From positions 1,048,219 through 1,112,218 of the forward strand of contig CAVPGR010000004.1 in assembly GCA_963704035.1 (NCBI GenBank): DNA of 64,000 nt. Reading direction: 5' to 3'. The position numbers and the translations under genes are program-made. This stretch comes from an uncultured Actinomycetes bacterium (lineage in GTDB: Bacteria > Actinomycetota > Acidimicrobiia > IMCC26256 > JAOSJL01). Positions within the stretch are counted from its first letter, which is position 1. Each line of letters starts with the position of its first letter. Positions 1 through 64,000 of the stretch are shown in pieces. The notes beneath the pieces were generated by a model, which saw only the letters and a list, made by a program, of their open reading frames with translations, was not told where the DNA came from and searched no databases.

Positions 1-837
1 CTCACGGGTTGGCAGGGGGTCGAAGGCATCTTGAGTGACACGCAGCTCGTTCGAGATGCGGGATCCCCACCCGACAATCCGTGGTGGGGGGTCGCCACTC
101 TGCTTCAGGGTGCTACCTACTCGATGCTCGGCCAGTTCGATCTCGCTCGGGAACGCCTGATGGAGGCGCTCGAGACCACGGCCCAGGCCCCCGTGCAGGA
201 GGCGGTGGCCCGTGCCCACCTCGCCCTGCTCGCGCTCTACGACGACGACCTCACCGAGGCTGAGCGGCTCATCTCGCGGGCTCTCCGCCTCGTCGAGAGC
301 GAAAACCTGCAGCGGGTGCTGAACGCCCTTCCCGTGTTTCCGATCGGTGCGCTGGTGGCGGCACGGTGCGGTCGGCACGACGAAGCCCGCCTCTTGGGTG
401 CCACCGCCCGGGAGTTCGCCGCGCGAGCCGACTACCAGGCTCCACGCGTCGTCCTCTTCACCCATCTGCTGCTCGCCAAGACGGCACTGTGTCTCGGTGA
501 CCGCCCTCAGGCCCGGGTTTCGGTGAAGGACGCCGAACGGGCACAACGCCGGGAAGGCTCTGCCGGCTTCCTCAACGAGCAACTGGACGAGCTCCGTGCG
601 CAACTGGCCCACGGCGACGACGGACGCACGACCGAGATTCCACCGATCACGTCGGCCGAGATGCGCGTGCTGACCTATCTTCCGACACACCTCTCACTCC
701 GGGAGATCGCCGAGGCCCTGTTCATCAGCCGCAACACCGCCAAGAGCCACTCGGTGGCGATCTACCGCAAGTTCGGTGTCTCGTCACGGAGTGAAGCGGT
801 CAGCGAAGCGCGCCGCCTGGGGATCCTGTCCAACTGA
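1..837 (+). CDS. LuxR-family transcriptional regulator, C-terminal part (5' end outside window)
   Basis: Frame open from base 1; C-terminal LuxR/GerE HTH (SAEMRVLTYLPTHLSLREIAEALFISRNTAKSHSVAIYRKFGV) after a helical-repeat region. Confidence 0.8.
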   Translation, partial: LTGWQGVEGILSDTQLVRDAGSPPDNPWWGVATLLQGATYSMLGQFDLARERLMEALETTAQAPVQEAVARAHLALLALYDDDLTEAERLISRALRLVESENLQRVLNALPVFPIGALVAARCGRHDEARLLGATAREFAARADYQAPRVVLFTHLLLAKTALCLGDRPQARVSVKDAERAQRREGSAGFLNEQLDELRAQLAHGDDGRTTEIPPITSAEMRVLTYLPTHLSLREIAEALFISRNTAKSHSVAIYRKFGVSSRSEAVSEARRLGILSN

Positions 838-2144
838 TGGGGTCGCCGCGGCCCCCCACCGCACCGCCCGGGTTCCACGTGATGGCGAAGCCGTCCGGCC
901 CGATCTGCAACCTCGACTGCGAGTACTGCTTCTTTCTCTCCAAGGAGGCCCTCTATCCCGGCGACCGCTTCCGGATGTCCGAGGAACTGCTCGAGACCTA
1001 CATCACCCAGCTCCTCGAGGCGCACACCACGCCCGAGGTGACGATCGCGTGGCAGGGCGGCGAGCCGACGCTCATGGGAGTCGACTTCTTCCGCCGGGCG
1101 GTCGAGATCGCCGAGCGTCACCGTCGGCCCGGCCAGACCGTCTCGCACACGATCCAGACCAACGGGACGCTGCTCACCGACGAGTGGTGCGAACTGTTCG
1201 CGACACACGACTTCCTCGTGGGGATCAGCCTCGACGGCCCCGCCCCGCTGCACGACCGCTACCGCGTCGACAAGCGGGAACGACCCACCTTCGACCGGGT
1301 CATCCGCGGCATCGATCTCCTGAAGCGCCACGGCGTCGACTGGAACGTGCTTTGCACGGTGAACGCCGCCAACCAGGACGCCCCGCTCGACGTCTACCGC
1401 TTCTTCCGGGACGACCTCGGCGCCCGGCATGTCCAGTTCATCCCCATCGTCGAGCGCGACAACGACACGGGCTTTCAGGAGGGCGACACCGTCACCGACC
1501 GGTCCGTCGATCCCGAGGCGTGGGGTCGCTTCATGACGGCGGTGTTCGACGAATGGGTCGTACGTGACGTCGGAACCGTGTTCGTCTCGCACTTCGACGC
1601 GGCACTCGCGTCGTGGGCCGGAGCGCCGCAGTCACTGTGCATCTTCCGCGAGACCTGCGGAGACGCCCTCGCTCTGGAACACAACGGCGACCTCTACTCG
1701 TGCGACCACTTCGTCGAGCCCGATCATCTCGTCGGCAACATCACCGAGACCCACCTGGTCGAACTGGTCGCCTCGCCGAAGCAGCGGGCCTTCGGCGACG
1801 CCAAGCGCGACACGCTGCCCGCCTACTGCCGGCAGTGCGAGGTCCGGTTCGCCTGCAACGGCGAGTGCCCGAAGAACCGGTTCACCCTCACGCCCGACGG
1901 CGAGCCGGGGCTCAACTACCTCTGCGCCGGGTACAAGGCGTTCTTCACGCACATCGACGGTCTGATGACGCTGATGGCCGATCTGCTGCGTGCCGATCGG
2001 TACGCCGACGAGGTGATGGACGTGCTGGCGCAGGCCGGGCGCAACGACCCGTGCCCCTGCGGCAGTGGCCGCAAGACCAAGCACTGCCACGGGGGGAACG
2101 CGACCCGAAGGACGCCTCCCGGGGACCCGGTCAGCCTCGGCTAG
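837..2144 (+). CDS. radical SAM/SPASM anaerobic sulfatase-maturating-enzyme-like protein with C-terminal SEC-C motif
   Basis: CNLDCEYC (CX3CX2C) near the N-terminus; Cys-rich SPASM region (CDHF...CRQCEVRFACNGECPKNRF); C-terminal CPCGSGRKTKHC; TGATG overlap with the upstream stop. Confidence 0.85.
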   Translation: MGSPRPPTAPPGFHVMAKPSGPICNLDCEYCFFLSKEALYPGDRFRMSEELLETYITQLLEAHTTPEVTIAWQGGEPTLMGVDFFRRAVEIAERHRRPGQTVSHTIQTNGTLLTDEWCELFATHDFLVGISLDGPAPLHDRYRVDKRERPTFDRVIRGIDLLKRHGVDWNVLCTVNAANQDAPLDVYRFFRDDLGARHVQFIPIVERDNDTGFQEGDTVTDRSVDPEAWGRFMTAVFDEWVVRDVGTVFVSHFDAALASWAGAPQSLCIFRETCGDALALEHNGDLYSCDHFVEPDHLVGNITETHLVELVASPKQRAFGDAKRDTLPAYCRQCEVRFACNGECPKNRFTLTPDGEPGLNYLCAGYKAFFTHIDGLMTLMADLLRADRYADEVMDVLAQAGRNDPCPCGSGRKTKHCHGGNATRRTPPGDPVSLG

Positions 2145-2204
2145 ACGTCGGCGTGTGACAACGTGGGTGCCGTGGCCGCCCACGATCCCCGGTGACAGGA
2201 CTGC

Positions 2205-2729
2205 TCAGGAATCGACCGCCTTGCCGACGTCGTCGGTGGCCTCCGAAAGGGCCTTCTGGAGCTTCTCGTAGTCGTCGGAGTCGATCGCCTTGCTGATCTT
2301 CTTGTCGGCCTTCCGAAGCGCAGACTCGACTCGATCGAGGTACTTGTCGTCGACAATGGCGACGACCGCTGACGAACCGGGCGGGAAGTACTCCTCGAGC
2401 TCGACGCCGAGCTGCTTCTCCTCGTGCTTCTTGGTGAAGTGGCCCAGCACGCCCCCGAGCGCGGCGCCCACCGCAGTGGCCGCGAGCAGCGGCGGAGCGA
2501 AGAGACCCACGACGAGACCTACCCCGCCGCCGAGGACAGCACCGCCGGCGGTGATGCCGTCGCCCTTCTCGAGGACGTCGACGTTGCCGTCCCCGTCGCG
2601 ACTCATCACGACGGCACCGAGGATCACCAGGTCTTTGCCCTGCGCGTCCTTGAGTACCTCGAAATCCTGCTTGGCTGAGGTCGCGTCCGAATAGGCAGCG
2701 ACGTACAGCGCGAGATTGTCACCGGGCAT
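2205..2729 (-). CDS. DUF1269-like glycine-zipper membrane protein
   Basis: 174-aa ORF; N-terminal soluble domain, central Gly/Ala-rich TM pair (GGAVLGGGVGLVVGLF...AVGAALGGVLG), C-terminal PGSSAVVAIV segment typical of DUF1269. Confidence 0.65.
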   Translation of the reverse strand: MPGDNLALYVAAYSDATSAKQDFEVLKDAQGKDLVILGAVVMSRDGDGNVDVLEKGDGITAGGAVLGGGVGLVVGLFAPPLLAATAVGAALGGVLGHFTKKHEEKQLGVELEEYFPPGSSAVVAIVDDKYLDRVESALRKADKKISKAIDSDDYEKLQKALSEATDDVGKAVDS

Positions 2730-2802
2730 CGTGGGTCTCCGTTCCGTATCAGTGATCGGGGAGCCGGATATTAGCCACTTCCGGACCTCGCGGCCGCCGT
2801 AG

Positions 2803-4017
2803 CTAGCGGTACTTGCCGACCTCGAGGCGGGCGACCATGGCGCGGTGGACCTCGTCGGGACCGTCGGCGAGTCGTAGCGCGCGGGCCGTTCCCATCAGGC
2901 GGCTGAGCTCGGGGTCGGCCACGCCCTCTCCGCCGTGGATCTGGATCGCTGCGTCGACCACACGCTGCAGGACATTCGGGGCGACCACCTTGATGGCGGA
3001 GATACTCACGAGGGCGCCCATCGTGCCGCGCGTGTCGAGTTCCCAGGCGGCCCTCCACGTGAGTAGCCGCGCCTGATCGATCTCCATGCGGCAATCCGCG
3101 ATGACGTCGCGGTTTCCGCCGAGGTTGACGAGTGGTTTGCCGAAGGCGACCCGGTCCATGGCGCGCTCGCACAGCCGCTCGAGGGCACGCTCCGCCGCCC
3201 CGATGGCGCGCATGCAGTGGTGGATCCGACCGGGGCCGAGCCGACCCTGCGCGATCTCGAAGCCGCGGCCCGGCCCGGCGATGATGCTGTCGGCCGGTAG
3301 GCGGACGTTCTCGAACAGGATCTCGGCGTGGCCGTGAGGCGCTCCCAGGTGGCCGAACACCGGGATCATGCGCAGAATCTTCAGACCCGGGCTGTCGATC
3401 GGCACGAGCACCATCGAATGACGCCGGTGCCGGTCGGCGTCGGGGTCGGTGACGCCCATGAAGATCAGGAATCGGCACCGCGGGTCACCTGCTCCGCTCG
3501 TCCACCACTTCTGACCGTTGAGCACGACCTCGTCGCCGTCGAGCTCCGCCGTGGCCTTCATGTTGGTGGCGTCGCTGGATGCAACGGCAGGTTCGGTCAT
3601 CGAGAAGCCCGAACGGATCTCGCCGTCGAGCAGCGGCATGAGCCACTGTTCCTTCTGCAGATCGGAGCCGTACTTCACGAGCACCTCGGCATTGCCGGTG
3701 TCGGGAGCGGAACAGTTGAAGACCTCGGGCGCGAGGAAGCTGCGACCGGTGAGCTCGGCCACCGGGGCGTAGTCGCGGTTGTCGAGACCGGCGCCGAATT
3801 CCTCGTCGGGGAGGAAGAGGTTCCAGAGACCGAGCCCTTTGGCCTCGGCCTTGAGCTCCTCGACGATCGGCGGGATCCGCCACTCACGCCAGTCGTCGGT
3901 GTGGACCAACTGGTCCGCGTACGTCTGTTCGTTCGGCACCACCCGCTCGGCGATGAAGCGCTCGACCTGCTCCATCACGATCCGGGACCGTTCGGAATGC
4001 TCGAAGTCCATGGCCAA
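2803..4017 (-). CDS. acyl-CoA dehydrogenase
   Basis: 404-aa ORF with full-length ACAD-like sequence (GFSMTEPAVASSDATN, WWTSGAGDPRC, IQIHGGEGV). Confidence 0.9.
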   Translation of the reverse strand: MAMDFEHSERSRIVMEQVERFIAERVVPNEQTYADQLVHTDDWREWRIPPIVEELKAEAKGLGLWNLFLPDEEFGAGLDNRDYAPVAELTGRSFLAPEVFNCSAPDTGNAEVLVKYGSDLQKEQWLMPLLDGEIRSGFSMTEPAVASSDATNMKATAELDGDEVVLNGQKWWTSGAGDPRCRFLIFMGVTDPDADRHRRHSMVLVPIDSPGLKILRMIPVFGHLGAPHGHAEILFENVRLPADSIIAGPGRGFEIAQGRLGPGRIHHCMRAIGAAERALERLCERAMDRVAFGKPLVNLGGNRDVIADCRMEIDQARLLTWRAAWELDTRGTMGALVSISAIKVVAPNVLQRVVDAAIQIHGGEGVADPELSRLMGTARALRLADGPDEVHRAMVARLEVGKYR

Positions 4018-4109
4018 CCCTACGTCCGGACCTCACGACAACGGCCGGAGGAGAACGGTCGAGGGGAGCGGTCGCTCCTCTCGACCGTGACATCGAACCC
4101 GGTTAGCCC

Positions 4110-4153
4110 TTGACAGGGCGCCGCGAACACTCCATACTCCGAATCATGTTCGG
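4110..4153 (+). promoter_or_regulatory. sigma70-like promoter plus inverted-repeat operator upstream of the TetR gene
   Basis: TTGACA (4110-4115), 17-nt spacer, CATACT (4133-4138), immediately followed by CCGAA-TCATG-TTCGG (4139-4153) in the divergent ACAD/TetR intergenic region. Confidence 0.5.
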
Positions 4154-4201
4154 AAAGACGAATCTCGTCAGGTTTTCAGAGTCCTGTCAGGTGGCGTATC
4201 C

Positions 4202-4828
4202 GTGAATACTCGGACCGAGCCGACGGCGCTGCCGGACCGTAGAAGTGCCAGGAGGCAGGACACCAAGGACGAGATCGTGGCCGCCGCATGGACGCTCGTG
4301 CGCGAGAAGGGCCTCGCCGGTCTGGCCATGCGCGATCTCGGCAAACGAGTGGGCATGAAGGCGCAGTCGATCTATTCGTACTTCGAGGCGAAGAACGACA
4401 TCTACGACGCCATGTTCCGGGAGGCGTATCTGGACTTCGCTGCTTCCATGGTCGAGGGGGCTGCCGATGGCGACGGAGTCGGTGGCCTCGCCACCGCGCG
4501 CCGGAGTGCGCACGCGTTCTTCGAGTTCTGTACGTCGGATCCGGTTCGCTACCAACTCCTCTTCCAGCGGACGATTCCGGATTTCGTTCCCTCTGACGAC
4601 AGCTATTCCGTCGCTGTCAGCGCCCTGCAGGCCGTGCGGGACCAATTCGTCGCTCTCGGCATCACGGACCCCGAAGCCGCTGACTTGTGGACCGCCGTGC
4701 TGACGGGCCTCACCGATCAACAGATTTCCAATGACCCCGGCGGTGACCGGTGGGAAAGGATTGTCGATCGTGCTGTCGACATGGTCCTGCGCGAGATCGC
4801 ACCACACCTTCTGGACCCGGCAACGTGA
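4202..4828 (+). CDS. TetR-family transcriptional regulator
   Basis: N-terminal TetR HTH (RRQDTKDEIVAAAWTLVREKGLAGLAMRDLGKRVGMKAQSIYSYFEAKNDIYDAM); GTG start. Confidence 0.85.
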   Translation: MNTRTEPTALPDRRSARRQDTKDEIVAAAWTLVREKGLAGLAMRDLGKRVGMKAQSIYSYFEAKNDIYDAMFREAYLDFAASMVEGAADGDGVGGLATARRSAHAFFEFCTSDPVRYQLLFQRTIPDFVPSDDSYSVAVSALQAVRDQFVALGITDPEAADLWTAVLTGLTDQQISNDPGGDRWERIVDRAVDMVLREIAPHLLDPAT

Positions 4829-4838
4829 GGACCCGACC

Positions 4839-5615
4839 ATGACCACACACATGATCGACATAGCCGACAACCCGGCGCTGAGCCACGGCGACGCCATGGC
4901 ACTGCTGGAGGTCGAGCTTCAAAGGACACTCGATCTCCTCCGTACCCTGGACGACGAGGACTGGACGGCACAGACCGCGTGTCCTGACTGGGACGTGCAT
5001 CACATGTACCTGCACGTTCTGGGAGCCTGCGAAGCCGCCGCGTCGATGCGCGAGAACGTGCACCAGATGCGACTGGCTCGACGACACCGTTCCCGGCACG
5101 GCGGACCGTTGGAGGCCGGCCTGTCGAACGTCCAGGTCCGGGAAAGAGCCGACGTGTCCCCCACCGAGCTCGTCGAGCGGCTCGCCGCGGTGGCGCCCGT
5201 GACCGTCCGGAAGCGCACGACGATGCCCGCTCTCATGCGTGGCATGAAGATGAAGATCGACGGACCGGTGACCGAGAAGTGGACCCTCGGCTACCTCATC
5301 GACACCATCTACCTGCGCGATCTCTGGATGCACCGGGTCGACGCCACCGATGCCACGAGAAGCGAACTCGAACTCACCGCCGACCACGACGGGCTCATCG
5401 TGGGCGACGTCGTCGGCGAGTGGGCCAGGCGGCATGGGCGGCCGTTCTCCCTCACGCTCGACGGCCCCGCCGGCGGGAGGTTCGCCTCGACCCCCGGGAC
5501 CGGTGAGAGCAAGGAACCTCCGGAATCCCTCGAGCTCGACGCCGTCGAGTTCTGTCGAGCGCTCGCCGGTCGAGTGGAGGCCCCGGGTCTGCTCGCCACC
5601 ATCGTCCCGTTCTGA
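4839..5615 (+). CDS. DinB-like / mycothiol-dependent maleylpyruvate isomerase family protein
   Basis: ATG at 4839 just after the TetR stop; N-terminal DinB-type pattern (W..QTACPDWDVHHMYLHVLG), about 258 aa. Confidence 0.6.
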   Translation: MTTHMIDIADNPALSHGDAMALLEVELQRTLDLLRTLDDEDWTAQTACPDWDVHHMYLHVLGACEAAASMRENVHQMRLARRHRSRHGGPLEAGLSNVQVRERADVSPTELVERLAAVAPVTVRKRTTMPALMRGMKMKIDGPVTEKWTLGYLIDTIYLRDLWMHRVDATDATRSELELTADHDGLIVGDVVGEWARRHGRPFSLTLDGPAGGRFASTPGTGESKEPPESLELDAVEFCRALAGRVEAPGLLATIVPF

Positions 5616-5669
5616 TCGAAACCCGGCACCGTCAGATCGACACCCACCACCGACACGAGGAGCTCCACC

Positions 5670-6389
5670 ATGCAGACCACCGTCGACGAGATCGCTGATG
5701 ACATCTACCGCATCTCGACGTTCGTTCCCGACGCCGACCTGTCTTTCAACCAGATCCTGGTGGACGCGGACGAACCCTTCCTGTTCCACACGGGGATGCG
5801 GGCACTGTTCCCACTCGTGTCCGAGGCCGTGGCTCGCGTGATCCCTGTGGACCGCCTGCGCTGGATCGGCTTCGGCCACGTCGAAGCCGACGAGTGCGGC
5901 AGCCTGAACCAGTGGCTGGACGCGGCACCGGCAGCGGAGGTGGCATTCGGTCAACTCGGATGCATGGTGTCCGTGAACGACCTGGCAGACCGGACTCCTC
6001 GAGGGCTCGAGGACGGTGAGGTCCTCGACCTCGGGGGACGGCGAGTGCGCTACCTCGCAACCCCACACGTTCCCCACGGTTGGGAAGCCGGCATCTTCCA
6101 CGAGGAGACGACCGGCACGCTCCTGTGCGGGGACCTCTTCACACAGATGGGAGAGCACCCGGCCGTGAGCAACGGTTCGCCCATGGACGGCACCGTCGCC
6201 GCCGAGGACGCGTTCGGCTACTCGTGCCTCGGACCGGCCTGCGTCCCGACCGTCGAACACCTGGCCGAGCTCGATCCGAGCACGCTCGCCACGATGCACG
6301 GGCCCGCGCACGTCGGCGCGGGCGGAATGTGGCTTCGCGATCTCGCAGGCTCCTACGCCGACCGGATCGCCTCGAGTGTTGCCGCATAG
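5670..6389 (+). CDS. MBL-fold (di-iron ODP-like) protein
   Basis: 239-aa ORF; FNQILVDADEPFLFHTG and GHVEADECG (HxExD variant of the HxHxDH motif). Confidence 0.55.
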   Translation: MQTTVDEIADDIYRISTFVPDADLSFNQILVDADEPFLFHTGMRALFPLVSEAVARVIPVDRLRWIGFGHVEADECGSLNQWLDAAPAAEVAFGQLGCMVSVNDLADRTPRGLEDGEVLDLGGRRVRYLATPHVPHGWEAGIFHEETTGTLLCGDLFTQMGEHPAVSNGSPMDGTVAAEDAFGYSCLGPACVPTVEHLAELDPSTLATMHGPAHVGAGGMWLRDLAGSYADRIASSVAA

Positions 6390-6506
6390 GCCGACAGCAC
6401 CGACCAGAGCCTGTTCGTACAGGGCGTCTGTTTCACTCGTCAATCCGTGAGGAATCGAAAAGTGCTCGACGGGACCACCCTCGTCGGGCAAGAACCCCTC
6501 GGGTGA

Positions 6507-6552
6507 GTGGAGACGATGGGACTCGAACCCACGACCCCCTGCTTGCAAAGCA
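6507..6552 (-). repeat. 46-bp copy of the 3' half of tRNA-Ala (att-like direct repeat)
   Basis: 44/46 identical to 11217-11262, same orientation. Covers tRNA positions about 29-73 only; no D-arm or 5' acceptor strand follows. Confidence 0.8.
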
Positions 6553-6661
6553 TTCCCCACCGAGCGCTGTGCGGGATCCCACCACGCCCGACAAGCCGCG
6601 GAGCATGCTGAGCGAGGCCCGCGTAGTCGTTTGTGGGAGTCGCTGCTGAACGCCGCCCCGA

Positions 6662-6972
6662 TCACTCCGCCTCTGTGCGAGGGACGAGGATCGAGCAGAA
6701 GCCATCGCAGTCCGCGGGATCCTGCTTCGCTGCTCTTCTCGCGAGGCGTTCGAGGTGTCGGCGAGCCTGGGTGAGCTCGGCGGTACGGGCGTCGACATCG
6801 GACAGGCGATCCGTGATGAGGGCCGCGACGTGCTCACACGGAGCGTCGCCGGAGTCACTGATCTCGAGGACCTGGCGGATCTGCTCGAGGGTGAATCCAG
6901 CAGTCTGGGCGTGTCGGATGAAGGTGACTCGCTCGCAGATTGCGGGTTCGTAGTCGCGGTAGCCCGATGGAG
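6662..6972 (-). pseudogene. MerR-family regulator, C-terminal fragment lacking the HTH
   Basis: PARTPSGYRDYEPAICERVTFIRHAQTAGFTLEQIRQVLE plus Cys-containing C-terminus. None of the three minus frames upstream encodes the N-terminal HTH. Confidence 0.5.
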
Positions 6973-7284
6973 TACGGGCTGGCTCTGCAACCAGAGCTGC
7001 TCTACTTCGATGGTTGCCCACACTGGAAGATCGCCGACGATCGACTCCGGACACTCGCCGATGAAGGCAGCATTGACCTGCAGCGCCGCATCGTGAAGAC
7101 ATCCGAAGAGGCCGATGCAACCGGCTTCCGAGGCTCGCCCACGATCCTCGTCGATGGGAGCGACCCGTTCGCTCGAGACGACGACCCGACCGGACTCGCG
7201 TGCCGCATCTTCCGAACTCCCGCTGGACCCGCTGGCTCGCCGACACTGGAGCAGCTCCGGGCCGCCATTGAGGCGGGCGCCTGA
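6967..7284 (+). CDS. small thioredoxin-fold-like protein
   Basis: 105-aa ORF, LLYFDGCPHW near the N-terminus; divergent from and overlapping the MerR fragment. Confidence 0.45.
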   Translation: MEYGLALQPELLYFDGCPHWKIADDRLRTLADEGSIDLQRRIVKTSEEADATGFRGSPTILVDGSDPFARDDDPTGLACRIFRTPAGPAGSPTLEQLRAAIEAGA

Positions 7285-7544
7285 TTGTCGGGTCTCAAAG
7301 TGTTGTGGCTCGCCGTGCCCAGACACGTCGATGCCGTTGTGGGCCCAAGTGGACAGCTTTCAGACCCTTCAGATTGGGTGGATCTGTAGAAACCGCAGGT
7401 CAGAGCCGTCGACGGATCGACGCCTGTCGGATTGAGCAACTCCGATCAGATCAGCACCGATCGGCCGCGTGAGTGCACCCTGAGATCAGGGCCGCCGCGT
7501 CGGAGGCCACGACGTCGTTCGATTCCACAACGAAGCGAGGGTGA

Positions 7545-8615
7545 TCAGGGTCCGAGCGTGTGCTGTTCAAAGAAGGCCCAGGAGTCGGCTGTGGCGTCGA
7601 TCTCGAAGGTGATGTAGCCCTGGAAGTCGGTCAGCACCGCGGCGAGTGGTGAGCTCGGCCAGGCGTGGCCACCGTCCACCACCTCGTAGAAGGAGAGCGG
7701 CACGTCGTCGTCGCATCCGGTGTACGTGGTCACGAAGATGTCGGTCGACTGCTGCACCCGCTCGCCCTCGAGGTCACAGCCCATCGCCTCGGCGAACTTG
7801 GCGAACTGGTCGGGGATGGGCTCGGAGAACAGCACCTGAGCGAACTCCTGGTCTTCGAACCAGGTGCCGGTGAGGTCACCATCGAACGGGACCCTGTCGT
7901 CCTCGGTGCCGTGGATGGCCATGAACGGCACCGGCTGGGCCGGGTCGCACGTCTCGGAGTGCGCGAGGGCGGCGACCGAGGAGGCGGCCGCGATGCGGTC
8001 GGACAGGTCGCAGACGAGGCGGCTGGTGAACAGGCCGCCCCCTGACATGCCCGTTGCGTAGACCCGGGCCTCGTCGACGCAGTACTGCTCGATGAGCAGG
8101 TCGAGGAGCTCGTTCGCGAACGCGAGGTCGTCCTTGGCCGGGTCGTCGACGTCGGCGAGCTCCCACGAGTTCCGGCCGCTCTCGTCGGTGCTCGCGGGGA
8201 CGGCGGTCGGGTGGGCGACGATGAAGCCCTCTTCCTCGGCCAGGTCCTCGTAGCCGGTGAGGGCGGCCTGCTGCGGCCCGTTCGAGCCGAACCCGTGGAA
8301 GCTCAGGACGAGCGGCAGCTCGGAGCGGCCGTCGTAGTTCGTCGGCACATAGACCCGCACGTCGTGTTCGGCCCCGCCGGCGTCGAGGACGAGCTCGCTC
8401 ACACCCGTCGGGACCGAGGCGCAGTCGACCGATGCCTCGGCGTCGGCGACCGCCGGTGGGGCCGTCGTCGAGGGCGCGGTCACCGACGTCGGCGAGTTGG
8501 TCCCGCTCTCGGTCTCGCCACCGTCACCGCAGGCGGAGGCGGTAAGAACGGCGGCGAGTAGCACGCAGGCGATGCGACGACGTGCCCACTTGCGTTCGAT
8601 GGCGACGGTGGTCAT
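7545..8615 (-). CDS. secreted esterase / PHB-depolymerase-family lipoprotein
   Basis: Signal peptide with lipobox (LTASAC), HGFGSN and GMSGGG nucleophile elbow; ATG at 8615. Confidence 0.7.
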   Translation of the reverse strand: MTTVAIERKWARRRIACVLLAAVLTASACGDGGETESGTNSPTSVTAPSTTAPPAVADAEASVDCASVPTGVSELVLDAGGAEHDVRVYVPTNYDGRSELPLVLSFHGFGSNGPQQAALTGYEDLAEEEGFIVAHPTAVPASTDESGRNSWELADVDDPAKDDLAFANELLDLLIEQYCVDEARVYATGMSGGGLFTSRLVCDLSDRIAAASSVAALAHSETCDPAQPVPFMAIHGTEDDRVPFDGDLTGTWFEDQEFAQVLFSEPIPDQFAKFAEAMGCDLEGERVQQSTDIFVTTYTGCDDDVPLSFYEVVDGGHAWPSSPLAAVLTDFQGYITFEIDATADSWAFFEQHTLGP

Positions 8616-8929
8616 GACGGGTCTCCCTCGGGATGAGAGCCGGCCCCAGCGATCACTGCGGAGATCGCCGAGATCCATGCGCGACGGGTGTCAGCCGCGT
8701 AGCGGCCGTAGCTGCGGTCCTGGTGCCACGACTCGATGTGTTCATTGCGGTTCCTGTTCTCACATGAAGTCGAGAAGGGAGCCCGGGCTGGCCACTCATC
8801 TTGCGACCAAGACTGAACATGATCAATAATCTATACATGTACAGATTTCGTGCCAAACGGCTGCGGATCCCGTGAGGGAGGAATCTGCCGGCCGAGACGA
8901 GGTTCCGCCGGGCACGAGTATCCGCGAAC

Positions 8930-9579
8930 GTGGGAAGGCCGACCGACGCGTCCGTGTCGGTCGAGGCCGCGCGCGCGATCCTCGGCACCGAAGGGGTGGA
9001 GGGGCTCTCCATGCGGGTGCTGTCCGTGGAGTCCGGGGTGAGCCTGCCTACGATCTACAGCCTCATCGGAGGCCGCGACGACGTTCTGGCCGCGGTGCTC
9101 GATCAGCTCGGAACCATGTTCGACGCTGACGTCGCCGCCTCCTCTCAGGGTGGACTGGACCGCTGCCTCGAGATCACCGACCGGCTGCTCGACACGATGG
9201 CTGCCCACGCCACCTTGGCTCGATCGATCATCGTCGAGGGCTTGACCCCGATGCTCGCCGATGCCGACTCGTCGCTGTTCCGCCGCTACGCGCTGGCGCT
9301 GGTCAGCGCCCTCGCCGACGCCTCGGCGGCGGGAGACCTCGACGAGGACGCTGAGCCGGTGCTGATCGTGGACCAGATGGTTTCGCTCACAGCGGTCCGC
9401 ATCTTCCGGTGGGCCACCGCCGACCCTTCGGTCGATCCGCACGGCGAAGAGCTGCGCGCCGCGGTCACCCACGGCACCGGATTGCTGCTCGTCGGGTCCA
9501 CAACTCACCGCCGCCGGCGGAGCCCGTGCGTGCTCGCATCCGCCAAGCCCGAACCGTCCTACTCGGAGGTACCACGTGA
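8930..9579 (+). CDS. TetR-family transcriptional regulator (3' end uncertain)
   Basis: N-terminal TetR HTH (ARAILGTEGVEGLSMRVLSVESGVSLPTIYSLIGGRDDVL). The listed frame runs on into the next gene; a TGA at 9577-9579 is reached only after a frame change. Confidence 0.65.
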
Positions 9580-10813
9580 ACAACCGATTCGAACCGTTGC
9601 TGGCAATGGGTGGCTCCCATCGTCGCCGTTGCCGTCATGCTGGCGGGTTGTAGCGACGAATCCAGCGACGACCGCGTCGACGAGAACGAGACCGACCACG
9701 TCAGTCGCCGGCGGAGGCCGGAGCGAAGCAGCGGTGCCGTGCGACGCCGAGCCCGAGGTGCTGACCACGGACGACGGTGTGGACTTCGTCCGCACGCCGG
9801 ATGCGTGCTTCGAGGACCTGCCGGACTGGCCGTACGAGCCGCAGTACGTCGAGATCGACGGGCTGCGCCAGGCCGTACGTCGACGAGGGCCCGGCCGACG
9901 GCGAGGTCGTGCTGTTGTTGCACGGCCAGCCGTCGTGGTCGTACCTGTACCGCGCACATGATCCCGGTGCTCGTCGACGCCGGCTACCGGGTGATCGCCA
10001 TGGACCACCTCGGCATGGGCCGCTCGGACAAGCCGACCGAGCATCGACGCCTACTCGCTACCTGGGCCACAACGAGCGGCTCGAGCACTTCGTCGAGGAA
10101 CTCGAGCTGACCGACATCAACCTGTTCGCCCAGGACTGGGGCAGCCTCATCGGGCTGCGCACCGCCGGCCTCGACCCCGACCGGTACGCCACCATCACCG
10201 TCGGCGACGGAGCACTCCCGGACGTTCCCGGCCGACGCCGAGCCGCTTCCCGCCGGTGGAGAACCCCGACGAGACCGTCCGACATGGAGCTCGCTCGTTC
10301 GCCGAGATGCCCGCCCAACAGGTCCCCGTTCTACGACGGCTGCGAACTCCTGCTGGATGCAACCGAGGGCGGCGGCTACTTCGGGAACTGGATGGCCTAC
10401 GCGATGACCGCCGAGAGCTTCCACGCTTCGGAGGTGGTCGAGGCGATGACCTGGTTCGACCTCCCCGACGACGACGAGGCCGCCTACGACGCCCCGTTCC
10501 CCAGCCGGATCTACATGGGCGGACCGCGGACCTTCCCGTCGCTGGTCAACGAGGTGCCCGGGCACGACCGAGGAGGCCTGGGACGGCCTGCGCGACTTCG
10601 ACAAGCCGTTCCTCACGCTCTGGGCCGTCGAACGACCCCGGCAACCTCGGCCAGTGCGCCACCCAGCAGAACCTCATCGACGACGTCCCCGGGCGCCGAG
10701 GGCAGCCCCACGACCGCCTCGCCGAATCCAGCCACTTCCTCCAGGACGACCAGGGCACCGAGATCGCCCAGCGGATGGTCGAGTGGCTCGACACAACGAG
10801 CAACGGACGGTAG
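9576..10813 (+). pseudogene. haloalkane-dehalogenase-like alpha/beta hydrolase lipoprotein, multiply frame-broken
   Basis: GGAGG-GTG start, LAGC lipobox. Hydrolase segments are scattered over all three plus frames (FVRTPDACFEDLPDWPYEPQYVEIDGLRQ / YVDEGPADGEVVLLLHGQPSWSYLYR / MIPVLVDAGYRVIAMDHLGMGRSDKP / INLFAQDWGSLIGL / AYDAPFPSRIYMGGPRTFPSLV / SSHFLQDDQGTEIAQRMVEWL). Confidence 0.75.
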
Positions 10814-10818
10814 AGGCC

Positions 10819-11215
10819 ATGCACACATCACTCAGGCACTCGGACGCCGCAGAAGACCGCGCCGCTGGGTGCACCGATCGTTGGCGCTCGTCGCTGTCGC
10901 CATCGCTCTCGTCGCGGCCAGCTGCGCGGACGTTACTAACACTACGGGAGCCACTGAGGACGAGACGGCCCAACGGAGTCGACCGCCACTGGCGAAGACT
11001 GAACCACCACGGAAGGCGACGACGAGGAGTGCTGGAACCCGACCGAGATGCTCGCTGAGGCCAAGAATCCGACGCCGGTTTCGAGATCATCGAGGCTCGC
11101 GATGACGGCACAAGGGTGGCCTGCTGTCAACGGCGATCACCCAGGACGAGTTCGACGCCATCGAACTGCCCGCAGGTTGGTCGACGAACCAGCCCCGAGC
11201 GGCGGTGGACCAACA
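10819..11215 (+). pseudogene. small putative lipoprotein, frame-broken
   Basis: ATG at 10819; signal-like LALVAVAIALVAASC in a second frame, continuation in a third frame; no family recognised. Confidence 0.3.
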
Positions 11216-11217
11216 CG

Positions 11218-11291
11218 TGGAGACGATGGGACTCGAACCCACGACTTCCTGCTTGCAAAGCAGGTGCTCTACCAGACTGAGCTACGTCCCC
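11218..11291 (-). tRNA. tRNA-Ala (anticodon TGC)
   Basis: Hand-folded cloverleaf: GGGGACG acceptor with G3:U70, anticodon loop TTTGCAA, T-loop TTCGAGT; CCA not encoded. Confidence 0.9.
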
Positions 11292-11560
11292 GGAACCGCC
11301 CATCGTACCGAGCCGCCGCCAAGGACGGTCCCGCGGAACCGGATCGAGCGCGCTATTCGGGGGGGGCGGGCGAGGTCGAGCACCAGGGGCAGGTGGTCGC
11401 TGAGATCGCCGACCTCCGCTTCGTCGACGACGCTGGCGTCCTCGATGAGCCCGTCATCAAACATGCTTCCGGAAGCGAAGATGTAGTCGTCCCGCCACAG
11501 ATGCTCCGAACCGCTGTGGACATGGGTTCCGATGTGCCGACCAGCCGTTGAGCCGCGCGG
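11282..11560 (-). pseudogene. endonuclease/exonuclease/phosphatase-family C-terminal fragment
   Basis: WRDDYIFASGS...VGDLSDHLPLVLDL resembles the EEP C-terminal motif; no intact N-terminal part found upstream. Confidence 0.35.
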
Positions 11561-11639
11561 GCCGCAGGACGTTCGCGTTGTCGACGCACGTGCGTCGCCT
11601 CGACTGGTCTCACGCCCCGAGACGCTACGGCGAGGCAGA

Positions 11640-12514
11640 CGCCGGACGACGCTGAAGGGCCGCGATGCCGCTCCGTCTGGCCGCTCCTGGTTGCGTGCCG
11701 CGATCAGGTCGGCGAAGAAAACCTCCAGCCGAGCCAGGTACGGCATGACGTCGTCCGGGCCGGTGGGTCCGCCCTCGACGAGCGGTCGACCCTCTTCGTA
11801 GACGGTGCAGAAGTCGTCGCGACGGGCACGGCCGGGTCCTCGGGGACTCCCGGCACGGGCTCGCCCGGCGGCGGGGGAACGATGGCGATCGGCGGGGGAC
11901 CCCAGCCCTCCCACGCGTCACCTTCGTACACCGGGTCCGCGACCGGCGCGGGCTCGAGCAGCGGATTGCCGCATGCGCAGCGCGTGCGCGGCACGCCCGC
12001 GTCGTCGATCAGCACGGCCGTTCCGGCCTGGAGCACGGACTGGCGGGGGTGTCGCCACGCCGTCTGCGAATCCGTGATTCGTGACCTGCGTGTCGTGCTG
12101 GAGCACCGTCGGCGTGAGCGACTCGACGTAGGCGCCGATCTCGTCGGGATCGATCCTCTGGGCGTCGGCCCACGCGGCCGCCTTGTCGGGGTTCTCGTCC
12201 GAGAACGCGACGAGTTGATCCTCATCGCAGACGCCTTGGTCCCCCGTCCCGCCGTAGAGGCCGGGTGCGTTGGCGCGTTGGATCACCCCGTCGGACGGGG
12301 TCGACGCCACGGCTTCGGTGCTACCGGCGACCGAGTCGGTGAACGGGTCGGGCCCCGTCGCGGACACGGGCTCGAGCAGCACGCGGCGTTCCGGGGCATC
12401 CCCGGGCTCGGCGTCGTCGTTGTTCTCCCCGCCGCCACCACCACAGGCTGCAACGAGGACGATCCCCGCCAGCAACACGGCGAGTCCGTTCCTGCGCACG
12501 GGCTTGGTCATCAT
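11640..12514 (-). CDS. secreted lipoprotein of unknown function with at least two apparent frame breaks
   Basis: MTKPVRRNGLAVLLAGIVLVAAC lipobox. Protein-like sequence continues across three minus frames (breaks near 12050 and 11830); 3' end uncertain. Confidence 0.4.
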
Positions 12515-12649
12515 CGTGATCTCCTTGTCCCGAGCCGACCTCTCATGATCGGCCTTCAGGGGTATGGAGCTGAGGATCACGACGACCTAAAAGGCCTGCC
12601 GGGAATTTCTACGGGCGTGATCTACGGCTGGATCGGCGCCGGCCCGCCG

Positions 12650-13260
12650 TTTCTGGAAAACCTGGGCGACGGGACGGCACGATCACGGCCGGCACCGTCA
12701 CCGGCGCTCCCGGCGGCGGAACAGTCACCGGTAGCCGCCCCCGCACCGCAGGCGGCACCTACACCGTCGAGGGCAGCGCGTTCTCGCTCGCCGGTAGCTT
12801 CGACGATCCCGACGCCGACAGCTGGACGGTCGCTGTCGACTGGGGTGACGGGGAAGCCCCCGAGGTGATCCCGCCCGCGACGCCAGGAGCTTTCTCTGTG
12901 CCTCACACGTACCCCGACGAAGGAACGTTCACGATCATGGTGACCGTCTCGGACGGGACCGATCAAGACTCGGTGACGCTGTTCGGCGTCGATCCCTCGA
13001 GCGTCGATCCCACGAGCCTGGACGCCGCTGCCACGATCGAGCAGATCGTCGCCTCCCACACCTACTCGGAGCCCGGAACCTACGACACCGAGGTCTGTGC
13101 CCTCGACGGCGACGGGGGACGAGGGTGGGCGAACTCCCGAGAACGGGCTCCCACACCGATCGCCACCTGCAGATCGCAATCGCTCTCATCGTGGCCGGAA
13201 TGGCGCTCGTCCTGGCCACCAACCGCCGCCGCGACTGGGGCAACACCCCGCGTTCGATGA
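12650..13260 (+). pseudogene. PKD-like repeat surface protein fragment with LPXTG sorting signal
   Basis: HTYPDEGTFTIMVTVSDG and HTYSEPGTYDTEVCALDGDGG in one frame. LPRTG plus hydrophobic stretch plus NRRRD (13134-13235) lie in another frame. No start or signal peptide found. Confidence 0.45.
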
Positions 13261-13318
13261 TGACAAGCGGGATCATGAGTCGCCCCACTCGGCCGTTGCC
13301 GTCGAGGAACGGGTGAGT
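13235..13318 (-). pseudogene. Fic-domain core motif fragment
   Basis: THPFLDGNGRVGRLMIPLVIIERGVLPQ matches the Fic HxFx(D/E)GNGRxxR motif; flanking sequence is not Fic-like. Confidence 0.5.
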
Positions 13319-13386
13319 CGTTCGACCCCGTAGCTGAGCGCTGCGACGCCGCAAAAGCCAGCTTGCCGGTGTCCGTCACTACTCCG

Positions 13387-13671
13387 TCAGCCTGTCGCAA
13401 CGTTCGTCGTCTCCGCCGTCCACTGCTTCGGCGGACCTGCAAACGTTCCGTCGACTTCTTGGAGCCCGGGCATCAGAACGTTCTCGAGGAACGTGTCGCA
13501 TGACTCCTTCGAGTCCCACAGCGCTACCACGAGAAACCCGCCTTCCGTCGGACCTGCGGCGTGAAAGGTCTGACCCGCGGGCAAGGACCCGCCCGGGTGG
13601 GCGGTCTCCAGTGCCGCGTTGTACTGGTCTTCTGTACCACCTTCGTAGAAGTGCGCGATCAGATACGCCAT
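13387..13671 (-). CDS. small hypothetical protein
   Basis: 94-aa ORF from MAYLIAHFYEGGTEDQY; protein-like composition, no family recognised. Confidence 0.45.
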   Translation of the reverse strand: MAYLIAHFYEGGTEDQYNAALETAHPGGSLPAGQTFHAAGPTEGGFLVVALWDSKESCDTFLENVLMPGLQEVDGTFAGPPKQWTAETTNVATG

Positions 13672-13679
13672 CCCTGCTC

Positions 13680-14448
13680 CCTCGCTCGGTGAAACGGCTG
13701 GGCGGAACGCCCAACGGGCGGAGTCTTCCACCTGTCGCTGTACAATGCTCGGCCGCCTGCTGCCCACAGCAGCGGGGCCCGGACCGGGATACGGGATCTC
13801 GGCCCGGGCCCGCGGGTGCTGTCGGAATCAGACGTGCGAAGAAACGGTGCGGGGTCGACTCGCGCGGACAACAGGGCCGCGGCGGCGATGGCGATCGTGA
13901 GCAGGTACACAGGCGGCAGCCAGTACCAGGCGACCGACGGGGCCAGGGAGCCGACCACCAGCAGAACCGTGGAAACGGTCGGGCGCCGCTCGCGCAGGAC
14001 GATCCCGGCCACGAGCGCGGCTCCGCAGCAGGAACGCTGCGAGGAACCACAAACGCCGTGTCCAAGCCGAAGTCACCGAAACCAGCAAGAATCGGGAACA
14101 ACGTCGCCACGACAGCGACGCCTGCAGCAGCGAGTAGATCACGGACCGGTCGGCGAACGAGGTGAGTCGTGTGGGCATGACGGTTCCTCCTGTCGCGGTA
14201 CGAGACCGCGACCTCAGGGTTTCCCGCCGCCAGGACAGGTCGGCGGGGATGCCCGACAGCACCCGGCCGATCACATGCGATGCTGAAACGCACACCGCTC
14301 TCGTTCGTCTCACGCGACGTCGTTCGCGTGTTCCCACAGGTCCGACGCGATCTCGCGCTCTACGCGTACTCCTTGATGTCGGCGGGCAGTCGCCGCGTGT
14401 AAATACGCGCCCACCGGGTGCACAACCACGCTCCAAGACCCGCTGTCT
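13680..14448 (-). pseudogene. PadR-associated membrane protein, multiply frame-broken
   Basis: YTRRLPADIKEYA / EREIASDLWEHANDV pieces downstream of padR. An internal GGAGG-ATG at 14178 is followed by TM segments spread over three frames. Confidence 0.3.
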
Positions 14449-14816
14449 TCACGCCGGAGCGATTCCGGGAGTGGTACCTCGGCCGGACGGCGCGGTCTCC
14501 GTCGGACCGCCCGCCGAGCCAGCGCTGAATTCTCCCGCAGCGGTGATCCGATAGAGGCGACGCCGTGGACGCCCCTCGGCGAGAGCGGCGTCGGCGTCCT
14601 CCCACCGATCTTCGAGCAGACCGCCGTCATCGAGGCGTCCCAACGCCTTGTACAGCGTGCCGTGCGCTGTCAGACGCTTGGAGGCGCCTGCGTCGCGCAT
14701 CTCCTTGGCCAAGGGCGAAGCCGTGCACCCATCCGTCGCCGAAGCATCGTGAGCCCGTCGGCGGACTGAAGGATGTCGACCTCGAGGGGGAGCAGAGATC
14801 CGGGGCGTCGACGCAT
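14449..14816 (-). pseudogene. PadR-family transcriptional regulator with two apparent frame breaks
   Basis: MRRRPGSLLPLEVDILQSA / GDGWVHGFAL / AKEMRDAG...GTLYKALGRLDDGGLLEDRWE...RRRLYRITAAG lie in three successive minus frames. Confidence 0.6.
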
Positions 14817-14822
14817 GGACTA

Positions 14823-14851
14823 TTTATAGGAAGATATCGTCTCATTGTCAA
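14823..14851 (-). promoter_or_regulatory. consensus promoter for a leaderless padR transcript
   Basis: Minus strand TTGACA (14851-14846), 17-nt spacer, TATAAA (14828-14823), 6 nt, then ATG at 14816. Confidence 0.5.
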
Positions 14852-14932
14852 GTGATCGATCTGCACGCGGCACACGGGCGCCCCGGCGTGGTCCCGGTGA
14901 CGCCCGCGTGAGGGGGTTCTGGTGGTTGCGGT

Positions 14933-15685
14933 TCAGGCGGCCAGGAACGCGTTCCCGATGCTCGTTCCCTCGGCAGGGGCACCTTCATCGGCACCGGGTC
15001 CGCCGGGTCCACCGGGTCCGCCGGGTCCCCCGGGTCCACCTGGTCCCCCGGGTCCACCTGGTCCGTCCGGGAGCTCGAGTCCGCAGGCTTCGGCGGCGGA
15101 GCGGAACGCTTCGTGGCGCTCCTGCATCTCTGCTCGCTTCTGCTCGAACTCCTCACTGCCCGGTTCGGGACGGTCAGCAGGGTCGGGACGCTCCGGTCGC
15201 ACGGGGTGACCGTTCTCGTCGAGCTCGGGCAGCTGAGCACCGTTCTCCTCGAGACACGCACGATCCTCGTCACTCAGGGGCTCGCGTCCCGGTGGCTCGA
15301 TCCCGCAAGCCTCGGCGGCGGAGCGGAACGCTTCGTGGCGCTCCTGCATCTCTGCTCGCTTCTGCTCGAACTCCTCACTGCCCGGCTCGGGCCGGTCAGC
15401 GGGGTCGGGACGCTCCGGTCGCACGGGGTGACCGTTCTCGTCGAACTCGGGCAGCTGAGCGCCGTTCTCCTCGAGACACGCACGGTCCTCGTCACTCAGA
15501 CGCGCTCCGGGTCCCGCCGAACCGTCGGGCTCGGTCGACTCGGAGGACTCGTCGCCTTCTCCCCCGGAGTCGCCTTCCTGGGCGCCACCGGCCGGAATGA
15601 AGGCGAGAGCCAACGCGAGCGCCAGCGCCAGCACGAGGCCTGCTCCCGCTCCGATTCCCAGACCTCTGCGAAACGTCGTACTCAT
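14933..15685 (-). CDS. secreted acidic repeat protein
   Basis: Signal peptide (GLVLALALALALAFIPAGGA), two near-identical 74-aa units each containing two Cys, C-terminal (GGP)7. Confidence 0.7.
   Translation of the reverse strand: MSTTFRRGLGIGAGAGLVLALALALALAFIPAGGAQEGDSGGEGDESSESTEPDGSAGPGARLSDEDRACLEENGAQLPEFDENGHPVRPERPDPADRPEPGSEEFEQKRAEMQERHEAFRSAAEACGIEPPGREPLSDEDRACLEENGAQLPELDENGHPVRPERPDPADRPEPGSEEFEQKRAEMQERHEAFRSAAEACGLELPDGPGGPGGPGGPGGPGGPGGPGGPGADEGAPAEGTSIGNAFLAA
14996..15066 (-). repeat. 9-bp coding tandem repeat (GGP)n
   Basis: gggtccRcc units repeated about 7-8 times. Confidence 0.8.
15082..15497 (-). repeat. 2 x 222-bp near-perfect in-frame tandem duplication
   Basis: gcggaacgcttcgtggcgctcctgcatctctgctcgc... 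recurs with a 222-bp offset (15101 vs 15323). Confidence 0.85.
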
Positions 15686-15798
15686 GGTCGAATCTCCTCG
15701 GCCGTCGTCTCTGCTGTCTCCGGCACCGGAGCATCTGCCCGGCGCCGCATCATCATCTGCATCATCGACGACGGACCTGAAGAACTCGTGAGATCCAC

Positions 15799-17176
15799 CT
15801 AAGAATCAACTCTGGGAGGATCGCCGCCCAAACGGAGCCTGAAGAGTGCCCCACCCCCCTCGGCGTCTGCCACGGACACATCGCCCCCGTGGGATTCGGC
15901 CACCTGCGCCACGATGGCCAGACCGAGCCCCGACCCCGGTTTGTTCCGTGCGGCCGGTGCCCGCCAGAACCGCTCGAACACGTGCTCCCGGTCTGCCTCT
16001 GCCACTCCCGGGCCGTGGTCGCTCACGGTCACCTCACCATCGTGCACGCCGACGGTGACAACACCGCCGTCCGGACTCCACTTGCCGGCGTTGTCGAGGA
16101 GATTCGTGACTGCACGGCCGATGAGATCAGCGTCCCCTGTCACGGTCGTCGGTTCGAGATCGGTCGTGAACTCCACGTCCTGCCAATGGAAGGCCGCATG
16201 GTCCACCGCTGTCTCGACGACCTCGTCGAGGCGAAGGACCTCGTTCCGTTGCACCGGCTCACCGCCGCGAGCGAGGTCGATCACGTCGCCGACGAGTGTG
16301 GACAGCTCGGAAATCTGGGCATCGACATCGCTGCGAAGCTGAGCGGCGTCGGCGTCGGCGAGTTCCTCTTCGCGCGTGAGCACGGCGATGTTCGTCCGCA
16401 GGCTCGTCAACGGCGTTCGCAGTTCGTGCGACGCGTCGGCGACGAGACGACGTTGCACCCCCACCGAACCTTCGAGGGCCTCGAGCATCGAGTTGAAGCT
16501 CGCGGCGAGCCGCCCGAGCTCGTCGTCGGAACCGACGTCGATGCGCCGCGAGAGATCGCGGGTGACCGCAATCTCCTCGGCCACATCGGTGAGCCGGTCG
16601 ACCGGGCGAAGCGCTGTTCTGCGCGACGAGGAAGCCGATCCCGGCGGCCAGCACGACTCCACCGATGGCGACGAGCAGCAGCACCCACCGAAGATCGGCG
16701 AGCACGCTGTCCACCTCGCCCAGCGGCCGTGCCACCTGGAGCGCCAGCCCGTCGGCGAGCGGCGACGTGTAGACGCGGACCTGTTCTCCGTCAACGTCGG
16801 TCGTGGCGAAGAACGCTCGGCTCTCTCCAGCGGCAACCGCCACGGCCTGTTCGCTGACAGGGAGCTCCCCCACCTGGTCGAGGGCGGGCACGGCTTCACC
16901 GTCCGCCGTCACGACCTGGGAGAACCCTCCGGCCCCGCCGAACGGCGGGAGCGGAACGACGAACTCGCCGGGAGGCCCGAAGCCCGGTCGACGCTCTGCC
17001 CGCTGCTGGAACGCCTCGGTGGCCTCGGCAACGTCGTTCGCGCGGTTCACGAGTGAGTCGTCCACCTCGTCGACGAGGACGTCACTCGTCGCCCGGAAGG
17101 CAAAGAAGGCCACCGCCACCACGGCGACCGCCACCGCCACGGCGGCGGCCATCGTGAGTCGGGAGCGCAGTGTCAC
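15799..17176 (-). CDS. two-component sensor histidine kinase (one apparent frame break near 16618-16626)
   Basis: N-terminal TM plus sensor region in frame 1. HAMP, H-box ADASHELRTPLTSL, LLDNAGKWSP, DHGPGV and GSGLGLAIV lie in frame 2. Confidence 0.8.
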
Positions 17177-17194
17177 GACCCGTTCACCGCCGGG

Positions 17195-17875
17195 TCACTG
17201 CTCCCGAAGCACATAGCCGACACCGCGCACTGTCTGGATGACACGGGGTTCACCGCCGGCTTCGCTCTTGCGTCGGAGGTAGCCGACGTACACCTCGAGC
17301 GAGTTCGATCGGGGGCCGAAGTCGTAGTCCCACACAGCCTCGAAGATGACCGAGCGCGTGAGCACCTGGCGCGGATGGCGGAGGAACAGCTCGAGCAGTG
17401 AGTACTCGGTACGCGTGAGCTCGAGGAGCCGGTCTCCCGAGTGGACCTCCATCGCCACCGGATCCATGCGGAGGTGAGCGAACTCGAGGATTCCCTCGGC
17501 TGCGACCTCGTCTTCGCGTCGCCGAAGAAGCGCCCGGATCCGGGCGAGCAGCTCGTCGAGTGCGTACGGCTTGACGACGTAGTCGTCGGCGCCGGCGTCG
17601 AGGCCGACGACCCGGTCGTCGACGGCGTCGCGCGCCGTCACCATGAGCACCGGTGTGGCGTCACCTGCCTGGCGCAGCCGGCGACAGACTTCCAGCCCGT
17701 CGATATCGGGGAGCTGGAGGTCGAGCAGCACGACGTCGGCGGCGGCGGACCGCTGGACCTCCAGGGCCCGGAAGCCCCCATCGGCGGAAGCCACGTCGTA
17801 GTTCTCCAGCCGCAGGGCGCGTTCCAGCGACGTCCGGGCGGCGGGATCGTCCTCGACGACGAGAACCTTCACCAC
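17195..17875 (-). CDS. OmpR-family response regulator
   Basis: Receiver domain ([20 protein letters not shown]) plus winged-helix output (VRGVGYVL). Confidence 0.9.
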
Positions 17876-17925
17876 AGCATTCTGCCAGCGTCGCCTGAAC
17901 GCCTGGTGAGAATGCCGACTACCCC

Positions 17926-18849
17926 TCAGCCGGCGAGCTCGACCAGCTCCGCGAGTTGGGAGCGCGTGCGGTCGAGTTGCAGAAGAGCCGCCTCATGGCG
18001 GCGTGCGTTGGCGATGGCCATTGCCGCCGACTGAGCCACCTCACCCAGAAGCTCCCGCTCCTCGGCCGAGAACGGCTCCTCGTCGCGGGGAGCGACCGCG
18101 ACACATCCGAGCCACGCTCCGCGGCAGACGAGCTGAATGAACACGCCGTTCCCGACCATAGCGGTCTCGTCGAAACCACCGGGGAGCGGCTCACCGACCA
18201 CACGGTCGGTCCCGACACCCTCATCCGGGATCCGGTTGCCTGTGGGCACGGATGCAATGACGATTTCGCCGGAGCTGACGTCGCGAGCGGTGAGTGGCTC
18301 CTGGATCTTGACCCGTGTCGGCCACGCCACGCTCTCACTGCGGATGGCCGCCGCGCGGAGTTCCGCGTCGCCGGATCGCAGCATGAGGACACCGTCGGCC
18401 GAGTCCACGACGTCGAGCATCCGGTCGAGGCTGAGTTCCACGAGCTCGCCGAGATCCAGGACGGACGTGAGCTCCCGTTCGGTCTCGGCGAGCACGCTGC
18501 TGTGCAACAGGCTCTCGGCCAGGGCGAGGTTCATCGACCGCTCTTCGGCGCGCAGGGCCTCCACCCTCTTCAAGTGGCGCTCCTTGTCGAGGACGTAGGC
18601 GCACATCACGGAGGCCAGGAGGATCAGGAGGATCCTCAGCACCGTGACGTTGCTGAGCGGTCCATTCTCGTCAACACCGACCACATCGAGCGCCATCACG
18701 AATACGAGCCCTGTGATCAGCGCCGCCGCCACGAAGATGATCTGCGCTCTACGTCGGCGCAACGCACGATCCGAGTAGTCGTCGCCGACTCCTGCAATGC
18801 GTCCTTCGTCGCGCAGGCGATCGCGCAGGTCCTGGATCTCGGTTCCCAT
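17926..18849 (-). CDS. membrane protein with C-terminal GAF-like domain
   Basis: ATG at 18849; two TM helices followed by about 190 aa of GAF-like sequence. The longer listed ORF is a read-through of the upstream gene. Confidence 0.55.
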
Positions 18850-18949
18850 CTGCTCCCTCCCACGCGCGCTATCGACCGATGGGGCCGCGAAACTTGAGCG
18901 CCGGGACCAACAAGAAGTGAGCCGGGAAGGAGCCCGAAGCGCGCAGCGG

Positions 18950-19950
18950 TCAGGATCCGGCCGTACCCTCGAACACCGCGATCGTGACACCCCGCTCGGC
19001 GAGCTCCGAGAGGAACCCCGTCGGCTCGACCAGCGCGGCGAGGCCGTGAACTCCCGGATGGTCGATCCGATCGATCGGTGCGACCAGCCAGTCGGACGGC
19101 TGTGAGGGCGAGGACGGCGCCCGAGGCGACCGCCGAACGCTCCACGACGCCGTACACGGTGGTACGCAGCGCTTCTCCCCGCCTTCCCCAGACCTCGACC
19201 CGTCGCGGAGCCCCACTCCTGTTCGGCGGCGATGCGACGCCGCTCCATGCGCGAGGCGAGCCGCGCCGGTGGTTCCGCAATCCGATACGAAACGCGTGAG
19301 GCTTCGGGAAAGACGCGGGCCAACAACACGGCCCCGCCGTCGACACCCCGACACTCCACCGAGCCCACCGGATCGGGGAACCAGACGATTTCGTCGCGGG
19401 AGCCCCGGGACAGTTCCTCCCAGGAGTTGTCCCGCCACTCCCGTGAGGGCCCTCGACGTGCCCGATGGGCCGCCCGGGTGCACTCGGGCCCTGCGACACC
19501 GGCGCGCGCGACCCTGACCTCCTCGACGAGGTCGAGCTCATCGGCGGCGTGGCGCACCATCACGTCGGCAAGGCCCGGAGCCAGACCGCACCCGGCGGCG
19601 ATGGTGACCCCTGCGTCGATCGCGGCGGCATCGAGCTGAATCACCTGGAGCAGAGCGTCGGCATCGTCGCAGGCCAGGGCCACCGGAACCCCCGACGCGA
19701 TGGCCTGTTCCACCACCGGAAGCTCAGTTCCCCCCGTCGACGCCACCGCCACCGCATCGAGGTCGTCGGGCAAATCAGCGGTGGGATCGATGTCCACCGC
19801 TGCGCAACCCTCGATCGCTCCCGACACCATCTGCGCCCGTTCGGCGTCGACGTCGTGGACGAGGACGTCGGTGACCCCGGTGCTCTCGGCGAGCTGTCGC
19901 GCGGCACGCGTGCCGACGGCACCGGCGCCGACGAGGAGAATCCGACTCAC
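18950..19950 (-). CDS. saccharopine-dehydrogenase-like NAD(P)-binding protein with two apparent frame breaks
   Basis: GTG start, ILLVGAGAVGTRAARQL Rossmann motif. The C-terminal half continues in two other minus frames (breaks near 19205 and 19095). Confidence 0.5.
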
Positions 19951-20141
19951 CGGAAGTCGGGCGCCTCGAGTTCCCGCCACCCTCCGCTCGTGGGTGGCAC
20001 ACCACCGCGCCCGCGGAGCCGAACGAAACCGGCGGCGAGTACAGCCACGGCGGCGACGATGAGACCTCGACGGAATGCCTTCATGAAACCCGGAGTCTAC
20101 GGTGGCGGCGTGCCCGGCTCGGCGGCCGGGCACCGGTTCGG

Positions 20142-20205
<64 letters not shown>

Positions 20206-20215
<10 letters not shown>

Positions 20216-21081
20216 GGGAAGGCGAGAATCGTACCAGTCGCGTCGGGAGAAACCCGTTGCGAACCGGACGGTCGACTCACCTCGCGATCGACGCTTTCCT
20301 CTCGAACGTGGACTTCGATACCGCCGATCAGTTCAGCGAACAGGTTGTAGAGACCCACGGCCACGAGCGTGAAGATCTCGGCGATGGCGACCCACGCGAG
20401 CCCGATGAGCACCCCGCCGCGGATGATCTGTCCGGACAGGAAGCGGAAGTCTTCGAATCCCGCGTCCTGCATGAACTCCTCGATGTTGCCGATGGCCCCC
20501 GCCGCCGAAGCAATCGACCAGAGAACGACTCCGGCCACCAGCAGCACGATCAGGGCGCTGAGGTAGAAGCAGATCGAGATCTTGGCGGCCGACCACATGT
20601 CGATACGCGAGATGCGCTGGCGATAGCGCCGATCCGGTGCCAGCGTCGCGGCGGGGGCCCGCTTTGCTTTTCGCCGTGACGGTTCGGCTCGGCGGTTGCG
20701 CCCCGTGGCGTAAGCGGAGCCCGCTGCCGCGGCCGTCTTCGCCTGTCGCCCCGACGTCGACCTCTGCGCCTGCTGGGCCGTGCGGCCCGGTGGGCGCTCG
20801 GCGGCGGATTCACCCTGGGCTCGGGCCTGGCGCTCCGACTGGGGCTGCTGTCTCGACTGAGGTTGCTGCCTCGACTGAGGTTGCTGTCTCGGTTGAGGCT
20901 GCGGCTGGGCGGGCGTGCGCGGCGCAGCCTGCGCGGAGCGTTGGGCCGGCGGCTTCTCGACGGGGGTACGGCGTGCGGGTGCAGGGCTCTTCGCATCTTC
21001 CCCGGAACCGGCCGGTGGCTTCTGGGCCGGTGGCTTCTCTGACGGGGGCCTGGCCGGACGCCGTGGTGTGTCAGGCGTCAT
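20206..21081 (-). CDS. Pro/Gln-rich membrane protein (same position as mycobacterial Rv0007)
   Basis: Lies between gyrA and tRNA-Ile; low-complexity N-terminus with QPQSRQ repeats, C-terminal TM pair. The 3' end overlaps the tRNA, so the true stop is uncertain. Confidence 0.6.
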
Positions 21082-24000
21082 CGGCTTCCTCCAGAACGGG
21101 GGCCACGGCGACGACCACGTCGTCGCCTTCCAACTTGGTGACACGCACGCCCGTGGCGGCGCGACCCTGCGACGAGATCTCCTTCGCGCCCATCCGAACG
21201 ATGTTGCCGGCCGAGGAGAACACCAGTATCTCGTCGTCGAGATGAACTGTGAACGCAGCAACGATTCCGCCGCGGTTTTCGGTCTTCATTCCGATCATGC
21301 CCTGACCGCCGCGGCCCTTGCGGTTGAACTGGTCGAGCTTCGTGCGCTTGCCGTGACCGCTGGCGGTGACGAACAGCATGGCCACGTTGTCGCTGGCCAC
21401 CGTGCACGAGACGACGTGGTCGTCGCCCTTGAGTTTCATGCCGCGCACTCCCGCCGCTGATCGGCCCATCGGTCGCACGGCCTCTTCGGTGAACCGAATC
21501 GTCTTGCCACTGGCCGCGACAAGGAAGATGTCGCGCTCCCCGTCGGTCTGGACCACCTGGACGAGTTCGTCGTCGTCCTTCAACTTGATGGCGATGAGCC
21601 CGGCGCGCAGCGACGAGTCGTATTCGCTCATCTTGGTCTTCTTGACCTGGCCCTTCTTGGTGGCGAAGAACAGGTACGCGCCGTCTTCGTAGGTGCGCGT
21701 GTCGATGACCGCCTGAATGCGCTCCTCGGGTTCGAGTGGGAGCAGGTTCACGAGAGCCGTTCCCCGCGCCGTGCGTTCTTTGCGGGGGATCTGGTGGACC
21801 CGGAGGCGGTAGACCTTTCCCCGGTTGGAGAAGAACAACAGGTACGAGTGTGCCGTGGTGATCAGTAGGTGTGAGACGTAGTCCTCGTCCTTCAACTTGG
21901 TGCCGGCGACACCCCGACCTCCACGGCCCTGCTTGCGGAACGTGTCGGCGGCCACGGTCTTCACGTATCCCTTGGCCGACAGGACTGCCACCACCTCTTC
22001 GTCCTCGATCAGGTCGAGGACGTCGAGGTCGCCGTCGTCGAAGGTGACGCGGGTGCGCCGCTCTTCGGCGAACTTCTCGCGCACCTCGGCCAGTTCGTCC
22101 TTGATCAGCTGACGGAGCCTCTTGTCGCTCTTGAGGATCGCCTCGAGCTCCTTGATCGTCTTGGTGAGCTCCTCGAACTCGTCCTTCAGCTTCTGATGCT
22201 CCAGCCCCGTGAGACGACGCAGCGGCATGTCGAGGATGTGATTCGCCTGGATCTCGCTGAACTCGAAGGGCTTGGCCATCAGGCCGGCCCGTGCCTCCTC
22301 GACGTCTTCGCTGCCCCGTATGAGGGCGATGACCTCGTCGAGCATGTCGAGCGCCTTGAGGAGGCCCTCCACGATGTGTGCTCGTTCCTTGGCGCGGGCG
22401 AGGCGGAATTCGGTACGCCGCCGCACGACCTCGCGTTGGTGCTCCACGTAGTGACCGAGCGCCTCGGCGAGGTTGAGGACGCGCGGTTGCCCGTCGACGA
22501 GCGCCAGCATGATCACGCCGAAACTCGTCTGCATCGGCGTCTGCTTGTAGAGCTGGTTGAGGACGACCTGCGCGTTGGCGTCGCGCTTCAATTCGATGAC
22601 GAGGCGGTACTCGCCGCGTGACGTTTCGTTGCGGACGTCGCGGATCCCCTCGATCTTGCGCTCCTGTACGAGCTCCGCGGTCTTCGCCCCGATGACCTCG
22701 ACCGACGTCTGGTAGGGCACCTCGGTGACCACGATGCGCTGGTCGCCCTTCCTCCCTTCTTCGATCTCGGCAACGGCGCGCATCTTCACCGAGCCGCGCC
22801 CGGTGCGGTAGGCATCGCGCAGGCCCTCCTGGCCGAGGATGTACGCGCCGGTCGGGAAGTCGGGGCCCTTGACGAACTCCATGAGGTCGTCGGCGGTGGC
22901 GTCGGGATTGTCGATGAGGTGCGCTGGTCGCGTCGATGACCTCACCCAGGTTGTGGGGTGGGATGTTGGTGGCCATCCCCACGGCGATGCCACCACCCCC
23001 GTTGACCAGGAGGTTCGGGAACCGCGCCGGCAGGACCGTGGGCTCCTGCGTCTTGCCGTCGTAGGTCTCGGAGAAATCGACTGTCTCCTCGTCGATGCTC
23101 TCGAGCATCGACATGGCGATCTTCTCGAGCCGGCACTCGGTGTTGTGGCTGACGAAGCCGTCGGTGAGGAACGCATGCGCTTCGGAATCGATCCGCAAGC
23201 TGTAGACCGGGCGCTCGCCGGCGTCGGTGACGCTCTCTACGTGGGAGAAGAAGTAGTCGCCGGTGATGAACGGAGCGATCACCCGCTTGACCTCCTCGGA
23301 TGCGATCCGACTGAGGATTCGACGTGACCGGTGACCCCATCGGTCGACGCGGTCGAGGTTGTGGCGCCGCAGCCAATCCTGGTCGGTTGCAGAGCCCCCT
23401 GCCTCGCTACGGATGTAGTCGGCGATGAACGGGATCGTGTCGCGTGAGAACCCAGTCGGCGTCGGCCGCACGGGAAGATCGGACAGGATCTCGTCGAGAC
23501 GCTGTTGCTTCGTGCCCCAGAATCCGACCCGGTGGGCGAACTCGGTGGCATCCCGACGGTTGGAGATGAAGAGTTTGATCTCTCCGTTGTCGTAGCGAGC
23601 GGTTCGCATGACCACCTCGAACTCCAGCAGCAGCCGACGAACGTCGCTGGCGAGCTGAACGCTCCGAGTCGAATACGTGAGTGACACGGTGTTGCGCTGC
23701 AGCAGCGAGATGGAACCATCGCCCTCGAACAGCCCCTGGAGAAACGCGCGCTTCTGCTCGAGCCCACCTCGCCATACGAACTCTGGAACGCGCTCGACAC
23801 CGGCGAGCCCGACCTGCGCGGCGGCGGCCACCTGCTCGTTGGACGGTTCACCCAACGACGCATTCCCCCACCCTCGATGGAGCGCGACCACAGAATCGGG
23901 ACGTAGTTCGCTCAGGAGACGCCACTGCAGCAAAGGGACTCCGGCGACCGATTCCAGGCAGAGCACCGGGTGGTTGTGGGTCCCGACGAGCTCGAATCCT

Positions 24001-24569
24001 TCGGTGGTCGTCAGCCGCAGCGTGGGGTGGGTCCCCGAGTGGAAGAGCCGATCAGCCCGCACGATCTCGCCGTCGTGACCTAGCACCTTCGCATCGATCT
24101 CGGCTTCGCTGTCGCGTTCGACTCGGGCGAACGAGTCGATGCGGCGTGTACCGTCGGGCGTGCGGACCCGCGTGTCGCCGACCACGCAATAGCGCATCGC
24201 TCCGGGCCGGTCGTTCGGGTCGGGTGAGCCGAAGTTCCCGTGGCCGTCGACGAGGGGATGCCTCAGCGAGAAATCCTGCGCCATGCGTGCCAACGCGTCG
24301 TAGATCGCGCTGTCGCCGTGGGGATGGAAATTACCCATCACGTGACCGACGACCTGCGCGGACTTCGAGTGCTGTCGCTCCGGGCGCAGGCCACGGTCGA
24401 ACATGCCGTAGATGATCCGACGTTGCACCGGCTTCAGGCCGTCGCGGGCATCGGGCAGTGCACGCGAGACGATGACCGACATCGCGTAGTCGAGGAAGGA
24501 GCGCTCGACCTCTTCCTGGATCTCGATGGGCTCGGAGCCGGATCCGAGGGTCTGCTGTTCGTCGGGCAT
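21071..24569 (-). CDS. gyrA: DNA gyrase subunit A, intein-containing, one apparent frame break near 22922-22928
   Basis: N-extein ends at AMRY, C-extein begins [10 protein letters not shown]...[13 protein letters not shown]. The remainder ([25 protein letters not shown] to the C-terminus) is in the 21071 frame. Confidence 0.9.
23142..24188 (-). mobile_element. GyrA intein (349 aa) with one LAGLIDADG-like motif
   Basis: Starts CVVGDTRV directly after the catalytic Tyr and ends FVSHN followed by Thr. Block B THNHP; [12 protein letters not shown] endonuclease-type motif. Confidence 0.85.
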
Positions 24570-24583
24570 GAGGGTTCCGGGTC

Positions 24584-26488
24584 CTAGACGTCGAGGAAGC
24601 GAACGTCGGCGGCGTTCTGCTGGATGAAGCTGCGCCGGGCGTCGACATCGTCGCCCATCAAGCGCGAGAACATGTCGTCGGCGAGAGCGTCGACCTCTTC
24701 GATACTCACGCGCAGCAACGAGCGCGTCGCCGGGTCCATCGTGGTCTCCCAGAGCTCGCCGTAGTCCATCTCGCCGAGGCCCTTGAAGCGGCCGATCTCG
24801 AGCTTGCGACCCTCGTGCTCGGCACGGAAGGCCTCGAGTGCGGCGTCGTCTTTCAGGTAGGTCTTGTCCTTGCCGAGAACAACCGAGTACAGAGGCGGCT
24901 GCGCGACGTAGACGTAGCCGCGCTCGAGCATCGGGTGCATCTGCCGGTACAGGAACGTGAGAAGCAGGGTACGGATGTGCGCGCCGTCGACGTCGGCGTC
25001 GGTGAGCAGTACGAGCTTGTGGTAGCGGGCCTTTTCGATGTCGAAATCGTCGCCGACACCCGCCCCCACGGCGGTGATCAGGGCTTGGATCTCTTCGTTC
25101 TTCAACATGCGGTCGATGCGGGCGCGCTCGACGTTGAGGATCTTGCCGCGGATGGGAAGAATCGCCTGTGTGTCACGGTCGCGCGCCTGCTTGGCCGGGC
25201 CACCGGCACTGTCGCCCTCGACGATGAAGATCTCGGCACGCTCGGGATCGCGGGTGACGCAGTCGGCCAGTTTTCCCGGCATCGCCGCGGAGTCGAGCAG
25301 TGACTTGCGTCGCGTCAGATCACGCGCCTGGCGGGCGGCCTGGCGGGCGTGCGCCGCCTGGGCCGACTTGTCGATGATCCGGCGACCTTCGGCCGGGTGC
25401 TCCTCGAGCCAGTCGGCGAACTTCTCGTTCATCGTCTTCTCGACCATCGAGCGCATCTCGGTGTTCCCGAGCTTGGTCTTGGTCTGGCCCTCGAACTGGG
25501 GGTCGCGCAGCTTCACCGACACGATCGCCGTCATGCCTTCGCGGATGTCTTCGCCGAGAAGCTTGCCGTCCTTCTCCTTGAGGAGGGCGCGGGCGCGACC
25601 GTACTTGTTGATCACGTTCGTGAGAGCCTTCTTGAAACCCTCCTCGTGCATCCCGCCCTCGGTGGTGGCGATGTTGTTGGCGAACGAGTGCAGGCCCTCG
25701 TGGTAACCGGTGTTCCACTGGATCGCTACGTCGACCTCGGCGTCGTCGTTGCTCTCGGTCACCGACGCCACACGTTTGAACAGAGGGTCCTTGGAGGCGT
25801 TGAGATGCTTGACGAAATCGACGATGCCTCCCGAGTAGCAGAACTCATGCTTGATTTCGGGGTCGCTGCGCTTGTCGGTGAAACGAATCTCGAGGCCCTT
25901 GTTCAGAAACGCCATCTCGCGTAGACGCTCCACCAGCGTTTGCGCTCGGAAGTCGACGTCGTCGAACACCTGGGCGTCCGGCCAGAAGGTGATGGTCGTG
26001 CCGGTCTTCTTCGAGGGCTTACCCTTCTTGATCTTCCCCTGGGGACGCCCACCCTTGGCGAAGTGCATCTCCCAGTTCGCTCCGTCACGCTGGATCCGCA
26101 GGTCGAGCCTCGACGACAAAGCGTTGACCACCGACACACCCACGCCGTGGAGGCCCCCGGAGATCTTGTAGCCGTCGCCGCCGAACTTGCCGCCGGCGTG
26201 CAGCGTGGTCATGACGACCTCGGCCGCCGACTTCGTGCGCGATTCAGGGTGCTTGTCGACGGGAATGCCGCGTCCGTTGTCGGACACGGTGCACGCTCCG
26301 TCGGACTGGATCGTGACGTCGATACGGGTGCAGTACCCGGCCATGGCCTCGTCGACAGCATTGTCGACGACCTCGTAGACCAGGTGGTGTAGACCCGACG
26401 GGCCGGTCGACCCGATGTACATGCCCGGGCGCTCGCGAACGGGCTCGAGGCCCTTGAGCACGGTGATGTCCTTGGCGGCGTATGCCAC
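24584..26488 (-). CDS. gyrB: DNA gyrase subunit B
   Basis: [33 protein letters not shown]-type motifs; 634 aa, intact. Confidence 0.95.
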
Positions 26489-26674
26489 GCGCGCGGTACC
26501 TCGCTACTCGGGGGACGACGGGTGCGACCGCCGGCGTCGGCTGTGTGCGTTCCTGCGAACGATGACGCTGCCGGCGAACCTGCTTCCGGACTCCTCCCGG
26601 ATCGAGAAACCGCAGGTCAGAGCCGGAAATCTCACTTGCACCACTCTACCAGACAGGCCTTGCGAAACGGGGTC

Positions 26675-26992
26675 TCACGGGGCGGGATTCGCGACGATCC
26701 GCAAGCTCCTGACGGCGTCGGATCCGGTCGCCTCGCGCACAGCAGCGAGCACGTCCTCGTGGCGGTACCGCAACTCGGTCACCCATCCCGGCTGATCGAC
26801 AGCGACGGTGAGTTGTCCGTCGCGCAGACCCCGGGGTCGGGCGTGCGCGGCGATCTGGTCGCCGACGATGGAGGCCCAGTCACCCACCACCGTGGCGAGC
26901 ACTCTCGGGTCCGAGAGACCCAGCTCCGCGCTCACCTCTGTGAGGCCCTCTACGACCGGGCGCGGCTGGTCGTCGGGTCGGCCGCGGCTCAC
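26675..26992 (-). CDS. dciA: DUF721 / DciA-like protein
   Basis: 105-aa ORF between recF and gyrB; ATGA overlap with the recF stop; L.V.VD...W..EL pattern. Confidence 0.7.
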   Translation of the reverse strand: MSRGRPDDQPRPVVEGLTEVSAELGLSDPRVLATVVGDWASIVGDQIAAHARPRGLRDGQLTVAVDQPGWVTELRYRHEDVLAAVREATGSDAVRSLRIVANPAP

Positions 26993-28083
26993 GCCACTTC
27001 CTCGAGTCGGCCCTCGCCGGCGCTCACGTGTCGTTCCACGACGATCCCGTCGGGGAGTCGTCCCGCCGTGGTGACGATCGTCTGACCGTCGGGCAGGTGG
27101 GCCACGAGCGCAGCCGAGCGGTGATCGTCGAGTTCGCTGAACACGTCATCGAGGAGGAGCACGGGGTCGTCGTCGGTGTCCTCGGCGACGAGGCGGTGTC
27201 CTCCCAGACGAAGGGCAAGCGCCAGGGTCCTCTGCTCCCCCTGAGAGGCATGCGTACGGGCCGCGAGACCCTCGATCGAGCACTCCAGATCGTCGCGTTG
27301 GGGGCCGACCAGGGTCGTTCCGCGCTCGAGTTCCTTGTCCCGTGAGGCCTCGAGAGCCTCGGCCAGTTGACCCGCGGGGTCGCTCGGTCCCGTGAGCCAC
27401 TCACTCGAATAGGCCGCCTCGATCGTGGTATCGGCCTCGGCGAGCACGCTGTAGGCCTCGGTGATGCAGGGACCGAGACGATCCGTGAGCGCGAGCCGCG
27501 CGGCCGCCAACTCGCCTCCTGTGCGAGCGAACTGTGCATCGAACACGTCGAGTGTGTGGAGTGCCTCCGCGTCACGGGAGCGCGTTCGCAAGAGTGCGTT
27601 ACGTTGGCGAAGGATCCGTTCGACGTCGCGACGGATCGTCGCAACGCGCGGCGTCAGGTCGGTCAACAGCCCGTCGAGAAGCTCCCGTCGCAGTGCCGGT
27701 GCTCCTTTCACGATCATCAGATCGTCGGGTGAGAACACCGTCGTGAGAAGCACCCCGGTACGGTCCGAGAGGCGCGTGGCACGGGACCCGTCGACGAGAA
27801 CACGGCTTCTCCCCGAGGCCGGGATCTCCGCCTCGATCCGGCGGTGGCGACTCCCCGTCGCGACCGCGACCCGCACGATCGCCCGGTGTGCATCGTGAGC
27901 GACGAGTGCACTGTCGGGGACTCCCCGCAGTGACCTGCCGGTGGCAGCCCAGGTAATCCCTTCGAGAAGGCTCGTCTTGCCCTGGCCATTGTCGCCGGTC
28001 ACGACCGTGCATCCGGCCGGGAATTCGACGTCGACCTCCTCGTAGCACCGGAAGTCGCTCAGGTACACCGACGTCACGCGCAC
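26989..28083 (-). CDS. recF: DNA replication and repair protein RecF
   Basis: Walker A GDNGQGKTSLLEGI, C-terminal LLLDDVFSELD. Confidence 0.9.
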   Translation of the reverse strand: MRVTSVYLSDFRCYEEVDVEFPAGCTVVTGDNGQGKTSLLEGITWAATGRSLRGVPDSALVAHDAHRAIVRVAVATGSRHRRIEAEIPASGRSRVLVDGSRATRLSDRTGVLLTTVFSPDDLMIVKGAPALRRELLDGLLTDLTPRVATIRRDVERILRQRNALLRTRSRDAEALHTLDVFDAQFARTGGELAAARLALTDRLGPCITEAYSVLAEADTTIEAAYSSEWLTGPSDPAGQLAEALEASRDKELERGTTLVGPQRDDLECSIEGLAARTHASQGEQRTLALALRLGGHRLVAEDTDDDPVLLLDDVFSELDDHRSAALVAHLPDGQTIVTTAGRLPDGIVVERHVSAGEGRLEEVA

Positions 28084-28111
28084 ACGCGGCTCCCGGTGCC
28101 GGAGGATCGTC

Positions 28112-29221
28112 TCAGGAGATGCGCACCGGCATGAGCAGGTACAGAAAATCGTCGTCGCCGTCGCTCGGACGCAGCGTCGCCGGCTTCAGGGGATCGAGAC
28201 ACTCGATGACGACCTCGGCCGCGTCGCCACACGCCTGGATCCCATCGAGCAGGAACTCCGGATTGAATGCGACCGTGAGCTCGGCGTCGGTGCCCTCGAA
28301 CTTGGCATCGATCGCTTCACGGGCCTCACCGACTTCCTGGGCCACCGCCGACAATTCGGTGCCTTCGGGCGTCATACGCATGCGGACCGGCGAGTTGTCG
28401 CGACCCTGCCCGACAAGACGGACCCGCTTGCACGCTTCGGCCAAGATCTCACGCCCGACGGTGAGGCGGTTCGGATAGTCACTCGGAATCAGCTGTTCGT
28501 AGTTCGGGAAATCGCCTTCTATGAGGCGCGTCGTGACCTCGGCGCCCTCCACCCTGAAGACGGCCTCTCTCTCGGAGAACACCACCTCGAGGTTCCCGTC
28601 ACCGAGCAGACGCTGCACTTCCGCGAGACCCTTGGCCGGCACCAGCACCTGCTGGCCCTCACTCAGCATCGTGACACCCGAGAGGTCTCTCACGGCCAGC
28701 CTGTACGAGTCGGTGGCCACGAGCCGAAGACCGTCGGTCGTCGCGGCGAGCAACACCCCTGTGAGGATCGGGCGCGCGTCGTCGCGCGATGCCGCCGAGA
28801 TCACCTGGTGCAGCGCCGTGGCGAGCTTTCCCGCGTCGGTCGTGACCGCATCGCCCGACACATCGGGAAGTCTCGGGAAATCCTCGGTCGGAAGCACACG
28901 TAGTGCGAACTTCGACGGGCCGGCCGTTATACGTGCCTCTTCGTCGACGATGTCGACCGACACAGAACCGGGATCGAGAGAACGAACGACCTCGGCCAAC
29001 AACTTGGCCGGAATCACCGCGGTGCCCGACTCCCCCACATCGGCGGGAGCACGCACACGTACGGTCAGTTCGAGATCGGATCCGACGAGTTCCACCGAGT
29101 CGGTCGACGCGACGATCCGAAGCCCCGACAGGACGGGTAGCACCCCCGTTCGTGACGCCACGGCGCGTTGCGCGGTGGTGATGGCATCGGCCAGTGCGTC
29201 ACGTTCACAGCGGAACTTCAC
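28112..29221 (-). CDS. dnaN: DNA polymerase III beta sliding clamp
   Basis: 369-aa ORF, GTG start, clamp-like sequence throughout; lies downstream of dnaA. Confidence 0.95.
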   Translation of the reverse strand: MKFRCERDALADAITTAQRAVASRTGVLPVLSGLRIVASTDSVELVGSDLELTVRVRAPADVGESGTAVIPAKLLAEVVRSLDPGSVSVDIVDEEARITAGPSKFALRVLPTEDFPRLPDVSGDAVTTDAGKLATALHQVISAASRDDARPILTGVLLAATTDGLRLVATDSYRLAVRDLSGVTMLSEGQQVLVPAKGLAEVQRLLGDGNLEVVFSEREAVFRVEGAEVTTRLIEGDFPNYEQLIPSDYPNRLTVGREILAEACKRVRLVGQGRDNSPVRMRMTPEGTELSAVAQEVGEAREAIDAKFEGTDAELTVAFNPEFLLDGIQACGDAAEVVIECLDPLKPATLRPSDGDDDFLYLLMPVRIS

Positions 29222-29448
29222 GTTCCCCCCTCCTGCATTACTGAGAAGTTATGAAATATCTAGTTGTAGTAGTAGCACCTGTGGATTGGGGACGACGCGG
29301 TGTTCCCGCAGGTCACACCCGGTTCGCGTCCTCACACGTCGTCCACAGGCGTCCACAGCGAGTGGTCGTCGGATGGCGGAACTACAAGAGATTCCCACCG
29401 CGGCGGGTTCGCTTTCCCCACCGTTCCACAGAGTTATCCACCGGTCGG
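29222..29448. promoter_or_regulatory. oriC-like dnaA-dnaN spacer (DnaA boxes plus AT-rich element)
   Basis: AT-rich 29237-29275. Box-like 9-mers TGTGGATTG (29280-88), two GTCCACA at 29341-29357, TTCCACA (29424-30), TTATCCACC (29434-42). Confidence 0.65.
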
Positions 29449-30969
29449 TTACCCACCGGTACCCAGCCGGATCCGACGGATGAGCTCGTTGACCTGATTG
29501 AAGATGGTTCGCCGCTCTGCCATCTGACCGCGGATCTTCTCGACGGCGTGCATGACCGTCGTGTGGTCCCGCCCGCCGAACTCCTCGGCGATCTTGGGAT
29601 AGCTGTAGTCGGTCAGCTCCCGGAAGACGTACATCCCGATCTGGCGGGCTGTCACCAACGGACGTCGGCGGCTCTTTCCGATCAGTTCCTCGACAGGCCA
29701 TCCGAACATCTCGGCCGTTTCTTCGAGGATGAGTTGAGGGGTGATGACACGGGGCTGAGACGTCGGGACGAGGTCGGACAGGACCTCACGGGCCACGGCT
29801 TCGGTGAGAGGAGCCTGGTTGAGACTGGAATAGGCCGTGACCCGGATGAGGGCCCCTTCGAGTTCTCGAACGTTGTTGGTGACGTGGTTGGCGATGAACT
29901 CGAGCACCGGGGCGGGGATGTCGCCGAAGTGCTCGGATTCGGCCTTGGTCCGGAGGATCGCCAGGCGGGTCTCGAATTCGGGTGGCTGGATGTCGGTGGT
30001 GAGGCCCCATTCGAAGCGCGATCGGAGGCGGTCTTCGAGGGTGGCGATCGACTTCGGGGAACGGTCGGAACAGATCACGATCTGGCTCTCGCCGCCGTGC
30101 AGGGAGTTGAACGTGTGGAAGAACTCTTCCTGGAGTTGTTGCGAGCGCTCGAGGAACTGGATGTCGTCGATCAGAAGCACGTCGATGTCGCGGTAGCGGC
30201 GCTTGAATCCGGGCGTCGTGTTCGTACGGATGGCGTCGACGAACTCGTTCATGAAGGTCTCCGTGGAGACGTAGCGGACGCGCTTGTCGGGGAACACGTC
30301 GTGGACGTGGTGGCCGATCGCGTGCAGGAGGTGGGTCTTGCCGAGGCCGGCACCCCCGTAGATGAACAGGGGGTTGTAGGAACGGGCCGGAGCTTCCGCC
30401 ACCGACAGCGCGGCCGCGTGGGCGAACCGGTTGGACGTGCCGATGACGAATTGGTCGAAGCGGTAGCGGGGGTTCAGGGAACCGGCCGGCCAGCTGGGAG
30501 CCTGCTCGCCGTCGGGTTCCGCTCGCGCTCCGGAGGCCACGTCGGTCGGCTCGGAGGCGGCGGCATCGGGCACCGCCGGCTCGGTGGTCTCGCCGGGAGC
30601 GGTGCGCACGACAAGTTGGACGTCGAGCTCGTGACCGCAGGAACGTACGGCCTCACGCAACTCCTCCATGTAACCGGAGTTGACGCGGTCCCGTACGACA
30701 GAGCTGGGGACACCGAGGACCAGGGTGCCGTCCTCGAATCCGACGGCGTCGACGCCCTGGAACCAGGTGTTCCACGCGGCGGCGGGCACCTTCTCTTCCA
30801 ACGCGGACGCGGCTTCCCGCCAGAGCGTTTCAGCCGTCGCGTCGCCGTTCTGTTGGATATCCACAGGGCCATCCACAGGTGTGGAGAAAGAACGACGGAG
30901 GCGAAAAGGGGATCGCCTCCGCGTGGATCTCGGGTTGATCTGTCGGGGAACGCGAGCGGAACCTAACAC
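29449..30969 (-). CDS. dnaA: chromosomal replication initiator DnaA (true start probably GTG at 30876 or 30864)
   Basis: Walker [23 protein letters not shown]-terminal DNA-binding domain ([11 protein letters not shown]). The first about 30 codons of the maximal ORF are Arg-rich and contain DnaA boxes. Confidence 0.95.
30857..30888. promoter_or_regulatory. three clustered DnaA-box-like 9-mers
   Basis: ATATCCACA (30857-65), CCATCCACA (30869-77), inverted TGTGGAGAA (30880-88). Confidence 0.55.
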
Positions 30970-31187
30970 CGGCGGTGCCCGCGGACAAGAGCGGAGGTGG
31001 AGCGCCCGTAGCCGCTGAATCGAAGCAGGCGACCGGCTGCGTTGCGGGGCGTGGGGGGTGCCCCGTAGACTGCCGGACTCAACACCCCGGCGTCGTCGCT
31101 CACCGCACCAGGCTCACCGCACCAGCAGCGACGCATCCACCACCTCCGAGCGTGCCGTGCACGCCCGTCTCCATCGAAGAGGGTTCC

Positions 31188-31322
31188 GTGAAACGCACAT
31201 TCCAACCCAACAACCGGAGGCGTAAGCGCCGCCACGGGTTCCGTACCCGGTCCCGCACACGTGGCGGACGCGCCGTCCTCAAGGCTCGCCGCCGCCGCGG
31301 ACGCAGCCGACTCTCGGCCTGA
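31188..31322 (+). CDS. rpmH: 50S ribosomal protein L34
   Basis: GTG start; [21 protein letters not shown]. Confidence 0.9.
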
Positions 31323-31681
31323 TCGAGCCCGTTCGTCACCGTGCGACCTTCGAGGCGCTGGCGCGTGCACGACGCTACCGACGGGGACCGCTCACGATGA
31401 GCGCGACTCCAACCACTGAGCGTGGTCCATGCGTGGCGTACGCAATCGCCCGCAGCGTGGGATCAGCCCCGGCGCGCAATCGTATCCGGCGTCGTCTGCG
31501 CGCTTCGATGGGCGCACGGAGCGGTCGACTGGAGCCCGACCTTGCGTACCTGGTCGGGGCGTCGGCGGGCGCCGAACAGCTGAGTTTCTCCGAGCTCGAC
31601 CGATCCATAGAAGCGGCTCTCGAGGATGTCCACGGCGATGTCCACGGCGATGTCCACGGCGATGGTCGGTGGGGACACCTC
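31319..31681 (+). CDS. rnpA: RNase P protein component (start and stop uncertain)
   Basis: Follows rpmH; contains the RnpA basic motif [13 protein letters not shown]; no in-frame stop before yidD. Confidence 0.65.
31625..31660 (+). repeat. 3 x 12-bp perfect tandem repeat encoding (DVHG)3
   Basis: gatgtccacggc repeated three times in frame at the rnpA/yidD junction. Confidence 0.9.
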
Positions 31682-32037
31682 GTGACGGCCCAGAACACGG
31701 CACCAACCCGGCGTCGCACCCCCCTGGCGTGGCTGCTGCTCGGACTGGTCAAGGTCTACCGGACGGTGAGTGCCGGCACCCGGCCGCACTGTCGGTACCT
31801 CCCGACCTGTTCGGCGTACGCGGAAGAAGCGCTACGTACTCACGGGGCGTTGCGCGGCGGTTGGATGGCCATCCGACGGATCTCGCGTTGTCATCCGTGG
31901 GGCGACTCGGGCTACGACCCTGTCCCCGGCACGCACCGACGTGACGCGGGTGGAGACACGCCGGGAACCGGTGCACGTGGGCACGGCCCCCGACAGCCCA
32001 CGACGGCGCGCACAACGCGGCGCGAAAGGCGGCCTAG
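31682..32037 (+). CDS. yidD: membrane protein insertion efficiency factor YidD (3' end uncertain)
   Basis: [46 protein letters not shown] (core ends 31927). The listed frame has no stop until 32641; a TAG at 32035-37 lies in another frame. Confidence 0.6.
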
Positions 32038-33105
32038 ATGGAGCTTCTCTCCACGGCATGGAACGCCATTCTCAATGCCCTCGGGGCGATCCTCGCCTTC
32101 TTCTACGCCATCGTCCCGAGCTACGGCTTTGCCATCATCGGGCTCACGGTTCTCCTCAGGCTCCTGCTCTACCCGCTCACCGCCAAACAGGCACGCTCGA
32201 TGCTGGCCATGCAGCGGATCCAGCCGGAGATCAAGAAGCTCCAGGCGAAGTACAAGAACGACCGCCAGCGTCTCAACGAAGAGACGATGGCGTTCTACAA
32301 GGAGAACAAGATCAATCCGCTCGCGGGGTGTCTGCCTCTCCTCGCGCAGATGCCGATCTTCATCGCGCTGTTCCGGATCCTGCGCAACCCGTTCGAGTAC
32401 ATCCCTCAGGGCTCCGCGCTCTACGACTCGTTCTGCGGTGGGGTATCCCCCGACAGCTGCAACCCCATCGGTCTCAAGTTCCTCAACGTCGATCTGTCGC
32501 TCAGCGCCCAGGATCCACACGGGTCCTTCGTGGCGGCGCTGCCTTACCTCCTGCTGGTCGCCCTCGTGGGGCTCAGCGGGTACCTCCAGTCACGCCAGTC
32601 GATGCGCTACCAGGCGCAGGCCAACCCCCAGACCCAGATGATCGGCAAGCTCATGCCCGTCATCTTCATGTTCATCTCGCTCTCCCTGCCTGCCGGCGTG
32701 GTGCTCTACTTCCTCGTGAGCAACGTCTGGCAGATCGGACAGCAGGAGATAATCTTCCGCCGTGAGGGCCAGGAACCCGTAGCCGCTCCGGAAGGCTCTC
32801 GCGAGCGGAAGTCGGCAGGGCGGGCGACGCCCCCCAAGAACTCCCGAAGCGGAGCGGTGTCCTCGGACGCAGGAAAGGCCGCAGCAGCCACGAAGACCAC
32901 GCCGACGAAGACCACGCCGACGGAGGCAAAGCCCTCCAAAGCCCCGCCCCCGGGATCGAAGAAGGCAGGGTCCCCGGCGAGTTCGCAGCGGTCCTCGTCC
33001 GGGAAGAGCCCCATTCGAAGCGGCCGGCGTGGCCCTGTGACGGGCAAGCAGGCTGCGCCCGACGAGCCCGGCGCTCCACGTCCCCCCAAGAAGAAACGGA
33101 AGTAG
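32038..33105 (+). CDS. yidC: membrane protein insertase YidC
   Basis: Short Gram-positive-type YidC ([43 protein letters not shown]) with a basic Pro/Lys-rich tail. Confidence 0.9.
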
Positions 33106-33108
33106 TTC

Positions 33109-34272
33109 ATGGAATGGATCGAGATCACCGCCTCGAGTGAACACGAGGCATTGGATCGGGCGCTGGATGAACTGGGTGTCCACCGCGACGAGGCCGAGTG
33201 GGAAGTGATCGAGGTCTCCAAGGCGCGCCTCGGAGGGCTTCTCGGACGTAGTGAGGCGCGTATCCGCGCCCGCATCAAGCCGGTGTCCAGAGAGAAGCCC
33301 CGGACCAGCCGCGATCGTGCCCGGGGTGGACGCTCTTCGGGGGGCAAGGGTCGCCGTGGCGACGGGAACAAGGGCAACGGTCGGCGGGGCAAGGGCGCTC
33401 AGCAACAGTCCGGAAACAAGCAGGAAGACCGTAAGCAGGAGGACCGTAAGCAGGACGGCCGTAAGCAGGGCGACCGCAAGCAGGGCGACCGCAAGCAGGA
33501 CGCCGGGAAGTCCGAGAACGCCAAGAAGGACGGATCCCGCGACGCGAACAGGCGCGGTGGCGACGGCCGGTCGGGTACGAAGTCGAGCGCCCAGGATCGC
33601 GACCGGACCCGACCCGGTCGAAACCGGTCGGGTCGCAGGGGTGGCGCAGCGGCGTCGGGTGGCGGTCGGCGTCCGGCCGGAAGCGACCGTCCCGACAGCG
33701 GGAATGGTGACAGAGATCGACGTGACGAGGCTTCCGGGCGCAAGGCGCGCGGGGGCGAACGAGGAGGAGCACCGGTGAACGAAGGCGCTGAGCGCGACGA
33801 GGAATCGGTACCCATCGACGAGCAGGCTGATATCGCCGAGGATTTCGTGGCGGGGTTGGTCGAGGCTTTCGACGTGGACGCCGACATCGGTATCGACGCC
33901 GACGACGAGGACTGGGTACTCCAGATCACCGTGGAGGGTTCGGAGCTCGGCCTGCTGGTGGGCCGGGGAGGCGCCACCATCACGGCGATCGAGGAGCTGA
34001 CCCGAACCGTGCTCCAGCGGCGGACCGGCGGCCAGGCGGCCCGGGTCCGCGTCGACGTCGGAGGCTACCGGGCGGCACGCCGCAAGGCTCTCGAGGAGTT
34101 CGCACGAGGCCTGATCGACAAGGTGCGTGAAACGGGTCGGGCACAGGAGCTCGAACCCATGAGCGCCGCCGACCGCAAGGTCGTGCACGGAGTCGCTGCC
34201 GAGGACGACGACGTGACCACCTCCTCGGAGGGCGAGGAACCCCGCCGCCGGGTGGTCATCCACCCCGCCTGA
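33109..34272 (+). CDS. jag: Jag/KhpB-type RNA-binding protein (Jag_N, KH, R3H) with a large low-complexity insert
   Basis: N-terminal MEWIEITASSEHEALDRALDELG, C-terminal KH/R3H (LLVGRGGATITAIEEL; MSAADRKVVH), about 190-aa Arg/Gly/Lys-rich linker. Confidence 0.85.
   Translation: MEWIEITASSEHEALDRALDELGVHRDEAEWEVIEVSKARLGGLLGRSEARIRARIKPVSREKPRTSRDRARGGRSSGGKGRRGDGNKGNGRRGKGAQQQSGNKQEDRKQEDRKQDGRKQGDRKQGDRKQDAGKSENAKKDGSRDANRRGGDGRSGTKSSAQDRDRTRPGRNRSGRRGGAAASGGGRRPAGSDRPDSGNGDRDRRDEASGRKARGGERGGAPVNEGAERDEESVPIDEQADIAEDFVAGLVEAFDVDADIGIDADDEDWVLQITVEGSELGLLVGRGGATITAIEELTRTVLQRRTGGQAARVRVDVGGYRAARRKALEEFARGLIDKVRETGRAQELEPMSAADRKVVHGVAAEDDDVTTSSEGEEPRRRVVIHPA
33418..33507 (+). repeat. 6 x 15-bp coding tandem repeat (KQEDR-like units)
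   Basis: aagcagg[ag]Ngaccg[tc] units back to back. Confidence 0.85.
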
Positions 34273-34288
34273 CCGCCGCCGCTGCGCG

Positions 34289-34939
34289 ATGCCGATCGAC
34301 GAGAGGACACGGCGCCTCCTCGTCACCGAATTGGAGAGAGCCCGCGATCGCGGCGTTCTCGGGCCTGGCCCCGTCGAGGACAAACTTGAGCACTCGCGGG
34401 GCTTTGCCGAGTGTGTCGGCGCAGCACCGACCCGGTTGCTCGATCTCGGTTCGGGCGGCGGAATCCCCGGCCTCGTTCTGGCGGCCTTGTGGGAGCAGAC
34501 CCGCATCACCCTGCTCGACGCCTCCTCTCGGCGTTGCGACAGCCTGCGACTGGCGGTCGGGCGTCTGGGCTGGGGCGGCCGGGTCGAGGTGATCGAGGGT
34601 CGGGCGGAGGAGGTCGGCCACGAAGCGTCGTTTCGGGAGGGCTTCGAGGTCGTGACGGCACGCTCCTTTGGAATCCCGGCGGTGACGGCGGAGTGTTCGG
34701 CGGCGTTTCTGGCTCCCGGCGGAATCCTTGTGGTGAGCGAGCCCCCTGCACACGGCGGGGCCACCCTGTCCGACGGCCTTCGGTGGCCCAGAGAAGGGTT
34801 GGCCGAACTCGGTCTGAGCGCCGGCGAAGCGCTGAGAACCGGGGGTGCCGGATTTCAGACGATCCGCCGGGCGGGGCCGATTTCCTCCAGATTTCCGAGG
34901 AGGGTCGGGATCCCCGTTCGACGGCCTCTCTGGGGTTAG
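34289..34939 (+). CDS. rsmG: 16S rRNA m7G527 methyltransferase RsmG
   Basis: LLDLGSGGGIPGLVLA SAM motif; lies between jag and parA. Confidence 0.9.
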   Translation: MPIDERTRRLLVTELERARDRGVLGPGPVEDKLEHSRGFAECVGAAPTRLLDLGSGGGIPGLVLAALWEQTRITLLDASSRRCDSLRLAVGRLGWGGRVEVIEGRAEEVGHEASFREGFEVVTARSFGIPAVTAECSAAFLAPGGILVVSEPPAHGGATLSDGLRWPREGLAELGLSAGEALRTGGAGFQTIRRAGPISSRFPRRVGIPVRRPLWG

Positions 34940-34955
34940 CATGCGCCGACCGGGC

Positions 34956-34969
34956 GTTCCACGTGAAAC
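34956..34969. promoter_or_regulatory. parS site
   Basis: GTTCCACGTGAAAC, 13/14 match to the GTTTCACGTGAAAC consensus. Confidence 0.7.
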
Positions 34970-35031
34970 GTTTCCGGTGAAGTTCGACGGTGAAGTTCGG
35001 CAGAGTTTCGGCAGTGAAGTTCGACTCGACG

Positions 35032-35045
35032 GTTCCACGTGGAAC
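35032..35045. promoter_or_regulatory. parS site (perfect palindrome variant)
   Basis: GTTCCACGTGGAAC, symmetric variant of the parS consensus. Confidence 0.7.
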
Positions 35046-35079
35046 AACCGCCTCCTCCACCGAGGCGTGTTGATGGGAG

Positions 35080-35388
35080 GTGCGCATGGCGAAGGACGGG
35101 CAGGAGGTCAAGCGCCGAGGTCGGAAGATCTTCGCAGCGCTCCGACGACACGGTGACGAGGCTCCCTCCGAAGAGGTCGCCCCGGAGCCCCCGAGCCCGC
35201 CTGTTGCCGAACCGGGTGACGACATCGTGATCCAACACTCGGACGTCGAGGCCGTCGAGGTCGATGTGGTCGAGGTCGATGTGGAAGAGCCCGAACCGGA
35301 GGACGACAGCGGTGATGACGGGGTCGACGTCACGGGCGGCGATGTCACGGGCGGCGATGAGGACGCCGAGGTGAGGAGGCGACCCTGA
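35080..35388 (+). CDS. acidic repeat-containing ORF; possibly an N-terminal ParA extension separated by a frame change
   Basis: 102-aa GTG-start ORF with internal 15-bp duplications (VEVDV x2, DVTGG x2). The frame leading into parA is open from 35361. Confidence 0.3.
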   Translation: MRMAKDGQEVKRRGRKIFAALRRHGDEAPSEEVAPEPPSPPVAEPGDDIVIQHSDVEAVEVDVVEVDVEEPEPEDDSGDDGVDVTGGDVTGGDEDAEVRRRP

Positions 35389-35441
35389 TCCCGGGAGGAT
35401 CAGCCCTGGGGGATCCGGTCGCCGACGCGGTTCTGGGGCCC

Positions 35442-36224
35442 ATGGAGCTGCCGACGGTCCTGGCCATCGCCAATCAGAAGGGCGGTGTGGGCAAGACCAC
35501 CACGACCGTCAATCTGGGAGCAGCGTTGGCTGAGCTCGACTATCGGGTCCTCGTGGTGGACCTGGATCCCCAGGGCAACGCCACGACCGGCCTGGGGATC
35601 AACGCGAGGGACCTCGAACACTCGGTGTACGACGTGATCATGGCGGACACCCCTGTGGAGGACTGCATCGAATCCACGAGCCTGAAGAATCTGTTCCTCG
35701 TGCCCGCCACGATCGACCTCTCGGGGGCCGAGATCGAGCTGGTGCCGGCCTTCTCTCGGGAGCTCAAGCTCCGCCGGGCCCTGGAGCAGATCAAGGACGA
35801 GTACGACTTCACCCTCATCGACTGTCCGCCGTCGCTCGGACTCCTGACCATCAACGGCCTGGCGGCCGCCGACGACGTGATCGTGCCGATCCAGTGCGAA
35901 TACTACACGCTCGAGGGCCTGGGCCAGCTTCTCCGCAACGTGTCCCTGGTGCGGGGAAGTCTCAACCCTGCTCTCGACGTGCGCGGCATCGTGCTGACCA
36001 TGTACGACGGCCGGACGCGCCTGGCGGCGCAGGTGGAGGACGAGGTGCGGACGCACTTCGGACCGAAGGTCTACAAGACGGTGATTCCGAGGACCGTACG
36101 ACTCGGCGAGGCCCCCTCGTTCGGACAGCCGATCATCGTGTTCGATCCGACGTCCCGGGGGGCCACAACCTACCGGGACCTGGCGAAGGAAGTGAGTGAT
36201 GGCACGACAGGGCGGGCTGGGTAA
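35442..36224 (+). CDS. parA: chromosome partitioning ATPase ParA/Soj
   Basis: Deviant Walker A NQKGGVGKTTT; full-length ParA-like sequence. Confidence 0.95.
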   Translation: MELPTVLAIANQKGGVGKTTTTVNLGAALAELDYRVLVVDLDPQGNATTGLGINARDLEHSVYDVIMADTPVEDCIESTSLKNLFLVPATIDLSGAEIELVPAFSRELKLRRALEQIKDEYDFTLIDCPPSLGLLTINGLAAADDVIVPIQCEYYTLEGLGQLLRNVSLVRGSLNPALDVRGIVLTMYDGRTRLAAQVEDEVRTHFGPKVYKTVIPRTVRLGEAPSFGQPIIVFDPTSRGATTYRDLAKEVSDGTTGRAG

Positions 36225-37098
36225 GGGTCTCGGGGCTCTCATCCCGGCTGAAGGCGGGCCGGCGAGCGGGGGGCTCCAGGAGATCCCGATCGCGGCGATC
36301 CAGACCAACAAGTTCCAGCCACGGCGCTACTTCGACGAGGAGCAGATGGCGGAGCTGGCGGAGTCGATCCGCGAGGTGGGGGTGCTCCAGCCGGTGCTGG
36401 TGCGCCCGGGGCCCGACGAGGGCTTCGAGCTCATCGCCGGTGAGCGGCGCTGCCGTGCCGCCAAGCGTGTGGGTCTCCAGACGATCCCGGCGGTGGTGCG
36501 CGAGTCCGACGACGCCTCCGCTCTCGAGCAGGCACTGGTGGAGAACGTCCAACGCACCGACCTCAACCCCATGGAGGAGGCAGCGGCCTATCAGCAGCTC
36601 ATCGAGGACTTCGGGCTCACCCACGAGGAACTGGCCAAGCGTGTCGGCCGCAAGAGGGCCACGGTCACCAACACGTTGAGGCTTCTCCAACTACCTCCGT
36701 CGATCCAGAAGCTGGTGCAGGAGCGGCGCATCGGCGCCGGGCACGCTCGGGCGTTGCTGGGTACCCCTGATCGGGCGTTCCAGGAGCAGCTCGCCCGCCG
36801 AGCGGTCAAGGAAGACCTGTCGGTGCGTGATCTGGAGGAGTCGGTGCGGGCCCGCGGGGGAGAGGCCGCCGGGTCGACGAGGGAGCCCTCACCGGCAGCC
36901 AAGAGACTGAGACCTCCGGGACTCCTCGAGCTGGAGGAACTGCTCGGCGACCACCTCGACACCCGCGTGAGGGTCGCGATGACCGCCAAGCGCGGCAAGG
37001 TGACCATCGAGTTCTCCGACCTCGAGGATCTCGAGCGGATCTATCGCCAGATGACCGACGGCGCCAGGCAAGGAGCGGACGCCGATTCGTCCGGCTGA
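36196..37098 (+). CDS. parB: chromosome partitioning protein ParB/Spo0J
   Basis: GLGKGLGALIP, ParB box GERRCRAAK, HTH region. Confidence 0.95.
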   Translation: MMARQGGLGKGLGALIPAEGGPASGGLQEIPIAAIQTNKFQPRRYFDEEQMAELAESIREVGVLQPVLVRPGPDEGFELIAGERRCRAAKRVGLQTIPAVVRESDDASALEQALVENVQRTDLNPMEEAAAYQQLIEDFGLTHEELAKRVGRKRATVTNTLRLLQLPPSIQKLVQERRIGAGHARALLGTPDRAFQEQLARRAVKEDLSVRDLEESVRARGGEAAGSTREPSPAAKRLRPPGLLELEELLGDHLDTRVRVAMTAKRGKVTIEFSDLEDLERIYRQMTDGARQGADADSSG

Positions 37099-37125
37099 GC
37101 CACGGTCTCGCTCGTGACCCGGGTC

Positions 37126-38109
37126 TCAGTCGTCGGGGGGTTCTTCGACGCCGCGCTGGACACCCAGCGCCACCGCACGGGCCACCGCTCCGGACCCACT
37201 CACGAGTCGCCGCATGGCGGCGACGTCACCGGCCTCGACCGGTTCGCACACCACCGCCGGCATGCGCGTCTCGCGCAACAGAGTGTAGGTCCGGCCGCGG
37301 GCCCCGCCCACGGCCAGACCGGTTTTGGCAAGTTCTTCCAGAAGACGCCCGGCGAGGTGGAACCCTGCCTCTGAACGGAAACGACCTGACTCGAAGAACG
37401 AACAGCAACAGCCTGGGGTGTCGCCGAGTCGAAGGGACAGGCACACTCCGGCCTCGAAACGGTTGGCGGCGTCGGCGACGGCGGATTCGTCGGTGGCGGA
37501 ACGGTTCACGACGACGTCGGCTCCCAGCAGGCTGAGCTCGCGCCCCACGGACTCAGCCAGCGCCTCCAGACCCGGCTCCGACGCCAGGTACACGCGGGTC
37601 CCGGGAATCTGGCGGGTCGCTCGCAGCGCCTCGCGTTCCTTCAGAGCGGCGATCGAGCCTTGGGCGAGCGATCCCACACGTCGGAGCTCCGCCAGGCTGG
37701 CCGGACCGCAGATGGCGTCGGGCATGATGGCGGCGTTTCGTTGGAAATCGATCAGAGCTCCGGCCGTGTCGGGTCCGAAGATGGCGTCCTCGCGGCCAGC
37801 GTCGAAACCCAGGGCGTTGAGTCGGTGTTGCAGGTCGCCCACGTCGTCGCCGCGCAGCATCGGTCGTCGCAGATACAGGAGGCGATCACCGAGCGCGTAT
37901 CCGCTCTCGACGAGCGCCGACCAGGTCTGGCGCCCGCAGATCCCGTCGATCCGGAGCCCTCGCTCGGTCTGGAACGAGCGCACGGCGCTCTCAGTGGCCT
38001 CACCGAACTCGCCGCGATCGCCGCCGACGTCGTGTCCCGCTCCGCTGAGACGAACCTGCAGGTCGCGAACGGCCTCGCCCGTGTCGCCCGGCGTGATCGG
38101 CTCGGTCAA
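37126..38109 (-). CDS. CwlM-like N-acetylmuramoyl-L-alanine amidase with two peptidoglycan-binding repeats
   Basis: Two PG_binding_1-like repeats ([21 protein letters not shown]; [14 protein letters not shown]) plus an Amidase_3-like C-terminus; adjacent to trxA/trxB as in mycobacteria. Confidence 0.8.
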
Positions 38110-38444
38110 GTGATGTGACCCGACAGGTCTGCGAGGAGAGCACCCTTGGGCTTGGCGCCGACGATCTGGGTGGCGGGTGCACTCGCGTTGCCCGCTTCGA
38201 AGAGCAGCAGTGTCGGAATGCTCATGACGTTGAAACGCCGCGCTGTGTCGGGGTTCTCATCGATGTTCAACTTGGCGATGCGGAGCTTGCCGACCTGCTC
38301 GGTGGCGATCTCGTCGAGGACGGGAGCGACCTGCTTGCACGGTCCGCACCACTCTGCCCAGAAGTCGACGAGCACCGGCGTGTCGCTGGATCCGACGATC
38401 TCGTCGAAACTGGAGTCGGTCAGGGTCACGATGCCGTCGGCCAC
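38106..38444 (-). CDS. trxA: thioredoxin
   Basis: WCGPC active site, 112 aa. Confidence 0.95.
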
Positions 38445-38539
38445 GGAAGGTCCTTTCGGAGGAACTCGGTCGAAGAGGGTGTCAGGAAGGTTCGCGCAAC
38501 CATCGGCGATGCGCGACGGATGTTCAGCCGACGGGATGT

Positions 38540-39478
38540 TCAGCCAACGGAGTGAGCCTTGGCCTCGAGCCAGCGCTCCGCCTCGATGGCGGCCATGCAG
38601 CCGCTTCCGGCGGCGGTGACGGCCTGACGGAACACGTGGTCCTGCACGTCACCTGCGGCGAAGACCCCTTCGACCGACGTGACGGTGCTGTCGGGCGCCG
38701 TGAGGATGTAGCCGTTCTCGTCGAGATCGAGTTGGTCAGCGAACAGGCCGGTGGTCGGATCGTGGCCGATCGCCACGAAGAGCCCGTCGACGTCGAGCGT
38801 GGAGGTTTCACCGGTGACCGTGTCGGTCAGTTCGACACGTTCCACCTTGCCGTCGCCCTGGACGTCGGTGACCGTGGCGTTCCAGCGGAAGTCGATCTTG
38901 TCGTTGGCGAACGCACGCTCGGCCATGATCTTGGATGCGCGCAGTTCGTCGCGTCGGTGGATCACCGTGACCCGCGTCGCGAACTTCGTGAGGAACAGCG
39001 CCTCCTCGATGGCGGTGTCGCCCCCACCCACGACGGCGATCGGCTTGTCGCGGAAGAAGAAGCCGTCGCAGGTGGCGCACGTGGAGACGCCGTGTCCGAG
39101 GAGCTCACGTTCGGATTCGAGCCCGAGCATGCGGGCGGTGGCGCCCGTGCTGACGATCAAGGCGTCGGCCGTGTAGTCCTCGTCGTCGACGGTCACGCGG
39201 AACGGTCGCTGCGAGAGGTCGACCTCTCCCACGTCGGCCCCGACGATCTCGGTTCCGAAACGCAGCGCCTGCTCCCGGAAGTTCTTCATCAGGTCGGGAC
39301 CCATCATCCCGTCGGGGAAACCGGGGTAGTTCTCGACGTCGGTCGTGAGCATGAGCTGTCCACCGGCCTCTATGCCTTCGAACATGAGGGGTTCGAGGTT
39401 GGCGCGCGCCGCGTAGATCGCGGCGGTCAGACCGGCGGGGCCGGATCCGATGATGATGAGCCTGCGGTGGGTCGGCAT
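38540..39478 (-). CDS. trxB: thioredoxin-disulfide reductase
   Basis: GSGPAG FAD motif, CATCDG redox centre; ATG at 39478. Confidence 0.95.
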
Positions 39479-39482
39479 GTGG

Positions 39483-39785
39483 CTAGGACTCTCGAGCGTT
39501 GCTGGCAGGGACGGCGTGGCGCTTCGTCCAAGCCAACACACCTCCGATCACGAGGATTCCACCCACGATGAGATAGGAGGCCCACACGCCGGCGGGGATC
39601 CAGATGTCGAGGAAGCGAAACGTGCCGATCGCGAGGAGGATCAGCGCCGTGGCAGCGAAGAACCCGACGAGGAGGCCGTAGACGACGGCCTTGGCCGCCG
39701 CTCGTGCGGGTACGACCGTCCGGTCGCGAACGGTCGCCACGACCTGCTCGACGGTGTCGGCGGCGTCCGCGGTCCAGTCGCTCAT
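39483..39785 (-). CDS. small membrane protein
   Basis: 100-aa ORF with two TM helices. Confidence 0.45.
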
Positions 39786-39846
39786 TCGCGTGCTTCCCTT
39801 GGTGTGTCCCGTGGCGGGGCCTACTCGGGCCCGATCGGCTCCGAGG

Positions 39847-40776
39847 CTACTCGGCGGTCGCGAACGACTCCACCGGCAGCGTGGTGCAGGTGGGTAGCTC
39901 GCCGCTCAGGATGATCGTCCGCTCGGCCACCTCGTAGACGACGAGCACCCGCTCGGCGCCGTCGACGTGCACGGTGGCCACGAGGACCGGATCACCCAAC
40001 CCGGCGAAGTCGCCGCGGAGACGATCGGCACACCCCTGGGCGTCGAGGCTGTCAGCGGCGTCGGGTTCCGCCGACTCCGCTCCCGAAGCGCCGTCGCCGG
40101 AGACGGAGCGCGGTTCGGCCGGTGTCGGGGGGACCTGCAGCTGCGCCGGTGCTTCGTCGGGACTCGGACCCGTCAGGGTCGTGCCGAGGCGTTCACCCAC
40201 CAGATCGCCGACGGTGGTGTCGGCTGTGACCTCGCCCAGATCTTCGACGCCCGCCTCGTCGGTGGCGGTCGCCGAACCTGCATCCGCTGAGCCGTCGGCG
40301 GGCGCTTCGCTGAACTGATCCGAGGCGGTCTGCTCGTCGGAGCGCTGGGTGAAGAACACGGCCCCGACGGCCACCACGGCGAGAACGGCAGCGGCCACGG
40401 CGGCCGTGCCGAGCCGGGGGACGAACCGACGGCGTCGGTTGGCGTCGGCGTCGATCGTCTCACGGGTGGCGTCGGGCACCGCGTCGAGTGCGGAGCGGAC
40501 GAGCCGGCGCCGGGTCACCTCGTCGAGTGGAGCGGCCGCCCAAGCCGGAGACTGCAGAGCCTCGCGGGCCGACGACAGGGCGCTGCGCCGCTCGCGGTAG
40601 TCGTCGACGTAGCGAACAGCGCCCGCGAGGGCGTCGGGATCGACACCCAGGTCTGCCGCGAGCGCGTCGAAACTCCCGTCGAGTTCGGCCGAGATGGCCT
40701 CGTCGACCAGGGCGTCGACGCCGGGGGCGTCGACGTCACCTCCCAGGAGGCTGCGGGTCGTGGCAGGGTCAGTCAT
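39847..40776 (-). CDS. putative single-pass anti-sigma factor
   Basis: Starts 8 nt before the ECF sigma stop; cytoplasmic N-domain, one TM (AAVAAAVLAVVAVGAVFF), extracytoplasmic C-domain. Called by position only. Confidence 0.5.
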   Translation of the reverse strand: MTDPATTRSLLGGDVDAPGVDALVDEAISAELDGSFDALAADLGVDPDALAGAVRYVDDYRERRSALSSAREALQSPAWAAAPLDEVTRRRLVRSALDAVPDATRETIDADANRRRRFVPRLGTAAVAAAVLAVVAVGAVFFTQRSDEQTASDQFSEAPADGSADAGSATATDEAGVEDLGEVTADTTVGDLVGERLGTTLTGPSPDEAPAQLQVPPTPAEPRSVSGDGASGAESAEPDAADSLDAQGCADRLRGDFAGLGDPVLVATVHVDGAERVLVVYEVAERTIILSGELPTCTTLPVESFATAE

Positions 40777-41380
40777 GGTGCGTCTCTCGTATGGCGTCTC
40801 GCGAGCCCCGCGAGTTCCCGAGAATCCTCGCCAGGGAGCGCCGTCCGCGGGAGATTCGGGAACGAACCGTCCCGATCGGGACGCCCAGGACCTCGGCGAT
40901 CTCGGCGTACTCGAGCTCCTCGACGTCACGAAGCAAGAGAGCGCTGCGCAGCTCGTCGGGTACCGACGCCAGGGCGGAACGGACGTCGAGTCGGTCGGTG
41001 GCGGTGGATTCCGGCCCCGGCGCGGTGGCCACCATCTCGGGTGTCGTGTCCGTCGGCACGGGCCGGCGCCCGCGTCGGCGGGTCTCCTCGATGGCGGCGT
41101 TCGTGGCCACCCGGTACAGCCAGGTCGTAAAGGCGCTACGCCCGTCGAAGCGATCGATGCCCCGGGCGACGGCGATCATCGCCTCCTGGGTGGCATCGAG
41201 GGCGTCGGTGTGGTCGCGAACGACCCGCAGGCACAGGCGGTGGATCCGGTCGGCGTGGCGCTCCAGCAGTGTTTCGAGTGCAACACGATCACCGGCGGCG
41301 GCTGCCAGCGCCAGTTCGGTGTCGGAGTCCGGTTCAGGGACCGGTTCAGGGACCAGCTCAGGGACCAGCTCAGGGACCAT
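40769..41380 (-). CDS. ECF-type RNA polymerase sigma factor
   Basis: Region 2 (DATQEAMIAVARGIDRFDGRSAFTTWLYRVATN) and region 4 (EYAEIAEVLGVPIGTVRSRISRGR); N-terminal (VPEL/VPEP) repeat. Confidence 0.85.
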   Translation of the reverse strand: MVPELVPELVPEPVPEPDSDTELALAAAAGDRVALETLLERHADRIHRLCLRVVRDHTDALDATQEAMIAVARGIDRFDGRSAFTTWLYRVATNAAIEETRRRGRRPVPTDTTPEMVATAPGPESTATDRLDVRSALASVPDELRSALLLRDVEELEYAEIAEVLGVPIGTVRSRISRGRRSLARILGNSRGSRDAIRETHHD

Positions 41381-42454
41381 TGAGGGGAATCGTGGTCGTG
41401 GTCGCGGGGTCGTTCGAGGAGGCCTCCTGGACTGCCCACGCGATGGCAACGGCGGCTCCCGCCAGAGCGATGACGACGAGGAGCCAGGCCATCGGGTTCG
41501 TGTGTCGCTTCGCGGAGAGGACTTGCGCGGAGAGGAACGGACAGCGGGCTGATACGCAGGGGCCGGTGTGGGCTGCGGGGTCGGACGGGGCGCCGGTCGT
41601 GGCTTCGCCGGCTCCTCGACGCGGCCCGAGGCGGCGTCACGAATGGCGGAGGCGAACGCCCCGGCGCTCTGGTAGCGGTCGGCAGGCTCTCGAGCGAGGG
41701 CGTGCATCACAACAGCCTCGAGGGCCGGCGACGCCTCCGGCCGTAGTTCGCGCACAGGCCGCGCGTAGTTCGTGAGGCGCGCCGCGGCGGTGGCCATGTC
41801 GGTGTCGCGGGTGAACGGAACCTGGCCGGTGAGCATCTCGTAGAGCACGAGACCGAGCGAGTACACGTCCGCCCGCGGGTCGATGGCGTTACCTTGCGCC
41901 TGTTCGGGAGCGAGGTACCGGGCGGTTCCGATGACCATGCCGGTGCGTGTGAGATCCGCCGCTCCTGTGGCCTTGGCGATCCCGAAGTCGACGACCTGCA
42001 CGCGACCGTCGGAGCGAACGAGAATGTTGCCGGGCTTCACGTCGCGGTGGATCACGCCGTGGCGGTGGGCGTTCTCGAGGGCGTCGGCAACCTGGGCGGC
42101 GATGTCGGCGGCTACGTCGAGGGGCATCATCGGTCGCCCGTCGAGGATCTCGCGCAGGGTCCCCCCGTCGGCCAACTCCATCACGATGTAGGCGATCCCG
42201 TCGGAGTCGCCGGTGTCGTAGGTGGCCACGATGCCCGGATGGGACAGGCGCGCGGCCGCGAGCGCCTCGTGATGGAAGCGTTCGCGGATGCCCGGGTCCC
42301 GCGCCAACTCGGGGTGTAGGACCTTCACGGCCACGGGGCGCGACAAGAGCGTGTCGTCGGCGATGAACACCGTTCCCATGCCGCCGCCGGCGAGCTCACG
42401 CGTGAGCTCGTAACGGTCGGCCAGAACGCTTCCCACGGACACGCCTGCAGTCAT
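41370..42454 (-). CDS. Ser/Thr protein kinase with C-terminal TM anchor (apparent frame break near 41490-41540)
   Basis: VAVK, HRDVKPGN, DFG and APE motifs. After the Pro-rich linker, a TM helix (MAWLLVVIALAGAAVAIAWAV) and a TGA at 41370 are in a different frame. Confidence 0.8.
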
Positions 42455-42501
42455 GACCCCGGACGGTAGTCGGCGCGAGACCCAGGACGGGTCGACTCGC
42501 G

Positions 42502-43335
42502 CTAGGCGAGGGTGAAGGTGACGGCGATGGCGCCAGGACCGGAGTGGGTCCCCACGACGGGCCCGATCGTGCCGACGATGATGTCCTCCCCGGGAACCAC
42601 CGGGCGGAGCATCTCGAGAAAGTCGTCCAGGTCGGACGCGTCGGCATGCACGACACCTACGCGCTCGACGCTTTCTTCGGCCACCTTGTCAACGAGCCAA
42701 CGTAGCGACTTGCCGCGGGTCCGCACCTTGGCGAGTGGGGTCACCTCGCCGTCGGTGAACGTCACGATCGGTTTGATCGACAGCATCGAGCCCAACAGGG
42801 CCTGCGCACCGCCGATGCGGCCGCCCTTGCGGAGGTTCTCGAGTGTGTCGAGCGTCGCGTACAGCCGCCCGTGGTCGCGCTGCCGTTCCACCGCGGCGAC
42901 GACGGCATCGAGGTCGTCCCCTGCTTCCGCTCGCTCGGCGGCCGTGACGGCGAGGTTTCCCTGGATCAGCGACACGCTGAGTGAGTCGACGATGCGGACG
43001 TCGCCGCGATCGGCGACCGACTTTGCAGCGACCTCGGCGGACTGCATGGTGGCGGAGAGGCGCGATGCCAGGTTCACACACAGGATCGCGTCGGCGCCCT
43101 CGTCGAACAGTTTGGTGAAGGTCTTCTCGAAGGCTCCGGCTGAAGGAGCGGACGTCTCGGGGAGCGTGTCGGAGTCGGCGACGCGGGTCCAGAAGGCTTC
43201 GCTGTCGAGCTCGAAACGGTCGACGAATTCGAGATCGCCGAATCGGATCGTCAGAGGAACGATCTCGATGCGGTGCTTATCGACGATGTCCTCGGGTAGG
43301 TCACATGCACTGTCGGTGACGACTCGGATGTCCAC
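42502..43335 (-). CDS. DegV-family fatty-acid-binding protein
   Basis: GAGGAGG-GTG start; IRVVTDSACDLP, TSAPSAGAF, GTHSGPGAI. Confidence 0.85.
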   Translation of the reverse strand: MDIRVVTDSACDLPEDIVDKHRIEIVPLTIRFGDLEFVDRFELDSEAFWTRVADSDTLPETSAPSAGAFEKTFTKLFDEGADAILCVNLASRLSATMQSAEVAAKSVADRGDVRIVDSLSVSLIQGNLAVTAAERAEAGDDLDAVVAAVERQRDHGRLYATLDTLENLRKGGRIGGAQALLGSMLSIKPIVTFTDGEVTPLAKVRTRGKSLRWLVDKVAEESVERVGVVHADASDLDDFLEMLRPVVPGEDIIVGTIGPVVGTHSGPGAIAVTFTLA

Positions 43336-43427
43336 CCTTGCCTCCTCGGCGGTCGGCGGGAGTTGCCGCGAAGGTATTGGCCCACGGTGCCCCCTGCCAG
43401 CGTTGGACCTGCCCGAAGGCTCGCGGG

Positions 43428-45152
43428 TTACGCGACCGGTGGGGATTTCCCCTTGAGCAGGCTCCGAATCCCTCTGATCTCCTCGACGCGCATGGCAGCC
43501 AGGACGGCGAAATAGGACGCCGCACCGAGGATCACCGCCAGGCCGACGACCACGAGCGCCCGACCCCGCGTGGCGGTACCGAGCCCGTCGATGACGGCCC
43601 ACGCCACGACGCCGAGCACCGCGCAGGCGACGAGCATGCGCCCGAGGCTGTGCAGGATCCGGCCACCATCGAGCCTGCCGAGGCGTCGCCGGAGAACGAC
43701 GAGAGTGAGCATGGTCGCGAAGCAATAGGAGATCGACCACGCCAGAGCCAGGCCGCGCACGCCGAGCGACGGGAAGAGCGCCAGCGCCAGGATGATGTTC
43801 AGGCCGTTCTCGGCGCAGTTCAACAGGAACGGTGTCCTGGTGTCCTGCATGGAGTAGAAGACCCGCAGCGAATACAGATAGGCCGAGAACGCGAACATCC
43901 CGAGAGCGAACGCGGACAGGGTCTGAGCTGTCAGCGCAGCCGATGACGCGGAGAGTTCGCCGAAGGCGAACGTGGTCGTATCGACTGTCCGCGTGATGAC
44001 GAAGAATCCGACCGAGGTCGGGAGCACCAGCAGACCCATCAGACGCATGCCGTACGAGAAACGGTTGCGCAGGTCGGTCCAGTCGCGTCGTGTCGCCGAC
44101 CGAGCGAAGTCCGGCGTGATCGCCGTCATGATCGACACGGCGAACAAGCCGTGGGGAAGCTGGAAGAAGATGAAGGCGTACTGGTAGGCCGACACTTCAC
44201 CCCGACGGGAGAACGCCAGGATCAGAACCACGAGAAACGCGGCCTGATTCGCGAGCACGTAGCCGAACGTCCAGCCCGACAGGCGGGCGACCTTGCGGAC
44301 AGCCGGATGTCGGAGAGTGAAGAGGGGTCGGAGCCGCACGCCTGCGTGCCGCAGAGCCGGATAGAGCGCAACAGCCATCGCAGCGATACCGGCGGTCGTC
44401 CCGAGCCCCATCAGCAGTATCAGTCCGGTGTCGCTCAGCACGGCGTCGAGGCTCACGTCGCCTCCCGCCACGGCCGCTACCGCGAGGAAGGCGGAAATGA
44501 CGACGACGTTGTTGAGGATGGGGACAAACGCCGGCGCAGCGAACCGGCGACGGGCGTTGAGCACAGCGGAGGCGAGAGCGACGAAGCCGAAGAAGAGAAC
44601 CTGGGGGATGAGAAGCCGAAGAAGGTCCGTGCCCAGGGCGAGCTGGTCGTCCTTGACGTCGTCGCTGGCGAGGAGGGCAAGGACGCGCATGATGAGCGGG
44701 GCAGCGAGAACACCCACCACGGCGAGAATCCCGAGGCCGACCATCGCGACCGTCGTCACCGCCGAAGCGGCGTCGTCATCGGGATCGCGGAGGTGCTCGA
44801 CGAAGACCGGAACCAGAGTCGCCGAGAGAACCCCGCCGAGGATCAGCTCGTAGACGATGGCCGGGGCCATGTTGGCGATGTTGAACGTGTCGGCGGTCGC
44901 CGTCGCCCCGAGTGCGAACGCGATTGCACCGACGCGCAACATCCCCGTCGCTCGCGAGAGTGCCGTTCCCGCGCCGACGACAGCGCTGGAGCGGACGAGG
45001 CGCCGCCCACCCGACTCGATGGCGAAGGCTTCGCCTTCACCGAGATCGAGATCGGATTCGCTCGGGTCGCTCGGAATCGGAGGCTGACCGTCTGTCACGA
45101 TTCCACGGCCCGCCGCTTGGCCCGCCGCCCCAGAATGATGTGGATCGTCCAC
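43428..45152 (-). CDS. murJ: lipid II flippase MurJ/MviN (alternative GTG start at 45098 gives a GTGA overlap with the upstream stop)
   Basis: Polytopic membrane protein with MurJ-like N-terminus (RATGMLRVGAIAFALG). Confidence 0.85.
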   Translation of the reverse strand: MDDPHHSGAAGQAAGRGIVTDGQPPIPSDPSESDLDLGEGEAFAIESGGRRLVRSSAVVGAGTALSRATGMLRVGAIAFALGATATADTFNIANMAPAIVYELILGGVLSATLVPVFVEHLRDPDDDAASAVTTVAMVGLGILAVVGVLAAPLIMRVLALLASDDVKDDQLALGTDLLRLLIPQVLFFGFVALASAVLNARRRFAAPAFVPILNNVVVISAFLAVAAVAGGDVSLDAVLSDTGLILLMGLGTTAGIAAMAVALYPALRHAGVRLRPLFTLRHPAVRKVARLSGWTFGYVLANQAAFLVVLILAFSRRGEVSAYQYAFIFFQLPHGLFAVSIMTAITPDFARSATRRDWTDLRNRFSYGMRLMGLLVLPTSVGFFVITRTVDTTTFAFGELSASSAALTAQTLSAFALGMFAFSAYLYSLRVFYSMQDTRTPFLLNCAENGLNIILALALFPSLGVRGLALAWSISYCFATMLTLVVLRRRLGRLDGGRILHSLGRMLVACAVLGVVAWAVIDGLGTATRGRALVVVGLAVILGAASYFAVLAAMRVEEIRGIRSLLKGKSPPVA

Positions 45153-47155
45153 CAGAGGGCGAGGAATCCGGCCGCGACGACGGTGACGATGATGCCCACA
45201 CCGCTCACCGCCGTCGATCGCACGGTGAGGCGGCTCCGTTGGAACTGCAACCGACCGTCAGGCGAGGAGACCGTGAGGATCATGGGGAAGGTGCCTGACG
45301 TGCGCGCTTCGACCAGGAACCGTTCGGTGCTGTTTCGGGGAGGAAGGTCGATGATGAAATCCGACCCGTCGGGGAATGACAGTTTCTCGCTTTCCAGGCT
45401 TACGAGAACACGCACGGGCTCGTCCGAATCGTTCTGGAACGCGACGGGGATCCGCGCCCGTCGCGCCGTGATGGTGACGGTGCTGTCGTCGGCGGCGCTC
45501 ACCGTCGACAGGAAGTCCTCGGTAGCGAGGTCGATGGTCGCGAGCTGCTCCCGTGCACGAGCGCGGCCCCCCACGCCTTCCCACATAGACGTGAGTGAAA
45601 CGAGCAACGAGCGGGTTCCGTCGACGATTCGGGGATCCTCGGCCGAGGTGAGCGAACGGAGCCCCACGAGGTCCGAAGCCGCCGTCCGGTAATCGGCCGG
45701 GGTCACGGGCGGGGATCCGGGCACGAGGCTCTCGAGCGTGCGGACGACGGGCTCGTTGTTGTCGCCGAGTTGCAGAGGAACCTCGTCGAAATAGTCAGCG
45801 ATCCCGACGGGGGCGAGCAGCGGGTGGTCCGCGAGGCCGTCGACGGCCCGGTCGACAGCCGCCGAATCGGGATTCCAGCGTTGCGGCGACGCGAGGACGA
45901 TTCCGCGAGGGTTGTTCGGCTCTTCGAGAGCCACGACCGACAAGGCGGCGATAAACCGTTGGGCCCGAAGCGCAGGCGGGCCGTCGCCGTCGAGGAGTTC
46001 GCGGATCTGTGCGTTGGAGGCGGTCGCGGGAATCGTTCCGTCGCCGTAGTCGAGAAGGAAGGGCTCCGCCGGCGTGAGGTCGGACTCGAACGACGTCAGC
46101 GCGTCGGGTCGAACCACCAACTGCTCGATCGAGGTTCCGGCCAGCATCGCAGCGGCCTCGTCGTCGAGCGGATCGGCGAAAGCCGTGGTCGGATCGATGC
46201 CGGTCTCGAAGGTCGTTCCGAGGCTGAACGCACCCGCGATGAGCTCTTCGCGGGTTTCCGCGTGCATCCCGGCTGCGACCAGCGCCGGGACATCGACCGG
46301 TACGAAGGGTCCGCTGAGAAGCTCTTGTCCTGCGTCCACCCGGCGCTGCACAGCGTCGATGCCGGGAGCGATTCGGGCGGCGAGAGCGTCCGCGGTCGCG
46401 TCGGGATCCGCGGGGTCGGGTGGGGACGCGAGCTCACGCCAGGACTCGAAGGTCTCCGGTCCTGGAGCCAGGGTCACGGCCACGTCCGCGGGGTCGGGGA
46501 CGGACGCGGCGATCCGGCCCAGGCGGCCGTCGGAGCGAAACTCGGCCACGACCTGTTCATCAGGTGTGCCGTCGGCGTTGAATGCGGGTTCGGCCACCAT
46601 CTGCCAGATCCAGGAGACCCGCAGACGTTCACCGATGGGGTCGTTCTCCTCGTCGACAACCACGAGGTAGGTGACGAAGCCGCCGCCCGGCTCCCCAGTG
46701 GAGGGGTCGCGCACCTCGACGGCGACCGGATACACGCCGCGTCGGGAGATGGTGGGGAACCCGAGTGAGCTCGGAACACCCGGATCGAGGACGACGGGAA
46801 TGCGCACGCCGTCTGCCGCCTCCTCCAGGTCGGCCACCGGAAACGTGACCTGACCCAGGGTGGAGCCGAGCGAGTCGCCGAACAATGTCTCGCCGAAGCG
46901 AATGCTGGAGTTCAGGCGCTCGTGAACCGTGACGGCGATTTCGGCATCGGCGTCGGTCTCCGTGGGATCGACGACGAGCTCGGTGGAGCCGCCGAGCGGC
47001 ACCCAGGGGGCCTGGTCCACGAGGGTGACCGTGCCCGCGGACGACGCCTCGCCGGCGCCGGCGCCGGCGCCGGCGGTGAGCGGGGCGGTCGTCGCCGACA
47101 CCACGAGAACTCCGAGAACGGCGAGAGCTCGGGACAACCAGAGGGATCGCGACAT
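45095..47155 (-). CDS. large secreted protein with C-terminal TM anchor (same position as mycobacterial Rv3909)
   Basis: ATG at 47155, signal peptide, 686 aa, C-terminal TM. The listed 875-aa ORF includes an out-of-frame overlap with the GNAT gene. Confidence 0.55.
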   Translation of the reverse strand: MSRSLWLSRALAVLGVLVVSATTAPLTAGAGAGAGEASSAGTVTLVDQAPWVPLGGSTELVVDPTETDADAEIAVTVHERLNSSIRFGETLFGDSLGSTLGQVTFPVADLEEAADGVRIPVVLDPGVPSSLGFPTISRRGVYPVAVEVRDPSTGEPGGGFVTYLVVVDEENDPIGERLRVSWIWQMVAEPAFNADGTPDEQVVAEFRSDGRLGRIAASVPDPADVAVTLAPGPETFESWRELASPPDPADPDATADALAARIAPGIDAVQRRVDAGQELLSGPFVPVDVPALVAAGMHAETREELIAGAFSLGTTFETGIDPTTAFADPLDDEAAAMLAGTSIEQLVVRPDALTSFESDLTPAEPFLLDYGDGTIPATASNAQIRELLDGDGPPALRAQRFIAALSVVALEEPNNPRGIVLASPQRWNPDSAAVDRAVDGLADHPLLAPVGIADYFDEVPLQLGDNNEPVVRTLESLVPGSPPVTPADYRTAASDLVGLRSLTSAEDPRIVDGTRSLLVSLTSMWEGVGGRARAREQLATIDLATEDFLSTVSAADDSTVTITARRARIPVAFQNDSDEPVRVLVSLESEKLSFPDGSDFIIDLPPRNSTERFLVEARTSGTFPMILTVSSPDGRLQFQRSRLTVRSTAVSGVGIIVTVVAAGFLALWWTIHIILGRRAKRRAVES

Positions 47156-47862
47156 CACAGATCCCGGGCCAGAACGCTCAGTCCGACCGGCAGCAGGGTG
47201 AAACCGCACCGCTCGTAGAGCCTCACGGCGCCGACGTTGCTCTCCTGGGTGTTGACGACGGTGCGTTTCGCCCCGCGGCGAGCCAACCAGGCCAGTGCGT
47301 CGGCGACAGCAGCAGACCCGAGACCGCGGCGCCGTCGGGCCGGATCGACGGCGATGCGTTGGATGTACCCCTGGCGACCGGCCCGACCGGCGATCGCGTA
47401 GGCGGTGAGGTTCCCGTTGTCCCACAATGTACGGAACCGGGAGACGGGCGTCGCCGCAAGGGCGTCGTCGAGTCCGGCGGCATCCAGGCGCCAGAACGGA
47501 TCGAAGGCCGCGGTGTCGACCTCGAGGACGGTGGACCGGTCGCGCCGGCGGGCCCGACGGGTCGAAGCTGTCCGCTCGGGGAGATCCGACATGTCGTGGG
47601 CCAGCAGGTGAAGCCGCTCGCGGACCCGGAACCCCGCGTCCACGAACGGCAGGGAGTCGGCCGCGGTGAGAGCGTTCGTGATGACAGAGGAGTAGCCGAG
47701 GTCGCGAAGTCGTTCCACACACTCTTCGACGAACTCGATACTGGGGGGCGACTCGGCACCGAGGGTGATTGCGGCGAGGGCCTCGTCACCACGCCAGGCC
47801 CCGAGCCGTACCCAGCCTCCTCGCCAGCGCAATGTCTGTGTCGTCACGGCAAGGACCGCCAT
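47155..47862 (-). CDS. GNAT-family N-acetyltransferase
   Basis: RIAVDPARRRRGLGSAAV acetyl-CoA motif; TGATG junction with the downstream gene. Confidence 0.8.
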   Translation of the reverse strand: MAVLAVTTQTLRWRGGWVRLGAWRGDEALAAITLGAESPPSIEFVEECVERLRDLGYSSVITNALTAADSLPFVDAGFRVRERLHLLAHDMSDLPERTASTRRARRRDRSTVLEVDTAAFDPFWRLDAAGLDDALAATPVSRFRTLWDNGNLTAYAIAGRAGRQGYIQRIAVDPARRRRGLGSAAVADALAWLARRGAKRTVVNTQESNVGAVRLYERCGFTLLPVGLSVLARDL

Positions 47863-47960
47863 GCGGGCTCTCGGCGCGGTCACGAGCGGACCGCGGCGTT
47901 CCCCGGGACGTGGGTGGCGCAGAAGCGATCGTACCTGCGCGTCGGCTGTACTCTCCGAGC

Positions 47961-49019
47961 GTGTTGCTGGTCTCCTCCGATCCGTGGTTCGTCGCTCACG
48001 ACACGGGTCGTGGCCATCCCGAACGGGCCGGGAGACTCGTGGCAGCGGCCCGGGGGATCGAGGCTGCCGGGCTCCGCGACGCCGTCGTCGAGCTGGAGCC
48101 CCGCGCGGCGACTTCGGCGGAGATGGCACGGGTCCACGATCCCACGTACCTGGCGGCCGTCGAGCGATTCTGCGAAGAGGGCGGCGGAATGGTCGATCCC
48201 GACACGGTCGCCTCCGTGGATTCCTGGACCGCCGCCACCCACGCGGCCGGAGCGGGGCTGGCGGCCGTCGACGTGTTGAGCGAAGGTCGGGGTGACGCGG
48301 CGTTCCTGGCCGTACGCCCACCCGGACACCACGCTTCTGCGTCGACTGCTCGCGGTTTCTGTCTCGTCAACAGCGCTGCCGTCGCGGCAGCGGCGCTGCG
48401 CGCAGCGGGTGAGCGCGTCGTGATCATCGACTGGGATGCCCACCACGGAAACGGAACGCAGGATCTCTTCTGGAACGATCCCGGAGTGCTCTACGTCTCC
48501 GCTCACGAGTTCCCACTGTTCCCTCACACGGGTCGGCTCGACGAGACCGGCGGGCCCGACGCGCTCGGCACGACCTGCAACATCCCGGTTCCCGCCGGTA
48601 CCACCGGCGACGTGTACCTCGCCGCCTTCGACGATGTGGTCGAGCCCCTGGTGGAGCGGTTCGCCCCCGACTGGACAGTCGTCTCCGCGGGTTTCGACGC
48701 TCACCGGCGCGACCCACTCACAGGCCTCGCCCTCTCTTCGGGAGACTTCGCCGCTCTTGCAGCGCGGGTCGCGACGTGGACGCCCGGTCGGATCGTGGCG
48801 TTCCTCGAAGGGGGATACGACGAGCAGGCGTTGGTCGGATCGATTGCCGTCACGGTGGCGGCGTTGCTTTCGGAGCAGCGTGTGATCGGAACGGGACAAG
48901 TCGGTGGCCGAGCGGAAGCCGAACCGCCTACGACCGGTGGGCCGGGACGAGATGTGGTCGAGGCCACCCGGCGGATCCACGCCACGATCCGTGAGGAATC
49001 TGAGAAGTTCGACCACTAA
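47961..49019 (+). CDS. histone-deacetylase-family (AcuC-like) deacetylase
   Basis: RPPGHHA, DWDAHHGNGTQ; GTG start at 47961. Confidence 0.85.
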   Translation: MLLVSSDPWFVAHDTGRGHPERAGRLVAAARGIEAAGLRDAVVELEPRAATSAEMARVHDPTYLAAVERFCEEGGGMVDPDTVASVDSWTAATHAAGAGLAAVDVLSEGRGDAAFLAVRPPGHHASASTARGFCLVNSAAVAAAALRAAGERVVIIDWDAHHGNGTQDLFWNDPGVLYVSAHEFPLFPHTGRLDETGGPDALGTTCNIPVPAGTTGDVYLAAFDDVVEPLVERFAPDWTVVSAGFDAHRRDPLTGLALSSGDFAALAARVATWTPGRIVAFLEGGYDEQALVGSIAVTVAALLSEQRVIGTGQVGGRAEAEPPTTGGPGRDVVEATRRIHATIREESEKFDH

Positions 49020-49102
49020 TGGTGAGATCCACGTCGTTCGGTTCAGGTCGGGTCGCCGGGCGTCGATAACTCCATCGGAAGCCCAGACCCCCCGGGGGAG
49101 AC

Positions 49103-50209
49103 GTGCTCGATCTCGAACAGCTGTTGCGGTTCTCCATCGAGGAGGACGCGTCCGACGTCCACCTGAAGGTCGGATCGCCGCCCTACGTGCGCATCGACGG
49201 ACACCTCGTGCCGACCGAGTTCGACACGATGACAGCCGCCGACACCGAGCGCGTGGCGTTCGCCATCATGCCTCCGACGCGCGCCGAGGAGTTCCACTCC
49301 ACGAACGAAGCCGACTTCGCGCACGCTGTCGCGGGCATGGGTCGGTTCCGCGTGAACGTGTTCCGCCAGCGCGGTTCTGTCGGGGTCGTGATGCGCCGTG
49401 TTCTCACCGGGATTCCGAGCCTTGCTGATCTGGGCATGCCGCCCGTCCTCGAACGCCTCGCCGGCGAACCGCGTGGCCTTGTTCTCGTGACCGGGCCGAC
49501 AGGGTCCGGAAAGACCACGACCCTCGGAGCGATGGTCGACCACATCAACGAGACGCAGCGACGACACATCGTGACGATCGAGGATCCGATCGAGGTACTC
49601 CACCCCGACAAACGCTCGATCGTCAACCAGCGCGAGATCGGCACGGACACCGAGGACTTCCACACCGCCCTGAAACGTGTGCTGCGCCAGGACCCCGACG
49701 TGATCCTCATCGGAGAGATGCGTGACCCCGAGACGGTTCACGCGGCGCTGTCGGCCGCTGAGACGGGCCACCTCGTGTTCTCGACGCTGCACACGATCGG
49801 CGCCAAGGAGTCGGTCGACCGCGTCATCGAGTTCTTCCCTCCGCACCAGCAACAGCAGGTGCGCCACACGCTCGCTGGTTCCCTGAGGGGCATCGTGAGC
49901 CAGCGCCTCATCGAGCGCCGCGATGCCGAGGGGCGCGTGCCCGCCGTGGAGGTGTGCGTGAACACGGGACGCGTGTTCGACAAGATCGTGAACGCCGGTC
50001 AGACCCACGAGATCGAGACGGTCATCGCCGACGGTGAGTACTACGGGATGCAGACCTTCGACCAGAGCATCCTCCAGCTCTTCAAGAACGAGCTCGTGTC
50101 GCTGCGCGACGCGCTCGGCATGGCGTCGCACCCCCACGACCTGCGCCTCGCCATCGAGCAGGCCGGCCTCATCTCCTCGTCGATGGACCGCGAGCGCACC
50201 AGCGCCTGA
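49103..50209 (+). CDS. pilT: PilT-type twitching-motility ATPase
   Basis: Walker A GPTGSGKTTTL, IVTIEDPIE, ILIGEMRD, GHLVFSTLHT. Confidence 0.9.
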   Translation: MLDLEQLLRFSIEEDASDVHLKVGSPPYVRIDGHLVPTEFDTMTAADTERVAFAIMPPTRAEEFHSTNEADFAHAVAGMGRFRVNVFRQRGSVGVVMRRVLTGIPSLADLGMPPVLERLAGEPRGLVLVTGPTGSGKTTTLGAMVDHINETQRRHIVTIEDPIEVLHPDKRSIVNQREIGTDTEDFHTALKRVLRQDPDVILIGEMRDPETVHAALSAAETGHLVFSTLHTIGAKESVDRVIEFFPPHQQQQVRHTLAGSLRGIVSQRLIERRDAEGRVPAVEVCVNTGRVFDKIVNAGQTHEIETVIADGEYYGMQTFDQSILQLFKNELVSLRDALGMASHPHDLRLAIEQAGLISSSMDRERTSA

Positions 50210-50303
50210 AGCAACGCTGGCGCTGTCGGACGCGACGACGCGCCGCCGACCGGAGAGGGAACCCATCCCCCGGCCGACGGCGCGTGCGCCGAATCGCAGA
50301 CGG

Positions 50304-51609
50304 CTAGCCGGAGCAACCGCCGATCTGGCAGCCCTTCCACGCGTGCCGCAGTTCACCCTTGGTGCGGTCGTAGTAGAGGACGTGGGGGTCCTGCGGACCC
50401 CAGTCGGTGTAGTCGCCGGGTCGCTGGATGAGGGCACCCGAGCTGTCGGAGCCCACGTCGTTCGTCGTGGCGCCGATGTTGCCGAGCTTCCCGTCGATCG
50501 TTTCGAACGACCAACCGGTCATCAACGAGGAGCCACCGTTGTGGACGCCGACACGCAGGTCGCGGTTCTTGGCGTCGTAGTAGAAGACGCGTAGTGGCTC
50601 GTCGCTGAACTCGCTGTACACGGCATCGGGAGCGGATCCGACATCAGACGAGATGCGCCCCGCGCCGCCGCCGGCACCGTCGAGTGTCGTCAGCACGAAG
50701 CCCGATCCGTTCCAGGTCGCGGAGCGGAGGTTGCCGTTCGTGGCGTCGTAGTAGAAGACCGCCGGGCCCGACGAGTGACCCGTTGCGGACAGGTCGGACC
50801 CGACGTCCCCGTCGATCCGACCACCTCCACCGCCGGCACCGTCCACGGTTCCGAACTCCCACGTCGCCGCCAGGATGTCGTAGAACCCGTAGCGGAGGTC
50901 GCCGTTCGTGGCGTCGTAGTAGAACACCCGCCAGTAGAAGTCGAACAGCTCGTCGATCACAGAGGCACTCTCTCCGACATCCGCGTCGATCCGACCGTCC
51001 GAGCCACCGGCACCGTCCAGGTTCTCGAAGACCCAGGCCCCTTGCGAATATGTCGCCAGTCGGAGGTTGCCGTTCTCCGAGTCGGGGTAGTAGACGTTCA
51101 GAACACCGATGGGGTTGTTCGGATTCGACGGATCCAGCATGAGCTGCCCCGCTGATCTGTTACTCGTGCCGACGTCAGCATCGACGCGACCGCCTGCGCC
51201 GCCGTCACCGTCGATCGTCTCGAAGTGCCAGACGCCACCCGCGAAGTAGCCCTGACGCAGGTTGCCGTTCGTGGCGTCGTAATAGAAGACGCGCGAATCT
51301 GGTGTCGTCGAGCATCCCGGTGACGCCCGAACCGACGTCGGCGTCGATCCGACCGTTCGAGCCACCGGCACCGTCGAGGACCTCGTGTTGCCAGCCGGCC
51401 ACCGTGTAGTACGCGTGGCGCAGGTTCCCGTTGTCGGCGTCGTAGTAGAAGGCGTGTGAGCCCACCATCGCCACGTCGGAGCCGACGTCCGCGGTCGTGC
51501 GACCACCTCCACCGCCGGCACCGTCCACGACCTCGAATTGCCAGCCGCAGCCGGTGGCGATCAGCGCCACGAGTGCGACACCGGCGGCCCATGTGCGAAT
51601 TCGTCTCAT
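50304..51609 (-). CDS. 7 x 54-aa repeat lipoprotein, paralog a (apparent frame break near 51295)
   Basis: MRRIRTWAAGVALVALIATGC lipobox followed by W.FE..DG / VFYYD / LRH.Y units; atypical end WKGCQIGGCSG. Confidence 0.7.
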
Positions 51610-51801
51610 CGTTACCCCCCTACTCCACAGCCGTGGAGGTGCTCAGGAGCAGGACCGCGGGGCGGCGCGACCTGCACGATTACCAGCGCTCTAGGCATTG
51701 GACGCACAGGTCACACGAAAGGTTCCCGAAAATCCCGAAGATCTCGAAATACTCGGATTTCGCCGGTCTCGAGCAGCGACGGCCGTTGTCGAGAAGCCCG
51801 C

Positions 51802-52359
51802 TCAGCGGCGGTCTCGCAGAAACGCCCGGAACCGGGCGACACGCGGGTACATCGTCGGTCCGCGCAACGCTACGACCTGCTCCTCGATGTACTCGGCATC
51901 CACGTCGGGGCGCACTGTCGCGACGGACTGGAGGTCGACCCAGTCCTGGGCCCGACCGAACGAGAGCTTGAACACGCACAGGTCTTCGGGCGAGAGAAAC
52001 GGGAGCTCCTTCTCCTGTGGTCCGAAGGGGTGGAGAACCCGCCGCCGTTCGGTTTCGGCGTAGCGTTTGTCCAGTGACGGAAAGACGTCGAGGGGGAACG
52101 GCTCGGTCTCGTGTTCGAACCGGACCCCGGCGACCGGGGGAGCCTTCTCGTCTCGAGGGGCTGGTTGGTAGCCGAGAGCCGCCAGCGCATCGGCGACGCG
52201 GTCCATCTCGGCGGGTGGGAGGAACACGTTGACGTCGATGTCGACGGTTCCCCGAGGCTCGGCCACGTAGCCGAGTGCCAGTGCGCCGCCGAAGGCGTGG
52301 CTGATACCTGCGCGGTCGAGATGATCGTGAACGGCGACGATGAGACCGACGAAGTCCAT
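51802..52359 (-). CDS. minimal nucleotidyltransferase-fold protein (toxin/antitoxin-like partner)
   Basis: GGALALGYVAEPRGTVDIDV fits the hG[GS]x9-13DxD pattern; TGATG junction with the upstream HTH gene. Confidence 0.6.
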   Translation of the reverse strand: MDFVGLIVAVHDHLDRAGISHAFGGALALGYVAEPRGTVDIDVNVFLPPAEMDRVADALAALGYQPAPRDEKAPPVAGVRFEHETEPFPLDVFPSLDKRYAETERRRVLHPFGPQEKELPFLSPEDLCVFKLSFGRAQDWVDLQSVATVRPDVDAEYIEEQVVALRGPTMYPRVARFRAFLRDRR

Positions 52360-52790
52360 CAGCGTGCCCGGACGATCGCTTCCGAGGCCTCGAGTGCAGC
52401 GGTGAGCATCCGGGCCCGTTCCGAAACCGGTGTGTTCCGGTCGACGCTCGGCGGCTCCGGCGGTGGGTCACCGCCCGAGGTGCCGGCGACAGCGGCTGCG
52501 TCGCTGACCGGAGGAGGAAACGCCAGGACGCGGTCGCCGGCTGCGGCAAGGAGCTCGAACCCACACGCCGACACCAGGCGTTGGAGGGTGTCCAGGCCCG
52601 GCGTTCGCCGGCCGTTCTCGATCGCCGAGATGTTCGCCTGCTTCACGCCCGAGATCTCGGCGAGCTGGGTCTGCGTGAGGCCCCGTTCGGCGCGGGCCCG
52701 TCGGATGATTGATTCGATCACCCGTCTAGTATATCGAAGTCGATAACCCCAGGTGTCGGTAGCGTGCGGTCGGAATCGGTCAACGGCCAC
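52359..52790 (-). CDS. XRE-family HTH protein (probable start GTG at 52721)
   Basis: IRRARAERGLTQTQLAEISGVKQANISAIENGRRTP. TATACT (minus, 52733-52728) lies 6 nt upstream of the GTG at 52721, suggesting a leaderless transcript. Confidence 0.7.
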   Translation of the reverse strand: MAVDRFRPHATDTWGYRLRYTRRVIESIIRRARAERGLTQTQLAEISGVKQANISAIENGRRTPGLDTLQRLVSACGFELLAAAGDRVLAFPPPVSDAAAVAGTSGGDPPPEPPSVDRNTPVSERARMLTAALEASEAIVRAR

Positions 52791-52850
52791 CTGGCGGCGG
52801 TGTGGGCGGAACCCTTCTCGAACAGCACCGTTCGTCAGCCGAAGCGTCCG

Positions 52851-54064
52851 TCAGCCGAACCAGCCGTGGCGCAGGTTGTGGGTGGGCGCTCCGCCCGCGT
52901 AGAAGACACGTGTGCGGTTTCCGTCGGCCAGAACTGACGACCACCGACCGGCCGGGCCGTGAATCTGGCCGTGGGGGCCGTTCTGATGGCCGTCGAGCGT
53001 CTCGAAGCCCCATCCCGACCCGGTGAAGTAGCTGTGGCGCAGGCGGTTGTTCCCTCCGTCCCAGTAGAACACCCGCAACCGTCCCGTCGAGACGATCGCG
53101 GAGCTCTCGCCCCGACCGTGCCCTGGATGCGGCCGTTGGGGCCATTCTGGTGGCCGTCGAGCGTTTCGAAACCCCAGCCGGATCCGGTGAAGTACGCGTG
53201 GCGGAGGTCGGAGTCGGGTGAGACGATGGCGTAGAACACGTGGGGGCGGCCGTTGTAGATCGTTGCGGAGTTGTCGACCCCGGCGTTGCCGAGCTTCCGG
53301 CCGTTGGGCCCGTTCATGTGGCCGTCGAGCGTCTCGAAGCCCCAGCCGGATCCGGTGAAGTATCCGTGACGGAGATCGAGCCCGTCGAGGTCGCGGTAGA
53401 AGACGTGCGGCAGTCCGTTGTAGACGACGACGGCTGTCGACCATCCCACGTCGTTCGTCGTGCGTCCGTTGGGGCCCCCGTCGCCGTCGAGGGTCTCGTA
53501 CACCCAGAAGAGCCCGTTGTAGTAGCCGTGGCGCAGCGACTCGTTCGTTCTGTCGTAGTAGAAGACGTGCGGGCGCCCGTTGTAGAGGATCGCGGTGATG
53601 TACTCACCGGTGTTGGCGACGAGCTCTCCGTGGGGCCCGACTCGGTGCCCGTCGAGCGTCTCGAACGCCCAGTACTGACCGTTGTAGTAGCCGTGTCGGA
53701 GTTCGACCGCGCCCGTGTCCCGGTAGAATACGTGGGGCCGGCCGTTGTAGACGATCGCCGAGACGTGCTCGCCGACATCACGCATGACCTCGCCGTGAGG
53801 GCCCGATCGGTGCCCGTCGAGGGTCTCGAACGCCCAGAACTGGCCGTTCCAGTAGCCGTGGCGCAGACGACCATCGGTGATGTCGTAGTAGAAGACGTGG
53901 GGCCGACCGTTGTAGACGACAGCGCTGCTGGCCGAACCCACCGCGTTGATCGACTGGCCGTGGGATCCGCCGTCGCCGTCGAGCGTCTGGAAGCTCCACT
54001 CGCAGCCGCTCATGGCCATGGCGGCAACAAGGGTTCCGATGACGAACCCACGGGCTGCGCTCAT
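52851..54064 (-). CDS. 7 x 54-aa repeat lipoprotein, paralog b (apparent frame break near 53110)
   Basis: MSAARGFVIGTLVAAMAMSGC lipobox; repeats; ends LRHGWFG. Confidence 0.7.
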
Positions 54065-54099
54065 CGGACCAACTTTCCGGCGGCCGGTCAGAGAACGCG

Positions 54100-54128
54100 A
54101 CGCTAGGACCCCAGCCACGAACCGTCAA
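54100..54128 (-). promoter_or_regulatory. conserved promoter cassette upstream of paralog b
   Basis: Minus strand TTGACG, 17 nt, TAGCGT. Confidence 0.55.
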
Positions 54129-54133
54129 CGGGT

Positions 54134-55327
54134 TCAGCCGAAGTAGGTGTGGCGAAGGCGAGCGTTACCGATGTCCCAGTAGAAGACGTGGGGGCGCCCG
54201 TTGTAGAGGACCGCCGCGTTGAACTGGCCCACAACGCCGTTGATGCGGCCGTTTGCTCCGCCGGCTCCGTCGAGAGTCTCGAACCCCCACGCGGAACCGT
54301 TGTAGTACGACTGACGGAGGTCCCCGTTCGTGTTGTCGTAGCTGAAGACCCGGGGACGTCCGTTGTAGAGGATCACCGCGTTCGACAGGCCGACGTCGGC
54401 GTTGATGCGGCCGTTTGCTCCGCCGGCTCCGTCGAGAGTTTCGAACCCCCACGCGGAACCGTTGTAGTAGGCGTGTCGCAGATTCCCGTTGTTGGCGTCG
54501 TAGTAGAACGCATGCGGCCGACCGTTGTAGAGAATCGCCGCGTTGTCGACGCCGACCGTGGCGTTGATACGTCCGTTCGGGCCACCCACGCCGTCGAGGG
54601 TCTCGAAGGCCCAGGTGGTGCCGTTGTAGTAGGCGTGACGCAGACTGTTGAGAGCATCGGCGTGGTAGAAGACGTGTGGTCGACCGTTGTAGAGGATCGT
54701 GGCCCCGTACTCGCCGACGTTGCTGACGACGCGTCCGTTGGGGCCCCCGTTGCCGTCGAGAATCTCGAACGCCCACGCGACGCCGTTGTAGTAGGCGTGT
54801 CGCAGGGTGTCGTCCGTGCTGTCGTAGTAGAAGACGTGCGGTCGGCCGTTGTAGAGGACCACCGAATTGTTCCAACCGACGTCGGTGTTCACGCGTCCGT
54901 TCGGGCCACCCATGCCATCGAGCGTCTCGAAGATCCAGGCCGAACCGTTGTAATAGGCGTGACGGAGACTGTCGAGACCGTCAGAGCGGTAGAAGACGTG
55001 TGGTCGGCCGTTGTAGAGGATCGCCGCTCCGTACTCACCGACGTCGGTGTTGACTCGGCCGTTGGGCCCGCCGTTGCCGTCGAGTGTTTCAAATGCCCAG
55101 AACGAGCCGTTGTAGTACGCGTGACGGAGCGTGCTGTCGGTGTTGTCCCAGTAGAAGATGTGGGGCCGGCCGTTGTAGAGGACTGCCGTGTTGTGGGAGC
55201 CGACGCTGTTGAATGTGCGCCCGTCGGCACCGCCCTGGCCGTCGAGCGTCTCGAAACTCCACTCGCACCCGGTGACGAGCAGAGCGGCAATCGCGAGCCC
55301 GATCAGGAGCTTGCGGGCCTTGCGCAT
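54134..55327 (-). CDS. 7 x 54-aa repeat lipoprotein, paralog c (intact)
   Basis: AGGAG-ATG at 55327; MRKARKLLIGLAIAALLVTGC; seven repeats; ends LRHTYFG. Confidence 0.8.
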   Translation of the reverse strand: MRKARKLLIGLAIAALLVTGCEWSFETLDGQGGADGRTFNSVGSHNTAVLYNGRPHIFYWDNTDSTLRHAYYNGSFWAFETLDGNGGPNGRVNTDVGEYGAAILYNGRPHVFYRSDGLDSLRHAYYNGSAWIFETLDGMGGPNGRVNTDVGWNNSVVLYNGRPHVFYYDSTDDTLRHAYYNGVAWAFEILDGNGGPNGRVVSNVGEYGATILYNGRPHVFYHADALNSLRHAYYNGTTWAFETLDGVGGPNGRINATVGVDNAAILYNGRPHAFYYDANNGNLRHAYYNGSAWGFETLDGAGGANGRINADVGLSNAVILYNGRPRVFSYDNTNGDLRQSYYNGSAWGFETLDGAGGANGRINGVVGQFNAAVLYNGRPHVFYWDIGNARLRHTYFG

Positions 55328-55358
55328 CGGGGCTCCTGGCGTGGCGTGCACCGCAGCA

Positions 55359-55387
55359 ACGCTACGGCCGGCGGTTCAGCGCGTCAA
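55359..55387 (-). promoter_or_regulatory. conserved promoter cassette upstream of paralog c
   Basis: Minus strand TTGACG, 17 nt, TAGCGT; AGGAG RBS downstream. Confidence 0.55.
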
Positions 55388-55392
55388 CGGGT

Positions 55393-56594
55393 TCAGCCGA
55401 AGTACGCGTGGCGAAGGTCGCGATTCGTTTCGCTCCAGTAGAAGACGTGGGGTTGGTTCTGGTACAGGACCACGGCGCTGTAGGTACCGACGAAGTCGGT
55501 CGTTCGGCCGTTCGGCCCGCCGTTACCGTCGAGGGTCTCGAAACCCCATGCGGCGCCGGTGTAGTACGCGTGGCGCAGGGAGTCATCGGAGACGTTCCAG
55601 GAGAACACGCGGGGGCGGCCGTTCTGGAGCACGGCCGAACTGAACGCGCCGACATTGTGGTCGGTGCGCCCGTTGGCGCCGCCGGCGCCGTCGAGGACTT
55701 CGAAGGCCCAGAACTGGCCGTTCCAGTATCCGTGGCGGAGATGACCCATCAACGCGTCGTAGTAGAACACGTGGGGTCGACCGCTGTAGAGCAGCACCGA
55801 GTTGTAGCGGCCGACGGTGTTGGTGGTGCGCCCGTGGGCGCCGCCGCTGCCGTCGAGGGTCTCGAACGCCCAGTACTGACCGTTGTAGTACGCGTGCCGA
55901 AGTGTCCCGCGTCGACGTTGTGGTGGAACACGTGTGGCCGTCCGTTGTAGATGACGACCGCGCTGTACCAGCCGACACCCGCGTTGATCCGACCGTTCGG
56001 ACCGCCAGCACCGTCGAGGGTCTCGAACGCCCAGAACTGACCGTTCCAGTATCCGTGGCGCAGGTCGACGGTCGTGGCGTCGTAGTAGAAGACGTGGGGG
56101 CGACCGTTGTACAGCGTCACAGTGTTGAAGACGCCGACGCTGTGTGTCGTTCTGCCGGCGCTACCACCGGCGCCGTCGAGGGTCTCGAAGACCCACGCCG
56201 TCCCGTTGTAGTAGCCGTGGCGGAGATCGTCGTTGGTCTCGTCGCGGTAGAAGACGTGGGGCCGACCGTTGTAGAGGACTGCCGCGCTGTCGGTTCCTAC
56301 GTCAGCGTTGATGCGGCCGGTGGGTCCACCGGCGCCGTCGAGGGTCTCGAAGACCCACGCCAACCCGTTGTAGTACGCGTGGCGAAGATTCCCTCCCGTC
56401 TGCGCGTAGTAGAAGACGTGGGGGCGCCCGTTGTAGAGGACCGTGGCGTTGTACGTACCGACGTTGGCGTCGATGCTGCCCGTGGGCCCGTTGTGGTCGC
56501 CGTCGAGTGTCTCGAAGCTCCAGACACAGCCGGTCGACAGCAGCGCCGTGGTCGCGACCACGACCAGCAGGTTCCTCGCAGAGCCTGTCGTCAT
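55393..56594 (-). CDS. 7 x 54-aa repeat lipoprotein, paralog d (apparent frame break near 55905)
   Basis: MTTGSARNLLVVVATTALLSTGC; starts 13 nt after the stop of paralog e. Confidence 0.7.
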
Positions 56595-56607
56595 CTCGGT
56601 GACACCG

Positions 56608-57819
56608 CTAGCCGAACCATGCGTGGCGCATGGACGTCGTGGAGAAGTCGGTGCGCAGGTAGAAGACGTAGATCCGACCGCCGGATGTGACCGCCGAGGC
56701 GTTTCCCCCTGCGAAGTCGTTCGTGTGGCCGGGGAGTGTGCTCGCCGATCCGTCGATGATCAGGAACTTCCACGTTCGCGCCGTCCAGTAGGCGCGACGC
56801 AGTAGACCCAGGTCGGTGTCCTGGTAGAAGACGTGAGGCTGGCTGCCGTAGACGGTCGCCGCCGCCCACTGGCCGACGCCGTTGTTGGTGTGCCCCGGGC
56901 GCGTGCTGCCGGTGCCGTCGAGCGTTTCGAAGCCCCACGCCGACCCACCGAACCAGGCGTGTCGGAGCGAGTCGTCGGACTGGTCGTAATAGAAAACGTG
57001 CGGTCGGCCGTTGTAGGGAACGACCGACGGGTAGCGGCCGACGTTGTGGGCCGTGCGTCCGTTGGCCCCGCCGTTTCCGTCGAGAGTTTCGAAGGCCCAC
57101 GCCGACCCACCGAACCAGGCGTGTCGGAGCGCGTTGTCAGTCTGATCGGCGTAGAAGACGTGCGGCCGTCCGTTGTAGAGGATCACCGACGGCTGGAGAC
57201 CGACCCCGTTTGTGGTGCGGCCGTTGGCTCCGCCGTTGCCGTCCAGGGTTTCGAAGGCCCAGGCCACACCGCTGTAGTAGGCGTGGCGCAGTGTGCGGTC
57301 GTCGGACTCCCAGTAGAAGATGTGGGGCCGGCCGTTGTAGAGCATCGACGCGCTGTAGGAACCGGCGTCGTTGGTCGTCCGTCCGTTGGGTCCGCCGTTG
57401 CCGTCGAGCGTTTCGAACGCCCAGAACACGCCGTTCCAGTAGGCATGTCGCAGCGAGTCGGCGTCCTCGTCGTGGTAGAAGACGTGGGGCCGTCCGTTGT
57501 AGAGGATGACCGACGGTTGCCAGCCGGTGTCGGCTTCGCTGTGCCCGGGTAGAACGCTGCCCGTGCCGTCGAGGGTCTCGAAGGCCCAGAACACGCCGTT
57601 CCAGTAGGCGTGACGCAGCGACTCGTTGTTGCTGTCCTTGTAGAAGACATGTGGGTTGCCGTTGTAGATGATCGGCGCGCTCTGGTAGCCGACGTTGTTG
57701 TTGGTGTGACCCGGTCTGGTGCTACCCGGACCGTCGAGCGTCTCGAGGTGCCACTCGCAGCCCGTGGCGAACAGAGCGGCGATCGCGACCCCGACCAGGA
57801 GTTTGCGGGCCTTGCGCAT
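56608..57819 (-). CDS. 7 x 54-aa repeat lipoprotein, paralog e (intact; PGH-type loops)
   Basis: MRKARKLLVGVAIAALFATGC; four blades carry GST.PGHT loops; ends MRHAWFG. Confidence 0.8.
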   Translation of the reverse strand: MRKARKLLVGVAIAALFATGCEWHLETLDGPGSTRPGHTNNNVGYQSAPIIYNGNPHVFYKDSNNESLRHAYWNGVFWAFETLDGTGSVLPGHSEADTGWQPSVILYNGRPHVFYHDEDADSLRHAYWNGVFWAFETLDGNGGPNGRTTNDAGSYSASMLYNGRPHIFYWESDDRTLRHAYYSGVAWAFETLDGNGGANGRTTNGVGLQPSVILYNGRPHVFYADQTDNALRHAWFGGSAWAFETLDGNGGANGRTAHNVGRYPSVVPYNGRPHVFYYDQSDDSLRHAWFGGSAWGFETLDGTGSTRPGHTNNGVGQWAAATVYGSQPHVFYQDTDLGLLRRAYWTARTWKFLIIDGSASTLPGHTNDFAGGNASAVTSGGRIYVFYLRTDFSTTSMRHAWFG

Positions 57820-57848
57820 CGCGGCTCCTGTCCCAAGAGTGGAATACC

Positions 57849-57877
57849 ACGCTACGACCGGCGGTTCGACGCGTCAA
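57849..57877 (-). promoter_or_regulatory. conserved promoter cassette upstream of paralog e
   Basis: Minus strand TTGACG, 17 nt, TAGCGT. Confidence 0.55.
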
Positions 57878-57882
57878 CGGGT

Positions 57883-59083
57883 TCAGCCGAAGTACGTGTG
57901 GCGGAGATCGCCGGCGTCGACGTTGCGGTAGAAGACGTGCGGTCGACCGTTGTACAGCACCACGCCGCTGTACTCGCCGACGTCGTTCGTGGTGCGTCCG
58001 TTCGGACCGCCGTTGCCGTCGAGGATCTCGAAGGCCCAGGCGACTCCGTTCCAGTAGCCGTGGCGGAGATGTCCCATCGCGCCGTTCTCGTAGAAGACGT
58101 GCGGTCGGCCGTTGTACAGGAGAGCATCCGGGTACCGGCCCACGCTTTGCGTCGTGCGTCCGTTTCCTCCGCCGTTGCCGTCGAGGATCTCGAAGGCCCA
58201 GGCGACTCCGTTCCAGTAGCCGTGGCGGAGCTCCTTTCCGTTGAAGTCGTAGTAGAAGACGTGTGGCCGGCCGTTGTAGAGGATCGCCGAGTTGTAGAAG
58301 CCCACGTTCGAGACGACCCGACCGTTTCCCCCGCCGTTTCCGTCGAGCGTCTCGAAGCCCCAGGCAACCCCGTTGCCGTAGGCGTGGCGTAGCCAGCCGT
58401 TGGTGGCGTGCCGGTAGAAGACGTGCATCTGACCGTTGTAGAGCACCACCGCGTTGTACTCGCCGAGATTGGTGTTCAGCCGCCCGTTCGGGCCACCGGC
58501 TCCGTCGAGTGCCTCGAAGAACCACGCTGCGCCGTTGTAGGTGGCGTGACGCAGGTCGCCGTTGTCGTCGTCGTGGTAGAAGACGTGCGGGCGTCCGTTG
58601 TAGATCACAGCGTCGGTGAAGTAGTCGACGTCGGCGTCGATCCGACCGTTGGACCCGCCCTGGCCGTCGAGGGTTTCGAACGCCCAGAACTGGCCGTTGT
58701 AGTAGCCGTGACGCAGGTCACCGCCGGTGAAGTCGCGGTAGAAGACGTGGGGTCGCCCGTTGTAGATCAGGACGGCGGGATACCGCCCGATGCTGGCGTC
58801 GAGCCGGCCGTTGGGTCTCGCCGTTGCCGTCGAGCGTTTCGAACGCCCAGAACTGACCGTTCCAGTAGGCGTGGCGCAGCTCACCGCCGCTTCCGGAGGC
58901 GTAGTAGAAGACATGCGGGCGGCCGTTGTAGAGGATCGCCGCGTTGTCCGACCCCGTCGTCGCTGTGGATTCCCCGTGGGGACCGTTGCGGTGGCCGTCG
59001 AGTGTCTCGAAGTGCCACTCGCACCCGGTCGCGAACAGTGCGGCGACGACTGCCCCGATGACGATCGCCCTGGCTCCCCTCAT
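57883..59083 (-). CDS. 7 x 54-aa repeat lipoprotein, paralog f (apparent frame break near 58813)
   Basis: AGGAAGGG-ATG at 59083, 17 nt after the stop of paralog g; MRGARAIVIGAVVAALFATGC. Confidence 0.7.
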
Positions 59084-59100
59084 TCTGCGCACCCTTCCTG

Positions 59101-60306
59101 TCAGCCGAACCAAGCATGGCGGAGGTTGCCGCCGCCGGTCTGCTCATAGGAGACCACGCGTGTTCGGGTTCCGTCGACCACGACGGCGTTGTACCGACCG
59201 GTGTTGCCGTCGATTCGCCCGTTGGGGCCGTTGCTCGTCCCGTCGAGTGTCTCGAAACCCCAGGCGCTTCCTGTGTAGTACGCGTGGCGAAGGTCTCCGT
59301 TGGTGAGGTCGTGGGAGAAGACGCGCAGCCGTCCACCCGACACGACGGCGGCGTTGTCGAGCCCCGTGGCAGCGGTTGTCCGGCCGTGGGGTCCACCGTT
59401 CCCGTCGAGCGTTTCGAATCCCCATGCGGAACCCGTGAAGTAGGCGTGGCGGAGGTCGCTCGAGTTCGTTCGGTAGAAGACGTGCGGTCGATCGCCGTAC
59501 AGCACGGCAGCATTGTCGTATCCTGTGCTCTCGTTGACGCGTCCGTTGGGTCCGTTCTGGTGTCCGTCGAGAATCTCGAAGGCCCACGTGGTGCCACTCC
59601 AGTAGCCGTGGCGGAGATCGAAGCTCGTGTTGTCCAGGTAGAAGACATGCGGTCGGCCGTTGTACATCACCACGGTGCTCGCGAATCCGACGTTGTGGGC
59701 CGTTCGTCCGTTGGAGCCCCCGGCGCCGTCGAGTGTCTCGAACACCCACTGGAGGTCGTTGTAGTAGCCGTGTCGGAGGTCGCCGTTCGTGTTGTCGCGG
59801 TAGAAGACGTGGGGACGGCCGTTGTGGAGCACCGACGTGCCGTTGTCGCCGACGTTGCCGAGGAGCTCACCGTTCGGTCCGTCGCGGTGTCCGTCGAGTT
59901 TCTCGAAGACCCAGGCGCTTCCGTTGTAGTAGCCGTGTCGGAGATCGAGCGCGCCGACATCGCTGTAGAAGACGTGGGGCCGACCGTTGTAGATGACAGC
60001 AGACGTGAACCGCCCCACGTCGCGTGTCGTGCGACCGTTCGAGCCACCGACGCCGTCGAGGGTCTGGAACGCCCAGAACTGGCCGTTCCAGTAGGCGTGG
60101 CGAAGGGCCTCGTCGGTGACGTCGTAGTAGAAGACGTGGGGCCGACCGTTGTAGAGCAGCGCGGCCTTCGGCAGCCACCCGACCTGGTGAGTGGTCCGGC
60201 CGCTGGGTCCACCATCGCCGTCGAGGGTCTCGAAGCTCCACTCACAGCCGGCGGCGACCAGGGCGGCGGCGGTGACGGCGATCAGGAGCGCCCGGATCCG
60301 TCGCAT
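59101..60306 (-). CDS. 7 x 54-aa repeat lipoprotein, paralog g (intact)
   Basis: MRRIRALLIAVTAAALVAAGC; ends LRHAWFG. Confidence 0.8.
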   Translation of the reverse strand: MRRIRALLIAVTAAALVAAGCEWSFETLDGDGGPSGRTTHQVGWLPKAALLYNGRPHVFYYDVTDEALRHAYWNGQFWAFQTLDGVGGSNGRTTRDVGRFTSAVIYNGRPHVFYSDVGALDLRHGYYNGSAWVFEKLDGHRDGPNGELLGNVGDNGTSVLHNGRPHVFYRDNTNGDLRHGYYNDLQWVFETLDGAGGSNGRTAHNVGFASTVVMYNGRPHVFYLDNTSFDLRHGYWSGTTWAFEILDGHQNGPNGRVNESTGYDNAAVLYGDRPHVFYRTNSSDLRHAYFTGSAWGFETLDGNGGPHGRTTAATGLDNAAVVSGGRLRVFSHDLTNGDLRHAYYTGSAWGFETLDGTSNGPNGRIDGNTGRYNAVVVDGTRTRVVSYEQTGGGNLRHAWFG

Positions 60307-60339
60307 CGCACCGGTCCCCGTGTTGCCGGTTATTCCGCG

Positions 60340-60368
60340 ACGCTACGACCGGGCTCGCAAGCCGTCAA
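60340..60368 (-). promoter_or_regulatory. conserved promoter cassette upstream of paralog g
   Basis: Minus strand TTGACG, 17 nt, TAGCGT. Confidence 0.55.
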
Positions 60369-60402
60369 CGGGCGCCCAGCGCCGACGCGGCTTCTGAGGG
60401 GT

Positions 60403-61620
60403 TCAGCCGAACCAGACGTGGCGGAGGGTGTTGGTGCCGGTGATGTCACGGGTGAAGACGTGGACGTCTCCACCGGTGACAACTACCGAGTTGTTGTAAC
60501 CCACGGCGTCGTTCGTCGAACCGGGTAGTCCGCCGACGCCGTCGATGGTTTCGAGGATCCATGCCGTTCCGTTCCAGTAGGCGCGCCGGAGCGTGTCGGG
60601 TACGGCTCCGCCGTGGAACACCTGGGGCTTGCCGCCGTAGATCGTTGCGGCGGCCTCGTAGCCCACGTTGTTGTTCGTGTGCCCGGGCAGGGTGCTTCCC
60701 GGGCCGTCGAGCGCCTCGAAGGCCCAAGCCATGCCGTTGTAGTAGGCGTGACGCAGCGCCTTGTTGGCGGCGTCCTGATAGAAGACGTGTGGGCGCGCGT
60801 TGTACAGAACGACTGCGGGATATTGGCCGACAGCGTTCACGGTGTGACCCGGCACGGTGCTTCCCGGGCCGTCGAGCGCCTCGAAGGCCCACGCCACGCC
60901 GTTCCAGTAGGCGTGACGCAACGAGGTGTCCGTGATGTCGTCATAGAACACATGTGGTCTGCCGTTGTAGACGACAGCGGCCGAGTGTGTGCCGACCTCG
61001 TTCAGCGTGTGACCGGGTCGGGTGCTTCCCGTGCCGTCGAGCGTCTCGAAGGCCCACGCGACGCCGTTGTAGTAGGCGTGGCGCAGCGATTTGTCTGTGT
61101 CGTCGTAGTAGAAGACGTGGGGCCGAGCGTTGTACAGAAGAGTCGTTGTCGCCTTGCCCACGTCGTGAGTCGTACGCCCACCGCCGCCCCCGGCGCCGTC
61201 GAGGACCTCGAACGCCCAGGCGACACCGTTCCAGTAGGCGTGGCGCAGAACATCGTCGGTTTCGTCGTCGTAGAAGATGTGCGGCCGGCCGTTGTACACC
61301 AGAGCCGCCGACGGGCGACCGACGTGGTTGTTGGTGTGGCCCGGCCGGGGGCTGGTGGAGCCGTCGAGCGTCTCGAAGGCCCAGGCGATGCCGTTCCAGT
61401 AGGCGTGGCGTAGTACCCAGTTGGTCCCGTTGGCGCGCCCCGCATAGAACACATGCGGGTTGCCGTTGTAGACGATCGCCGAGCTGAAGTAACCCTGGGA
61501 CTCGGTCGACGAACCGGGTCGGCCGCCGGGGCCGTCGAGCGTTTCGAAGTGCCAGTCGCATCCTGTGGCGAATAGAGCCATGAGCGCGACGCCGACGGTC
61601 AGTGTCCGCAGACGGCTCAT
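60403..61620 (-). CDS. 7 x 54-aa repeat lipoprotein, paralog h (intact; PGH-type loops)
   Basis: ATGA overlap with the stop of paralog i; MSRLRTLTVGVALMALFATGC; ends LRHVWFG. Confidence 0.8.
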   Translation of the reverse strand: MSRLRTLTVGVALMALFATGCDWHFETLDGPGGRPGSSTESQGYFSSAIVYNGNPHVFYAGRANGTNWVLRHAYWNGIAWAFETLDGSTSPRPGHTNNHVGRPSAALVYNGRPHIFYDDETDDVLRHAYWNGVAWAFEVLDGAGGGGGRTTHDVGKATTTLLYNARPHVFYYDDTDKSLRHAYYNGVAWAFETLDGTGSTRPGHTLNEVGTHSAAVVYNGRPHVFYDDITDTSLRHAYWNGVAWAFEALDGPGSTVPGHTVNAVGQYPAVVLYNARPHVFYQDAANKALRHAYYNGMAWAFEALDGPGSTLPGHTNNNVGYEAAATIYGGKPQVFHGGAVPDTLRRAYWNGTAWILETIDGVGGLPGSTNDAVGYNNSVVVTGGDVHVFTRDITGTNTLRHVWFG

Positions 61621-62819
61621 CCGAACCACGCGTGGCGCAGAGTGCCGTCGGTGAGGTTCTCGTAGAAGACGCGCGTCTTGGCGCCGTCCTTGATCGCAGC
61701 CGCGCTCACACCCACGGAGTCCGTCGTGCGCCCGGCTGGTCCGCCCGCGCCGTCGAGGATCTCGAACGACCAGATGCTGCCCGTGTACTGAGCCTCACGG
61801 AGCTCGTTGTTGACCTCGTCGTTGTTGAACACGTGGATCTTCGAACTGTCGACGACCACGGTGTTGTAGTTGCCGACGTTGCCCACGATCCGTCCGTTGG
61901 ATCCGCCGGCGCCGTCGAGTGTCTCGAAGGCCCAGGCGGCTCCGTTGTAGTACGCGTGCCGGAGCGTGGTGGTCGTGGCGTTGCGGTAGAAGACGTGTGG
62001 CCGCGAGCCGTAGATGACCGCTGCGTTGTCGAATCCGCTGCTCCCGAGCTCCCGACCGTCGGGCCCTCCGGCGCCGTCGAGTGTCTCGAACGCCCAGGCG
62101 ACGCCGTTCCAGTAGGCGTGACGCAGGAGGCCGGCGGCCCCGCCCGTGTCGGAGTGGTAGAAGACGTGCGGGCGGGAGTTGTAAATGATGACGCTGGAGG
62201 CTTCGCCCGCGTAGTCGTCGACGCGACCGTTGGGTCCTCCGGCGCCGTCGAGCGTCTCGAAGGCCCACGCGACACCGTTGTAGTAGGCGTGACGCAGGTT
62301 CCCGTCGCTCTCGTCGAGGTAGAAGACGTGGGGCCGACCGTTGTACAGGACGACTGAGGTGTTCGAACCCAGAATCGAGTTGATTCGCCCGCCGGCTCCG
62401 CCTGCCCCGTCGAGGGTCTCGAACGCCCACGCGACGCCGTTCCAGTAGGTGTGGCGGAGATTCCCGTCTGTCTGGTCCTGGTAGAAGACGTGGGGTCGGC
62501 TGTTGTAGAGAATCGCCGCGTTGTAGAGCCCCACGTCGTTCGTGGTTCTTCCGCCCGGCCCGCCGTTGCCGTCGAGAGTCTCGAACGCCCAGAACGAACC
62601 GTTCCAATAGGCGTGGCGAAGGGCGTTGTCGGTGGCGTCGTAGTAGAAGACGTGGGGCCCGCCGTTGTAGAGGATCGTGGCGTTGTACGTGCCCACGGTG
62701 TCGGTCGTGCGGCCGTTCGATCCGCCGTTGCCGTCGAGCGTCTCGAAGTGCCACGTGCACCCGGTGGCGAACAGCGCCGCGATCACGACGCCTGCGACGA
62801 TCGTTCTGGCTGCGCGCAC
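61617..62819 (-). CDS. 7 x 54-aa repeat lipoprotein, paralog i (intact)
   Basis: GGAGGG-GTG at 62819; RAARTIVAGVVIAALFATGC; ends LRHAWFG. Confidence 0.8.
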   Translation of the reverse strand: MRAARTIVAGVVIAALFATGCTWHFETLDGNGGSNGRTTDTVGTYNATILYNGGPHVFYYDATDNALRHAYWNGSFWAFETLDGNGGPGGRTTNDVGLYNAAILYNSRPHVFYQDQTDGNLRHTYWNGVAWAFETLDGAGGAGGRINSILGSNTSVVLYNGRPHVFYLDESDGNLRHAYYNGVAWAFETLDGAGGPNGRVDDYAGEASSVIIYNSRPHVFYHSDTGGAAGLLRHAYWNGVAWAFETLDGAGGPDGRELGSSGFDNAAVIYGSRPHVFYRNATTTTLRHAYYNGAAWAFETLDGAGGSNGRIVGNVGNYNTVVVDSSKIHVFNNDEVNNELREAQYTGSIWSFEILDGAGGPAGRTTDSVGVSAAAIKDGAKTRVFYENLTDGTLRHAWFG

Positions 62820-62848
62820 GAGTCCCTCCGAGACGGGGTCAGGGAAGG

Positions 62849-62877
62849 ACGCTACGCGGGCCGGCTTCGAGCGTCAA
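62849..62877 (-). promoter_or_regulatory. conserved promoter cassette upstream of paralog i
   Basis: Minus strand TTGACG, 17 nt, TAGCGT. Confidence 0.55.
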
Positions 62878-62895
62878 CGATTCCGCGGAACCGTG

Positions 62896-64000
62896 TCAGC
62901 CGAGCCAGCCGTGTCGCAGGTCGCCGGTCGTTCTGTCGTAGTAAAAGACGTGGGGAAGTCCACCCGAGACGACGGCCGCGTTGTACCAGCCCACGTCGTC
63001 GAGGGTGCGGCCGTGGTCGAATCCGTTGCCGTCGAGGTGTTCGAATACCCATCCGACCTCGGTGTAGCGGGCGCGTCGGAGGTTGCCCGCGGTGCGGTCG
63101 TAGTAGAAGACCTGGGGGCGTCCGCCCGAGAGGATCGCGGCGGTGTCCTCACCGACGTCGTGGCCGGTACGACCGTCGGGGCCGCCGTTTCCGTCGAGGA
63201 CCTCGAAGGCCCAGAACTGTCCGTTCCAGTATCCGTGGCGCAGCGTCCCGCCGAAGTCCTCGTCGTAGTAGAAGACGTGCGGACGTCCGCCGTAGAGCAC
63301 CACGGAGCTGAACGTGCCGACGTCGTTGCTGGTTCGTCCGTTCGGTCCGCCGTTGCCGTCGAGTGTCTCGAAGGCCCAGAACTGGCCGTTCCAGTATCCG
63401 TGGCGGAGGTTGCTCTCGGTGGTGTCGTAGTAGAAGACGTGGGGTCGACCGCCGTAGAGAACCACGGCGTTGTAGAAGCCGACGTTGTTGGGTGTGCGTC
63501 CGTTCGGGCCGCCGTTGCCGTCGAGTGTCTCGAACGCCCAGGCGACGCCGTTGTAGTAGGCGTGGCGCAGTGCACCCGCGGTGTCGTCGTAAAAGAAGAC
63601 GTGGGGTCGTCCGTTGTAGAGCACCGCCGCGTTGAACTCACCGACGTTGTTGGGTGTGCGTCCGTTGGGTCCGCCGTTGCCGTCGAGTGTCTCGAACGCC
63701 CAGGCGACACCGTTGTAGTAGGCGTGGCGCAGTGCACCGTCGGTCCCGTCGAAGTAGAAGACGTGAGGCCGTCCGCCGTAGAGCATCGCCGCGCTGTACC
63801 GACCCACGTCATGGAGCGTTCGCCCGTTGCCACCGCCGTTGCCGTCGAGCACGTCGAGGGCCCAGAACTGTCCGTTCCAGTATCCGTGGCGGAGATCCCC
63901 GTGCTCCCTGTCGTAGTAGAAGGCATGGGGTCGACCGTGGTAGACGACGGCCGCGTTGTACTCGCCGAGATCGGCGTCGACGCTCCCGTTCAGCCCGAAC
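62896..64000 (-). CDS. 7 x 54-aa repeat protein, paralog j (5' end outside window)
   Basis: The frame stays open to base 64000 with the same repeat signature; ends LRHGWLG. Confidence 0.75.
   Translation of the reverse strand, partial: FGLNGSVDADLGEYNAAVVYHGRPHAFYYDREHGDLRHGYWNGQFWALDVLDGNGGGNGRTLHDVGRYSAAMLYGGRPHVFYFDGTDGALRHAYYNGVAWAFETLDGNGGPNGRTPNNVGEFNAAVLYNGRPHVFFYDDTAGALRHAYYNGVAWAFETLDGNGGPNGRTPNNVGFYNAVVLYGGRPHVFYYDTTESNLRHGYWNGQFWAFETLDGNGGPNGRTSNDVGTFSSVVLYGGRPHVFYYDEDFGGTLRHGYWNGQFWAFEVLDGNGGPDGRTGHDVGEDTAAILSGGRPQVFYYDRTAGNLRRARYTEVGWVFEHLDGNGFDHGRTLDDVGWYNAAVVSGGLPHVFYYDRTTGDLRHGWLG

Follow-up and report, generated by a model that had tools for sequence, protein, structure and literature searches.

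Ten co-directional paralogous genes (a-j) on the minus strand of an uncultured Acidimicrobiia genome encode predicted membrane-anchored propeller lipoproteins, which may well form a multivalent family binding glycan or cell wall, a function that we put forward tentatively. The genes occupy positions 50304-64000 of the window, the 64,000-nt stretch of DNA analysed here (GCA_963704035.1, contig CAVPGR010000004.1, 1,048,219 to 1,112,218), and were delineated from the ORF list and its translations (Table 1). The ORFs, the motif spacing and Tandem Repeats Finder all bear out the preliminary description of ten consecutive minus-strand paralogs, each consisting of a lipobox and then repeats alone; that description had, however, placed the end of paralog b at 52835 instead of 52851 and overlooked the frameshifts of a, b, d and f. 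The chosen frames of the paralog genes have a GC3 of 0.80-0.88, and the start of h and the stop of i overlap by 4 nt. The rest of paralog j and two more paralogs are present on contig L006 of a second assembly, so that at least two further paralogs lie past window position 64000 and the array comprises at least 12 genes. Between paralogs a and b, the array is split by a nucleotidyltransferase/HTH gene pair (51802-52790), which is probably toxin-antitoxin-like because the two genes overlap by 1 nt; PADLOC returned nothing for the nucleotidyltransferase gene. The array is near the origin, and the claim that it is directly beside the origin core goes too far: dnaA lies ~19 kb from its start, and between them are yidC, jag, parAB, trxB, a kinase/sigma gene, murJ, DUF6049, GNAT, deacetylase and pilT.

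Table 1. Genes of the propeller array and the gene pair within it (window coordinates)
Feature	Position	Strand	Description
Paralog a	50304..51609	-	Conceptual product 435 aa; lipobox IATGC; 7 blades of 50-70 aa; frameshift ~51292/51293
AbiEii-like nucleotidyltransferase	51802..52359	-	185 aa; Pfam PF08843, 22.7 bits; not a propeller gene
XRE-type HTH protein	52359..52790	-	143 aa; Pfam HTH_3, E=5e-16
Paralog b	52851..54064	-	Lipobox AMSGC; 7 blades; His-rich DGHxxGP loops; frameshift ~53108-53111 beside GGGG run
Paralog c	54134..55327	-	Intact, 397 aa; lipobox LVTGC, Cys21; 7 blades; identical to P0001
Paralog d	55393..56594	-	Lipobox LSTGC, Cys23; 7 blades; frameshift ~55899-55902 beside TTT run
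Paralog e	56608..57819	-	Intact, 403 aa; PGH-loop subtype: GSTRPGH loops in blades 1, 2, 6, 7
Paralog f	57883..59083	-	7 blades; frameshift from extra A at 58818; intact, 399 aa, in L006
Paralog g	59101..60306	-	Intact, 401 aa; lipobox VAAGC; identical to P0008 on ENA contig L006
Paralog h	60403..61620	-	Intact, 405 aa; PGH-loop subtype
Paralog i	61617..62819	-	Intact, 400 aa; GTG start; lipobox FATGC
Paralog j	62896..64000	-	367 residues visible: blades 2-7 and most of blade 1; N-terminus beyond window

The repeat unit is marked by W-x-F-E-x-L-D-G, of which b-j have seven occurrences per gene, 162-171 nt (54-57 aa) apart, and Tandem Repeats Finder reports periods of 162, 165 and 324 nt. The consensus of 62 blades (WaFEtLDGxGGpnGrtxxxvGxxxaavlYnGRPHVFYxdxtxxxLRHaYxnGxa) agrees with the repeat signature given earlier, whereas the uniformity of 54-residue repeats then ascribed to all ten genes holds for b-j and fails for paralog a, a divergent subtype that shares 38-46% identity with the other paralogs, lacks YNGRPH and has blades of 50-70 aa. 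W, F, E, L, D and G are invariant across all seven blades. Putative binding sites would recur blade by blade; judging from the clade-specific Y-N-G-R-P-H, which blades 1-5 retain and which degenerates in blades 6-7, about five of them may be intact. By analogy with the Asp-His-Ser/Thr-Trp tetrad of WD40 proteins, the conserved polar residues could also be a purely structural network.

A lipobox, predicted beforehand for nine N-termini, was found at all nine that are visible by a PROSITE PS51257-type rule, with the Cys at residue 21-23. The W of the first strand lies at Cys+2, a spacing shared by 18 of 26 short homologs with a lipobox. Each precursor would thus bear a type II signal peptide, and lipidation and cleavage would leave a mature protein beginning at the acylated Cys, one residue before the first β-strand of a single closed 7-bladed propeller. 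Such a propeller had been anticipated from the repeats, and AlphaFold2 indeed models paralog c as a closed 7-bladed propeller of 28 strands (pLDDT 95.7, pTM 0.91), in which the N-terminal strand 23-29 closes blade 7; the a-type ortholog P0079 is likewise modelled as a closed 7-bladed propeller (pLDDT 92.0). Because the strand begins one residue after the acylated Cys, the cytoplasmic membrane would hold the propeller right at its outer leaflet, under the wall, an orientation suggested jointly by the sequence and the AlphaFold2 model.

This uncharacterised family is genuine and, with 7493 representatives at 50% clustering, large, and no Pfam or NCBIfam model spans it, in keeping with the initial failure to place it in a named family. 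The resemblance to RSL/AAL noted at that stage proved real but weak. Specifically, the family profile matches RSL (E=3e-6), aligning RSL W31 and W36 with the conserved Y/W and W1, and among the paralogs e alone passes the 25.3-bit cut-off of Pfam Fungal_lectin (PF07938), with 26.6 bits; an hhalign comparison with one RSL sequence, on the other hand, yields a probability of only 3%, and the fucose-binding dyad is replaced, Arg17 of RSL aligning with Phe and Glu28 with His. Since this Arg/Glu dyad is not conserved, fucose specificity cannot be deduced. DUF346, annotated as a PLL-like lectin repeat (PMC7778903), scores above cut-off on homologs P0010 and P0091 (29.5 bits) and reaches 16.8 bits on the window proteins, under the 22-bit cut-off. 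A single-blade profile had no matches in the PDB, and PDB sequence-profile searches retrieved neither PLL nor CV39L. Foldseek matched the 7-blade lectin CV39L (6gxs; TMq 0.63-0.65, TMt 0.69-0.70, 17-19% identity) and, with the a-type model, returned RSL as top match; its best E-values (~1e-10) were reached alike by the protein-binding LGI1 EPTP and by sialidases. Taken together, the blades appear to be distant homologs of the RSL/AAL and PLL/DUF346 lectin blades, connected by weak sequence links.

Domain fusions independently strengthen the idea of glycan or cell-wall binding, because the same propeller is joined, in other bacteria, to CHAP, Amidase_2 and M23 hydrolases. Among the top 120 matches, CHAP is fused in 6 and M23 in 3; among 55 multidomain representatives, CHAP is found in 6, Amidase_2 in 3 and M23 in 2. 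The catalytic domain is N-terminal and the seven blades are C-terminal in the one protein examined for each of CHAP, M23 and Amidase_2, and also with PIG-L deacetylase. Lectin-like blades and fusion to peptidoglycan-hydrolase and PIG-L domains make a multivalent glycan-binding module most likely, whose ligand would be a repeating envelope or environmental glycan, with peptidoglycan strands, a secondary wall polysaccharide or a lipid-linked glycan as candidates. Against this reading count two observations: within the window the array has no linked genes for glycan metabolism or transporters, and hydrolase-fused relatives do not conserve YNGRPH. Additionally, the propeller is fused to proteases, PKD/Ig domains, a phosphatase and lyase-like domains as well, so that it may serve adhesion or scaffolding in general. 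It is highly unlikely that the propellers are themselves enzymes for envelope glycans, be they glycosidases or lyases, in the manner of sialidases, GH43 or BNR proteins. Sialidases, GH32 and GH43 are indeed among the Foldseek matches and Pfam BNR_4 fragments match relatives, but the TM values are only 0.35-0.5, with an rmsd of ~7-18 Å in most cases, and the BNR_4 matches are ~40-residue fragments on the repeat itself. Moreover, conservation is equal in all blades, where an asymmetric central active site would look different, and a propeller C-terminal to the catalytic domain, as in the CHAP, M23, Amidase_2 and PIG-L fusions checked, occupies the position of a binding module.

Between-paralog entropy is highest in two elements of one face, the long loop at 1.34 bits and the turn between strands 3 and 4 at 2.17 bits, and is 0.8-1.1 bits in the anchor-side turns. 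Because variation lies mainly in the loops opposite the anchor, the paralogs probably differ in ligand or partner. The gathering of variability on one face would also suit membrane-anchored protein-protein scaffolds or sensors that use a variable top face to dock envelope enzymes or detect foreign proteins, like the lipoprotein propellers BamB and LpqB or EsrA, a WD40 surface sensor of oral Actinobacteria, and do not bind glycans, a reading that we consider unlikely but worth weighing. It is favoured by the missing RSL sugar-binding dyad, by the presence of LGI1 EPTP, a 7-blade protein-binding propeller, among the top Foldseek PDB matches (TMq 0.62), and by surface propeller sensors, described from Actinobacteria, that diversify against Saccharibacteria epibionts (PMC13622651). 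Those sensors belong to the WD40 class (PMC13622651), whereas the sequence ties of the window proteins are to the lectin repeats RSL, AAL and DUF346 and not to WD40, BamB or LpqB. In addition, a module that targets the wall accounts better for the repeated peptidoglycan-hydrolase fusions, the near identity of conserved residues across five to seven blades suggests repeated identical sites and hence a polymeric ligand, and signalling partner genes were not found within the array.

Lectin-like blades, together with distinct paralog subtypes that are kept across genomes, would equally fit surface propellers that capture environmental poly- or oligosaccharides for uptake or degradation, with different substrates for different paralogs. 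An ABC transporter adjoins the two propeller copies in GCA_041394025.1, but it is a pair of the ABC-2/DrrA exporter type instead of an importer with a solute-binding protein, and is absent from the window, where no array-linked glycoside hydrolases or importers were found. Without a linker after the Cys, moreover, the propeller would lie under the wall, badly placed for polymer capture, and we regard nutrient capture as improbable.

The array arose through duplication, and the locus, which is ori-proximal and conserved, lies between astE/rimK and pilT. A comparison of copy number in related genomes, suggested at the outset, revealed variation at the syntenic site, from 1 copy in the metagenome-assembled genome (MAG) FR_2 and 2 in GCA_041394025.1 to at least 12 here. 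The FR_2 (L001) array is not collinear with that of the window, and FR_2 synteny ends at window position 51732, ~70 nt downstream of the last gene of the nucleotidyltransferase/HTH pair. Paralog a evolves faster than its neighbours, with a dN 5-100 times theirs, without detected positive selection (dN/dS 0.35). Copy-number variation, non-collinearity, the rapid change of a and the toxin-antitoxin-like pair at the synteny break could point to variable surface antigens or to decoys, comparable to the WiSP family in Tropheryma whipplei, in which recombination from a cassette reservoir alters the surface against phages or epibionts. Further points for such a system are a fragment match of Pfam PF07860 (WisP CCD, the WisP C-terminal region; 29.8 bits) on paralog h and the d region (55250-56500), which differs by ~20% between this assembly and L006 although its flanks are identical and the two otherwise agree over the greater part of the alignment (e-i and the bulk of b and j). 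The PF07860 match, however, spans only 31 residues, about one blade junction, and d diverges where an assembly of low quality is noisy. Recent conversion was not seen among the paralogs, which share 47-62% identity and whose blades are as similar within a gene (0.557) as between genes (0.556); the dN/dS of a is below 1, and a linker-less lipoprotein under the wall would be a poor target for phage. We therefore judge variable antigens to be improbable as well. The paralogs are old, and their subtypes have orthologs in other genomes (for h, the ortholog-like P0011 of another Acidimicrobiia genome, 67% identity), findings that, with the dN/dS of a, do not sustain the original portrayal of a diversifying system.

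In this assembly, single frameshifts interrupt four of the ten paralogs (a near 51292, b near 53110, d near 55900 and f at 58818). Some of them, at least, are assembly errors, because f, whose lesion is one extra A, is intact in L006, the ortholog of a at the syntenic site of FR_2 (P0079, 435 aa, 85% identity) is intact, and the essential gyrA has a similar frameshift here (~22921-22926). A decaying array, in which the four frameshifts are real and much of the array consists of non-functional pseudogenes, is thus very unlikely, even though the b frameshift is common to this assembly and L006 and the reading frame also shifts inside genes of the L001 arrays. In particular, L006 has its own, different indels in paralogs c, e and i, the repeat consensus is fully kept 3' of every frameshift, and the stop-to-stop frames of a, b and f pass the GC3 screen (0.81-0.82; the split ORFs of d are not in the list).

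Among known systems, BamB and LpqB are, like the predicted window proteins, lipid-anchored envelope propellers; they are single-copy scaffolds of a defined machine, not multi-gene arrays, and Pfam/NCBIfam searches gave no sequence relationship. WiSP proteins are paralogous actinobacterial surface proteins as well, linked by the PF07860 match on h, but they are large and multidomain, whereas the window encodes ~400-aa lipoprotein propellers, and no cassette exchange was detected in the comparison of paralog and blade identities. The WiSP family content differs from strain to strain (PMC2078596). The wall-binding modules SH3b, LysM, CW_binding_1 and PG_binding_1 offer a functional analogy, since they usually take the same position C-terminal to a catalytic domain; they are small domains of unrelated fold, and the window module is a 380-aa stand-alone lipoprotein propeller with predicted wall binding. 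The PLL family (PLL, PLL2, PLL3, PHL and CV39L; DUF346, PF03984; 'PropLec7A') resembles the window family in its single-chain, 7-bladed architecture of ~40 kDa, and its binding sites sit between blades (PMC6943638). PLL lectins differ in blade length and motifs from the window family with its YNGRPH and W.FE.LDG, and have been studied as soluble, recombinantly produced proteins from insect pathogens, without mention of a lipid anchor (PMC6943638). Finally, RSL, BambL and AAL (PF07938; PDB 4csd, 7e7u) share with the window family four-stranded blades, a multivalent repeat propeller and the motif order ...hVhY...G.h.(E/H)..(W/Y).(D/N)G..W...; RSL has 6 blades of ~45 aa, as a trimer of 2-blade units or a 6-blade chain, and RSL-type proteins are soluble lectins, whereas the window proteins have 7 blades of ~54 aa in one chain and are predicted lipoproteins.

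The ten genes a to j are co-directional reading frames on the minus strand, and the tandem array of at least ten paralogous lipoprotein genes claimed in the preliminary description is borne out by ORF calling. GC3 of the chosen frames lies between 0.80 and 0.88, the bias of real genes in a genome of 66–68% GC, and this bias is not found in the long ORFs opposite a–j. In b–j, the W-x-F-E-x-L-D-G motif recurs seven times per gene at a spacing of 162–171 nt, and Tandem Repeats Finder independently returned periods of 162, 165 and 324 nt. The consensus of the 62 blades of b–j, WaFEtLDGxGGpnGrtxxxvGxxxaavlYnGRPHVFYxdxtxxxLRHaYxnGxa (mean column identity 59%), agrees with the signature of about 54 residues that had been read from the sequence. 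Propeller genes are −4 to 96 nt apart, and the spacing is wider around the inserted pair (60 nt from b to the HTH gene, 192 nt from the nucleotidyltransferase gene to a); because a scan for promoters and terminators also gave no signal above shuffled expectation, the array is likely transcribed as one or a few operons. The array is larger than ten genes, with at least two further paralogs seen past j on L006, a noisy second assembly of the same population; the 1.75-Mb contig to which the window belongs also encodes the homologous proteins P0002 (398 aa) and P0009 (405 aa), neither of which maps inside the window.

The array had also been placed directly beside the origin core; it does lie near the origin, but yidC, jag, parA, parB, trxB, the kinase/sigma gene, murJ, a DUF6049 gene, a GNAT gene, a deacetylase gene and a pilT-like gene stand between dnaA and the array. 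Transcription of a–j runs towards the origin throughout and uses the lagging-strand template, and plus-strand GC skew is positive across the array (+0.06 to +0.08). Replication forks would thus meet the array head-on, as they would murJ, the DUF6049 gene and the sigma/kinase gene.

Features of the window and strands of the propeller repeat
Feature	Window position	Motif	Remark
Propeller genes a–j	50304–64000 (minus)		
Paralog j			N-terminus past the window end (64000)
AbiEii-like nucleotidyltransferase and XRE-type HTH pair	51802–52790		between a and b; 1-nt overlap
dnaA	29449–31113		
gyrA	21071–24569 (minus)		frameshift at ~22921–22926
gyrA intein	~23142–24188		349 aa, residues 128–476
Ser/Thr kinase and sigma frame	40769–42688 (minus)		639 codons
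Repeat strand 1		W.FE.LD	then 12-residue loop
Repeat strand 2		VG...LY	then turn NG
Repeat strand 3		RPHVFY.D	then 4-residue turn
Repeat strand 4		LRHAYY	then turn NGxx

All nine visible N-termini (a–i) carry a predicted lipoprotein signal peptide as defined by PROSITE PS51257, namely a basic n-region, an uncharged hydrophobic h-region, a lipobox with the pattern [LIVMFWSTAG](2)-[LIVMFYSTAGCQ]-[AGS]-C and a Cys at position 15–35. The Cys is at residue 21–23, and MRKARKLLIGLAIAALLVTGC and MRGARAIVIGAVVAALFATGC are examples of such N-termini. The first-strand W also lies at Cys+2 in 18 of the 26 short homologs that carry a lipobox. In the AlphaFold2 model of paralog c, predicted from a 48-sequence alignment (pLDDT 95.7, pTM 0.91), 28 strands form seven four-stranded blades, while the signal peptide is a helix. 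Specifically, strand 23–29 starts one residue past Cys21 and is completed by the last three C-terminal strands to form blade 7, which is a velcro closure. The a-type ortholog is predicted to adopt the same architecture (pLDDT 92.0, pTM 0.90). As modelled, the fold is thus a closed velcro-type beta-propeller, and the seven blades and lipobox signal peptides of the preliminary description both stand. The long loop and the strand 3–4 turn would make up one face of the propeller, and both NG turns together with the N-terminus of strand 1 would make up the opposite face; from this assignment by topology, based on predicted secondary structure, the lipidated Cys should lie on the NG-turn face. Foldseek searches with the predicted models, a check that had been proposed at the outset, retrieve generic propellers at E ~1e-10, including the LGI1 EPTP domain, the PLL-family lectin CV39L (TM 0.63–0.70), RSL and sialidases. 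The superposition on CV39L gives a TMq of 0.63–0.65 and an rmsd of 4.4–4.8 Å at E ~1e-9, and the unrelated LGI1 EPTP domain is no worse. A role as a protein-interaction scaffold or sensor is rather unlikely.

Every blade of every paralog keeps W1, F3, E4, L6, D7 and G8, the loop Gly, VG, V-F and L-R. Blades 1–5 show almost no change in the Y-N-G-R-P-H segment or the LRH His, whereas Y-N-G-R-P-H is relaxed in blades 6 and 7: blade 6 has Y in 4/9 genes, N in 3/9 and the RPH His in 3/9, and blade 7 has them in 3/9, 2/9 and 5/9, respectively; the LRH His is relaxed in blade 6 only (4/9) and kept in blade 7 of all nine genes. Since the YNGRPH set can be lost from two blades, it is unlikely to be needed for folding, and this distribution suggests a repeated functional site present about five times per protein. 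The set is specific to the Acidimicrobiia lipoprotein clade, and hydrolase-fused relatives have L-[QH]-VFYYD at this place. Paralogs vary most in the strand 3–4 turn, at 2.17 bits, followed by the long loop at 1.34 bits; the anchor-side turns, at 0.80 and 1.06 bits, and strands 1, 3 and 4 vary less. The loop distinguishes three subtypes, GGPNGR in c, d, f, i and j, GSTRPGH in e and h, and the His-rich DGHxxGP in b and g. These subtypes have nearer partners in other genomes than within the array, with identities of 67% between h and P0011, 70% between g and P0005, and 70% between c and P0004, the three partners being homologous proteins from the database searches. Additionally, paralog a is a divergent subtype, whose 435-aa conceptual product is 38–46% identical to the other paralogs, has blades of 50–70 aa without YNGRPH, and ends in a Cys-rich tail.

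Pairwise identity among the paralogs is 47–62%, and blades are as similar within a gene (0.557) as at the same index across genes (0.556), which gives no sign of recent amplification or homogenisation; dN/dS between paralogs is left out because synonymous sites are saturated at this amino-acid identity. By its GyrB, the source of the window falls within Acidimicrobiia, with 99% identity to GyrB of the related MAG FR_2 (GCA_027494115.1). FR_2 matches window 40260–51732 at 93.8% nucleotide identity, and its syntenic site, obtained through P0079, the FR_2 ortholog of paralog a (a PilT homolog search gave no separate FR_2 ortholog), contains the ortholog of a only, which lies between astE/rimK and a run of pilT, deacetylase, GNAT, DUF6049 and murJ genes. 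Synteny ends at 51732, 120 nt upstream of a, and past this point the window continues with the nucleotidyltransferase/HTH pair and then the array; this stop in collinearity suggests that the array apart from a is an insertion or expansion specific to its lineage. In a further related genome, GCA_041394025.1, this locus carries two copies. The survey of copy number in related genomes that had been called for therefore yields one copy at the FR_2 site, two in GCA_041394025.1 and at least 12 in the window genome, a clean natural system for surface-protein family expansion at one conserved locus. A profile search of genome contigs for propeller loci returned five loci. FR_2 also has a separate contig, L001 (JAOSJL010000006.1, 13147 bp), which consists of paralogs only, with 42 blade motifs and frequent frame changes; its array is not collinear with that of the window, and its proteins are at most 77% identical to those of the window genes. 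The propeller pair of GCA_041394025.1 adjoins genes of 130 and 138 aa without a Pfam match (11702–12118 and 9547–9939 of its locus, L007) and an ABC-2/DrrA-type exporter pair (L007 13953–15763) that is absent from the window.

Paralog a evolves faster than its neighbours, being 84–85% identical to its FR_2 ortholog compared with 95–99.7% for five neighbouring genes. By the Nei–Gojobori method, this ortholog pair gives dN = 0.105, dS = 0.30 and dN/dS = 0.35, and the neighbouring genes give dN/dS of 0.005–0.23. The proposal that the family is diversifying is thus backed in part only, and positive selection on paralog a was not detected by this comparison. We regard a battery of variable antigens or decoys as an improbable account of the array.

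In the window assembly, single frameshifts interrupt a (near 51292), b (near 53110), d (near 55900) and f (at 58818), and probably not all of them are real. The L006 contig (ENA ERZ25039603, 12.8 kb) is identical to the window over most of e–i, b and j, with 0–3 mismatches per 250 nt in the matching parts. Paralog f is intact in L006 (399 aa), with one surplus A at its frameshift position in the window, and c, e and i carry indels that are peculiar to L006, so both assemblies are indel-prone. In line with this, gyrA has a frameshift as well, which, gyrA being essential, points to indel errors in the window assembly. The ortholog of paralog a is intact in FR_2, and the frameshift in b is common to both assemblies and adjoins a GGGG run. 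Against this background of frameshifts on the one hand and of intact copies and gene-like GC3 on the other, a decaying pseudogene array is highly unlikely.

Stretches 63250–63750, 55250–55500 and 54000–54250 are also divergent or gap-rich relative to L006, besides paralog d. The body of d (window 55250–56500 vs L006 9100–10700) shows about 20% nucleotide divergence and many gaps between identical flanks, which may mean that the population has a second, real allele or cassette of d, or that the L006 consensus is poor. The gyrA gene of the window contains an intein inserted at the active-site ...RY|C... position, and the window GyrB (634 aa) has none, whereas the GyrB of GCA_041394025.1 (P0238, 1072 aa) has the intein-type domains PF14528 and PF14890; intein content therefore differs among these close relatives. 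The window also joins a Ser/Thr protein kinase domain and an ECF-type sigma-70 domain (regions 2 and 4) in one frame, the FR_2 counterpart of which is two overlapping genes in different frames (L009 19152–20222 and 20212–20799), and the window frame is either a real fusion or a further indel artefact.

HMMER searches of 1.84 billion cluster representatives (50% clustering) identify 7493 related proteins at E ≤ 1e-3, 3920 at E ≤ 1e-10 and 700 at E ≤ 1e-30. The close relatives are proteins of about 400 aa from MAGs of Acidimicrobiia and other Actinomycetota, and the distant relatives are multidomain proteins. Domains found in the top 120 matches are CHAP (6), Peptidase_M23 (3), PIG-L (2), a cutinase domain (1) and Big_3_5 (10); those found in 55 multidomain representatives are CHAP (6), Amidase_2 (3) and M23 (2), as well as S8 proteases, PKD and Ig-like domains. 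In P0043, a homolog from a Saccharimonadales genome, CHAP occupies residues 41–125 and is followed by seven blades, which by analogy would hold the position of a wall-targeting module. An enzymatic role for the propeller, with catalytic domains present as its fusion partners and sialidases among its fold matches, is most improbable. BNR_4 and DUF7253 first seemed to be common fusion partners and were discarded as domains because they are fragments of 25–50 residues matching the repeat itself.

As in the preliminary description, the proteins could not be placed in a named family: no Pfam or NCBIfam model covers the window propellers, and NCBIfam gave no meaningful match. The C-terminal region of WisP (PF07860 CCD) scores 29.8 bits on paralog h as a 31-residue fragment, in which only profile positions 40–70 of 130 match, summed over the repeats. 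PADLOC gave no match for paralog c or the nucleotidyltransferase, a 24-residue DpdH fragment on paralog h and generic HTH models only on the HTH protein. PHROGs matches of the propellers are short fragments only, and among the viral folds of BFVD the matches were generic propellers such as phage G gp427, none of them specific. PDB returned noise alone for a single-sequence query and no match for a one-blade profile derived from the blades of the window, and a literature search found no paper on the window propeller family.

We propose that the genes encode exported lipoproteins whose propeller would sit directly on the outer leaflet of the membrane, where sites repeated from blade to blade may bind a repeating glycan of the envelope or environment multivalently, and that paralogs may differ in ligand or partner through the loops of the anchor-distal face. 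That these three elements hold jointly is a tentative proposal to which we give slightly less than even chances. The glycan or cell-wall binding of the preliminary description is a reasonable but unproven reading that rests on weak lectin homology and on the domain fusions. Nutrient capture is unlikely. More speculatively, and with low confidence, the family may be a new envelope-glycan recognition propeller, used by Actinobacteria as membrane-anchored multi-paralog lipoproteins and by Saccharibacteria and others as the targeting domain of CHAP, M23 and amidase lytic enzymes, with the array of at least 12 genes supplying fast-turnover receptors or decoys by which the cell reads or masks the polymer of its own wall in conflict with epibionts, phages or lytic competitors. 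Neither Pfam nor NCBIfam has a model dedicated to this large repeat family, none of whose members is characterised. If the family binds wall or other glycans, it would be a new class of cell-wall-targeting module, would aid annotation of lytic enzymes of Saccharibacteria and other uncultured bacteria, and would account for a strong lipoprotein expansion in Acidimicrobiia, which are environmentally abundant and little studied; if it is a generic scaffold only, the array is an ordinary paralog expansion.

The likeness to RSL/AAL blades noted in the preliminary description is retained in part. The family profile finds single-chain RSL in PDB at E = 3e-6, and in the HMMER alignment RSL W31 and W36 align with a conserved Y/W and W1, the only positions kept, whereas the fucose-binding Arg/Glu pair has no counterpart, R17 being replaced by the Phe of VFY and E28 by the His of LRH; hhalign against one RSL sequence gives a probability of 3%. 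The AAL family model Fungal_lectin (PF07938) matches paralog e at 26.6 bits, above its 25.3-bit cut-off, reaches 15.8 bits on homolog P0019, and does not match paralogs c, g, h and i. DUF346 (PF03984), which LectomeXplore describes as the PLL-like seven-blade lectin repeat (PMC7778903), reaches at best 16.8 bits in the window (paralog i), below its gathering score of 22 bits, and 29.5 bits on the relatives P0010 and P0091, so the wider family borders on DUF346. Unlike AAL and RSL, which have six blades (in one chain or as a trimer of two-blade units) and bind fucose through an Arg/Glu pair and Trp (R17, E28, W31/W36 and W76/W81 in RSL), the window proteins have seven blades per chain and keep only the aromatic residues; they agree in blade number and size with the PLL-like lectins PLL, PHL and CV39L, which are single-chain, seven-bladed proteins of about 370 aa and bind L-fucose or O-methylated sugars between blades, and their fold match to CV39L is no closer than that to LGI1 EPTP. 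Taken together, these comparisons lead us to conclude that the blades probably belong to a broad RSL/AAL/PLL-like lectin-blade lineage and that the window family lies outside the RSL, AAL and PLL families as currently defined, as a lectin-like repeat propeller that takes a new form, that of multi-paralog lipoproteins, within a large unmodelled family.
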